A stretch of DNA of 64,000 bases, taken from Somniosus microcephalus (taxonomy: Eukaryota). Made by a program: the position numbers and the translations under genes. Location of the stretch: assembly GCA_052327205.1 (NCBI GenBank), contig CM126205.1:254448001-254512000 (forward strand), in the 5' to 3' direction. The notes under the pieces are model-generated. The model saw only the letters and a program-made list of their open reading frames with translations, did not search any database and was not told where the DNA came from. Of the stretch, positions 1 to 64,000 are shown piece after piece (positions within the stretch are counted from its first letter, which is position 1; every line of letters starts with the position of its first letter).

Positions 1-3000
1 ACTAAAAGATACAAGACGCTATACAGGCTTATATACCCGAGTGGTCACTACCGGTATTACAGTACACAGGGGCTCTTAAAGGTACATACACTACAATTCC
101 TCCCCTTTTAGATAATTAGTACATAACATTTTAAGTAATTATTAATTAACATGTTTACAAGAACAATAATCTACAGATTTGCTGCAGTTAATCAATTATA
201 AGTCAGTCTCTCTGGAGGCTTCCTGACTCGGTCCGGATAACGCCTCGGTGGTGTAGTAGTTTTCGGTGGTGTAGTAGGTTCTTTTGGCAAGGTTGATTCG
301 GCTTGAATGCCAGTGTCGGGTTCATCTGGTTCCAGTATCACCGGATCGGAGGTAGATACTATGGGTATCTCTGCTTCATCATTAGGCGTATAGAGTTCTG
401 GTGTAGGTTGTCCCTTTTCGGATGACTCTATGATCTGGTCAGCATGGCGCCTTATTATGCTTTCTCCAATGTCCACGGTATACATCAGCGGTCCTAGTCG
501 TGTGCAAATAGTTCCAGGCTGCCATTTCTCGGTACAGTAGTCCCGGGCCAAAACTTGTTGACCTATCTGGAAGGTTCTAGTTGGCCTTTCATTCATGCCT
601 TGAAATTGCCGGTTCTCTACGTCCCTTCTGATGTTTGGCTTGATCAAATCCAGCCGGCATCTTAGTCTTCTATTGAAAAACATCATGGCGGGAGTTTGGT
701 TTGTAACCACATGTGTTGCATTCCTGTACGCAAACAAGAAGTTATCTACCTTATGTTGTAGATTTATGTCTTCATTACCCATGGTCTTTATGGCCTTCTT
801 GAAGGTCTGGACAAACCTTTCAGCTAATCCATTGGTGGCAGGATGGTATGGGGCAGACGTGTAGTGCTTAACCCCATTGTTTTTTAAGAACTTCCTGAAT
901 TCTTCGGACACAAATTGCGGTCCATTATCAGAACAGATCTGTTCAGGCAGCCCATTCCTGGCAAATATGATCCTTAATACTGTGATGTTTTTTTCCGTGG
1001 TGGTGGAGGACATCTTAATTACCTCCGGCCACTTGGAGTGTGTATCAACCGCGATTAAGAACATTGAGTCCATAAATGGACCAGCAAAGTCGATATGTAC
1101 CCTTTGCCATGGAGATGAGGGCCACTCCCATGGATGTAGAGGGGCTTGTGGTGGGGCGTTTTGGACCTTCTGGCATCCTAGACAGCTCTTGGTCATTTCT
1201 TCGATGTCTCCATCGATACCTGGCCACCACACAAACGCTCTGGCTAGGTTCTTCATTTTCACTCCACCCAGATGCCCCTCGTGAAGCTCCTTTAGCACTT
1301 TATCCTGGAGTTTGGGTGGAATCACCAATCTGGATCCACACATCAAGGTTCCTCGGCACACTGACAGCTGTTCTCTTCTTTGCGAGAATGCTGGCAACAG
1401 TGGTTCGCCATGTGCTGGCCATCCCTTCACCGTTAAATCGTAGACTCGTGAGAGAGTCGGGTCATTTCTCGTTTCATTTTCAATGGTAGAATTTGTTACT
1501 GGTAGACATTCCACTATGGTTGAGTGGAACATCTCCACTGGGTCCACTGTAGGTGCCTCTTCTACCGTTGGCAACGGTAGGCGCGATAAACCATCAGCAT
1601 TCCCATGCTGTTTTGATCCTTTGTATTCTATGTCATATTGGTGTGCCCCTAGGAAAAGGGACCACCTCTGTAGCCTTTGCGCTGTCATAATGGAAACGCC
1701 CTTTCTAGGGTTGAATATGGAGACGAGGGGTTGATGGTCAGTCAACAAGGTAAATTTTTGTCCGTGTAGGTAATGGTTGAATTTCTTCACTCCCCATACC
1801 AGGCTGAGTGCTTCCCTGTCGATCTGGGCATAGTTACGCTCAGCTGAGTTCAATGAGCGTGACGCAAAAGCTATCGGCCGCTCCGAGCCATCAGGGAATC
1901 TATGCGATAATACCGCTCCTACGCCATAAGGGGATGCATCGCATGCCAGTCTGATTGGCAGTGATGGGTTGTAATGAGCCAATACTTCCTTGGACGTGAT
2001 CAAGCCTTTGCATTTATGGAAGGCACGTTTACAGTCTTCGCTCCATTTCCAAATTACTCCCGTTTGTAGCAGTGCGTTAAGAGGGTGCAGAACAGTTGAC
2101 AAGTTCGGTAAAAATTTATGATAGTAATTTATCAATCCCAGGAACGACCTTAATTGTGAGACATTTTCAGGTGCTGGGGCTTTTATGACCGCTTCAATTT
2201 TTTCAGGTGACTTATGCAACCCTTCTTCGTTAATTATATGGCCACAATATGATATTTGTTTCTGGAAAAATTCGCACTTGGGGCAATTTGCTCGTAGGCC
2301 CCGTTGTCTCAGCCTAGCGAGCACCTGCTCCAAATTGGCAAGGTGCTCGTTGTCATTTTATCCTGTTACAAGGATGTCGTCTAGGTAGCATTGAGTCCCC
2401 GGAATCCCTTGCAGGACTTGCTCCATAGCTCTTTGCCAGATAGCTGGAGCTGATGCTACTCCGAAAACCAGTCGATTGTACTTGTACAGGCCTTTGTGTG
2501 TGTTTATCGTGAGATACTTTTTAGAGGCCTCCTCAACCTCCATCTGTAGATATGCCTGTGCCAAGTCAATTTTGATGAAACGTTTCCCTCCGGATAGTGA
2601 GGCGAAAATATCTTCTATCCTCGGAAGAGGATACTGTACCGTGTGAAGGACCGGGTTTACAGTCACCTTGAAGTCCCCACAGATGCAAATTTTTCTCTGT
2701 TCTTCAGATTTATCATTATTCAACGTTTTCTTCATGACTGGGACGATGGGTGTTGCCCACTCGCTCCAATCTACCTTGGATAACACGCCTGCCTTTTCCA
2801 AATTCTCCAGCTCTGCCTCGACTGCTGAACGAATTGCGTATGGCACCGGCCTTGCCTTAAAAAACTTGGGAATTGCCGCATCTTCCACTTTTATTGAGGC
2901 GGTGACGCCTTTCAAGGTTCCTAGTTCCTGTTGAAACACTTCTTTGGCGTTGACCAAGATGTCTTTTAATCGTTCAGGTATGACGTCATCATTTTTTTTC

Positions 3001-4830
3001 TTACTGGTCACCGTCAGTGCCTGAATGGAGTGCCAGTCTAAACGTATCTTCCTGATCCATTCACGTCCCAACAGCGGTGGACCACCATCTTGCAGAACGT
3101 ATAAATACAACTTCTGTATTTCCTTGCCGTTGTATACAACAGGCACCCTTATTTTCCCTCTGGGGTATACTTTCTGCCCCGTATATGTCTTCAAGACAAT
3201 GGATGTGTCTTTCAAAGGTATATGTGGAAATAGCCGCTCGTAATCCCGTCGACTTATGACGGTCAGAGCTGATCCTGTATCTAGCTCCATTTTAACTGGG
3301 GACCCCGCTATCGTGAGGGTAACCCAAATGGTCTGGTAATCTTCTTTGGCAATTACATTATGTAATTTGAGACAGCTTAGTCTCTTGTTTCCGGAGTCGC
3401 TATCGCTCTTCTGGTCTTCGGAGCTACTGTCCGTCATCATTTGTACTTTTCTGTACTTTTCCTTATTGATTTTTTTTCTGTCAGTGGATTTTTTGTTTTC
3501 AGATCGGCATACACGTGCAATGTGTCCCATCTTTCCACATTGCCTGCATGCTTTGTCCTTGAACCAGCAGTCCCTCTGGTCATGGGTGAATGTGCCGCAG
3601 CGATAACATCTCTCGAAACCCCGTGTCATTTCATGGGTGCCGAAGTCCTGTGGCTTTTGCTGTATCTCTGCAGCTCCTCTTGCTGCTGCTTCGTATGATA
3701 CAGCCACACTGAAAGCCTTGTCCAGTGTCAAATCTTTCTCAGAAAGTAGCCTTTTCTGTGTTCCTTCACTTAGGAGACCGCAGACGAATTTGTCTCGTAG
3801 AGAATCTGCCAGTCCTGCCCCGAATTGGCAGTGCTTTGACAGCTTTCTTAATTCGGTGAGGTAATCAGCGTTACTTCCATTCTTGTGCTGATTCCTCCTG
3901 AAGAATTTGAATCGTTCCGCTATCAGCAGCGGTGTTGGGTTTAAGTGCTCCTGTAGGGTATCAACAATCTCCTTAAAATTCTTGTCTATCTGTTTGGCTG
4001 GAGTGATTAAGTTTCGTAACAGCCCGTATGTCCTTGCGCCCATCAGATTTAGAAGTACCAATGCCTTTTTATCATCCTCTACTTCATTCGCTGTGCAATA
4101 TACCTCCACTCTTTCCACATATGTGGTCCAATCCTCCATATCACTATCGAAAGCAGTAATATTGCCAGTCTTAGGCATCCTGAAAATCAAAAATGGCGCC
4201 TCCCGCGCTTTCCTTTCTTCCCTGCCGAGAAAAAATGGCGCCTCCCGCACTTTCCCGCCACTGCCACTGCTGACAACGCTGTTCTCCGCGGTTTTTATTT
4301 ACACAGATATTTTTAATAGTTGGAGACTCGTTCCCGCCGGACTCTCTGGGACTTTTCCCTCCCTCTGCTTGGTCCGAACGCCGACCTGCTTTGCAGCGCC
4401 GGCCGTCTCCCGAGTGCTCCACCCTCCGTCTCTGTTTGCCTCCGCCTTCCGACTCGCTGCTCGGCCCCGCTGCAGAGCCACCCGATCGAGCCCCAGCCCG
4501 CCGCCCAGGAAGGATTAGTGCAGTACCTGCCACCAGCCCGGCTAGCTGGTGAACTCAGTTTTTTTTCCTTTTTTTTCTTCGACCTTCGTCTGAGGAATCG
4601 ATCTCCTTGAGGTGCTGCCGAATTGCAGGTAAGTCCGTTTCCAATTCGTTGCCACTGTTGTATCCGTGTGTTAATGGAGACACGGAATGCAGGAGTTGGT
4701 TTAACAGGTGTTTACTGAACAAAGTCTGGAGGTGAACTAAAAGATACAAGACGCTGTACAGGCTTATATACCCGAGTGGTCACTACCGGTATTACAGTAC
4801 ACAGGGGCTCTTAAAGGTACATACACTACA
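1..4830 (-). mobile_element. Ty3/Gypsy (Mag-like) LTR retrotransposon, 3' LTR cut by the window edge
   Basis: 1-95 matches 4736-4830 (one mismatch seen). 5' LTR 4656-4830 reads TGTAGT...CAACA on the minus strand, followed by PBS-like TGGCAACGAA. PPT TAAAAGGGGAGGAAT at 96-110. Internal order gag-PR-RT-RH-INT. Confidence 0.95.
192..4178 (-). pseudogene. gag-pol polyprotein with a single in-frame stop (TAA at 2358-2360)
   Basis: Two CCHC knuckles, protease LDTGS, RT YLDD, RNase H LACDAS, integrase HHCC and SDNGPQF/AERFV. The two ORFs (2358-4250, 192-2333) are in the same frame. Confidence 0.92.
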
Positions 4831-5407
4831 GGTATCCCATACACTTTCTTAACTGCCTTATCAACTTGCCCTGCCATCTTCAAGGATTTGTGAATATGTA
4901 CCCCCAGGTCCCTCTGCTCTTGCACGCCGTTCAAAAAAGTATCATTTACTGCCTCACCATGTTGTTTCCCCCAAAGTGCAGCACTTCACACTTATCCACA
5001 TTAAATTGTGTCTGCCACTTGTCTGCCCATTTCACCAGTCTGTCTATATTGTCCTGAAGTCTGCTGCTATCCTGTTCACTATTTACTACGTTGCCAAGTT
5101 TTGTATCATCCGCAAACTTCTAAATTGTACTCCCTATCATAGAATAGTACAGCACAGAAGGAGGCTATTCATCCCAACGAGTCTGCACCAGCTCTTTCGA
5201 AGGGCATTCTAGTTAGTCCCACTCCCCTGCTCTTTCCCCACATCCCTGAATTTTTTTCTCCTTCAAGTATTTTATCCAATTCCCTTTTGAAGACCACTAT
5301 TGAATCTGTTTCCACCACCCTATCAGCCAGTGCATTCCAAATCCTAACCACTCATTGTGTAAAAAGTTTTTCCTCATGTCACCTCTGGTTCTTTTGCCAA
5401 TCACCTT
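4831..5407 (-). mobile_element. CR1 LINE fragments (ORF2 remnant plus 3' tail)
   Basis: Minus-strand translation RIWNALADRVVETDSIVVFKRELDK is typical of the CR1 ORF2 C-terminus; tail resembles other CR1 tails in the window. Confidence 0.75.
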
Positions 5408-6278
5408 GGACTGGATTTTACCAGCCCTGAGGAGGTGGGTTTGGAGGCGGGACTGCTGGGAAAGTGGGTAAAATTGGGAGCGGGTCCCAACCTCGCTCCC
5501 AGCCCTCCTCCGAACCATCTTCCCGGGAGGTGGGTCCCCGACTCGCGCAGGGACCCATCTCCTAGCGGCGGGGAGGGGATTAGAGACAATTAACTGCCTG
5601 TTAACAGGTAATTAACAGGCAGTTAAGAGGCTTTTCCCTATTTTCAACCTGCTGATGCGGCCTTCCCGACGCAGGAAACCCCGCCAGGGTCAGCGATGTC
5701 TGACGACCTGGCGCTATTTTCCCCTGATTGGCCTTGTTAAGCCCGCCCTGCGGGCTTGCCAGCCAATTAATGAAAAGCCAGTGTCAGATGATGTCAGTGC
5801 ATGACGCTTCATCTGCCGTTTTTTTAAAGTGATAGGCCCCATAACTTTTTAGATGATTTGACGGTGTTTGACAACATTGAGGTACAGTCAAACACTGACA
5901 ATCACTGTCCAAAGGTGAGCCCTTGCACCCAGGATCACCAATGATTCTCTTCTTAGGAAAAAACAGATGGCAGCTGCTTGTGAGATTGCAGAAGCCATCT
6001 GTCAATTCTGCCGATCAGATGAGGCTTCACAGAAACATCAAATCTTGTCACCTGCAGATACATATGAACAGAATAAAAATATTTCTCACCATATTCTCTC
6101 ACCTGTCATACTTACCTGTGTACCATTGCACCCATCACACTACCTCTGCAGCTGTTATTTGCACACTTACACCGCAGCAGACCCACAGCTCTCCTCACTG
6201 ACTCGCTCCCAATTTTTCCCATTTTCCCAGCAGTCCCACCTCCAAACCCGCCTCCTCTGGGCTGGTAAAATCCAGCCT
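5408..6278. mobile_element. Non-autonomous TIR element (PIF/Harbinger-like MITE)
   Basis: ~70-bp terminal inverted repeats (ggactggattttaccagccc... / ...gggctggtaaaatccagcct). Internal motifs (aactgcctgttaac, agcccgccc.gcgggc) shared with 48519-49363. Confidence 0.75.
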
Positions 6279-6334
6279 ATCACTTCAGCTGGGGCCAAAC
6301 TACTGTTTTATAAAGGTTTAGCATGACTTTAAAA

Positions 6335-9290
6335 AACATTTTTTTAAATTTGCTTATGGGATCTGGGCGTCGCTGGCAAAGCCAGCATTTGATGCCCTTG
6401 AGAAGGTGGTGGTGAGCCACCTTTTTGAACTGCTGCATTCCTTGTGGTGAAGGTATTCCCACAGTGTTGTTAGGTAGGGAGTTCCAGGATTTTGACCCAG
6501 TGACGATGAAGGACCGGCAATATACTTCTAAGTCAGGATGATGTGTGACTTGGAGGGTAACTTGGAGGTGATGGTGTTCCCATGAGCCTGCTGCCCTTGT
6601 CCTTCTAGGTGGAAGAGGTCGCGGGTTTGGGAGATGTTGCCGAAGAAGCCTTGGCGAGTTGCTGCAGTGCATCTTGTAGATGGTATACACTGCAGTCACA
6701 GTACGCCGGTGGTGGAGGGAGTGAATGTTTAAGGTGGGGGATGGGGTGCCAATCAAAAAGGCTGCTTTGTCCTGGATGATGTCGAGCTTCTTGAGTGTTG
6801 TTGCAGCTGCACTCATCCAGGCAAGTGGAGAGTATTCCACCACACTCCTTACTTGTGGCTTGTAGATGGTGGAAAGGCTTAGGGGAGTCAGGAGGTGAGA
6901 CACTCGCCGCAGAATACCTTGTCTCTGACCTGCTCTTGTTGCCACAGTATTTATGTGGCTGGTCCAGTTAAGTTTCTGGTCAATGGTGACCCCCAGGATG
7001 TTGATGGTGGGAGATGGTAATGCCGTCGAATGTCATGGGGAGGTGGTTAGACTCTCGCTTGTTGGAGATAGTCATTGCCGTGCACTTCTGTGGCACAAAT
7101 GTTACCTGCCACCTATCAGCCCAAGCCTGAATGTCATCCAGGTCTTGTTGCATGCGGGCATGGACTGCTTCATTATCTGAGGAGTTGTGAATGGCGCTGA
7201 ACACTGTGCAGTCATCCCCATTTCTGACTTTATGTTGGAGGGAAGGTCATTGATGAAGCAGCTGAAGATGGTTGGGCATAGGACACTGCCTTGAAGAACT
7301 CCTGCAACGATGTCCTGGGGCTGTGATGATTGACCTTCAATCACCACAACCATCTTCCTTTGTGCTAGGTATGACTCCAGCCAGTGGAGCGTTTTCCCCC
7401 TGATTCCCATTGACTTCAGTTTTACTAGGGCTCCTTGATGCCACTGTTAGATTCGAATTCGGGGAAACTCTAGACTGAGACGGAATTGAGAATAAAGTAA
7501 AAGTTTTATTAGTAAATAGCTAAAAAGCTTGTGCACAAGGGAGAGAGGCTGATTTCCCCAGAATCGAACCTTTCCTCTCAACAAAATACAATCTACAAGC
7601 CTTGATATACCTTTCGATAGGTACCGCCCATTAGGTTGCAAAAGTAGGCGTACACATACAAACAGCCTTATTGGTCACTCCCTTATTGGTTGGCGTGATT
7701 AGTCACTCAATGTCGGGAGCCGCCCTGAAGTGTTCTGACATACAGCATAACAGTTTCTAGCTTCTGTGAGCAAGGTCGCTTAATTCTTGAGATGATAAAC
7801 AATGTCCGCTTTTGGTTGCGAGCAGACATTACAAAGGAAGATAAGGTGTTTGAGGCAGAGATAGAAATGGCTGACTCCCTATGAAGTTCAGTTCCCCTTA
7901 TCTCTCAGAAGGCCAGCTGCATTAAACACTGCTTCTGTAACACTGATAACAACAAAGACAGAGACTAAGAGTCTAGTAAATATGTTATTCCCGCAGTACT
8001 TGGTTAATATGATGGTCAAGTATCCCATCATGCTTCGCAGCTACCTAAATGCTACATGTTCATTTTATATATATTTCCTAATACGTGAAGCTAAACATCC
8101 TTTGAGTGGTTTCTAGTACTACAGCCCTCCCTACAGCTTTGGTTAATATATTTAAAGACTAGAGGATTCAGGCTTTGATTCACAGGCCTATTTTTGCAAT
8201 CCAACACCACACACGGTCAAATGCTGCCTCGATGTCAAGGGCAGTCACTCTCATCTCACCTCTGGAATTCAGCTCCTTTGTCCATGTTTGGATCAAGGCT
8301 GTAATGAGTTCAGAAGCCAAGTGGTCTTGGCGGAACCCAAACTGGGCATCAGTGAGCAGGTATTGGTGAGTAAGTGCAGCTTGATAGCACTGTCGATGAC
8401 ACCTTCCATCACTTTGCTGATGATCGAGAGTAGACTGATGGGGCGGTAATTGGCTGGGTTGGATTTGTCCTGCTTTTTGTGGACAGGATATATCTGGGCA
8501 GTTTTCCACATTGTTGGATAGATGCCAGTGTTGTAGCTGTACTGGAACAGCTTGGCTAGAAGCGCGGCTAGTTCTGGAGCACAAGCCTTCAGCACGATAG
8601 CCGGATTGTTGTCGGGGCCCATAGCCTTTGCTGTATCCAGTGCGCTCAGCCATTTCTTGATATCATGTAGAGTGAATCAAATTGGCTGAAGACTGGCTTC
8701 TGTGATGGTGGCGACCTCGGGAGTAGGCCGATATGGATCATCCACTTGGCACTTCTGGCTGAAGATGGTTGTAAATGCTTCAGCCTTGTCTTTTGCACTC
8801 ACGTGCTGGGCTCCACCATCATTGAGGATGTGGCTATTCATGGAGCCTCCTCCTCCCATTAGTTGTTTAATGGTCCACCACCATTCACGACTGGATGTGG
8901 CAGGACCGCAGAGCTTTGATCTGATCCGTTGATTGTGGGATCGCTTAGCCCTGTCTAAAGCATGCTGCTTCCGCTTTTTAGCATGCCGGTAGTCCTGTGT
9001 TGCAGTTTCCCCAGGTTGGCACCTCATTTTTTGGTACGCCTGCTGCTGCTCCCGGCATGCTCTTCTACACTCTTTATTGAACCAGGGTTGGTCCCCGGCT
9101 TGGTGGTAACGGTAGAGTGAGGGATATGCCGGGCCATGAGGCTACAGATTGTGGTGGAATACAATTCTGCTGCTGCTGATGGCCCACAGCGCCTCATTGA
9201 TGCCCAGTTTTGAGTTGCTAGATCTGTTCTGAATCTATTCCATTTAGCACGGTGCCACACAACATGATGGAGGGTGTCCTCAGTGTGAAG
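6335..9290 (-). mobile_element. Non-LTR retrotransposon (CR1/L2 group), 5'-truncated and frameshifted, split by a solo LTR
   Basis: RT motifs NYRPISLLSIISKVME, FGFRQ, LDIEAAFDRVW, GVLQGSVLCP, MEYSPLAW. Same family as 20957-22122 and 53985-55135. Confidence 0.9.
7445..8206 (-). mobile_element. Solo LTR, 762 bp
   Basis: Begins TGTTAG, ends CCAACA, flanked by 4-bp duplication CCAC; the LINE is contiguous once it is removed. Minus strand carries two CCAAT boxes (~7670, ~7686) and AATAAA (~7505). Confidence 0.85.
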
Positions 9291-9740
9291 ACTGTTCTCT
9301 TGAAGTCTATTACTATAATCCTCACTGTTTACTACACTTCCAAGTTTTGTGTAAATTTTGAAATTGTGCCATATACCCTCAAGTCCAAGTCATTAATGCA
9401 TATCGAAAACAGCAGGGGTCCAAGTACTGAACCCTGGGGAACGCTACTGTATACTTCCCTCCAGTCTGAAAAACAGCCATTTCGCCACAACTCTGTTTTC
9501 TATCCCTTAGCTAATTTTGTATCCATGCTGCTACTGCCACTTTTATCCCATTGGCTTCAATTTTGCTAACAAGCCTAATAACTTTATCAAATGTCTTTTG
9601 AAAGCCCATATACACAACATCAACTGCCCTGCCCTCATCCACCCTCTCGGTTACCTCATCAAAAAACTCAATCAAGTTAGTCAAACACGATTTGCCCTTA
9701 ACAAATCCATGCTAGCTCTCCTTTATTAGTCCATGCTTGT
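9291..9740 (-). mobile_element. Decayed CR1 RT fragment
   Basis: Similar to CR1 RT stretches elsewhere in the window (gttagtcaaacacgatttgccc, aaatccatgc). Confidence 0.65.
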
Positions 9741-11138
9741 TTAGCATTTTACAAAAGTTTTCTCCTCGCAGATGTTCCAGTCCAATTTTTACATTTTATT
9801 TGTCTTTAGTCAGAATCAGATTAAAATTGTAAGCTTTTGTTGATGCTTGTTATGCTCAAGATCTGTTAAGCTTTACTGATCAACATTATCTTGCTCAGTT
9901 AGCTTCCATTACAGTTGGTTAATCCCAGCAGCCCAAGTTTCAATTCTTTTTAACTCCTTCCAATTTTCATTTGTATGTGGAATTTCAATTTCAATCAATG
10001 AATGAGAAAGTCTCAATAGGTTAATTATGTTATTCATCTATTTACTAATTATGTCTTGCCTTTTGCTAGAAGTGCTTGTAAATTCCATAATGCTTTCTTT
10101 CTACCGAGCCTAAATTCTTCCATAGTCCAAATCTAACCAGTGAAGAATTTGAGGGCCTAACCCTCATTTTAAATGATAAGCAAACTATTTTTCTGTAATT
10201 TGGTTGTATTATATGTCTTCATAAAGGCTTTTGTGAGTCATACTTAAATAAAATCAAATTATGCTATCCTTCTTGCCTTTATGATAGTATTTTATCAAAC
10301 AATATTGCAATAACATTGTCCAAACAATCAGTTTGGGAAATGGTGTAGCAAGAGTAGGAGGATTACCCTATGTTTATAGGTGCAGTATATTGGTTTAAAT
10401 GTTCCAAAAGTACAGAGCTGAAATTGTATTTAAAAAATAGCACTTTAAAAAAAAAATGAAATTGTCCTGCAAAGAAGTGTTAACTATTCGTCTCAAGAGT
10501 TAGTTATTGTCATTATTGCTGTACCTGTAGTATTTACCACAGCAAATCAGTTTATTATGTATATCATCAAAAAATCTAAACAATAATGCATAAAGCTTAT
10601 TAAACCTGATTTTATAAATATAAAAATATTTAATGTAGTAGGTGTGTTAATTTATTTCTGTGACAGGCTATTATTAAATTTGAATTGTGGGTAAAGCCCT
10701 TTCAAATTAACTGAATTTGCATAAATAAATTAGATCTCACAAGATAATTTTGGATTGAAAAGGCCCTTCGACCCATTTCATTTCATCCTTCCAGAATACC
10801 AAACCTACTATCTTCATATTACAGTATTTAGTTTTTATAAATGAATCCAGTGTCCTAGCCTTAACCTCCATTCCTAGCACCCTGTTCCAGCTGTTGATCA
10901 CCCTCTAATGACATACTTCCTAGCATCTGTCCTAAACCTGCACCTCAGAATCTAGAGCCTGTGCTCTCTTGTTCTGCAGTCCTGCATATCTGAAGGTATT
11001 GTCTAGGATTATTTTCTGTGTCCCATTAATTATCTTAAGATGCTTTTACATTATTGTTGTGTTTTGTTTGGATTGTGTGAGAACAGCACCTGCATGACAA
11101 AGTCAGTTGACAATATTGTCATCAGGGTAAGAGAAGCC

Positions 11139-11290
11139 GGGTGAATTTCCATGAGCATTCTCCCACTCGTCTGCCATAACTTTGGTGGAGGAGCCGTGGA
11201 AACAGCGTTTATGCCAATTTTCTGGGGTTTCTGCAGTTCTGCCGCAGTTACAGTGAATGGGTAAGAGAACCCTTATGGAAAATTGGGTTT
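11139..11290. mobile_element. Short decayed palindromic MITE
   Basis: Imperfect inverted symmetry (aatttccatgagcattctc ... gagaacccttatggaaaatt). Confidence 0.45.
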
Positions 11291-11532
11291 ATCAATGGTA
11301 ATGTGGATAGTCAGTACACAACCCGCAACCTGAATTAAATGAGTTCCAAAGTAGAAACACCTTTACATACCTCTAAGATCTCATTTGAAATGTCTCTTCC
11401 CAATTTACGTATTCATTCTTCATACTTAATTCCTTTAACACCAAGAATCAGCCTTGTAGCTTTTCTCCACATTGCCTCCAAATGCCTGGATGACCCTCTT
11501 ATGTAATGGTGACCAGAACTAATTAAAATAAT

Positions 11533-12301
11533 GGCTCAGATTTTGCTGTGAGCGGCAAAGGAACTGCTTTCACCATTCACCTTGTGCACAGACTTTTAGC
11601 AGACTTGTCAGCAGAGACTTCCAGTCATCCAGCGTCTATTTGAATTTGGCGCCCTCTACAGGGGATCTGTGGTGTCTGTGAGCAGAAAAGGCAGCTTGGC
11701 GGCTTTTCAACCAATCAGATTGAAGAATCCTCACTGAGACACGCAGACTGCAAAGCAGGAAGTAAAAAACAAAAATAGAAATTACATTTAAATCATTGTA
11801 CAGCTGGCGAAATAAAAATTGGGACATACACACGGGATTAAGGGAAAGACATAAAAGAGAAAAACAAAAAATATTTTTAAAATTATTATTTTTAAATTTT
11901 TTTTAAATCTGCAACATTAACTTTCTTCTGAGGGAATGAGACTCCGCACTTGTCAAATTAATTTTTCAGGGCCAGAGAGGTTGTACAACAGTAATTATTT
12001 CTTACTATGCCATTATAAAAACTCAGTTACTCCTGATTGTACAAGGTCTAACATTTTCATCTGTCTTTAGAGTGAGAATAGTGGGTAATTAGCCTAAGTT
12101 CACACCATCAAAATGACGTCTGTGCAGATTTCATCTGTGAAGACTGCAACACCACACCCTGTGGAGGAGCAGGGTATCACTGACAGCAACTTCCACGTTT
12201 AACTGCGCATGTGCGGATGCTAGAAGTTGCTGGCAGTTTTACCTTGTAATAATGGCGAGCGCTGATAGCCTCGCCATTATTAATACAGCAAAATCCAGGC
12301 C
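11533..12301. mobile_element. MITE with Harbinger-like TIRs
   Basis: ggctcagattttgctgt ... acagcaaaatccaggcc inverted termini. Confidence 0.65.
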
Positions 12302-13844
12302 ATTAAATCATTTAAACAATATTTAAGTTGCAAGTTGCTGAGACTATGTTGCATAAATTACTATTTTGATCAAGTGGGAGCTATATTTAGCCATGAAATA
12401 GTAAACTCAGCAACTGCATTGTATGCAGTTAGGAATCATTGAATTTCTTCCTCATTCTTTTATTCTTCCAGTACCTCTTTAAACATTAGGTCACCTATCA
12501 ACTTTGTGGGATCGGGAGGAAATTACTGACCTGGTTCCTTCTTCAGAAATATGCATTTGCTATCACTGTAAGGTACAGTAGTATTTGATACTGTGAAATC
12601 CACTTTGTATTAGGAATAGAATAGTTATGGAGAATCGATCAACATTCGCAATGAAGACAAGCCATTCCAAAGCTCACATTTCGGACACCTATACAAAGCA
12701 ATCCTATATGCAGGAAAGCACAGGTAGTAGTTTTTTTTTTAATATGAATATGAATTCCATTTGGTTGTGGAAAATACACGCCAATGCATTTTATATATAC
12801 TTTATAGACTTTCAGAAAGCTATTAAATAGCCTAAATTATATTTTCTTTAGTTTTAGAAATGTTATTTACTATAGCTTCCCCCATCCATTGATGGGCTTG
12901 CTGAAGGGTAAGTAGTATCAGGAAGCAATCTGTCGCAGTTGTCGCATAAAGAAAGTCAAAGAGATATAGTACTTTAGAACATTTGCATGCTGTAGGTTAG
13001 TGTATGTGTGTCATTTCTTTCTCTTATTTCCCCACACAATATGAACGCCACCTTGGGCTACTCTCCAGCTTCACCACTAATTTTCAGTTTTCCCATTTGT
13101 ATAGTCTGTTTGAAAATAAGTACATTTTCATTGGTTTGTTTTGGACTGAGCCTTTTGCATGCATTGACATTATCAAGGGTTGCTCCTCTTAAATTCTATC
13201 ATTCCTGATGCAGGAATTTTCTGATGGTCCGTGATTTGTGTTTTTGCTGCTCACCAACTAGATATAACTTATGAGGACTATAAAGGCGATCTCACCTTTT
13301 CATAATGAGTATGGCTTGATTGCAGTCAATGCTAGAGGTCATGGGAAATTGACTTGTAGAGGTTGAATCAGCCTTCCAAAGATGCATTGATTGAAGGAAG
13401 ATCTGGCTGAACATGAGTAAGCACCAAAGGTAACTGGGTCAGCTGGGCTCAAACTATTTCCTCCAGCATTGGATACAGTTTCTACCTAAGTTCAGGGATT
13501 ACATACATGAGCCTAGTATATTGGCTTTTGATTAAAGACATTGATACCACACGATGGGCATAGATCAGCTTTGGTCAAAGCTGTTGCTTCTGTATTTGCT
13601 CCTGTCACAAACTTTATTTATTTGTTCACGGAATGGCTGAATTTATTGCCCAGCCCTAAATGTCCCAATTTATTGCCCATCCCTAGTTTTCCCAAAAGGT
13701 TTGTGATGTGCCTTCTCCTTGAAACGCAGCAGTGCTTCTGGTGATGGTGCTCCTATGATGGTGTTTGGTAGTAAATTCTACATTTTTGACCCAATGGTGA
13801 AAAACAGTGGTATATGTCTAAGTTAGGATGATGATTGATCCTGA

Positions 13845-15870
13845 CCGCTAGGCTCACACGCTGCTCAATTCACCCCCCCACCCCCCTCCTTCACTCACCT
13901 ACCAACAATCTCTTATCAATCACAACTCATATACCTATCATTCATAGCCTCACCTCACCCTCAGACACTTAGCACTGCTGCAACCTCACACCCACATCTC
14001 ACAGCTTGCACACGCTGCCAGCTATTCAACCATGACAACCACATCACTCAAACAGATTAACAGATTGCATGACACTCACTGACACACTTCCCTCTTTCTT
14101 GCAGGAGAAGTTGGCGCGTAACGGGAGGCAGCAGGTGCTACCCGAAGGGCTCATGCACGCCTGCATAAACTTATCCTGATGGAGGAGACGGTGCTGGCCA
14201 TTATTGGGAGGGACATTGCTGAGCCCGTGGCCAGCGGTGAGGCTGAATCAATTGAAGATGACGGTATCCTCATACCTAATTCTCCTTCTCACATCCCACT
14301 TCCCCTCATCCCACAATCTCTTCTGATTTATAAGCTGCAGATGGTGTAAGCATGCACGTCTTGCTTCCCCTCCCCCCCCCCTCCCTTAACCACAACCTTA
14401 CCCTTGTGCCTTTCTCCTTTCAGATAACCAAGAACTGCATGCTGGCCAGGCACTGATGGAGGAACACAAAATGCAAGAGGAAGAACGTAGTGATGCAGAA
14501 CACACAGCACCGTCACTCGATTTCACACTTCCAGACACCAGCTCAGATACTGACACTCCACGTACTTTAGAAGATAGGTTAGACGTGGGATCTGTATGTG
14601 GTGAGACATCGGGCATGAGTGGCCTGCAGCCAGGCAGGGGGGAAAGGTAGCATAGGTGCCAGTTCGCCAGAGGGCGAGGTCGCACACAAGTTCTGCTGTA
14701 CAGGACTCAGATGAGGACATCGATGGGGCAGCCTACAGAAGAATGCTAATGGGTATGCACAATGAAATGCTTGGTGCATTGGCAGGCCTGCCAGAAAGCC
14801 TGAATACAATGTCAAGGAGCATGGAGGAGTCCAGCACCAACCTTGCACAGGGCTTTGCGCAGAGCGTGGACCCTATCCTCTCCAGCGTGGAAGGGGTGGG
14901 CAAATCCATCTGCGCACTTGTGGACCCAATCATCATGCAGCGTATGATGGCTGATGTCTCAGTTTCCATTGGAGCACAAGCAGAAACCACCCAACGTCTG
15001 AGTGCTGCAATGGAAGCTCAGACTGAAGTCATGCACGCTCAGCTTGCTGCCACGCAAGCAAAGACCGCTGCCATCATGGCTGGGTTTACCAGTGTTGAAA
15101 GGGGCTTGCAGGGTGTCACAGCAGTACAGCAATCTGTCCTGCAGCAAATTACTAGGATTGCTGAGGATGACAGTGTTCGTCCTCCCACCACTGCCACTCC
15201 GCCAGTGCCTTTGCTGTTTCCTGTCAGCTAGCCAGCCCAGACTGCTGCCGCCCATGACAAGGTGGTGCACTCTAGAGCCGGGCCAATAGACCCAGAGCTG
15301 CTCGAGGCCGTCCTGCAAGACCATCTGCAGTCTCCCCCACTGAAAGTCAGCAGCCTTCCACCAGCCGTGCTGCAGCCACTGGGGTAGCATTGCATAGGAG
15401 CACTAGAACAGACAAAGGCACACTGAAGACAGGCACTAAGGGAATGCACAAGGGTGATTAGTTGACTTTTGATTGAAATATTGTAATGATGTGATTCATA
15501 AAATTGATTTGGAATGTTTGTTTTGTGGTGACTTTTATTGCAGCATTGTGGCCAAGATGATGCTGTGATGGTCAGTAACAGAGGGAAGGTAAGGTGTGGG
15601 ACTATTGTTGAATGGGGAATTGGGGTCACTGATTCTGCAGTCAAATGTGTTGATCACGGACAGTCTGGGCAAAAAGGGGCTGTCGGTTGCCTCCTCCCTT
15701 TCGCTTCCTCCTCCTCCTCTTCTGCCTCCTACTCCTATTCCACTTTCTCCTCCTCCCCGCCTCTTCCTCCTCCTCAGCTGGTTGCCATATGCCTGGTGGC
15801 AAGGGCTGTGCCCTCGTGATGGCGAGGTTATGGAGCATGTAGCAGACCACGACAAATCTTGAGACACATT
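13845..15870 (+). mobile_element. PIF/Harbinger fragment: Myb/SANT-partner gene exons 2-3 (+) and convergent 3' end of the nuclease (-)
   Basis: Homologous to 18400-19600 and 60060-60700. Acceptors at ~14103 and ~14423. Minus strand VCYMLHNLAI matches the HARBI1-type C-terminal CCxLHN motif. Confidence 0.8.
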
Positions 15871-15899
15871 ATTTGTGCAGTCTCTTGCTGAGAAATGGG

Positions 15900-16505
15900 A
15901 ATCATAGAATTATATAGCACAGAAAGAGGCCATTTGGCCCATTGTGCCTGTGCCAGTTCTTTGGTAGAGCTATCGAATTAATCTCACTTCCCCTGCTCTA
16001 TCCTAATAGCCCTGTAGATTTTTTTTTCAAGTACTCTGGGCTCCCACGCTACAATCGGAAGCCGCCTGCCCACCCCATGCCAGACTGGGTTTTACCTCCC
16101 TCACCTCGTGCCACCACCCCACTAACTACCGAGAACAGTCAGTCATTCTCGGGAGTCGCCTCTGCTTCACTCGGAACAGTTTATCGCCCCCTCGCTGGTT
16201 CACACGGGTGGCAGCTGCTGGTCGAGGTGGGAAAAGAAGAAGAGAGGATAATATTACTTACTGCCTTGTGTCTTTTTGAATTGGACAACATGCTGTGCCA
16301 GCCTGTGTGCTCATGAAGTCTCCCCTAGAAACATAGAAGATAGGAGCAGGAGTAGGCCATTCGGCCCCTCGAGCCTGTTCTGCCATTTAATGAGATCATG
16401 GCTGATCATCCAAATTCAGTACCCTGTCCCTGCTTTCTCTCCATATCCCTTGATTCCTTTAGCCTTAAGAAATATATCTAACTCCTTCTTGAATATATTT
16501 AATGA
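15900..16505 (-). mobile_element. Two short CR1 3' tails (15900-16030, 16326-16505)
   Basis: 16326-16505 closely matches the tail at 30600-30752/31090-31115; 15900-16030 resembles 5137-5270. Confidence 0.7.
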
Positions 16506-17972
16506 ATTGAAATGCACTGTTCCCTGACCAGGGTTCCCTGACCCCTGTAAGATATAATATAGCCACAGCCTGAGAGAGCGTTAAAACATTTTGATTCTTG
16601 AGGTAATTGAGTATATGCTGTGAAACACTTCCAATGTAAATCTTGTTGGATGAAATTTGTTCATAAACAGATGGATGCAGCTTTAGTGCAGTTATTTCTG
16701 CATACTGGGAGCATGGCTCAAACCAATGTATATGAGTACAGACAGCAACATTTTTGCAGTGGTTAGCCATGTGCAGATTTACCTGGATAAAAATTGCAGG
16801 CTTTCTGCTTTCATTGTAGAAGAGACTGCATTGTTTTAGGGAAAAGAAGCTATTTGGTGAGCAGGTCCAAACTACCTTGGGCAGTTATAAATAGCGCAGA
16901 GCTTGTCTGACCATTCTAACATTACATCTAGGAGCCTAGTCCTTCAAACCATACAACTTTGTCAGGGTAGATCCAAGAAACCAAAGTATTAGTGCTTCCA
17001 GAAAAAAGGGACTTATCCTTGGGTTCAAGAGGGCCAGGCAGAATGACCAGCAAGGTAGGATGCAAGAAGGTAAATCCAGAATGTTACTTCAAATTAAAGT
17101 GTAAAAGTAAGACGAGAGACTATAGGTTCAAAGTAAAAGGCAAATTGAGGACTGATACAAGAAAATTCTTTAGCACACAAAGAGAGATAAACGTATGGAA
17201 TGGACTCCTAGATAGATGAGTGAATGCAAAAGCTGTGGAATTATTGAAGAGACAACAGGATGCTGCAGGGAGAACTGTCGGGTGCTTCTGGATGGTTGAA
17301 TTAAGATCGAGCAAATGGTGTCCTTCATCTGTAATTAAGTGCCCTACATCCTCACCTTCCAACTTGCATCAACACAGTCTCATTTTGGATCCTATTACAG
17401 GGTTAGATTTGCATATGATGATTTTCGGCACTGGCTGGAGGTTAAGCAACGGTATGTAACTGAAAACCAGTTGCATATAAATCTTGAGACTTCCCTGGGC
17501 TGTTAAAAAGTATAGTAATGTGAACAAATTGAGCTTCATGTTTGAGTCTGAAGATTTTGTGGTAAGACTATTTTAATTTAGGAAGACCATGAGGAACTCA
17601 GTTTCATTTGTTTACCCTTCTTCTCTAAGAAAAATGCAACGGTTTTGTTCTGCAGTAAAAAATTGATTTTGTTTCGCTTTTTGAAATTGATAGAGCACCC
17701 AGGACATTGGTCTAGATTAGCCTGTGGATTCGGATCATTGTCTATATTCCATCTCCAGCTATTTATATGACTTTGATGCACACCAGTTTGCAAGTAGAGA
17801 TTGATATCTGAGGAGGAATATTAGATTAGTGTACCTTTTGTGTTAGCCAATAATCGGGCAGTTTCTTAACCAACATCAGCTCAGCTCAGCTCTCAACATC
17901 AGTTGAGGCAGGTGTTGTTGGTATCAATGCCAGTGTCTATACCAGGGGGCAGATACCACGCCAAAAGATAGC

Positions 17973-20278
17973 AGGATAGATTTTCCTGCTCCGCTCTCAC
18001 TTGCTCCGACACTGGCTGGGAGTGGTGGGCTGTTTGTGCGCATATCATCAGACTCCGGTTCCCCTGACTGAAACCCCAGATCCCCGTTGCTCAACACTTC
18101 CCCACCTTACCATCCCTCTGTTACGGAACATCACGGCGTCCTCTTGGGAACAATGCTGAAATGAAAGCCACCACAAGACAAATATTCCAAACATAATTTA
18201 TAACTGATTAATCCCAATATAACTTTACAAAGTCAACTAATCAGCCTTGTACATTCCCTTAGTGTCTGTCTTGTTGTTCCTTTGCCTATTTTAGTGCTCC
18301 TACACAGTGCTACCCCAGTGGCTGCAGCATGGTTGGTGGAAGGCTGCTGACTTTCCGAGGGGGACTCTACAGATGACCTTGCAGGACGACCTTGAGCATC
18401 TCTGGGCCTAGAAGGCCTGGCTGTAGACTACACCATCTCGGCATGGGCGGCAGCAATCTGGGCTGGCTGGCTGGCTGACAGACAACAGCAAGGGCACTGG
18501 TAGAGTGGCAGTGGTGGAAGTACGAATTCTGCCATCCTGAGCCACTACGACTCCCTGCGGCGACGCTTCAGCATTCCTAGCCATCTGTTGGAGGACAGAT
18601 TGCTGGACTGCTGTGCGTCCCTGCAAGCCCCTTTCCACACTCTTAAACCCAGCCACGATGGCAGCAGTCTGAGCTTCCACTGCAGCACTTAGACGTTGGG
18701 TCCCTTCCGCTAGTGCTGCAATGGAAGCTGCGACATTGCCCATCACACCCAGCATCATGGTTAGGTCCACAAGTTCTCTACTGGACTTGCCCATCACTTC
18801 CATCCTGGAAATCATGTGTGCCAAGCTCCGCGCAAAGCCCCGTGAAATGTTGGAGCCGGACTCACCCATGCTCCTTGACAGTGACGAGGCTCTATAGCAA
18901 TCCTGCCATTGCACTAAGCATTTCTGTGTGCATGCCCATCACCCTTCTTTTGAAAGCTGCCCCATCGTATTCATCGTCTGAGTCCTGTGCAGCAGTACTT
19001 GTGTGCGATCCGCCCTCTGGGAAGCTGGTGCCTGCGCTACCCTTTTCCCCCTGGCCTGGCTGCAACCCACTCATGCCCGGTGACACACCACGTGCAGATC
19101 CGGCCTCTATACTACCCTCTAAAGTGCGCGCAGTGCCGTTTTCTGAGCTGGTGCCTGGGAGTGTCAGATCGAGTAACGGTGCCTCTTCTCTGTCACTCTC
19201 CTCCTCTACTTCTTGCTGCACAGGCTCAGCTGCTGTCAGTTCTTGGGCAGCACAATGGTCGGGTTGTGGTGAGGGGGGGGCAGGGTAGCAAGATATGCAT
19301 GCCGTCAATCATCAATGCTTTCAACCTCGCCCAGTGCCACGGCCTTACTGACGACCCCATCAATGATTTCTAGCACAGTCTCCTCCAGCTGAGTCAGGTT
19401 GTATAGCTGTGCTTGCATGCCCCCAACTCCCCCATCGTTCCTGCTCTCTTCTGTTATGAGCCACTTTGGCCTGCAAGAGAAAGGGATGTCTGTCAGTGAG
19501 TGTGGTGCAATGTGTTTGGGTGATGTGCCTGTCATGGTTGAATAGCTGGCATTGTGTGCAATGTGTGAGATGTGGGTGTGAGGCTTGCAGCAGTGGTAAT
19601 TGTTTGAGGGTGTGGTGAAGCTATGATTGTGAGCTGTGACTCGTGATTGCTAAAGATTCTTGGTAGGTGAATGATAGGGGTGTGGTGCATTGAGCAGTGT
19701 GTGAGGCTCGTGGTGCAGTTGGTGGGCTATGGCATTTGAAGATGCATTCACTCATCTTGACCACTCGAGTGAGGCCATTAAACTTCTTCCGGCACTGGAT
19801 CCATGTCCTGGGGGCAACACTGTTGGCACTGAAGGCTTCTTTGATTTTTCTCCCACTGCCTTCACACACTGTGTCTGGAGGGCCTCCTGCCCCCCTGCGG
19901 GTAGAGGAGCCTGTCTCCTCCTGTACATCCCTGCACCAAGACCTCCAGTGCTGCATCTGAGAACTGAGGTGCCGCTTTCTCCCGTGTTGAGACATATTGC
20001 TCCAGCTCCAGCTACAATGAAGTACTTCTGTATCAGCGCAACTCCCCTTTAAGAAGTGCAGGCAGCCTTTGACTCTTTAATTAGAGAGCAGACCACACAA
20101 TACTGTTGAACGCTGAGTTAATCAGCAGCGTGTTTAGCGCTGAACTTAGGACTGCAATCATGATAATGAGCAGGCAGCATGAATTTCACGTGCTGCCTGC
20201 ACTACTTTCAAGAGATGTGGGCAGATCACTCATCGCAATCCTTGCAACTGTTTTTGGGCCTAATAAAATTTTGCTGCC
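17973..20278 (-). mobile_element. PIF/Harbinger derivative carrying only the (decayed) Myb/SANT gene
   Basis: APRTWIQCRKKFNGLTRVVK Myb/SANT helix in 19621-19995; downstream exons homologous to the other copies; no nuclease sequence seen. Ends approximate. Confidence 0.75.
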
Positions 20279-20576
20279 AAAGTGTTTTTTTTAAACAAGT
20301 GTGACCGAATAATTTTTGTTTTTTACAATGCTTCTGAAATATTTTGTTTCTAAATGTCTTTGTAGTTGGATCTTGTTTACCATATTAACTTGATTGCTTC
20401 CATTTGTATTTCACCAGAAGAAGATTATACTTCATATACAGTTAATTTAGAAAAAATAAGGGCAAATTAGGAATCAAGATTCAGAATGGTGGTGAGGTGA
20501 AGAAAAGTAAAACAAATACATCAAATGGATACTTCCTATTTGTTTTTAATGATTTATATTCTAATTTTGTTTTCAG

Positions 20577-20696
20577 AACACTCTGCATCGTTAAATAGTG
20601 AACTGAAGAAGTTAACAAAACCAGAGTCAAAAAGGTCTACTGAAAAACAACAGAACGTGGATGTTAAGAAACAGCATGTTGAATCCAAGATGAATG
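20577..20696 (+). CDS. Internal coding exon, 120 nt, phase 1-1 (EHSASLNSELKKLTKPESKRSTEKQQNVDVKKQHVESKMN), probably part of the ERICH2-like gene
   Basis: Branch-like ctaat plus pyrimidine tract tttgttttcag; donor ATG|gtaatt; open frame phase-compatible with exon 45622. Confidence 0.7.
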
Positions 20697-20956
20697 GTAA
20701 TTATATATTAGCAGTAGATTACTTTGCACAGTATTTTTTGTCACTTGCTTATGCCTAATTCAACCATCTCATTGCTGTACTGAATGCTGAGCAGTGTTCT
20801 GCAAATGTATTAATTATGCAGTTCAGTTTTCATTCTTAGAAGAATGAAACTGCATTATTAAAAACCTCTCCAATTACCTGAAAAATGAATTGAGACTGAA
20901 AAAACCTGTTTCACTTAGGACAGTTCAGGGGAGGAGATTGAGAGAGGTTGCATCCC

Positions 20957-22122
20957 TTTTTAAAAATTCATTCCTGAGATGTGGGCGTCGCTGGCAAGGC
21001 CAGCATTTATTGCCCATCCCTAATAGCCCTTGAGAAGGTGGTGGTGAGCCGCCGCCTTGAACCGCTGCTGTCCGTGCGTTGAAGGCACTCCTACAGTGCT
21101 GTTAGGGAGGGAGTTCCAGGATTTTGACCCAGCGACGATGAAGGAATGGCAATATATTTCCAAATCACGATGGTGTGTGACTTGGAGGGGAACTTGGAGG
21201 TGATGGTGTTCCCATGTGCCTGCTGCCCTTGTCCTTCTAGGTGGTAGAGGTCGTGGGATTGGGAGGTGCTGTCGAAGAAGCCTTGGCGAGTTGCTGCAGT
21301 GCATCTTGTAGATGGTACACACTGCAGCCACGGTGTGCTGGTGGTGGAGGCAGTAAATGTTTAGGGTGATGGATGGGGTGCCAGTGAAGCAGGCTGCTTT
21401 GTCCTGGATGGTGTTGAGCTTCTTGAGTGTTCTTGGAACTGCACATATCCAGGCAAGTGGAGAGTACTCCATCACACACCTGACTTGTGCCTTGTAGATG
21501 GCAGAAAGGCTTTGGGGAGTAAGGAGGTGAGACACTCGTCGCAGAATACCCAGCCTCTGACCTGCTCATGTAGCCACAGTATTTATGTGGCTGGTTCAGT
21601 TAAGTTTCTGGTCAATGGTGACCCCCAGGGTGGGGGATTCGGCATTGGATGTCAAGGGGCGGTGGTTAGACTCTCTGTTGTTAGAGATAGTCATTGCCTG
21701 GCACTTGTGTGGTGCGAATGTTACTTGCCATTTATCAGCCCAAGCCTGAATGTCGTCCAGGTCTTGCTGCATGCGGGCATGGACTGCTTCATTATCTGAG
21801 GAGTTGCGAATGGAACTGAACACTGCAGTCATCAGCGAACATCCCCACTTCTGACCTTATGATGGAGGGAAGGCCATTGATGAAGCCATTGATGAAGGTG
21901 GTTGGGCCCAGGATACTGCCCTGAGGAACTCCTGCAGCAATGTCCTGGGGTTGAGATGATTGGCCTCCAACAACCACGACCATCTTCCTTTGTGCTTGGT
22001 ATGACTCAAGCCAGTGGAGCATTTTCCCTCTGATTCCCAGTGACTTCAATTTTACTAGGGCTCCTTGATGCCGCACATGGTCAAATGCTGCCTAGATAGC
22101 AAGGGCAGCCACTCTCACCTCA
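20957..22122 (-). mobile_element. Non-LTR retrotransposon 3' fragment (family of 6335-9290)
   Basis: GVPQGSILGP, MFADD, MEYSPLAW; absent from the paralogous site near 35528. Confidence 0.9.
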
Positions 22123-22473
22123 CCATGAATCTGGACTTGATTTGAATTCAAAGGTAAAAGGGAAATAACCTGCAGTTCATCCTAATCCTCAGAATGCACA
22201 TTTTCAATTCTTTCTTTCAAGTTGTCTAATAATGCCAGTTTTGGTAGATATTTTCTTAGTTTACCAGTAATGACCAGGCTTCCTTACAATGTGAATCAGG
22301 TCTGTAGCTTTCAAGTTGTATTACCAACATTTATTACGATGCATGATTTTAATCTTCTAGAGTATTGCTGGGTAACACATTCCCTCTGTAGGATTTTAAA
22401 AGTAACAAATTTCAAATTGACACGTGCAGTCAAGTTGTGGACATTTACTCATGTCTTTTGCTGTGTTTGTGTT

Positions 22474-25400
22474 TGTTATGTATTATGTGTTCTATTGTGT
22501 GTTCTCCTCCCACCTGTGGTGGCGCTGTCACAGGAGATAAATGGTTGGGTATTCTCTCGGTTAAGTTTAGCTCTCTTTGTTCGGAACTTGCCAGAACTTC
22601 CTTTCCTTCCAATAAAGCACTTCATGTTTGAATCTCTGAGTTCTGAGTCCTAAATTGTGTCTAGGTAGAAAGGTACCGACACAACAAGTGGCGACGAGGA
22701 GCGGATGAATCTGCATACGTTACGGGTGCAGTGAGTAAACAGAAAATTTAATTTGAAACGTGAGATGGCTACTATATTAGGAAACATCGGTGATTTTGAT
22801 GAAAATGTGGAGCAATGGAGCGCATATACGGAATGTTTTGACTATTTTGTATTGGCGAATGCGGTGGCAAATGAAAAGGTCGTGCCTACCTTTTTGAGTG
22901 TAATCGGGTCGAAGACTTTCAATTTACTTCGCAGCCTCGTGTAGCCAGATAAGCCAGGAACTAAAACATATGAGCAACTAGTGGAAATTCTTGGAGTACA
23001 TTTTTCACCAAAACCTCTGGTTATTGCTGAGAGATTTAGATTTCACAAACGGAATCAAGAGGAGGGGGAATCAGTGACGATGTTTATTGCTGCTTTAAAA
23101 AGGTTGTCGGAACACTGCCAGTTCAAGGAGGTGCTGAATGACACCATTAGAGACAGACTTGTGTGTGGTCTGCAAAATGCAGCCACACTGAAGCGCCTTC
23201 TTACTGAGGACAACCTTACTCTTGAAAAGGCCATTGAAGTTAGTGTCTCCATGGAGATGGTGGAAAAGGAGGCTCACCAGTTGAGTTCAACAGGGAGAGT
23301 TCACAAGGTGTCGTCTGAGCCTAAAGATGCGCGGAACGGCACATGTTACCGTTGTGGGAAAACGGGCCATCACGCTAATGACTGCTGGTGTACGGAGCTG
23401 GAATGCCGAAATTGTGGCAAAAAGGGTCACATTGAACGCGCCTGTAGAGGTAAAAAAAGAACAGACAGAGCTGGGAAGCATGGAAGCAAAATGCCTGTAT
23501 TTGGACAAGAGAGGAAAAAGAGTGTTCATTCAGTGCAGTATGATGGAACAAGCAAAACAGAGGGGAGTGACACCTCTGAGGAGGAAGAGGTGCATATACT
23601 GACGGTTGCAGGTGGTTCAAATGGCTACTGGGTGTCACCACTGGTGGAGGGACAATCAGTGCAGATGGAGGTGGACACAGGCGCGGCTGTGTCCCTTGTT
23701 TCAGACACTGTCTACAACAAAATGCTAAAGCATCTTACCCTTCAGCCAACAAACATTGTGCTAAAGACGTATACCGGCGAACCTGTGGCCATGAGAGGCG
23801 TCATTGAGGTGACAGTTAAATTGAACGGACAGACTGCAAAACTGCCACTATATGTGGTAAAGGGAAATTACCCATCACTACTGGGACGTGCGTGGCTAGA
23901 GAAAATCATGCTGGACTGGCCTGCAGTCCGCATGATGTCAAAAGGGGAGTCAGGCCTGACTGCAGTGTTAAACAAACATGCAGAACTCTTCAATGGGGAA
24001 CTTGGGAGCATGAAAAAGATCAGCGTGAGACTGGACATTAAACCTGACAGCAAGCCGAAGTTTCACAAAGCCCGACCTGTACCCTATGCAATTAAGCCAA
24101 AAGTTGAGGCTAACTTGGAGGCCTTAGTCGAGAATGGAGTCCTGGAGCCTGTGAGCGTGAGCAAATGGGCCACACCCATTGTTCCTGTCCTGAAAAAGGA
24201 TGGATCTGTTCGAATCTGCGGGGATTTTAAAGTGACTATTAACCCGGTGCTGTCTGTGGAACAGTACCCTCTTCTCCTCATTGATGATCTTTTTACGGGC
24301 CTGGCCGGAGGGCAAAAGTTCAGCAAAATAGACTTATGCCAGGCTTATCTAAAAATGCATGTCGATGACAAATCAAAGGAGCTGCTGACAATTGTGACAC
24401 ACAAGGGGCTATACAGGTACTGCCGCCTTCCATTTGGAATTACGTCGGCCCCAGCTCTATTCCAAAGGGCAATGGATCAGATTTTGAGTGGACTGCCAGG
24501 AGTCCAGTGCTACCTGGACGACATCCTTGTCACTGGGACAAATGAGGAGGATCATCTTCTGAACTTGGATGCGACACTACAACGACTGAAAGAGTACGGA
24601 CTCAGAGTTCGTAAAGACAAATGTGAATTCTTTCAGTCTTCAGTTGAGTACCTGGGGCATGTGATTGATGCTACTGGCCTGCATAAGGCGCCGCCAAAGG
24701 TCAAGGTGATCGTGGAGGCCCCAGCACCCCAGAATGTGAGCCAGTTACGTTCATTTCTGGGGCTACTTAACTACTATGGGAAGTTTATTCCAGACATAGC
24801 AACATTGCTGAAGCCGTTACATCAGTTGCTATGTCAAGGCAAAATATGGAAATAGACTGAACTGTGCAACGAAGCTTTCGCCCAAGCAAAGAAAGCATTG
24901 CTGAATTCGGAGGTCCTGACACACTTCGACCCAAAGCTACCCGTGCAGCTAGCATGTGATGCATCACCATATGGTGTGGGAGCAGTCATATCCCACATCA
25001 TGCCTTCGGATTAAGAGAAACCTATCGCCTTCACATCACGCACCTTGAACAAGGCCGAGAGTAACTATGCGCAGATCGAGCGCGAGGCCTTGGGAATCGT
25101 TTTTGGAATTCGAAAATGTCACCAGTACCTGTTTGGGAGAAGGTTCACACTCCTGACAGACCACCGTCCATTGACTTCAATCTTCGGGCCCCACACCGGA
25201 ATTCCGTCTCTCGCTGCAAGCAGGATGCAAAGGTGGGCTTTACTGTTGTCAGGACACACATACGACATCAAATATCGCAAATCAGACTTGCACGGCAACG
25301 CAGACGGTCTCTCGAGGCTACCCTTGCCTGTTACTCCCCCAGAGCCTCGTCAGATAGACATCTTCTACTTTAGACAAGTGGAGGGAGCACCTGTCACTGC

Positions 25401-27119
25401 AGTTCAGGTGCGAAGGTACACCCGCAACGATCCAGTCCTGTCTGAGGTAATGGACGATGTCATTCGAGGGAGAGCGATAGGAGATTCTCCTAGTTTGAAA
25501 CCTTACGTTTCAAAAAGAAATGAGCTCTCCGTCCAGGCAGGTTGTCTTCTTTGGGGACGCCGTGTCATCATTCCGCCACCTCTGAGGGAACCTATACTGC
25601 AACAACTTCATACAGGCCACAGTGGGATGGTTCAGATGAAGGAAATGGCAAGAAGCTACTTCTGGTGGCCAGGTCTCGATGGGAATATTGAGGAGAAAGC
25701 CAAAACATGTTCCCCATGTCAAAGGGTCCGGAATGTTCCACAGCTGGCAACCCTACACCCCTGGGATTGGCCTGCAGAAGTGTGGCAGCGAGTACATGTG
25801 GACTTCGCCGGTCCTTTCGAAGGGAAGATGTTTATGGTGGTTGTGGACGCTCGTAGCAAGTGGCCGGAGGTCGCTGTGATGAGGTCTACCACGGCAGAGA
25901 AAACAATTGAGAAACTTGGTGAGATGTTCAGCCGTTATGGCTCACCGGAACAACTCGTAAGTGACAATGGTCCACAATTTGTATCACAGGAGTTTGCAAC
26001 CTTCCTGCATGTGAATGGTGTCCAACACATCAGGTCTGCGCCCTATCATCCCTCTACTAACGGCCAGGCAGAAAGGTTCGTGCAAACTTTGAAGCACGCT
26101 TTGAAGGCATCGCAAGGTCAGGGCTCAATCCACCAACGCCTGAACAGCTTCCTGTTGTCCTACAGGAACGAGCCGCATGCCACAACCAAAACTTCCCCCG
26201 CTTCGCTCATGATGAAGAGGCAGTTGCGGACAAGTTTTGACTTACTCAAACCTCCAAGGGCAGAGCAGGTTGTCCATCGTCAACAACAAGCTCAAGTTGA
26301 AAAGAGAGAGAAAAGAGCCAAGGAGAGACGGTTTCATCCGGGAGAGCACGTCCTAGCTCGAAACTACAACACTGGACCGAAATGGGTTCCTGCTACGGTG
26401 ATCGCACAGACGGGCCCTGTGTCTTACACGGTTGAGACTGCTGAGGATGTCGTCTGGAGAAGACACACAGATCAACTGTTGCTAGGAGCAGAGACAGCCA
26501 CAGAGGCTCCAACGGCTGGTTGGCCTGAACTGTTTCTGAATGATACCGCAAACCAGCATCCTTTGCCACAGTGCTCTTCTCCAACACAGGAAGTCAAAGA
26601 GACTGTTCCACCTGTGCAAACTCCTGACTTTCAACTGACACAGGCACCTTCTCCATCCAGGCCTGTGTCAATGCCTACTGCTGTGGAAGCCAGCGATGAC
26701 CGCCGGTATCCTGTCAGAGAGCGTCGGCCTCCAAGACGCTTGGATCTGTAGGCTTAGTGACTTACCCACAAGACTGAGGCAGAATAAACCCCAGGGTAAA
26801 GTCAGGGTTTCAGGCAGTCTACCTCTACCCTAGGTTAGTTGAGTGTATTGAAAGTAACTTACCTATTGAGGAATAATGTGGACCTTCCATTTAAGAGGGG
26901 AGGAAATGTTATGTATTGTGTGTTCTATTGTGTGTTCTCCTCCCACCTGTGGTGGCGCTGTCACAGGAGATAAATGGTTGGGTATTCTCTCGGTTAAGCT
27001 TAGCTCTCTTTGTTCGGAACTTGCCAGAACTTCCTTTCCTTCCAATAAAGCACTTCATGTTTGAATCTCTGAGTTCTGAGTCCTAAATTGTGTCTAGGTA
27101 GAAAGGTACCGACACAACA
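22474..27119 (+). mobile_element. Full-length Ty3/Gypsy (Mag-like) LTR retrotransposon
   Basis: 213-bp LTRs 22474-22686 and 26907-27119 (TG...CA, two mismatches seen); 5-bp TSD GTGTT; PBS TGGCGACGAGGA (complementary to tRNA-Ser(GCU) 3' end); PPT AAGAGGGGAGGAAA. Confidence 0.97.
22765..26751 (+). pseudogene. gag-pol polyprotein, single frame with three premature stops (22942, 24853, 25012)
   Basis: Two CCHC, VDTGA, YLDD, RNase H, HHCC/DDE integrase. All ORF pieces share one frame. Confidence 0.92.
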
Positions 27120-27124
27120 GTGTT

Positions 27125-28670
27125 AAGAACATAAGAAATAGGAGCAGGAGTAGGCCACTCGGCCCTTCGAGTCTGCTCCGCCATTCAATAAGATCATGGC
27201 TGATCTTCTACCTCATCTCCACTTTCCTGCACTATCCCCATACCCCCTGATTCCCTCTATATTCAAAAATCTATCGATCTCTATCTTGAATATACTCAAC
27301 GACTGAGCCTCCACAGCCTTCTGGGGTAGAGAATTCCAAAGATTCACCACCCTCTGAATGAAGAAATTTCTCCTCATCTCGGTCCTAAATGGCCGACCCC
27401 TTATTCTGAGACTGTGACCCCCTGGTTCTGGAGTCCCCAACCAGGAGAAACATCCTCCCTGCATCTACCCTGTCAAGCTGTAAGAATTTTGTATGTTTCA
27501 ATTAAATCACCTCTCATTCTTCTGAACTCTAGGCCTAGTCTACTCAATCTCTCCTCATAGGACAATCCCCCCATCCCAGGAACCAGTCTGGTGAACCTTC
27601 TTGCACTCCCTCTATGGCAAGTATATCCTTCCTTAGGTAAGGAGACCAAAACTGTACAAAATACTCCAGGTGTGGTCTCACCAGGGCCCTATATAATTGC
27701 AGTAAGACGTCTTTACTCTTGTACTCAAATCCTCTTGTAATAAAGGCCAACATACCATTTGCTTTCCTAATTGCTTGTTGTTACCTGCATGTTAACTTTC
27801 AGTGATTCATGTACAAGGACACCCAGGTCCCTCTGAACACCAACATTTCCCAATCTCTCACCATTTAAAAAATACTCTGCTTTTCTATTTTTCCTACCAA
27901 AGTGGATAACTTCACATTTCTCCACATTATATACCATTTGCCATGTTCTTACCCGCTCACTTAGCCTGCCTATAGCCCCTTGAAGCCTCCTTGCATCCTC
28001 CTCACAACTTGCATCCTTAACCAGCTTTGTATCATCAGCAAACTTGGATATAAATTACATTTGGTCCCCTCATCCAAATCATTGATGTAGCTTGTGAATA
28101 GCTGAGGCCCAAGCACTGATCATCGTGGTACCCCACTAGTTACAGCCTGCCAACCCAAAAATGACCTGTTTATTCCTACTCTCTGTTTTCTGTCTGTTAT
28201 CCAATCCTCAATCCATGCTAGTATATTACCCCCAATCCCATAAGCCCTAATTTTGTTTAATAACCTCTTGTGTGGCACCTTATCAAATGCCTTCTGAAAA
28301 TCCAAATACACCACATCCACTGGTTCCCCCTTATCTATTCTGCTAGTTACAACCTCTAAAGACTCTTAACAGATTTGTCAAACACGATTTCCCTTTCATA
28401 AATCCGTGTTGACTCTGCCCAATCCTATTATTTTCTAAGTGCCCTGTTACCATGTTCTTAATAATAGATTCTAGCATTTTCCCTACTACTGATGTCAGGC
28501 TGTAACTGGTCTGTAGTTCCCCATTTTCTCTCTCCCTCCTTTCTTAAATAGTGGGGTTACATTTGCTACCTTCCAATCCGTGGGAACCGTTCTGGAATCT
28601 ATGGAATTTTGGAAAATGACAACCAATGCATCCACTATCTCTATAGCCACCTCTTTCAAAACCCTAGGAT
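27125..28670 (-). mobile_element. CR1 LINE, 5'-truncated
   Basis: YLDFQKAFDKVPH, LYRALVRPHLEY, FRTEMRRNFF; (ttcttatg)-type tail. Confidence 0.92.
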
Positions 28671-29384
28671 GTTTCACCTGGCCACCCTTTCCGAGTCTTG
28701 ATTCCTAATTTGCCCTTTTTTCCAAACTAGGGCCACTATGACTCATAATTAGTCATAGATTCTAGATAGATTTTCTTGGGCTTTTGCATAACTGGCTTTA
28801 GTTTACTTTGGTTTGAGAAATTGAAACTTCAATAGTGATTTTTGGAGCTCATCTCAGCAGAAAGTTAAGAAATAATCAGGGTTTGGAAGCCCATGTTTGT
28901 GAGTCAACTGTTCAACTTTTAAACGGTTTGCAATGTATTAGGCCAACTGGATAAATAGCTGTTTCTAGATGGTGTTCCTCACCTGGTCAAAGTTCCTCCC
29001 TGTTACACTTGGGAACCATTGAAAAACTGCTAATGTTTTACAAGAAAAAGATTTTTCTCTGAGCCGTTTTTGACAACCAAGGGATCTGGAGGATTTTGCC
29101 CTAGTTTAGGGATAAGCAAATTCCTCGAGAAGGAGAAGTTCATGAGCATTACACAATCTCAGACATTTTTCCTAAGTGATTGGTAGGCCTTGATTCACCT
29201 CCTGAATGTATTTTCATGTTGAGATTGACCCAGGACATCAGGCGTTCTTGTTTAAGGAAACAACACTTGCTTGTTTATCTTTGTTTAGCTGTTGCAACAC
29301 TCTGAGGACCCCATCAATGAACAACAGTGACAACATATGCAACAGGTTTTCTGCATCTCCAGGATTATTATTAATTATAAGAAA

Positions 29385-29510
29385 TCTTACTCTTCTTTGA
29401 ATTGTGCCATGAGATCTTTAACGATTTAACACATCATCCAAAGGACCTGACTTCCATCACAATGCTCCCTCATTACTGCATTGAAATATCTATCTAGATT
29501 ATGAGCTAAT
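29385..29510 (-). mobile_element. Decayed Deu-SINE-like fragment
   Basis: gtgccatgagatcttta, catccaaagga, ccctcattactgcattg resemble the reverse complement of the Deu-SINE body. Confidence 0.4.
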
Positions 29511-29964
29511 GTATCATCAGAGGCCTTATAACAAGCAATCAAATAAAATGAAGAACAAACCTCCACACTTTTGTGTTACTATGCACACTGAAAAAGCATT
29601 GAAACATTGTTTTAACGACTGCCCAAAAACAGTAATAATATTTCCAAGACACCTATATACAAAGTGTTTATTGCAAGTGTGATCAAATTATTATTTTTTT
29701 TTACAATGGTTCTGAAATATTCTGTTAAATTTCTTTGTAGTATAATTCTGTAGTAGGATCTTGTTTACCATATTAACTTGATTGCTTCCATTTGTATTGC
29801 ACCAGAAGAAAATTTTACTTCATATACAGCTAATTTAGAAAAAATAAGCACAAATTAGGAATCAAGATTCAGAATGGTGGTGAGGTGAAGAAAAGTAAAA
29901 CAAATACATCAAATGGATACTTCCTATTTGTTTTTAATGATTTATATTCTAATTTTGTTTTCAG

Positions 29965-30084
29965 AACACTTTGCATCGTCAAATAGTGAACTGAAGAAGT
30001 TAACAAAACCAGAGTCAAAAAGGTCTTCTGAGAAACAACAGAACGTGAATGTTAAGAAACAGCATGTTGAATCCAAGATGAATG
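29965..30084 (+). CDS. Duplicate 120-nt phase 1-1 exon (EHFASSNSELKKLTKPESKRSSEKQQNVNVKKQHVESKMN)
   Basis: Five substitutions versus 20577-20696; splice sites intact and identical. Confidence 0.68.
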
Positions 30085-30754
30085 GTAATTATATATTAGC
30101 AGTAGATTACTTTGCACAGTATTTTTTGTCACTTGCTGTACTGAATGCTGAGCAGTGTTCTGCAAATGTATTAATTATGCAGTTCAGTTTTCATTCTTGG
30201 AAGAATAAAACTGCATTATTACAAACTTCTTACATTACCTGAAAAATGATTTGAGACGGAAAAAATACAATGACTTCAGTCTTCCCAGTATTTAGTTAGA
30301 GGCAATTTCTGCTGTCGGACAAGCAGTGTGACAAATCAGAGACAGTCGAGGGGTTGAGATAGGTGGTGGTGAGGTAGAGCTGAGTGTTGTCAGCGTACAT
30401 GTGGAACCTGATGTGTTTTTGGATGATGTCGCTGAGGGGCAGCATGTAGATAGGAGGGGGGCCAAGGATAGATCCCTGGGGGGCTCCAGAGGTAACAGTG
30501 TGGGAGCAGGAATTGAAGCCTTTGCAGGCGATTTTCTGGCTACGACTGGATAGATAAGAATGGAACTAGACGAGGGCAGTCCCACCCAGCTGGACGACAT
30601 AGAAACATAGAAGATAGGAGCAGGAGTAGGCCATTCAGCCCCTCGAGCCTGTTCCGCCATTTAATGAGATCATGGCTGATCATTCAAATTCAGTACCCAG
30701 TCCCAGCTTTCTCCCCATATCCCTTGATTCCTTTAGCCTTAAGAAATATATCTA

Positions 30755-31087
30755 CAGGAAACTTTGGTTTATCCGGAGGTTGTATGTCCGGAAACCTCGA
30801 TCTACTGGCAGAAATCAGGAGCCGTTTTGTTAGGTTTTTTTTCTTCTCGTGGCTTTTTTTTTCCAACAGTCAGGCTCTGGAAAGTCTCTCTGAAGCTGTT
30901 GCTAAGCTACAGAGACGCTTCCAAGGTACGGGCCGACTGTTTAGAAGCTGTTGCTAAGCAACAGTGTTTGTTGTCAGATACGGAGATGAAAACCTCCGTA
31001 TGCTTCAACATTAACGCTGGTATGTCTGGCAGTTTTGATAGATCGGCAACAGCTCGGTCCCGTCGGTGCCAGATATAACGTTTCCTG
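30755..31087. mobile_element. Tc1/mariner (pogo/Tigger-like) MITE
   Basis: TIR CAGGAAAC...GTTTCCTG with TA duplication; the empty site is visible in the related tail at ~16478; second copy at 58785. Confidence 0.85.
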
Positions 31088-32608
31088 TAACTCTTTCTTG
31101 AATATATTTAATAAGTTGGCCTCAACTGCCTTCTGTGGTAGAGAATTTCACAGGTTCACCACTCTCTGGGTGAAGAAATTCCTCCTCATCTCAGTCCTAA
31201 ATGGCTTACCCCTTATCCTTAGACTGTGACCCCTGGTTCTGGACTCCCCTGCCATCGGGAACATCCTTCCTGCATCTAGTCTGCCTAGTCCTGTTAGAAT
31301 TTTATAAGTTTCAATGAGATCCCCTCTCATTCTTCTAAACTCTAGCGAATATAAGCCTAATCGACCCAATCTCTCTTCATCCGTTATTCCTGCCATCCCA
31401 GGTATCAGTCTGGTGAATCTTCGCTGCACTCCCTCCATGGCAAGAACATCCTTCCTCAGATAAGGCGACCAAAACTGCACACAGTACTCAAGGTGTGGTC
31501 TCACCAAGGCCCTGTACAACTGCAGCAAGATATCCTTGCTCCTGTACTCGAATCCTCTCGCTATGAAGGCCAACATACCATTTGCCTTCTTAACCGCCTG
31601 CCGCACCTGCATGCTTACCTTCAGCGACTGGTGCACAAGAACACCCAGGTCTCGTTGCACTTCCCCTTTTCCCAATCTATTGCCGTTCAGATTCTTCCTG
31701 TTTTTGCCACCAAAGTGGATAACCTCGCATTTATCCACATTATACAGCATCTCCCATGCATCTGCCCAATCACCCAACCTGTCCAAATCACACTGGAGTT
31801 TCTCTGCATCCTCCTCACAGCACACACGCCCACCCAGCTTTGTGTCGTCTGCAAACCTGGAGATATTACATCTAGTTCCCTTGTCTAGATCATTAATATA
31901 TATTGTGAATAGCTGGGGTCCTAGCACCGATCCCTGCGGTACCCCACTAGTCACTGCCTGCCACTCGGGAAAAAAACCCGTTTATTCCAACTCTTTGCTT
32001 CTTGTCTGCTAACCAGTTCTCTATCTAAGTCAGTACCTTACCCCCAATCCCATGTGCTTTAACTTTGCACACCAATCTCTTATGCGGGACCTTATCGAAA
32101 GCCTTCTGAAAGTCCAAATACACCACATCCACTGGTTCTCCCTTATCTATTCTACCAGTTACATCCTCAAAAAATTCCAGTAGATTAGTCAAGCATGATT
32201 TACCTTTTGTAAATCCATGTTGACTTTGTCCGATCCTGTCACTGTTTTCCAAGTGCTCTGCTATTACATCTTTTATAATGGACTCTAGCATTTTCCCCAC
32301 TACCGATGTCAGGCTTAACGGTGTGTAATTCCCCGTTTTCTCTCTACCACCTTTTTTGAATAGTGGGGTTACATTAGCTACCCTTCAATCCATGGGAACT
32401 ATTCCAGAGTCTATAGAATTTTGGAAGATGACCAGCAATGCATCTACTATTTCTAGGGCCACTTCCTTAAGTACCCTAGGATGTAGATTATCAAGCCCTG
32501 GGGATTTATCGGTCTTCAATGCCGTCAATTTCCCTAACACCATTTCCCTACAAATACTGATTTCATTCAATTCCTCCCTCTCATTAGACCCTATGTTCCC
32601 CGACATCT

Positions 32609-32968
32609 CACACACACAGAATCACACAGAAACCCCACAGTGCAGATAGAGGCCATTTCGGCCCATCGAGCCTGCACCGACACATATCCCACCCGATCCC
32701 CGTAACCCCTACACCAACACATATCCCACCCTATCCCTGTAACCCCACGTATTTAATCCCCCTAACACTAAGGGTCAATTTATCATAGCCAATCAACCTA
32801 ACCCGCACATCTTTGGACTGTGGGAGGAAACCGGAGTACCCGGAGAAAACCCACGCAAACACGGGGAGAATGTGCAAACTCCACACAGACAGTCGCCCGA
32901 GGCCGGATTCGAACCCGGGTCTCTGGCGCTGTGAGGCAACAGTGCTAACCACTATGCCACCGTGCTGC
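32609..32968 (-). mobile_element. tRNA-derived V-SINE (HE1-like)
   Basis: A box TGGCATAGTGG, B box GGTTCGAATCC, V-domain tgtgtggagtttgcacattctccccgtg, LINE-like tail. Confidence 0.9.
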
Positions 32969-35900
32969 TCTGGGAGGTTATTTGTGTCCTCCTTTGTGAA
33001 GACAGAACCAAAGTATGTATTTAATTGGTCTGCCATTTCTTTGTTCCCCATGATAAATTCCCCTGATTCTGACTGCTAGGGACCTACGCTTGACTTCACC
33101 AATCTTTTTCTCTTCACATATCTATAGAAACTTTTACAGTCAGTTTTTATGTTCCCTGCAAGCTTACTCTCATATTCTATTTTCCCCCTCTTAATTAATC
33201 CCTTTGCCCTCCTTGGATCTTATGCTATCCCTAATTTCCCTTGTTCGCCACCTTGAGTCACCTTTTTTGTTTTATTTTTATGCCAAACAGGGATGAACAA
33301 ATTCTGTAGTTCATCCATGCGATCTTTAAATGTTTGCCATTGCCTATCCACCGTCAACCCTTTTAAGTAACGTTCCCCAATCCATCCTAGCCAACTCGCG
33401 CCTCATACCATCTTAGTTTCCTTTATTTAAATTCAGGATGCTAGTCTCTGAGTCAACTACTTCACTCTCCATCTTAATGAAGAATTCCATCATATTATGA
33501 TCGCTCCTCCCCAAGGGGCCTCGCACAACAAGATTGCTAATTAATCCTTTCTCATTACGCAATACCCAGTCTAAGATGGCCTGATCTCTAGTTGGTTCCT
33601 CGACATATTGGTCCAGGAAACCATCCCGTATACATTCTAGGAATTCCTCCTCCACATTATTGTTACTAATTTGGTTAGCCCAATCTATATGTAGATTAAA
33701 GTCACCCATGATAACTGCTGTGCCCTTATTGCACGCATCTCTAATTTCCCATTTAATGCCATCCCCAACCTCAGCATTACTGTTTGGGGGTCTGTATACA
33801 ACTCCCACTAACGTTTTCTGTCCCTTGGTATTTCTCAGCTCTACCCATACAGATTCCACATCATCAGAGCTAATATCCTTCCTTACTATTGTGTTAATCT
33901 CCTCTTTAACCAGCAATGCTACCCCACCTCCTTTTCCTTTTTGCCTGTCCTTCCTGAATATTGAATACCCCTGGATGTTGAATTCCCAGCCTTGGTCACC
34001 CTGGAGCCATGTCTCCGTAATTCCAATTACATCATATCCATTTACATCTATTTGCACTGCTAATTCATCCACCTTATTACAAATGCCCGTCGCATTAAGA
34101 CACAAAGCCATCAGGCTTGTTTTTTTAACATTCTTAGTCCTTTTAGAATTATTATTTACTGTAGCCCTGTTTGATTTACACCCTTGATTTCTCTGCCTTC
34201 CACTTTTGCTTTTCTCCTTCCTGTCTTTTGTTTCTATCCTTGCTTCCCTTTCCACTGTCTCCCTGCACAGGTTCCCAACCCCCTGCCATTTTAGTTTATA
34301 CCCTCCCCAACAGCACTAGCAAACACTCCCCCTAGGACATCGGTCCCGGTCCCACCCAGGTGCAAACCGTTCAGTTTGTACTGGTCCCACCTCCCCCAGA
34401 ACCGGTTCCAATGTCCCAGGAATTTGAATCCCTCCCCCTTGCACCACTCCTCTAGCCACGTATTCATCTGAAATATCCTTCTATTTCTACTCTGACTAGC
34501 ACGTGGCACTGGTAGCAATCCTGAGATTACAACCTTTGAGGTCCTATTTTTTAGTTTACTTCCTAACTCCCTATATTCTGCTTTTAGGACCTCATCCCGT
34601 TTTATACCTATGTCGTTGGTACCTATATGCACCACGACAACTGGTTGTTCACCCTCCCCCTCCAGAATGCCCTGCAGCCGCCCCGAGACATCCTTGACCC
34701 TTGCACCAGGGAGGCAAAATACCATCCTGGAGCCTCATTTACAGCCACAGAAACGCCTATCTATTCCCCTTGCAATAGAATCCCCTATCACTATAACTCT
34801 CCTGCTCTTTCTCCTCCTGTCCTGTGCAGCAGAACCACTCATGGTGCCAGGAAGTTAGCTGCTGCTGCCTTCCCCTGATAAGCCATCTCCCTCAACAATA
34901 TCCAAAGTGGTATATCTGTTTGAGAGGGGGATGGCCACAGGGGACGGAGGAGAGGCGTTAGAGGAGGATGGTGTGGTCAACCATGTCAAAGGCTGCAGAC
35001 AGGTCGAGAAGGATGAGGAGGGATAGTTTACAATGGTCACAGTCACAAAGGATGTCATTTGTGACTTTGATAAGGACCGTTTCAGTGCTGTGGCAGGGAC
35101 GGAAACCTGATTGGAGGGGTGCAAGCATGGAGTTGCAGAAAAGATGGGCATGGATTTGAGAGGCGACAACACGTTTTAGGTCTTTGGGAAGGAAAGGGGT
35201 ATTGGAAATGGGGCGGTAGTTTGCAAGAACAGAGGGCTCAGGGTGGGTTTTTTGAGGAGGGGGGCTTTGAAGGGGAGGGGGACAGTACCTGAGGAGAGGC
35301 AGCTGTTAATAATATCAGCTAACATGGGGACCAGGAAGGGAAGATGGGTGGTCAGCAGTTTGGTGGCAATAGGGTTGAGGGAGCAGGAAGAGGGTCTCAA
35401 ACTATGCAATTCAGTTTTCATTCTTAGAATAATGAAACTGCATTATTACAAACTTCTCATATTGACTGAAAAAACCTGTTTTAGTTAGGAAAATTGAGGA
35501 GAGAGGATATTGAGAGAGGTTTTATCCCTTGTATCTGGACTTGATTTGAATCCAAAGGACAGTAACCTAAATCCTTCTAATCCTCAGAATGCACTTTTTC
35601 AATTGTTTCTTTCAAGTTGCTAATAATGCCAATTTTGGTAGATATCTTCTCAGTTTACCAGTAATGATCAGGCTTCCTTGCAATGTGAATCAGATCTGTA
35701 GGTTCCAAGTTGTATTACCAATATTTATTATAATGTATGATTTTAATCTTCTCGAGTATTGATGGGTATCACATTTCCTTTGTAGGAGTTTAAAAGTTAC
35801 AAGTTTCAGATTGACACTTGCAGTCAAGTTGTGGACATTTGCTCATGTCTTTTGTTGTGTTTGTTTTACTGTTTCACCTGACCACCCTCTCCGAATCTTG

Positions 35901-36340
35901 ATTCCTAATTTGCCCTTTTTTCCAAACTAGGTCCACTATGATTCATAATTAACCATAGATTCTAGATAGATTTTCTTGGGCTTTTGCATAACTGGCTTTA
36001 GTCTACTTTGGTTTGAGAAATTGAAACTTCAGTAGTGATTTTTGGAGCTCATCTCAGCAGAAAGTTAAGAAATAATCAGGGTTTGGAAGTCTGTGAATCA
36101 ACTGTTCAACTTTTAAACAGTTTGCAATGTATTAGGCCAACTGGATAAATAGCTGTTTTTAGATGGTGTTCCTCACCTGGTCAAAGTTCCTTCCTGTTAC
36201 ACTTGGGAACCATTGAAAAACTGCTGATGCTTTACAAGAAAAAGAGATTTTTCTCTGAGCCTTTTTTGACAACCAAGGGATCTGGAGGATTTTGCCCTGG
36301 CTTAGAGATAAGCAAATTCCTCGAGAAGGAAAATTGCAAT

Positions 36341-38598
36341 GGGCCAGAATTGCAAGCCCCGTTTTTGCACTTACCCCGCGCTCCTGCCGATCAGCTCCAG
36401 GGACGCCTGCACTTGCTGAAACAGAAAGAAGAATCCCGGGCAGCGTATGACGTCACGCCGCCTAGGAGTGCAGCCAGCGCGAAGCCAGGAGCGTGCAGTG
36501 CAAGTGAGACACGCCCCTTGAGGTCTCAGTTTCACTGGACACGCCCCCAATGTTTCTGTCAAGCTGCTAAGCATTTTTACATGCAAAGCAGCAGTTTAAA
36601 TAGGTTTCTGGAAGTTTTTTGAAGATTTTGGTAACTTTTATAAACTTTTTAAAATGTTTACATTATTTTGAGTAATCTGAAGTAGTTTTAAAGAGAATTA
36701 AAGCAATTTAAAGACTTTTAAAAGCCCTAAAAGAATTTTTTTTATTCCATTTATTTATTTAGCAATGTCGTCGTCATACGTGTCTTCACACTGTTCCCTT
36801 TGGGGAACTGTATGAAGTGGTGGAAGGATTTATGGCCATGATTAATGCTCATTCCGTGACCGTAACCATCTTTGAACCAGCCATTAGGGCGGTTAGTCCT
36901 ATGGCGGGAGGGTTTTACGGGCTCCCACAAGCTATACAAGGAGTGGGGGCCACCCACACCCACGGACGCAAATATCCCACTGGATGTCAACCCAGAATTT
37001 AGAGCCGGAGCTCCGACTCCACTTGCCGGGACTGTCTGGAGCGGGGTTCGAAACCCTACCCTGATCTGGCCCAGCGGCGGGGATCCTACCGCTATGACAA
37101 AGGCCCAATCCGATTAGCAACGTGAAATGGCAGCATAGGGCTCCAGTCACGGGGAGGGAAAAGGCACAGGAAACGTATGGGTGTCACCTTTTGTGCGGAG
37201 TGGGCCTTTTGCGTAGCAGTAAGCATCCCCGCCGCTGGGCCAGAAGGGGTAGGGTTTTGAACCCCACTCCAGACAGTCCCGGCAAGTGGAGTCGGAGCTC
37301 CAACTTTAAATTCTGGGTGGACATCCAGCGGGATACTTGCGTCCGTGGGTGTTGGTGGCCCCCCCCCCTCAGATGGGTTGTGGGAGCCCGTAAAACCCTC
37401 CTGCCATAGGACTAACCACCCTAATGGCTGGTTCAAAGATGGTTACGGTCACAGAATGAGCGTTAATCACGGCCATAAATCCTTCCACCACTTCATACAG
37501 TTCCCCAAAGGGAACAGTGTGAGGATACGTACGATGATGACCTCTTGCGCAATGCACCTCCTTGGACCCTCAGTCGCAGATGCGAGGGGGCAAGTCGTGC
37601 AATTGTTAAATTTTTCATTTTATTGACATGTAAAATGTTGGCCCAGTAATTCCCTTCCAAATGTGCGAGTACGGTCGGGGTACTTACGCATCTGGCTGGA
37701 TGAAATGCCGGTTTTCAGCATGCACAGTGCATGTGGGGAAAACCGGCATTTCCTGTCCTCTGAACGAAGGAGTTCAGAGGCAGAACGCGTGCGACTGCAC
37801 AGGCAGTGCGTGCGCAGTATAATTCGCCGCTTTCATTAATGCTTTCAGTGAGGTCAAGTCATTACAACTTACACATGAAAAAAGCATGGGTACAGTTGCT
37901 CCAGAGGCTGCGGAGGAAGATATTTATTATCGTGGAGCTTCTGAAAGTATGTATGTCTGTATATATTCCTTTGCGTGTTATGTATATATTCCTTTACTTA
38001 TGTGTATGAATGTATTATTTAATTATGACTTTCAGAGAAAGTAACTTATTGGAAAATCATAATTAAAAACATACATTCATACACAGTAAAGGAATATAAA
38101 ACATACATACATATACGTAAAGGAATATATGTGGACATACATACATAACTCATTCTCACATTCCACTCACACAGCCACAATTGCTCCTTCTACCTACCGT
38201 TCTGAAAACCCTTTAAAAAAAAAAAAAAAAAAAAATTAACTTTAAAACTTACTTAAAATTTCTTAAAATAACTTCCCTCCCTTTCCCAAACAAAAATATT
38301 GCATTTCAGAAGCTCCACGATAAAATATATCTTCCTCCGCAGCCAATGAACAACTTTACACTTGCTTTTTTCAAGTGTAACTTCTAAGGACTTACCCTCA
38401 CTGAATCCATCATTGAAATCCACAAAGTTCACTGCGCAAGCGCTGCCTGTGCAGTCGCACGCGCTGTGAATAGACCTCGGGTCTGGAAATGCCGGCGTTC
38501 CCCGCATGCGCTGTTCCTGCTGAACGCCGGCATTTCCAACGGCCAGATGCGTGAGTACCCCGACCGTACTCACGCTTCTGGCCGCGAATTTCTGGCCC
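36341..38598. mobile_element. Composite non-autonomous TIR element with two long internal foldbacks
   Basis: Termini GGGCCAGAA(T/A)T / ATTTCTGGCCC with 3-bp TSD AAT; inverted arms 36767-37112/37195-37541 and 37640-38040/38050-38598. Confidence 0.8.
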
Positions 38599-39889
38599 AA
38601 TGTTTTTTGTGTTAATGTTAACATCTTTTGTTATCCTCAAATCTTGGGCCCTTTCTCCACGTTTAATAACTTTTAGCTCGTTTCAGCAGATTCCTATATG
38701 CCTCACAAAGCTCTCCCTCCATTTTCCTTGTAGGTCATATTATAGGTTTAATTTGTACCACTAGCTGTCTCATCATATTCAGATAGCTAGTGGGAGGTAG
38801 GTCGTAATGAGGCACTTCTTTTTAAATCTAGAACTTTAAAAGGAAGCATATCTCAAGTTCCAGTTGATAACCAAGCTTTTGAGTTTCTTTGAGCCCTAGG
38901 TTTGGGATTCAACATCATGTATGATGCTAATCCCCTTTCACCTCAATGACCTCGCCATGCACCAAATTCTATCTGCTAGATAGGTTCTTTTCTGGATGGG
39001 CCACAAAATATGACAGGTCTCTGTGACATTGTTCTTTGACTGAACAAATGAGACAATCTTTTCTCAGAGAGGGGGTTTATTAAATGTTTTTTATGTAGTC
39101 CTTCTGGAGTAGTACTAAGATTTTTGTTGGAATCCAACCCCAGGAATATTATTGCTCTGTAACAATATCTGTATAACAGTTTAAGAATGTTGCATTATTC
39201 TGTGTATTGTTGAGTTTCATACAAAGCCAGAGCATCAAGTGTATTTGACTGCATTTATCAGTCTATTGTCTTTTACTCCAAGGCATTGGATTCCCAAGTC
39301 AGTAGTATACAACAGCAATAGCAATTTGAATGTATATAGTGCTATTAACGTAGTAAATGTCCAAAGGTGCTTAACAGAGGAGAAACTAAATGGATGCTGA
39401 GCAGCAGTAGATGAATGAGAGGAGGTGGTTGAATGCATGGTCAAAAAAGACCTTGGGGAGAGAGTTCCAGAGTGTAGGTTCAAGGCTCTGCCTAGAATGG
39501 GAATGAAATTATAGGGACACAAGGATTGGTAAATTATTATATAAATCAAAAAGCGCTAAACAAATCGTTAACCACTTTACCTTTACCCTTCGTCAAGAAA
39601 CCGGCTGGGTTTTACCACCAGTCTTCATGTAGAGAAGCACTAGATGCCTAAATTTGCCTCGCCGAACTATCTTACATCAACATGTTTGGATTATACTAAC
39701 ATTTACACTATCAACCCTCTATTAGGATACATATAAGCTACAGTGAATGAATTAACCCCTTGCCAAATCATCAAAGAAGAAATCAGACCGTGAAGTCATG
39801 AATTAACAGATCTTAATTAACGCTAACAACATTAGCCAGGATTCACTAATTGTAAGTTGATATTAAGATCAATATTCAAAATGAATATA

Positions 39890-40485
39890 AGTCCCGATTT
39901 TAACCGGGACCAGAAATCGGGTGGGCAGAGTCGAGAGAAGCACCAAACCTCCCTGACCTTGGTAGCGTGAGGGCTGGCCAATTTTAATTCCCGGTTCTCA
40001 TCTGCATCCCAACAGTCAACTGTCTGCCTGAAACAAGTGGGAAGTAGCAGCTGGCTGGTTGACGGGAGCGGAATTTTTGACAGCAGGAGGCCACCAGATG
40101 GCACCAAAGGAACAGTTGCCAACAACAAGGTATGTCGCAGGTAGAGGTTTTTGTAGGGGGTTTGATGCAGTGGAGGTCTAAACTTTTCTTGTGGAACACT
40201 CTTGCTCCTCCTGGCCCCAGAGGAAAGTAAAAAAAAGTTGGCCTCTTCTGACCCCTACCCTCTTCCAGATGTCTTCACCTGCCGGGAAAGCCACAACAGC
40301 TATTCTGTTTTGGCCATGTTAAAATTGCAGTCATTATATCCTAATCTTCATATTTAAAGAAGGGCCTGCTAGCTTCAGGCAGGTGTCCTTGTCGCCTGCT
40401 CAGAAGAGTATGTTAAAAGGCAAATAAATAACCCAGATGATTTAACTGCCCGCTCGCCCGGTTTCCGATGGGTTAAAATCGCCTC
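39890..40485. mobile_element. MITE, Harbinger-like termini
   Basis: cgattttaacc...aaatcgggtgggcag versus ctgcccgctcgcccggtttcc...ggttaaaatcg. Confidence 0.6.
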
Positions 40486-42535
40486 TATGAAGTCGGCAAT
40501 CTTAGTTTATGGTTAGACATCTTATGGAACTGATAAATTAACAGCTTTAAAAATCAACAGGAAAAATAGTTTATCAATATTCAGTTGATCCAACAGAGCT
40601 TGTACAAACAACCTCCTCTTTCTGAGTCAGTGCAATAAAGTTGGCTACCTCGCCTTCCTCTGGGATGCTCTTATGGGCTTCCTGGATGTCAGAGTGGGGA
40701 ATCTCTGTCCACAGATGTAGTATCCATTCCTCTTGGATTATCCGGCTCTCCTGAGTAGATCCACCATGCATGTTGGCAGCTACATTCTGATTAGAGCCGT
40801 TAAAACTCACTCCCCTTAGTCTCGGGAAAATTTCTTGCATGTCCAAGTGACACAATTAAACTTCGCCCTGCATCTTGCTTACATCGTCCATAAGTCTCGA
40901 AACTTCTGTAATCGTGCTCTCTCGCCTCTTCGAGAAGCCCAGCCATGCATTTTTTTGTCGCCCTCCCTTTATGTCAAACATCATCTTTTATACCTTTAAT
41001 TTTCAAATAAACCATCCTTGATTTTATTGATAACCAATCTGAAGGGACACAAGTTTTGCAAGTGTTCATCCCTTTGGGTGTCAATCACTTTCAACAGGCT
41101 TCTCAAAGAATTGTGATGACCCCAGATTCAGAAAGGAGCAACAAAAACCCAGGCATGTCTGGTGGTTGGTTTACTCCCATAACTTGTCAACCTTCAGTAA
41201 CAAAAGAGCTAAACAACTCCAGATAAAAATGACATTTATTTTAGTTTCTTGACACACTAGTTCTAAATTGTGATCTTAACCACTTAGGTCTGCCAAGAAC
41301 ACTGTCAGAGTCCTTTATCTTCTTTGAGCATCCATGATTTATAATATTAGCTCTTTCCATTTCCCAGAGTTCAGCCAGGATGCTGAATACTCCATTTTGC
41401 CCTTATGGCACTTTTTCGGGCATTTTCACTGCAGAATGCACAAGAGGCCAGAGTTGGAAGCGCATAGAGCACACACTGTCATGTCAGGCTGGAGGAGGTT
41501 GGTTGCAGAGGTAAGGTGGAGTGAGGCTGTGGAAAGATTTATAAATAAGGACAAGGATATTAGTTTACTATATTGGGGTTGGGGAGCCAATGACTGCAAT
41601 TATAACTGTGGCCTAAGCAGGAAGGACTTTGTGGTTTTTCTGTTCGTTGAAGACAGCTGGAAGAGAATCTGGGGTCAGAAAAGGCACAAACGGGTACGTT
41701 ATTTTACTTTTTTGTTTACTTTTCTTGTGGGTCCAGGAGGAGCAGGAGTTCTCCACAAGGAAAGTTTAGGTCCCCTCTGCCCTTCCTGTGACAAACCTTA
41801 TTGCTGGCGTAGACTACTCAAGTGGGACTTAATATTGGCAGTGGAGTTTCGAAGAGTTGGAGTTTATGTAGTATAAATTATGATACTGATGGTGTGTTAT
41901 AATGTACCATGGCCAATTGGGTGGTGTTGAGATTACAGGATTGCTGACACTTGAAGAAAAAAAAGTGACAAATAGTGGCAAATCCCCAGCACCAGATGGT
42001 TTTCATCCCAGGGTTTGAAAGGAAGTAGGTGAGAACATTGCAGATGCCCTAACTATGATCTTACAAAGTTTTCTCGATTCAGGAACCGTTCCTTTAGATT
42101 GGAAAATTGTGCATGTCACTCTGCTACTTCAGAAAGGTGAGAGAGGAAAACCAGGGAATTATAGACCAGTTAGCCTAACATCTGTTGTCGAGAAATTAGT
42201 AGATTCTATAATTAAGGATAGAGTAACTGAACACATTGACATTTTTCAGCTGATCAGAGAGAACCAGCATGGATTTGTAAAGGATGGGTCATGCCTGACG
42301 AACCTGATTGAATTTTTTGAAGTGGTGACTAAAGTAGTAGACTGGGGAATGTCTATGAATGTTATTTATATGGACTTCCAGAAGGCATTCAATAAAGTCC
42401 CTCATAAGAGACTGTTAGCTAAAGTTGAAACTCATGGAATTGAGGACAGATTATTGACCTGGTTAGGAGATTGGCTGAGTGGCAGGAGACAGAGAGTAAG
42501 GATAATGGGCAGGTATTCCGTTTGCTCACAGCAAG

Positions 42536-43432
42536 TGCTAGCTGTGGCTCAGTTGGTAGCATTCTCGCCTCTGAGTCAGAAGGTTGTGGGTTCAAGTCCC
42601 ACTCTGGAGACTTGAACACAAAAATCCAGGCTGACACTCCAGTGCAGTATGACATAATGTACAGTTTATTACACTTTATATATTTGATAGCTTCTCAGCC
42701 AAAAAAAAGTCAATTGTCCCAGTGCAATTGAAATATCATTCACATCTACTAATATGACCAGGTTCCAGACATACTAATGTTGTTACAAAAGCAAAATACT
42801 GTGGATGCTGGAAATCTGAAATAAAAACAGAAAATGCTTGGAAATACTCAGCCGGTCAGGCAGCATCTGTAGAGAGGTCAATGACCCTTCGTCAGAACTG
42901 GAGAAAGTTAGAGATGTAACAGATTTCTAAGCAAGTGTAGGGGAAGGGATAGGGGGGAGGGGAGGAAAGAACAAAAGGGAAGATCTGTGATAGAATGGAA
43001 GGCAGGAGAGATTAAGAGACAAAAGGGATGATGGTGCAAGGCAAAAGCAGATGGTAATGGGACAAGTTAATAAACAAAAGATGGCTCTAGATGAAGTGTA
43101 AATGGCACTGGCAGAATCATCAACAGCTGCCATGTGAAAGAAGAAAAAAAGATAGGGGCAGAGGTTATGATCTGAAATTGTTGAACTCGATGTTGAGTCC
43201 AGAAAGCTGTCAAGTACCTAATGGAAAGATGAGGTGCTGTTCCACGAGCAGCTAAAACAGATCATCTGGTCATTATCACATTGCTGTTTGTGGGAACTTG
43301 CTGTGCGCAAATTGGCTGCCGTGTTTCCTCCATTCCAACAGTGACTACACTTCAAAAAGTACTTCATTGGCTGTAAAGCGCTTTGGGATGTCCGATGGTC
43401 ATGAAAGGCACTATATAAATGCAAGTCTTATT
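42536..43432 (+). mobile_element. Deu-SINE (SacSINE1-like): head 42536-42648, 3' part 43250-43432, middle replaced
   Basis: A box TGGCTCAGTTGG, B box GGTTCAAGTCC; 3' part cattgctgtttgtggga..gctgtgcgcaaattggctgc...tatataaatgcaagtc. Confidence 0.75.
42649..43249 (+). repeat. Direct copy of 46608-47223
   Basis: Colinear match including ~135 bp of non-repeat flank and the Penelope-like tail. Confidence 0.9.
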
Positions 43433-45621
43433 TATTTTACTCTAATCGGCAGGATGTGACTTGTGGCGTCCCACAGGGATCTGTGTTGGGGCCTCAACTA
43501 TTCACTGTATTTATTAACGACTAAGATGATGGGATAGAGAGACACATATCCAAGTTTGCCGTGACACAAAGATAGGCGGCATTGTAAGCAGTGTAGATGG
43601 AAACATAAAATTATAAAGAGATATTAATAGATTAAGTGAATGGACAACGCTGTGACAAATGGATTTCAATATAGACAAGTGTGAGGCCATCCACTTTAGA
43701 CCTAAAAAGGATAGATCAGTGTAATTTCTAAATGGTGAAAAGCTAGAAGCAGTGGAGGTACAAAGAGACTTAGGGGTTCGTGTAGATAGATCATTAAAAT
43801 GTCATGGACAGGTACAAAAATAATCAAAAACGCTAATGGAATGCTGGCCTTTATATCTAGAGGACTATAATACAAGGTGATAGAAGTTATGCTGCAGCTA
43901 TACAAAGTCCTGGTTAGACCACACCTGGAGTACTGTGTTCCGTTCTGGGCACCACACCTCAGGAAGGATATATTGGCCGTGGAGGGAGTGCAGCGTAGAT
44001 TAATAATACCTGGACTCCGAGGGTTAAATTATGAGGAGAGATTACACAAACTAGGGTTGTATTCCCTGGAATTTAGAAGATTAAGGGGTGATTTGATTGA
44101 AGTTTTCAAGATATTGAGGAGAACTGATAGGGTAGATAGAGAGAAACTATTTCTGCTGGTTGGTGAGTCTAGGACTAGGGAACATAGCCTAAAAGTTAGA
44201 GCCAGGCCTTTCAAGAGTGAAGTTAGGAAACACCTCTACACGCAAACATGGTAGAAGTTTGGAACTCTGTTCCGCAAACGGTAGTTGATGCTGGGTGAAT
44301 TGTTAATTTTAAATCTGAGATTGATAGCTTTTGTTAACCAAAGGTATTAAGAGATATGGGGCAAAGGCAGGTATATGGATTTGGGTCACAGATCAGCCAT
44401 GATCTCATTGAATGGCTGAACAGCCTCGAGGGCTAAATGGCCTACTCCCGTTCCTATGAGGTTTAATTTCCTCCTGTCGCACACTGGCCAATGCATTTAC
44501 ACACAATTCCTTTATTTGCTATTTTAATGGTCATTAATCTATTTATTTTAAAGAAGTTCACAGCTACAATAAAATGCAGGTTTAAGCACTTTTATGCAAA
44601 TGCAGAGCACAAAGGAATTTTGTCCAAACACATTATTCCACTATCGGAGCACTAACTTGGGGCAGTCTCAATGGTAGCCAGATAGTTGAAGTAGACTGCA
44701 GTAACAGCTCTGTAGGAGTATCTTTGTATAGAAGTTACAATTTTGGTAGCATGAATATGGTAAAAACATAAGAGTAACAAGAGTACAAGTTATACAAGTT
44801 ACATATTGAGAGGTGTGGGAATATATACTCAATGGAAAGACGCTGAAGGTTTTCAGAAAAAGCTCAGCATCCAGTTCAAAAACGTCCTTGCCAGCCTCTA
44901 TCCCAGTCTCTGTCATATCTTCATCTGTTCGCAGCCAAAAAAGGATCAAAGACTTCCCAATACAGTGGGTGAGGTGTCAATCGATTGCCATGACAAACTA
45001 GTTTACAGTCTTTGAGTAAACAACATCACCACTGTCTTATTAGTATCTTAACTACCTGTCGTTTCAGCCCCCTTTTTAAAAATATGCATGAATACACTTT
45101 CCTTTAAAATGCAAACTTTAAAGTTACTCTTTTTCCAAATTCTTTCTGTGGAAAAATGATCAAGAAAGCTTAAGACATGTCAATAGTATTGAATTACTAA
45201 AAATTAAGGTATTTGAATTAGAATATCTAAGCCAGGTTGACTGCAATTGGCCTCGGTGCACCTGGACTAATCAGCTGAAGTTCATGCTCCTGATTGCTAT
45301 CTGGACATCTGCTTGAAAGTAGGCACGCGGGGACAGTGGCAGGTTCAGGCTCAGCTCTTCTACTCGCTTGATGGAGTTGTCTGCAACCACTAATTGTCTA
45401 GGCCATTACATGAAGATCAGCTGCTTGGCCATTGGAGGTCACCTTTGCAACCATACAGAAGAGAGGGAAAAGGAGAGATAATTTGTAAAACAATATTTAA
45501 CTGGTATTTGCCAAAATAAATTATAAAATTGCAAGATTATAAATTGCATTTTAATAAGTTAATATTTTAAAAGTTGAGCTTGGTTTATAGTTGTTTCACT
45601 TTTTTCTTTTCTGTTTTGCAG

Positions 45622-45851
45622 ATGCAAAAAAGTATCTCAATTCTTCAGCTACTAAGGAAGCAAAAGCACTGGCAGTCTCTGTAACCACTGTTGAACCATA
45701 CAACTTAGCAACCACCAGTACTACTAACAGAATTTCAGATGACTCTGGAGAGGATGATGGTGCAAATGAAGGTGAAGAGGGGGATGATGATGTTGATAAT
45801 GAAGGCAGCAAAAAAGAAGAAAGAAGGGCACCAATAGAGTTGATGGGGGAG
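45622..45851 (+). CDS. ERICH2: Internal exon of glutamate-rich protein 2 (phase 1-0)
   Basis: Strong acceptor tttttcttttctgttttgcag and donor GAG|gtaaaa. Acidic tract then APIELMGE, matching my recollection of vertebrate ERICH2 (APLELMAE-FL...). Not database-verified. Confidence 0.72.
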
Positions 45852-46742
45852 GTAAAATTATAGTTTTTAAAAAAAGCATTTTTGTAGTTTTGTGTACCAG
45901 ATATGGTACATAACCTGTTGAGGTAACAACAATGATGCAGTGGTGTGGAGCAGCAGAGCACTAATGATCAAAGATATGGAATGAGGATCAACATAGTTTT
46001 AAAGCTTTAATGCAGTCGGGAGACACCATGCAGAGGTTGTTGTGTTTCCTTGCAGGTGGGAATAGAAATTAGAGGGGAGAGTCATATCAGGCAGTGTCTA
46101 GTGCACAAACATACTTGGTTAGCGGACCAAATTCAGCTGGTGAGAAAGCCCTGGAAGATGGTGTGTGCATTTTAGGTCTTGAGCTAGGATGCTGGTACTC
46201 CTGCTTAATATTTTTCCTACATCTAACTTGCACATCCTATATGAATCATGCAGTTCCTGTGATATGGATAATCTTTCCTCGCAAGGCAGTTGGGCAGTAT
46301 CATTTGGTTTATGGATGCTGCTCAATGTTGGAATGTGGTGGTGAACATCCTTTCTGATGTTGAAAATTTGAGATGACAGGTTGCAGATGCCCTTTTTGAA
46401 TACCAGCAAAGCCAGCAAGCTATGAAGGACTTCCCTGGTCTGATTTGTAAGGCTAATGCCTGTGTTTCAAGCTCTGTCAAAGCTTTCTTTTGGTATTAGG
46501 AGATCTTCCCAAATTGCTTCTTTTAACTAGAACTTACCGTAACTGAAGGAAATAACAAACCAGTTTTAACAGAACATCCATCAGTATTCCTCTCAACTGA
46601 ATGAAGCATGACATAACGTACAGTTTGTTACACCTTATATATTTGATAGTTTCTCAGCCAAAAAAAGTCAATTGTCCCAGTGCATTTGAAATATCATTCA
46701 CATCTACTAATATGACCAGGTTCCAGACATATTAATGTTGTT

Positions 46743-47475
46743 ACAAAAACAAAATACTGTGGATGCTGGAAATCTGAAATAAAAACAAAATGCTGGAAAT
46801 ACTCAGCAGGTCAGGCAGCATCTGTAGAGAGAGAAACAGAGTTAGCGTTTCAGGTCGATGACCCTTCGTCAGAACTGGAGAAAGTTAAAAATGTAACAGA
46901 TTTCTAAGCAAGTGTAGGGGCAGGGATAGGGAGGAGGGGAGGAAAGAACAAAAGGGAAGATCTGTGATAGGATGGAAGGCAGGAGAGATTAAGAGACAAA
47001 AGGGATGATGGTGCAAGGCAAAAGCAGATGGTAATGGGACAAGTTAATAAACAAAAGATGACTCTAGATGAAGTGTAAATGGCACTGGCAGAATCATCAA
47101 CAGCTGCCATGTGAAAGAAGAAAAAATAGGGGCCGAGGCTATAGTCTGAAATTGTTGAACTCGATGTTGAGCCCAGAAGGCTGTAAAGTGCCTAATCGAA
47201 AGCTGAGGTGCTGTTCCTCGAGCTTAGGTTGAGCTTCGTTGGAACAGTGTAAGAGGCCAAGATGGAGAGATCAGAGAATTAAAGTGACAGGCGACCGGAA
47301 GCTCGGGGTCACGCTTATGGACTGAAGGTAGGTGTTCCGAAAAGCGGTCACCCAACCTGTGTTTGGTCTCCCCAATGTAGAGGAGACCGCATCGTGAGCA
47401 ATGAATACAGTATGCTAAATTGCAAGAAGTACAAGTAAATCGCTGTTTCACCTGGAAGGAGTGTTTGGGGCCCTG
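46743..47475 (-). mobile_element. Penelope-like element 3' fragment (GIY-YIG endonuclease plus tail)
   Basis: FTCTSCNLAYCIHCSRCGLLYIGETKHRLGDRFSEH...PVACHFN. Confidence 0.88.
46839..46876 (-). ncRNA. Putative degenerate minimal hammerhead ribozyme motif of the Penelope-like element
   Basis: Minus strand AGTT-CTGACGA-AGGGTC ATC GACCT-GAAAC-GCT-AACT: core boxes, stem II and a short stem I. Confidence 0.5.
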
Positions 47476-48197
47476 ACCATAAAAATTTGATTGGCAAGAT
47501 TGTCTATTATAATTGACCTCCAATAAAAGATCACCTGCTGAATGTGTCCCAGGCTCTACATGTAATTAACTATCACACAGAACCATGGCTGAGACCAGGA
47601 GCGCAACATGTGGGTTATGCCAAGCGCAACTCAACATAATGCCACTCTGATATAATGCAACTGGGCTCCAATATGCAGTGCCACCTACCAGCTGATTAAA
47701 TGTACTGCCTACAGTTAATGTATCTTATAACTGACTTTCCTTTTCTCACCGAGAAATTTCTGGAACTGCTGCATGCAAACATTCATTCAGTTATGCTGTC
47801 CTCTCATCTCCACCAGCTGCAGTGCTCACAAACATTGTTTTATGACTGCATGCATCCCGATATGAGTGGAATAGTGACATTCTGCTATTCTAACAGCACA
47901 GCAGTGGGGTGGATCATGCTGCCACTCATGCTGATTTGCTCTGGATTTCAAACATAAATCATCTCTACTGGAAGAATTATGCCATCCTCCAAATTCTGAC
48001 ATAGGCAGATTCTGTAAATTCAGTAATGGACAACAGAAGTATTGTCCCAATATAGTGGAGAAAATACTGGCATCTTATATAATATGGAAACAATTTGTCT
48101 TTATTCAGTCAACTATTAAGTTCTAAAAATCTGCATTTATAAGCACCACCCAGGGTTGCTTCATACAAACTAGATATTGGACAAGCAGTCTGACAGC

Positions 48198-48470
48198 ACA
48201 GTGATTGGCAAAAGAACCAGATGCGACATGAGGAAAAACTTTTTTACGCAACAAGTGATTAAAATTTGGAATGCACTGCCTAATAGGGTGATGAATACTG
48301 ATTCAGTATTAGCCTTCAAAAGGGAATTGGATAAATACTTGAAGGAGAAAAAATTGCAGAGATATGGGAAAAGGACGGGAGAGTGGGTCTAACTGGATTG
48401 CTCTTGAAAGAGCTGGCGCTGACACAATCGGCTGAATGGCCTCCTTCTGTGCTGTACCAGTCTATGATGT
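48198..48470 (+). mobile_element. CR1 3' fragment
   Basis: RKNFFTQQVIKIWNALP..FKRELDKYL; same family as 5137-5407. Confidence 0.8.
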
Positions 48471-48518
48471 TTTGACTCTGTGATCTGTCGAATAAGGAAT
48501 CACCTGTTTTGAGAGAAT

Positions 48519-49363
48519 GGGGTAGATTTTGCCGAAACTGTTGGGAAGAAGGCGGGACTTCCCCTTTCGGGTTTTTGACCCGCCTACTTCGACGTCCGGC
48601 CAATCCACGCGATTTTCCCTTGATTGACCTTGTTGAGCCCGCCCAGCGGGCTCAGCAGGCCAATTAAGGGCCACCCGGCAACAGATGCCGTCACAGACTG
48701 CAATTTCATCTGTCAAGAGTTCTTGACAGATGAAATATCAGTGTCTCACAGCTGTTTGAAGCTGTGAAACACTGACACTCTGAGTTCTGACATGAGTCAT
48801 TCTGCACAGACTCAGTTAGAACTCTTACCGGCACTCAAAGCTGAAGGTTGTCACTTTTGACAGATCGCAGCCGTTCAGCTTTAAGTGCCGGGTGAGTGAT
48901 GCAGCTCCCGACGGCTACAGGAAGAAAGGCTGTTAAGGTAAGTACAGGTAAGTAAAAGTTCTTTACACACTTTAGACACACCAAACACACTTACCTTTAC
49001 ACTCATGCACCCATCACCCTCCTGAGCGCCGACATCGCGACCCCTCCAACTCCTTCAACCCGACGGCCCGCCGCTCCAACCTGGCGTGGTTTGGAGCCGT
49101 CGGGAAACCCACACGAAACCCCTCAAAATAGGGATTAGGCTAAAAACTGCCTGTTAACTACCTGTTAACAGACAGTTAATTGGCACTAATCCCTTCCCGC
49201 CTGGTTTCGGCGGGTCCCAGTGCGGGGCGGGTACCCGCCGCCCCTGAAACTTACGTGGGGCGAGGTTTTGGGCGGGATGGTGTCGGGAACCCTGAATTTG
49301 GGATTTCCCCCCCCCCCCCACACGCCTGAAACCCCGCCTGATGGCTCCCCGAAAATCTAGCCC
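48519..49363. mobile_element. Harbinger-like MITE with an internal hairpin array
   Basis: ggggtagatttt / aaaatctagccc termini; related to 5408-6278. Confidence 0.75.
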
Positions 49364-50844
49364 TAATGTTTCCTGACAGAACAGGTGGTTTGAAATAACA
49401 GGTGCTACTGTGTTATTATTTTTGTTGCAAATGTTTTATTAAAGTTGAAGTAATTAAGAATTTGAAAATGATTCTGATCAGAACAGGACATGAGTATACG
49501 TGGTGCTCAGTGAGGTTTACAAGCAATGCAGGAGATGGCTGTCGGTGTAGGGACCGGGTGCTAGGGTTTAGATGATCAGCCATGATCTCGTTGAATGGCG
49601 GAGCAGGCTCGAAGGGCCGAATGGCCTACTCCTGCTCCTATCTTCTATGTTTCTATGTTTCTATGAGACTCTTGTGTGCAACATCACAACAATTACTGGG
49701 GTACTCAACTGCAAATTACAAAGAACAGCTGCACATCTTCTTCAACTTGGACAGTTGATTCCATGGCATAACCCATTGTATGTGTAGACCTGCATTCAGA
49801 GATTTAAGATTGTTCTACTTAGGAGAGTACCCTACTTTTTTAGTGGGTTGGGGAATCTATTTACTGCAATTGTTAACTATTTATTAAATCACTGCAGATT
49901 TAATATTAATACTATGATTGTTGCAGCATTGTAACCCCCTGATATATTCATTGGGAATGTTGATTTTAGAATTTTATATGTCCTCCGTTTGTCATTGCAC
50001 AAAGATGCTGGCTACTAGTTACTAATAAATTGTGCGGGTGGTGCTGGTTGCACACCTGAGTGATGATAATGAGCATGAATATTAAATGCTGCTTGGGACA
50101 ATATGAACAGGCGCGTGCAATGCACGCCCCGCCCCCTGTGTGCCTGTTTTCGTGCGTGATTGAATTTCTAGGCCATTATCTGCTGTTTGTTTGATTAACT
50201 GTCACTATAAGTTAAAATTGTGGAAATCCTTTAGCTGTGCAGTTAGATAATTGGATATTGTTTTTTAATTACTTGCAGTTCAATACATGGGATAGAGAAT
50301 CTAATGAAATTGATGAAGTTAAAGGTGTGAATATACCTGGCTTAATGCTATCTCTGTACTAGTTTTCATATTCAACTTTGCTTTATGGCACCAGCCACCA
50401 TGCTATCCAACCCCCATTCTAATCCTGAATTAGTCTCTGGCCCAGATTTGTCCGTCATCCCTGCTATTTCCCCTCTCGGGCTAGTTGCATGGCTCAGGTG
50501 CATTCATAATTCAAGAAAGTGCCCAGTACTGCCCATCAAAAGGTGTTATGAGATATCAAAGCAGTGCAGTAGGGGCAGCAACCTGACACTTCCTCACTGG
50601 CCGCGATCTTGCCAACCGGGGTTGTCGGGCTACGAGCCCGCTGCCAGCTACATCCCGCCTAGAAAAAATATTTTCCGTTAATGGGCCTTGTTAAGCCCGC
50701 CCTTTGCGTTCCCTGACCCTATTGCAAGGTGCCGGTCAGGTGACGCTTCTTTTGCCGGTATACTTAATGGGCTCATGGCCCCACTTCATTTCATTTGCTC
50801 CATTTAAAGCGTGCATTACAGATATACCTTGTTCTGTTCCAAGA

Positions 50845-52710
50845 ATGGCCTCAGAAAGGCAGAGCGCTGCTCCTCTTTTCAGTGATGACTCCCTCCATGT
50901 TCTTGTGGAGGGAGTCCGAGCACGCAGGGAGGTTCTCTTCCCTCCCAGTGGGTGGAAGAGACCTCCCCAGGAGACCAAGGCAGCCTGACTGCAAATAGCT
51001 GAGGAGGTAACAGGCAGGTGTGTGGTGATGAGGGCCTGGGTTCAGTGCCGCAAGTGTTTTCATGATCATCTACGATCTGGAAAAGTGAATATAAAGCCAC
51101 ACTTACCTTCATGCTGCCGTGCCTGTTATCACTTCCCCATCGCTCAGCATTCCAAACCCTACTCCTGCACATCGCAACTCGATGCAACATCCCTTGGACC
51201 TTCACACATCCCTCTCTATCTGTCTACATTATTGCATCCCCATCTTACTATGCACCCCTCACTCTCACCCTCATCCTAATGTAATGACACCAACTAGCAA
51301 CAGTAAAGGATGTGACTTGTTACAGCCACCCCACTCCATTATAGTCTCCCTATAAAGATCTAACACATCCATTCCTTACACTCATTCCATCAGTCTCACT
51401 CAACCTTCTCTTTCCCTCCTTGCAGAAGAAGAGAGCCCACAACAAGAGGGAGAGAACAGGAGGTGGCCCTCAATCATTGGCCATTCTGACTCTTGCAGAG
51501 GAAGCTGCCCTGGAGATCATTGGAGCGGTGGACCAGGCGGAAGTGGGGAACAGAGAGAGGGGCTCATCTGAACAACCTGGTGCCAGAATCATTTCCTATA
51601 CACTTATATGTCATTCATCAGTCACTCATATGGGGGCTGCTGTCAACAGGAATTGATTGCCCATATCATATATCTAACTGATGTCTTTACTCTCCCACAG
51701 GTCCACTAAGAGCCCCCCCAATGTCCATGAGGAACTGGGGGAGCACACCTCAGAGGAGGCTCCAGCCACTGAGGGCACAGCGTCACCTGAGACAAGGCAA
51801 GCCAGCGCCAGCACAGATACAACCACCTCGGTGGGTCCGTCGCGTGATAGAGTAGAGTTGTCACTTGGTGTCTCACACATAACACGTGAGCAAGAGCAGA
51901 TGGTGGAGACAGGGTCAGCAGTGGAGGCACCTCATCAGAGGGCGCAGGAGTCTCCTAGCTCTGCTCAGCTGCATACAGACGCTGAGCCTCGGGGGCCATC
52001 AAGGAAGAAGGCGGTCCTGGAGCTGGAGCAACAAGTGCAGGAGGCTCTGACAGGTTTTGCAACCAGGGTGACTGCAAGTGTGCAGAGAATGGAGGAGTCC
52101 ATCTCAAGCATGAGCACCACTGTGGCGCACGCACTCGCGACTGCTGGTTTCTCCATGGATTGGATGGCCACCTGCATGGAGGACCTAATGCACCAGTTGC
52201 ATGAGCACACGGTCTCCCTTCAAAATAGATGGGCATCTATGGAGGATAAATGGGCACCTATGGAGGAGAGAAACCAGAAACTCATAGAGGTCCTTGCTAG
52301 AAGGAATGACAGTATAAACATGGGTCCTCATGGCCCCACTGATGTGCAGGAAGGTGCTCTCCAGCTACTTGCTAACAGAAGTACGGGTGGCCCATGAGAG
52401 GGATGATGGTGGGAGGGTGCATGGAAGTGAGGGCTCCTCTCCAAGTGCTCAATCTTCAACCCCCTTGCCTACCCCTCAGTCAGAGCCCCAGATGCCTCCA
52501 CAGACAGCGATGGCCGAGTCTGTCACTGCACAGTTGCAGGAGGAGCAGACTTTGGCGGGGCCCACACAGGCTCCAAAACCCAGAGGACGACCACCAAAGG
52601 CGTCTAAGCAGATGCAGCAGGGAAGTGAGCAGGCTGCCTCTACCTCTGCTGAAGCCACAGGGGTTGCACCACATAGAAGCACTCGGAAAAGAAAGATGAC
52701 ACACAAGTAA
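50845..52710 (+). pseudogene. Harbinger Myb/SANT DNA-binding protein, three exons, with stops
   Basis: MASERQSAAPLFSDDSLHVLVEGVRARREVLF...RAWVQCRKCFHDHLR; exon 2 KKRAHNKRERTGGGP; acceptors near 51425 and 51700. Confidence 0.82.
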
Positions 52711-53068
52711 AGTCACAAGGGTAGTCACTTGGGCGCTTCTTTCAATGTTAATGACAAGTTTCTGTTCATTTTATTTTGTGGAATAAATCTTTAATTCGTT
52801 CAAATGTGTGTTGACACTTGGAAGTGGCAGAGTGGATGGTCAGGGATACTTTAATCTCTATTAATGGTGGTGAGATTGATAAGGTAGGACTGGTCACTGT
52901 AGGGATGTTAATGGTGTTGATGTCGGCTGATGCCAATGTGCCAATGCGTGTGGCAGCCACATGTCTGTGTAGCGTGAAACTTAGCTAAATCTGGCTATGA
53001 TGGGGTGATTCCTGGCCTCACAGGCAGCAATGTGTTCGTGTACTGGCGGCATTGGTACCGCCGGTTCA

Positions 53069-55361
53069 TCAAGTTTCCTCATAGTTGTCCTCAAACTCAT
53101 CCTCCTCTGAAGAGGCTGTGCGCTCTGCGCGTTCTTCCTCATGCAGCGCTAAGCCTCGCTGCTGCGCTATGTTGTGCAGTGCGCAGCAGACAACAATGAT
53201 TCTGGAGACCCTGGTTGGTGCGTACTGCAGGGCTCCTCCAGATCTGTCCAGGCATCTGAAGCACATCTTAAGCAACCCAGTCGTCTGCTCTATGACACTT
53301 CTGGTGGAGATCAGGCTTTGATTATAATGTTCCTCAGCCTCGTTTGTTTTCCTCCTCAAAGGTGTATTGAGCCACGTCTTTAATGGATAGCCCTTGTCTC
53401 CAAGCAGCCAGCCGGAAAGACTGTTTGGAGCTAGGAAGAGCTGAGGAATGGTGGGAGTGGCGCAGGATGTAGGAGTCATGGCAGCTCCCAGGGAACTTGG
53501 CGCACACATGGAGAATGATCTTCCTATGGTTGCAGACCAGCTGCACATTGAGGGAGTGGAAGCCCTTGCCGTTGATAAACACTGCTGGGTTATGATGGGG
53601 TGCCCTGATGGCCACATGTGTGCAGTCGATTATGCCCTGCACCCGTGGGAATCCAGACAGAGTCGCAAAGACAACCGCGAGCTCAGCAGCACTGGTTTCA
53701 TCAGCTGCAAAGTTTATATAATTTGCTGACTTGTCACATAGGGCATCGGTCACCTGCATAATGCATCTGTGTGCAGCCGACTGCCAGATGCCACAAATGT
53801 CTGCTGCAGATGCTTGGAAGGCGCCTGAGGCAAAGAAGTTGAGGGCAAGGGTGACTTTCACAGCTACTGGTAAGGGGTGTCCACCCGCTCCTCTGGGCTG
53901 CAGCTCTTGCTCCAGCAATCTGCAAATATCCGCCACGTCCTGGCGTGATAGCCTAAACCTCGGTTGGCACTGCTGCTCAGTCATTTTTTTTTAAAGAAAT
54001 TTTATGGGATGTGTGTGTCGCTGGCAAGGCCAGCATTTATTGCCCATTCCTAATTTTTTTTAAATTTTTTTATTCGTTGATGGGATGAGGGCATCGCTGG
54101 CTGGCTAGGCCTGCATTTAGTGCCCATCCCTAATTGCCCTTGAGAAGATGGTGGTGAGCCGCCTTCTTGAACCGCTGCAGTCTGTGTGGTGAAGGTAATC
54201 CTACAGTGCTGTTAGGGAGGGAGTTCCAGGATTTTGGCCCAGCGACAGTGAAGGAACGGCGATACAGGTCCAAGTCAGGATGGTGTGTGGCCTGGAGGGG
54301 AACTTGTAGGTGGTGATGTTCCCATGCGTCTGCTGCCCTTGTCCTTCAAAGTGGTAGAGGTCGCGAGTTTGGAAGGTGCTGTTGAAGGAGCTTTGGTGCG
54401 TTGCTGCAGTGCATCTTGTAGATGGTACACACTGCAGCCACAGTGCGCCGGTGGTGGAGGGAGTGAATGTTGAAGGTGGTGGATGGGGTGTCAATCAAGC
54501 GGGCTGCTTTGTCCTGGATGGTGTCGAGCTTCTTGAGTGTTGTTGGAGCTGCACTCATCCAAGTAAGTGGAGAGTATTCCATCACACTCCTTACTTGTGC
54601 CTTGTAGATGGTGGAAAGGCTTTGGGGAGTCAGGGGGTGAGACACTCGCTGCAGAATACCTAGCCTCTGACCTGCTCTTGTTGCCACAGTATTTATATGG
54701 CTGGTCCAGTTCAGTTTCTGGTTAATGGTGACCCCCAGGATGTTGATGCTGGGGGATTCGGCGATGGTAATACCGTTGAATGTCAAGGGGAGGTGGTTAG
54801 GCTCTCGCTTGTTGGAGATAGTCATTGCCTGGCACTTCTGTGGCGCGAATGTTACCTTCCACTTATCAGCCAAAGCCTGAACGTCGTCCAGGCCTTGTTG
54901 CATGCGGGCATGGACTGCTTCATTATCTGAGGAGTTGTGAATGGCGCTGAACACTGTGCAGTCATCCCCATTTCTGACCTTATGTTGGAGGGAAGGTCAT
55001 TGATGAAGCAGCTGAAGATGGTTGGGCCTAGGACACTGCCCTGAGGAACTCCTGCAGCGATGTCCTGGGGCTATGATGATTGACCTTCAACCACCACAAC
55101 CATCTTCCTTTGTGCTAGATATGACTCCAGCCAGTTGAGGAAACTCATCCTCTGCCTGTAAACCCTGTGCTGGGGGTAGCGCCTCTGGCGAAGTCCAGCC
55201 CTGCGCTGATGCCCTCTGCCCTGTGCAGCATCAGGTGGTTGAGGCGAAAGTTGGCGCTCTTGCTGTTGTTGTGGCTGCTGGGGTGCCTGGTTCTGCTGGT
55301 GTTGGGGCTCTTCGTGGTCAGATTCTGAGGACCAAGGTGAGAGAGTGTAAACCATACCCAT
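53069..55361 (-). pseudogene. HARBI1-type DDE nuclease, split by a LINE and frameshifted near 53450
   Basis: RVYRQRMSFLN | [54 protein letters not shown]. Confidence 0.92.
53985..55135 (-). mobile_element. Non-LTR retrotransposon 3' fragment with doubled tail, inserted in the nuclease ORF
   Basis: Near-identical to 6340-7390; the tail motif occurs twice (~54005-54052 and ~54080-54135). Confidence 0.92.
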
Positions 55362-56397
55362 TCTGATGTAATAGACGGCAGGTGACAGAGAGATGACAGA
55401 AGCAAACCTGTGAATGCTGAGAGAGGTTGTTCCAATGAGGTGGAACTGGATAGAGAGTTGGCTCCAAACGCTTGCAAGCAGCACAAGGCTGTATTTGTCT
55501 TCCAAATGCAGTAACCAACAGTTTCTGAGCTCTGAAAGTGAGCAGCTGCAACATGGTAACCTTCATAGAACTTCTGCAGCTGTCAGGTAATCAGATAATG
55601 CAATGCAAACTCAACTCACGACATGGTGAGCTGACATGTTCCCCAAGCAGTGGGTAACCTGTGGGGAGCACGTAAAATTGAAATGTAGCCTTAAAATAGC
55701 AATCAATTGGATGCTAACAACCCAGTTGATTTGAATTGTCTCCCCCGCCGCTTGGTGTCGGGTCTGTTTTGCACCGACTGACCCGACACCTGGGAGACTC
55801 GCGTGGAGGCAGGTTGACGGCGGGTTCCCTACCCACTGTCAATCTTTGCCATTTTGACACCTGACCCGCTCTCTGAGCGCCGGCAAGATCACGGCCACTG
55901 TATCTGGGAAATTGGCATTCCCCAGGTGCAACTAAAAGGAAAATCACTCCTTTTATATTTATTTTTGTGTACTGTATTGATGTGGTACATATGTAGCACT
56001 CCTCACTCCCGTGAGGTAGCTTAGCCAACATTCAAGTCTAATCACATTGTTTGGATTGTTGTTGAAGTCATAGTATGTTGCAGGATTAAATATTTTCATT
56101 GTATACAGCAAGATTGGTATGTTGTGGTAATCCTTTTATTCAATAAGCATCTCTTGGCAGTTGAGGAACAGTGGTGCTGTTCTGCAGTGTCACCTGCTGG
56201 CCTGAGGGGTGCACTTTTTGTTAAGTGTCTCCTTTATTTAAATTTTGCAGTTGTCATTTCAGAGCAGAAACAGGATATAGTACTCATGATCAAAGCAAAA
56301 TTTTTGTTCATGCAGATCTTCTGCAGATACATTAAATTATATCCTGTAATGTATGATCTGATGCAGCTTTCTTGGAAACACATTAGAAAAAGAAAGT

Positions 56398-56743
56398 AAT
56401 CACAGAAACCCCACAGTGCAGATAGAGGCCATTTCAGCCCATCGAGCCTGCACCGACACATATCCCACCCGATCCCCGTAACCCCTACACCAACACATAT
56501 CCCACCCTATCCCCGTAACCCCACGTATTTAATCCCCCTAACACTAAGGGTCAATTTATCATAGCCAATCAACCTAAACCGCACATCTTTGGACTGTGGG
56601 AGGAAACCGGAGCACCCGGAGGAAACCCACGCAAACACGGGGAGAATGTGCAAACTCCACACAGACAGTCGCCCGAGGCCGGATTCGAACCCGGGTCCCT
56701 GGCGCTGTGAGGCAACAGTGCTAACCACTATGCCACCGTGCTG
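56398..56743 (-). mobile_element. tRNA-derived V-SINE (HE1-like), second copy
   Basis: Nearly identical to 32619-32967. Confidence 0.9.
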
Positions 56744-57766
56744 ATGTGCCAATGTGATAGAAGAGTTAAAATAGATAAGCTTTTATGATCACAAAGCCCT
56801 CTTAACACACAGCCCACTTTAGGTGTGAAAAGAAAGGTGTGCTATTAAGTTTAAATAGCAGTTAATTCTCATTTTAACCCTGTAATATTGGGAAAGCAAG
56901 CAACCCCATAAAACTGGATGGTCCTAGCTCACTGCAGCCTTGTTTTGATGCCAAAGGTGATGAATTCCCTAGCTCTCCTCTAAAGTCACTTGATGAATAT
57001 CTGCCTGTGCTGCAGCCTAGCTGATGTTACAGAAATCCCCATGGCTGCCTGAATGAGCCTGTCCCATAAAATGTGAGTGCTCTTGTAGTCAAAGAGAGAG
57101 CAGTGTGGGCAAACAGCTGCAGGTCCTCATGCAGTAGATGGCAGAGCTGCACTATTACCTCTGTGGTGGCACACTCTCCTCAGTACGGGCCTCAACTGAC
57201 CCATGCTGTCTATATATTGTGTAATATCTGCAGGGCTACATCCTCCTTGAATGCTGCCTGACTCTTCTGTGCTCCATTCTGTGCTGCTGTTTGTCCTCCT
57301 CCAGGATATTGACAGATGAGGGTATACTCAAAAGGAATGCCATACCTGCTGCAGAGAAGCCTCCATTGAAAGTGGGGGTGAAAATCTTCTCGTGGCCTCA
57401 CACTGTCAGAAGCAGTCAGAGCAAGTCCAGGTCTGTGTAGGCAAATTGGCAAAAGAAAGTCCCTACAAAAAGTAATTCCCAGGTGCAGAAAGTGCAACTG
57501 AAACTCTCCATCATCTTCAAGCACAGGCACTCCTCACGTCTGCCTGTCTCATTTGAGCCTGGCAACAGCTATGTCTTATAATTCTCAGTTTAACATACCC
57601 CAAGTATTTTGTGATTGCAGATGCAGGAAACCTGGAACTGCAATAGCACTGGCCCCCATTATCATTTATGTGAATGAGCTCACTCTAGGCTCAGTGGGCA
57701 AATCACAGGAAGAGCCAAAGAGTGCGTGGCAATTTGGGGGAATCGATGATGGGATGAAAAACTGGT

Positions 57767-59605
57767 AGAACATAAGAAATAGAAGCAGGAGTAGGCCATA
57801 CTGCGCCTCGAGCCTGCTCTGCCATTCAATAAAATCATTGCTGAATTTCTACATCAACTCTGCTTTCCGCCCTATCCCCATATCTCTTGATTCCCTTAGT
57901 ACCCAGAAATCTATTGATCTCAGTCTTGAATATACTCAGTGACTGAGCATCCACAGCCTTCTGGGGTAGAGAATTCCAAAATGAAGACATTTCTCCTCAT
58001 CTCAGTCCTAAATGGCTGACCCCTTATCCTTAGACTATGACCCCTAGTTCTAGACTCTCCAGCCAGGGGAAACAGCCTCTCAGCATCTAACCTGTCAAGC
58101 CCTCTAAGAATTTTATAAGTTTCAATGAGATCACCTCTCATTCTTCTAAACTCCAGAGAATTTAGGCTTATTCTACTCAATATTTCCCCATGAGACAACC
58201 CTCTCATCCCAGGAATCAATCTAGTAGAAATGGCTTCTGCCTATTTTGCTGCCAGAAAGGTGGCTTGCCGCAATTATATGCTGAAATTATGCTAAAATCA
58301 GCGTGCCAATTCTCCCCCATGGTCATTTTGATCTTGACCACAATGGCTTTCAAACTTTTTTATGTGGCGAATTGTGAGACACATTCCTGTACACGCCATG
58401 TCTTAACTTCTGAAAGACCATGCCAACTACCCAATGAAAAAATGTGTTATTGCAGAGAGCATTTGTATTAGAATATATAACCTCTACCTATCTATTATAT
58501 TTAATATTATATATTAAAAATGATACCTCCAGCATCACACATTGTTGAATGGCTCAAAATAAAACAGCAGCAAATCAGAACTGGGAAGGCAGGGAATACA
58601 CATAAAAAAGTGAGCAATGTGGCTAGAAAACTGTCAGTGAAAATCTACTAAAGACTTATGAAAACAGCCAAACAATTATCAGTCACAAGACCAAGTTGAT
58701 AAGTAAAAGGAGAAGGCAAACCAGTGAAAAATCACTAAAAACAAGACTTGAAAATAATTTGGTTGATAATTTTTTTTCAATGTACAGGAAACTTTGGTTT
58801 ATCCGGAGGTTGTATGTCTGGAAACCTCGATCTAACGGCAGAAATCAGCAGCTGTTTTGTTAGGTTTTTTTTCTTTTTTTTTCTTCTCCTAGCATTTTTT
58901 TAAACAGTCTGTCTCTGGAAAGCATCTCTGAAGCTGTTGCTAAGCTACAGAGATGCTTCCAAGGTACAGGCCGACTGTTTACAAGCTGTTGCTAAGCAAC
59001 AGTGTTTGTTGTCAGATACGGAGATGAAAACCTCTGTATCCTTCAACATTAGCGCTGGTCTGTCCGGAAGTTTTCATAGATCGGCATCACGCCGGTCCCG
59101 TCGGTGCCGGATATCGCGAAGTTTCCTGTATGCATATATGTCCTTTCTCAGATAAGGAGACCAAAACTGTGCACAGTACTCCAGGTGTGGTCTCACCAAA
59201 GCCCTGTACAATTGCAGTAAGACTTCCTTACTCTTGTACTCCAACCCACTTGCAATAAAGGCCAACGTGCCATTTCCCTTCCTAATTGCTTGCTGTACCT
59301 GCATGCTAACTTTCTGTGTTTCCTGTACGAGGACACCTAAATCTCTCTGAACACCAACATTTAATAGTTTCTCACCATTTAAAAAATATTCTGTTTTTCT
59401 ATTCTTCCAACCAAAATGAATAACCTCACATTTCCCCACATTATACTCCATTTGCCATCTTATTGCCCACTCACTTAACCTGCCTATATCCCTTTGCAGG
59501 CTCTTTATGACCTCCTCACATCTTACTTTCCCATCTAGCTTTGTATCGTCAGTAAACATGGATACATTGTACTCGGTCCCTTCATCTGTCATTAATATAG
59601 ATTGT
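57767..59605 (-). mobile_element. CR1 pieces (57767-58225 and 59131-59605)
   Basis: LEFRRMRGDLIETYKIL; LYRALVRPHLEYCAQFWSPYLRKD. Confidence 0.88.
58785..59128. mobile_element. Tc1/mariner (pogo/Tigger-like) MITE, second copy
   Basis: TA-CAGGAAACTT...AAGTTTCCTG-TA; homologous to 30755-31087. Confidence 0.85.
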
Positions 59606-59629
59606 TGGTATTAGTTGATCAAATATTAT

Positions 59630-61175
59630 GAGGATGAAATTTCTTGAGCCCCACTCCAGTGCTGGAAGTGCAGTTGGGTGGGATTTCCAGTCGCAAGAAT
59701 GGCCGGATCCTTGGGGCAGGACCATTAACATAAAAGGTATGCATCATTTACACCACTTCTTGGGCGACCACTCCACAAGCAGGAGGGCCAGAAATTCAGA
59801 GTGGCATCAAAACATTTCAAGTTGCTGTCCATTTTAAACTTGCTGCTTTCTGGAGGAATTAATAAAATGACACTGTGGGCTCCACTTAAGTGGACTTCAG
59901 TCATGTACACCTGCATCCTGAAGATGTGCTTTCTATGGAGAAGAGATCTATTGAGATTTCTGGTGGGGGACACCATCCTGCCATTCCCACCTCTTTCAAT
60001 GATGTCAGAGCAGAGGAGGGAGGGGTCAGCTCGAGTGACGATGCCTCTTCTCCTTCGCACTCTTCCTCTGCTATGTGGGGGCAGGCTGGGCTGCTGGCTG
60101 TTCTTGGGTATCTGAAAGGAGAAATGCGCAAGGGTCAGGTTGTGGTGAGGAGCGGGCGGAAAGCAAGATGTGTATGCTTACAGCATCAGCAGCTTGTAAG
60201 TGAGAAGAGATTATGCCATAAGGGGGGAAATGGGATGTGAGAAGAAGGATTAGGTATGAGCATACCATCATCAGCAATGCTTTTAACCTCGCCGCTCATC
60301 AAGGCCTCAGTGATGGCCCCTACAGTTATCTCCAGCACCATCTCCTCCAGCACAGTGAGGTTCTGAAGACGTGCTTCCCCGTCGCCTGTCTGCTGCTGCT
60401 CATGTCTGTTATGCGCCACCTTGGCCTGCAAGAGAAAGGGAAGTGTGTCAGTGAGTGTGGTGCAATGTGTTTTTGCGTGATGTGCCTGTCATGGTTAAAT
60501 AGCTGGCAATGTGTGCAAGTTGTGAGATGTGTGTGTGAGGCTTGCAACAGTGGTAATTGTTTGAGGGTGAGGTGAAGCTTTGATTGTGAGGTATGAGTCG
60601 TGATTGTTGGTAGGTGAGTGGTGTGGTGCATTGAGCAGTGTGTGAGGCTAGTGGTGCAGTTGATGGGATATGGTATTTGAAGATGCATCCACTTACCTTG
60701 ACCACTCGTATGACATCATTAGACTTGATGTGGAAACTTCTTGTGGCACTGGATCCATGTCCTGGGGGCAATACACGTAGCACTGACAGCTTCTGCTATC
60801 TCCTCCCACTGCCTTCTGGTGTGCTGCCTGGAAGGACTCCAGCCCCTCTGTGGGTACAGGACCTGTCTTCTTCTGTGCACCCCTAGGACCAAGGCCTCTG
60901 GTGCTGCATCTGAGAATCTCCTTGCCCTTTCTCTTCCCTGTTGAGCCATGGCTGCATACAGAGTGGTAATGAGTTGCTTCTGCAATAAAGCACCTCCCCT
61001 TTAAGAAGTGCAGAGAGCCTAGGCAACATTTTATTTGTCAGTAGCCCTCCTCTTGAGCGCTAAGCCAACCAACAGCGCGTTTAGCGCTGAGCTCAGCGGT
61101 CCAATCGTAAACGAGCAGGCAGCACAAATTTTGCATGCTGCCTGCACCACTTTGAAAAGGCGCGGGCAGATCGTG
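59630..61175 (-). mobile_element. PIF/Harbinger derivative with Myb/SANT exons 1-2 and truncated exon 3
   Basis: RARRFSDAAPEALV..WEEIAEAVSATCIAPRTWIQCHKKF; homologous to 19250-20230. Confidence 0.8.
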
Positions 61176-61439
61176 CTTTCTTTGAGTACCGTCAGTAATG
61201 TTTTTAATTGAAGGCCTCAGCCACTCTCAAAAGCCTCGTCTTAGACTTGATGTGGAAAGTTTTCCTCTTATTGCATTTGGGTGCAAAGGATTGCTTGGGC
61301 ACAATAGAAGAAAATCAGGTAGGGAAAACCGCATGCCTGTAATGGACCCCACCGATTTTCCATCCAATCTCCATTTTACATTCAGAATTTAGAAACCAAA
61401 CACTTTACATGAGATTTACTTATAAGCTGCAGTGGGTGA

Positions 61440-62715
61440 ATGGAACACTACTTGCTGTTGAATGGAATGCCATATTCCCTTTAATTCTGTATGCCTACAT
61501 TTTATCAACAATGGTCTAATGCCACACTATCAAACACACTTAAAAAATAATATACGTAAAATCCACTGTGTTTCTTTTATCAAAACACTACTTAATTGCC
61601 GAAAGAACTCAATTACATTTGTCAAACACAACTTGCCTTTTAAAAATCCATGCTGGCTGTCCTTAATTAACCATGCCTTTCTAGGTCAGCGTTAATTTTG
61701 TCCTGTATTATGGCCACTGGAAGCTTACCAACTACTAGTCTTAGCCTGACTCTTCTATAGTTACTTGATTTATTCCTTTCCTCCTTTTTGAATACTTAAC
61801 AATCCTCCAGTCATCTGGCACAATTTCCATAGCTAAGAATGGTTAACAGATTTTGGTCAGAGCCTCTGCCATTTTATTTCCTATTTGACTTCTCTTAGCA
61901 TTGTAGGATGCATGACATGAGTACCCAGTGCCTTTTCTACCTTAAGCTATACCTTTCTTTATGCTAGTTCCTTATCTACAGTTAGAAACATAGAAAAGTA
62001 GAAAAATAGGAGCAGGAGTAGGCCATTCGGCCCTTTGAGCCTGCTCTGCCATTCAATATGATCATGGCTGATCCTCTATCTCAATACCATATGCCCCCTC
62101 TCTCCCCATACCCCTTGATGCCTATCCTATCTAATTGCTTCAGCTCCTCCTTCTGTACCCTTTCATTGCCACTACAGCACTCTTCTGTGAAAACAGCCAG
62201 TTCCTTCATCCTGTATAAGATTTTCCTTTTCATCTCTAACCGGCCCTAACCTTTTACTTTTTATAGGTTTCTAAAATTCTTTACCATTTCCCCTTGTTAC
62301 CTGCCAGTCTTATTTCAACCCCTCACATAGCCTCTCTCTATATATTTTTTTGCTTTCCTCTGTATTTTCTATATTCTGCTTGGTTGCCTTTTTTGTATTA
62401 TTTCTATATTTATCATATACCTATTTTTAAAGTCTCATTTGAATTTTAGTTTCTCAACTCATCCAAGTAACTCCAAGTTTAACTGCACCACCTTATCTTT
62501 TCTTGTAGGATAAGTCTAGTTTGTCCCTAAACATGTCCTTTTTAAACATTCCCATTGTTTTCAATTCTACTATTCTATTCCCACAATCTAGAGAGCCAGT
62601 GGAATTGGAGGACACAGCTCAGAAATTACAGAACGAGCTGGGCAAAATATGTAAGTAGGCAGAACAATGTCCGGTGAACTTTAATGCAGACAAATGTAAA
62701 GTACTGCACATTGAT
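61440..62715. mobile_element. Old CR1 debris plus a younger CR1 tail (61985-62130)
   Basis: gtcaaacacaacttgccttttaaaaatccatgctgg; ataggagcaggagtaggccattcggccc. Confidence 0.55.
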
Positions 62716-63339
62716 ATCTTAAAAAATGACCAATCTGACCATCCACCATCCTTCAGTTCTATGTGTCACTGAATCACTCATTTACCTATCTCGAATGAGA
62801 AATCCCCCCTCCCCTCCTCACACCTTCCCATGGCAGATACACTGTATACAGCCAAAATCCCTGCTGTGCCATTCTAACAGTTTAGTTGCAAGTGTTTCTA
62901 AAATGTACTAATGGACCCCATTGTCTGGGAGTTCATCACTTGGGGGCCAAATTTAACTTAATAGCAAGATCGTAATGTAAATTAACCCAAAATCCCTCCT
63001 AAGGCAAATAGGCAATAATCTCAAAATGTGCCTGTTGATAACATCCCTATTGTTATAAAACAGGGTATCCTGCAAGTGACCGTAAACAATGCCATGGGAG
63101 ATCTGCTAAATCTTCAGTTTTGATTTGCTGCTTTTATATTTTGAGCCGATCAACAAAGTGTGATGGTCAAAATATGTCAGCAGCAATGTGACAGTTAAAG
63201 AAAATCCTGATAGAAAATATTAATGGATTTTTTAACAGAAAGTACGCAATGAAGCACACCTATCTATCTATCTTATCTGTCTGTCATTCCATCTGTCTGT
63301 CTGTCGGTCTGTATTGTATAAACTCGAAAGTTATAGAGC

Positions 63340-64000
63340 GTACCTACACGTGTGTTACATCAAAAGAAAGCTTACGATTCCAGAACCGTCATAAGCGTAT
63401 TTACGTTTCGGCAAGACAAAAATTGCGCCCGCGGTATCCAAAAAACGTTCAACATTCCGCTCATTATCCGCTAATTAGCATCGAGTGACGTCGAGGTCGA
63501 CCAATCGTACGGTCGAGCGACCCGACGGTTGACCAATCGCTGCGTGGCAGGGGCGGGTTCCTGGCGCGTGCGCGCGGGCCCTCCTAGAGTCGAGTGACGG
63601 GACGATTGACCAATCCTACGCTTCAGTGACCTGACGGTCCACCAATCGGTGCGTGTATGGGCGGGCCTTATCGTTCTGAACCGAGGTGAGTCGCCGCCAT
63701 CTTGATTCCAAACTTTTCATTTCTTTTTCCCGCTTTCTGCGTCTTTAAAAAAAAAAGTTACTTTTAAAAAGTGAATTACTTTCTAAATCTTTTATCTAAT
63801 CTCATTAATTTTCCTACCATTCCCCGTTTTTGCAGGTAGGCCTCGAAGCCTGGGCGTCTGTTGCCAGCCATGCTGGACCCTAGGCAATTGTTTTGTGGCA
63901 AGCTCCTCCCACCCCTCACCCCCCACCGCCCCCCCCCCCCCCCGCTGGGCCCGATTCCGAACCAGCGGCCAGCCATCTTGGTAAAGGCTGGCTGGGCTCA
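63340..64000 (+). promoter_or_regulatory. CpG-rich promoter-like region with four CCAAT boxes, CRE-like sites, GC boxes, YY1-like motifs and a splice donor
   Basis: CCAAT at 63501, 63533, 63610, 63642; TGACG at 63486 and ~63595; GGGCGGG at ~63550 and ~63659; GCCGCCATCTTG at ~63693; GAG|GTGAGT at 63686. Confidence 0.6.

What the first reader, a model, noticed from the sequence alone, without database searches (positions are those of the whole stretch)
20443..35930. Each duplicated exon is bracketed by complementary ~85-nt intronic segments: candidate competing RNA-pairing splicing switch
Seen: the segment just upstream of each 120-nt exon (U1 20443-20531, U2 29831-29920) is the reverse complement of a segment downstream of it (D2 35845-35930; D1 22452-22473 plus 28670-28730). 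Identity is roughly 80%, and U1/D2 share a perfect 24-nt core, agggcaaattaggaatcaagattc. 20463-20576 (most of U plus the acceptor, 114 nt) is identical between copies, while the exons differ at 5/120 and distal flanks differ more. The three D1-versus-D2 changes in 28671-28730 keep (G.U) or improve pairing with U. Known: long-range intronic pairing drives exon loop-out and back-splicing, and underlies the docking/selector mechanism of Dscam1. Inference: the order U1-exonA-D1-U2-exonB-D2 allows alternative helices. U1:D1 or U2:D2 would skip one exon, U1:D2 both, and D1:U2 neither. All outcomes stay in frame because the exons are phase 1-1. This could be an exon-count switch created by one duplication.
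Basis: partly seen in the sequence, partly recalled or inferred. Interest (0 to 1): 0.72.

Follow-up and report, generated by a model that had tools for sequence, protein, structure and literature searches.

The report
Inverted repeat in duplicated ERICH2 exon
A shark ERICH2 gene carries two copies of one small coding exon, each flanked by short mirror-image intron segments; these are likely a decaying DNA-copying scar carried along by the duplication, not an evolved splicing switch.

Summary
The anatomy is real. Two 120-nt phase 1-1 exons of ERICH2 (20578-20697, 29966-30085) each have an upstream segment U complementary to a downstream segment D; the four arms are the only copies found in the genome. 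The switch reading is not supported. D1 is cut by 6.2 kb of LINE and LTR element. D is no better kept between copies than its flank (4/82 v 17/398). With the opposite arm as outgroup, every change since the duplication at a paired base weakens pairing and none compensates. G.U is not favoured (1 v 3 A.C in U1:D2). Stronger LINE-derived duplexes bracket the same exons, and two other single-copy inverted repeats lie 90 kb away. In 8 other sharks (1-5 copies of the unit) 24 of 24 multi-exon protein models keep every copy; whether those species have U/D is unknown. The two RNA runs had no reads on the exons laid, so splicing itself is untested. One point favours regulation: 227 intronic bases beside the exon are identical between copies. 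This scan judged similar intronic inverted copies in another genome to be scars.

The parts
12614..12723 (+). ERICH2 coding exon upstream of the duplicated exons; ends in phase 1
   Evidence: tblastn of shark ERICH2 proteins; splice ends
20278..29137 (+). Copy 1 of the tandem duplication (about 1.5 kb of shared sequence, spread by later insertions)
   Evidence: self-BLAST blocks 20278-20904, 20812-20958, 22123-22473, 28670-29137
20443..20531 (+). U1, upstream arm; ends 46 nt before the acceptor
20463..20837 (+). Exon-centred block of near identity between the copies: 0 of 227 intronic substitutions, one 27-nt indel, 5 exonic substitutions
20578..20697 (+). Exon A, 120 nt, phase 1-1, one 40-residue unit of ERICH2
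20957..22122 (.). Interspersed repeat inserted between exon A and D1
   Evidence: 85% copies at 6340-7442 and 54072-55139; very deep contig cover
22452..22473 (+). D1 proximal remnant
   Evidence: U1 duplex only -18.4 kcal/mol
22474..27119 (+). LTR retrotransposon inside D1: 213-nt LTRs differing at 2 sites, 5-nt target duplication; zinc knuckle, protease, RT, RNase H, integrase matches
27126..28669 (-). LINE 3' fragment inside D1
   Evidence: 77% over 1410 nt to 31091-32484, which holds an RT match
28670..28730 (+). D1 distal part with the core
29660..36333 (+). Copy 2 of the tandem duplication
29831..29919 (+). U2; two adjacent substitutions (29849-29850) break the end of the core
29966..30085 (+). 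Exon B, 120 nt, phase 1-1
30266..35399 (.). About 5.1 kb of inserted repeats between exon B and D2, including a minus-strand LINE (RT and endonuclease matches)
35845..35930 (+). D2, intact downstream arm
45622..45851 (+). ERICH2 coding exon downstream of the duplicated exons; begins in phase 1

Best explanation
The window holds a tandem duplication of one 120-nt ERICH2 exon with its intron flanks, and the four complementary arms are likely the inherited, decaying halves of a single older local inverted duplication, with both exons probably spliced in together. Steps: (1, inferred) a replication template switch or similar event copied about 85 nt of the intron upstream of the exon, reversed, some 720-760 nt downstream; (2, shown as anatomy) a segment holding U, the exon and D was duplicated in tandem, giving U1-A-D1-U2-B-D2; (3, shown) repeats then moved the arms 5.9-8.1 kb apart and split D1; (4, inferred) the arms drift without compensation, and the duplication adds a second 40-residue charged unit to the protein, as larger arrays do in other sharks. 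Occasional pairing and some skipping or back-splicing are possible but would be incidental.
For: Arms single-copy and local. Spacing without insertions 755 and 717 nt. D1 v D2 4 of 82 substitutions against 17 of 398 in the adjoining flank (Fisher p 0.74 for the distal part) and 31 of 306 in the preceding flank (p 0.19). Four-way alignment: U2 lost two core pairs, D2 lost one pair, D1 turned two pairs to wobble; no double-sided compensatory change. Mismatch types G.U:A.C 1:3, 1:4, 2:3, 2:4 in the four pairings. Antisense duplexes as strong or stronger in 3 of 4 comparisons. D1 split by LINE and LTR element. LINE-derived inverted pairs of -155 to -160 kcal/mol also bracket A+B or B. Two other single-copy inverted repeats, one of 86 nt, 87%, 685-nt spacer, among 107 inverted pairs in 614 kb. 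Unit count constant within species in 24 of 24 models from 8 sharks, while the same search returned many separate splice-isoform clusters for turtles.
Against: 0 of 227 intronic substitutions next to the exon against 17 of 398 (p 0.0005) and 5 of 120 in the exon (p 0.005): this looks like selection on splice-control sequence or gene conversion, and 69 nt of U lie inside it. U ends only 46 nt from the acceptor. The D arm and 400 nt behind it are better kept than other flanks (21/480 v 55/529, p 0.0003). The pre-insertion U1:D1 duplex is stronger on the sense strand (-84.8 v -77.7). No RNA read covered the exons laid, so inclusion is inferred from other species whose introns I could not see. Four RefSeq isoform numbers (Pristiophorus X4, X5; X3 of both Chiloscyllium) were not among the cluster members.
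Confidence: 0.68

Rival explanations
1. U:D was a functional loop-out (or back-splicing) stem around a single cassette exon in the ancestor; after duplication the intact pairs U2:D2 and U1:D2 still tune skipping, but there is no evolved four-way choice.
For: Intron flanks of the exon are identical between copies, as is typical of regulated cassette exons (own knowledge). U lies 46 nt from the acceptor. Duplexes of -84 to -93 kcal/mol. Inverted Alu pairs within 5000 bp are enriched around skippable human exons (PMC13019027, passages).
Against: The conserved block includes 113 nt downstream with no partner and does not single out D. No G.U excess. Single-copy sharks show no skipped model: Pristiophorus 4 of 4, Heptranchias 3 of 3 keep the unit. 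Arms are now 5.9-15.3 kb apart.
Confidence: 0.17
2. One reading: competing helices U1:D1, U2:D2, U1:D2 and D1:U2 set whether 0, 1 or 2 units enter the mRNA, and are kept by selection.
For: Order and complementarity are as needed; all products in frame. Duplication of stem arms is a published route to competing structures (PMC6071210). D1:U2, the 'include both' helix, is the closest pair (1.1 kb).
Against: D1 broken by two insertions; uncompensated losses in U2 and D2; D1:U2 is the weakest helix (-62.2); stronger LINE duplexes compete. No count-variant isoform in 17 of 17 models from the six sharks with 3-5 units.
Confidence: 0.07
3. U and D are the terminal inverted repeats of a very old or very low-copy DNA transposon or foldback element that landed around, or captured, the exon.
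For: Inward-facing arms of about 85 nt with sharp ends: no significant inverted homology beyond them in 200-shuffle tests, one borderline p 0.045 among 9 outer tests.
Against: No further copy among the 4 candidates of the DNA search or at up to 2 mismatches to the 24-nt core in 6.4 Gb; contig depth over U and the exon fits two copies; the duplicated unit extends beyond both arms; the exon is shared with all sharks examined.
Confidence: 0.08

Closest known systems
Duplication-born competing RNA structures, Ivanov and Pervouchine 2018 (PMC6071210; parts 1 and 3 of 5 and passages read)
   Same: A tandem duplication that takes an exon with intronic stem arms makes several competing pairings by itself.
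   Different: Their two scenarios copy one arm, or one arm each of two stems; here both arms of one exon-spanning stem were copied. Their cases are annotated mutually exclusive exons with conserved intronic elements; neither was shown here.
Dscam1 docking/selector and ATE1 R1-R5 competing structures (Dscam as described in PMC6071210; ATE1 PMC7797038, search listing and start of abstract only)
   Same: Intronic complementary segments beside homologous tandem exons.
   Different: Those give one-of-n choice with conserved, tested elements; here orthologous models include all units and the arms show uncompensated decay.
Inverted-repeat loop-out skipping and back-splicing by Alu pairs (PMC13019027, passages; PMC13019944, listing only)
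   Same: Complementary segments in the two introns flanking a short exon.
   Different: Arms are single-copy, about 85 nt, and 5.9-15.3 kb apart; no skipping or circle was observed.
Template-switch inverted repeats (PMC5453318, abstract and start of introduction)
   Same: A local single-copy reverse-complement copy with no transposon family behind it.
   Different: That paper treats short local events; the 720-760-nt spacing here is inferred after removing insertions and no outgroup intron was available to show the switch points.
ERICH2 of other sharks (RefSeq/GenBank models)
   Same: The same 40-residue unit; 3-5 tandem units in Heterodontus, Chiloscyllium, Rhincodon, Scyliorhinus; 1 in Pristiophorus and Heptranchias.
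   Different: A and B are 90% identical to each other and at most 82% to any other unit, pointing to a separate, younger duplication; the 39-column tree does not give this pair strong support.

Membership tests
Competing-RNA-structure splicing switch (docker/selector, bidirectional) | Tandem homologous exons | tested here: met
   115 of 120 nt identical, same phase
Competing-RNA-structure splicing switch (docker/selector, bidirectional) | Intronic segments able to form mutually exclusive helices | tested here: met
   four duplexes -62 to -93 kcal/mol sharing the same core
Competing-RNA-structure splicing switch (docker/selector, bidirectional) | Pairing elements conserved above flanks, with compensatory changes | tested here: not met
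   between the two paralogous copies only: D 4/82 v 17/398 flank; no compensatory change; no G.U excess
Competing-RNA-structure splicing switch (docker/selector, bidirectional) | Conservation and covariation across species | not testable with these tools
   no other shark genome is held; metagenome scan found 0 matches
Competing-RNA-structure splicing switch (docker/selector, bidirectional) | Alternative (exclusive or count-varying) exon use in transcripts | tested here: inconclusive
   no RNA depth on the exons laid; 24 of 24 orthologous models keep all units, indirect
Competing-RNA-structure splicing switch (docker/selector, bidirectional) | Splicing changes on disruptive and is restored by compensatory mutation | not testable with these tools
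   needs a minigene
DNA transposon / MITE terminal inverted repeats | Dispersed family of copies | tested here: not met
   4 local matches only; the DNA search can miss diverged copies
Known structured RNA family (snoRNA, miRNA, cis-element) | Rfam match over U or D | tested here: not met
   3 weak matches in 19500-36500, none over the arms, all far below gathering
ADAR editing-complementary sequence | A-to-I changes in the duplex | tested here: inconclusive
   no RNA reads over U1 or exon A; the duplex does not include the exon
Local inverted duplication (template-switch type) | Single-copy reverse-complement copy close to its source, decaying neutrally | tested here: met
   similar single-copy pairs nearby
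Local inverted duplication (template-switch type) | Outgroup lacking one arm, showing the switch points | not testable with these tools
   no orthologous intron available

The most novel reading that the evidence does not exclude
One duplication of an exon-spanning stem created a four-arm switch that sets the number of 40-residue units (0, 1 or 2) in testis ERICH2, and the same stem, if ancestral in sharks, accompanies or favours the repeated expansion of this exon to 3-5 copies in other lineages.
Probability: 0.07. Interest if true: 0.55.

Novelty: new member of a known kind. Interest (0 to 1): 0.16.

Why it matters
If the best reading holds it matters little: a neat example of how a duplication multiplies a chance inverted repeat and mimics a docking/selector layout. 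Erich2 is testis-enriched and dispensable for male fertility in mice (PMC7401030, passages). If the switch were real it would be a vertebrate case of competing structures caught soon after birth, in a layout (both arms of one stem copied) that the two scenarios I read in PMC6071210 do not cover, and the 1-to-5 copy series across sharks would make it testable by comparison.

Tried and rejected
No RNA holder was listed by the run search; two same-species RNA runs laid on 12400-22470 (24% and 31% of each run read) had zero depth in the bins holding the upstream exon and exon A, so they say nothing on splicing or editing. RNA cover of exon B and the downstream exon is untested. Pfam and the protein atlas gave nothing for the 39-residue unit. 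Rfam gave nothing over the arms. A degenerate scan of metagenome contigs for the exon gave 0 matches. A longer, older inverted duplication with a selectively kept core was tested and not found; the one significant inner hit (z 4.3) is a local hairpin present twice because of a short duplication at the copy-2 insertion. An ATG-bearing segment ending near 12888 looked like an upstream exon but the orthologues map to 12614-12723. Assembly artefact rejected: contig depth over the exon bin is about twice single-copy in one DNA run (76.9 v 32-45) and raised in the other (30.4 v 16-26). Two of four background inverted pairs were dropped as genome-wide repeats. The whole-region self-BLAST timed out and was redone in sliding windows. 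Left out of the isoform count: an 80-residue partial model, the truncated Mustelus model and all ray models, which start at or after the unit. Supplementary files of papers were not consulted. I ran four paper searches; none was aimed at shark ERICH2 splicing alone and the 20 of 38 ERICH2 papers listed had no such title, so no claim of absence from print is made.
Full report
Observation. The self-comparison of the window confirms a tandem duplication (20278-29137 and 29660-36333) and four inverted matches among U1, D1, U2 and D2. The 24-nt core is perfect in U1 and D2, with one mismatch in D1 and two in U2, and these are its only matches at up to two mismatches in the 6.4-Gb genome; DNA searches with D2 and with the U2-exon B block also returned only local matches. 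The exons are 120 nt, differ at 5 sites, and are phase 1-1. Duplex energies are U1:D2 -92.7, U2:D2 -83.9, U1:D1 distal -70.7 and D1 distal:U2 -62.2 kcal/mol, against -26.3 +/- 5.4 for 392 random intron windows.

The gene. The exon at 45622-45851 matches glutamate-rich protein 2 (ERICH2) of sharks and rays, best 87% to Pristiophorus and 84% to Heterodontus. tblastn of five orthologues places further exons at 12614-12723, upstream of the window and up to 28 kb beyond its end. Exons A and B each encode one 40-residue, lysine- and glutamate-rich unit. Four of the five A/B differences change an amino acid. Mouse Erich2 is testis-enriched and its loss did not reduce litter size (PMC7401030, passages). 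Contig depth in two DNA runs fits two real copies.

History of the arms. Both copies hold both arms, so the inverted repeat is older than the duplication. Without later insertions the arms were 755 and 717 nt apart; now U1-D1 is 8139, U2-D2 5926, D1-U2 1101 and U1-D2 15314 nt. D1 was cut by a minus-strand LINE fragment (27126-28669; 77% to an RT-bearing copy) and by an LTR retrotransposon at the junction (22474-27119; LTRs differ at 2 of 213; Pfam RT, protease, RNase H, integrase). The proximal remnant pairs with U1 at only -18.4 kcal/mol.

Is the pairing under selection? D1 and D2 differ at 4 of 82 aligned sites, like the 400 nt behind them (17 of 398) and not significantly below the 306 nt before them (31; p 0.19). 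In the four-way alignment, using the opposite arm to polarise, U2 lost two core pairs, D2 lost one pair, and D1 changed two Watson-Crick pairs to wobble; I see no double-sided change. Transition mismatches should favour G.U over A.C if the sense strand pairs; the counts are 1:3, 1:4, 2:3 and 2:4 (not independent, small numbers). The antisense strand pairs as well or better in 3 of 4 comparisons; the exception is the reconstructed pre-insertion U1:D1. No older, longer inverted homology surrounds the arms.

What speaks for regulation. The 114 intronic bases before and 113 after the exon are identical between copies apart from one 27-nt indel, against 5 of 120 in the exon (p 0.005) and 17 of 398 in the best-kept flank (p 0.0005). 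This is either selection on splice-control sequence or gene conversion, and I cannot separate them. It covers most of U, but equally a downstream stretch with no partner, so it does not need U:D pairing. D and the 400 nt behind it form a second better-kept block (21/480 v 55/529), again not specific to D.

How special is such a repeat here? In 614 kb around the window 107 inverted pairs of at least 50 bits lie 0.1-16 kb apart; 100 have distant local copies, 3 are U/D pairs, 2 proved to be genome-wide repeats and 2 are single-copy. One of these, in L011, is 86 nt, 87% identical, with a 685-nt spacer and a duplex of -136.5 kcal/mol; it lies beyond the last mapped ERICH2 coding exon and I recognised no exon between its arms (a small exon is not excluded). 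Within the ERICH2 introns, LINE-derived inverted pairs of -155 to -160 kcal/mol also bracket A+B (16340-16472 with 44330-44457) or B (27138-28151 with 43448-44457). Two notes from this scan on another genome reached a scar verdict for similar intronic inverted copies; I did not check them and count them only as a lead.

Transcripts. Two RNA runs with the same species label had zero depth in the bins holding the upstream exon and exon A, so splicing, circles and editing are untested. Indirectly, the unit occurs once in Pristiophorus (4 of 4 models) and Heptranchias (3 of 3), three times in Scyliorhinus canicula (2 of 2), four times in S. torazame (3 of 3), Heterodontus (3 of 3) and Rhincodon (2 of 2), and five times in Chiloscyllium punctatum (4 of 4) and C. 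plagiosum (3 of 3): 24 of 24 keep the species' full count. The same search did return many separate isoform clusters for turtles. Limits: four isoform numbers were not seen, these are predicted models, and whether those species carry U/D is unknown. A and B are closer to each other (90%) than to any other unit (at most 82%), suggesting a separate young duplication, with weak tree support.

Comparison and verdict. Ivanov and Pervouchine (PMC6071210) already propose that duplicating an exon with stem arms yields competing structures; the layout here (both arms of one stem) is a simple further case. It could work like such a switch on paper, but it fails the conservation test that could be run and the transcript test is open. 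Best reading: inherited inverted-duplication scar with both exons included (0.68); residual loop-out effect (0.17); old transposon ends (0.08); evolved four-way switch (0.07). Interest 0.16.

Noticed in passing
window 20578-20697 and 29966-30085; proteins P0001-P0025, P0106-P0115: The 40-residue ERICH2 unit varies from 1 to 5 tandem copies across sharks and is reduced or absent in ray models; the duplication here looks independent of the larger arrays.
   Followed up: partly
window 20463-20837 v 29851-30198: Intron flanks are identical between copies (0 of 227) while the exon has 5 changes, 4 of them amino-acid changing; selection or conversion unresolved.
   Followed up: partly
L011 1913-1998 / 2683-2768 and 2864-2908 / 4217-4261: Two adjacent single-copy inverted repeats (86 nt at 87%; 45 nt at 100%) within 2.4 kb, downstream of ERICH2.
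   Followed up: partly
window 22474-27119: Young LTR retrotransposon (LTRs differ at 2 of 213) with long gag-pol frames in two pieces; a related inverted element lies at about 192-4830.
   Followed up: no
window 36767-37541 and 37632-38606: Long nested palindromic elements (782 nt, 84% self-inverted; a second with 315-nt arms) just after copy 2.
   Followed up: no
window 20824-20852, 30185-30213, 35408-35448: A small local hairpin about 130 nt downstream of each exon, present a third time because about 75-90 nt are repeated on both sides of the copy-2 insertion.
   Followed up: partly
window 19491-19527: A 33-37-nt unit inside a repeat draws tens of thousands of 'goes back' RNA reads in one run, suggesting a transcribed tandem satellite elsewhere in the genome.
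   Followed up: no
window 20463-20992: In the second organism's DNA contigs one piece carries the copy-2 form of the 27-nt indel but runs into copy-1 flank; either a merged assembly path or a different conversion state.
   Followed up: no
window 12851-12888: A short AG...GT-bounded segment ending in an in-frame ATG-bearing phase-1 donor; possible alternative exon, not matched by orthologues.
   Followed up: no
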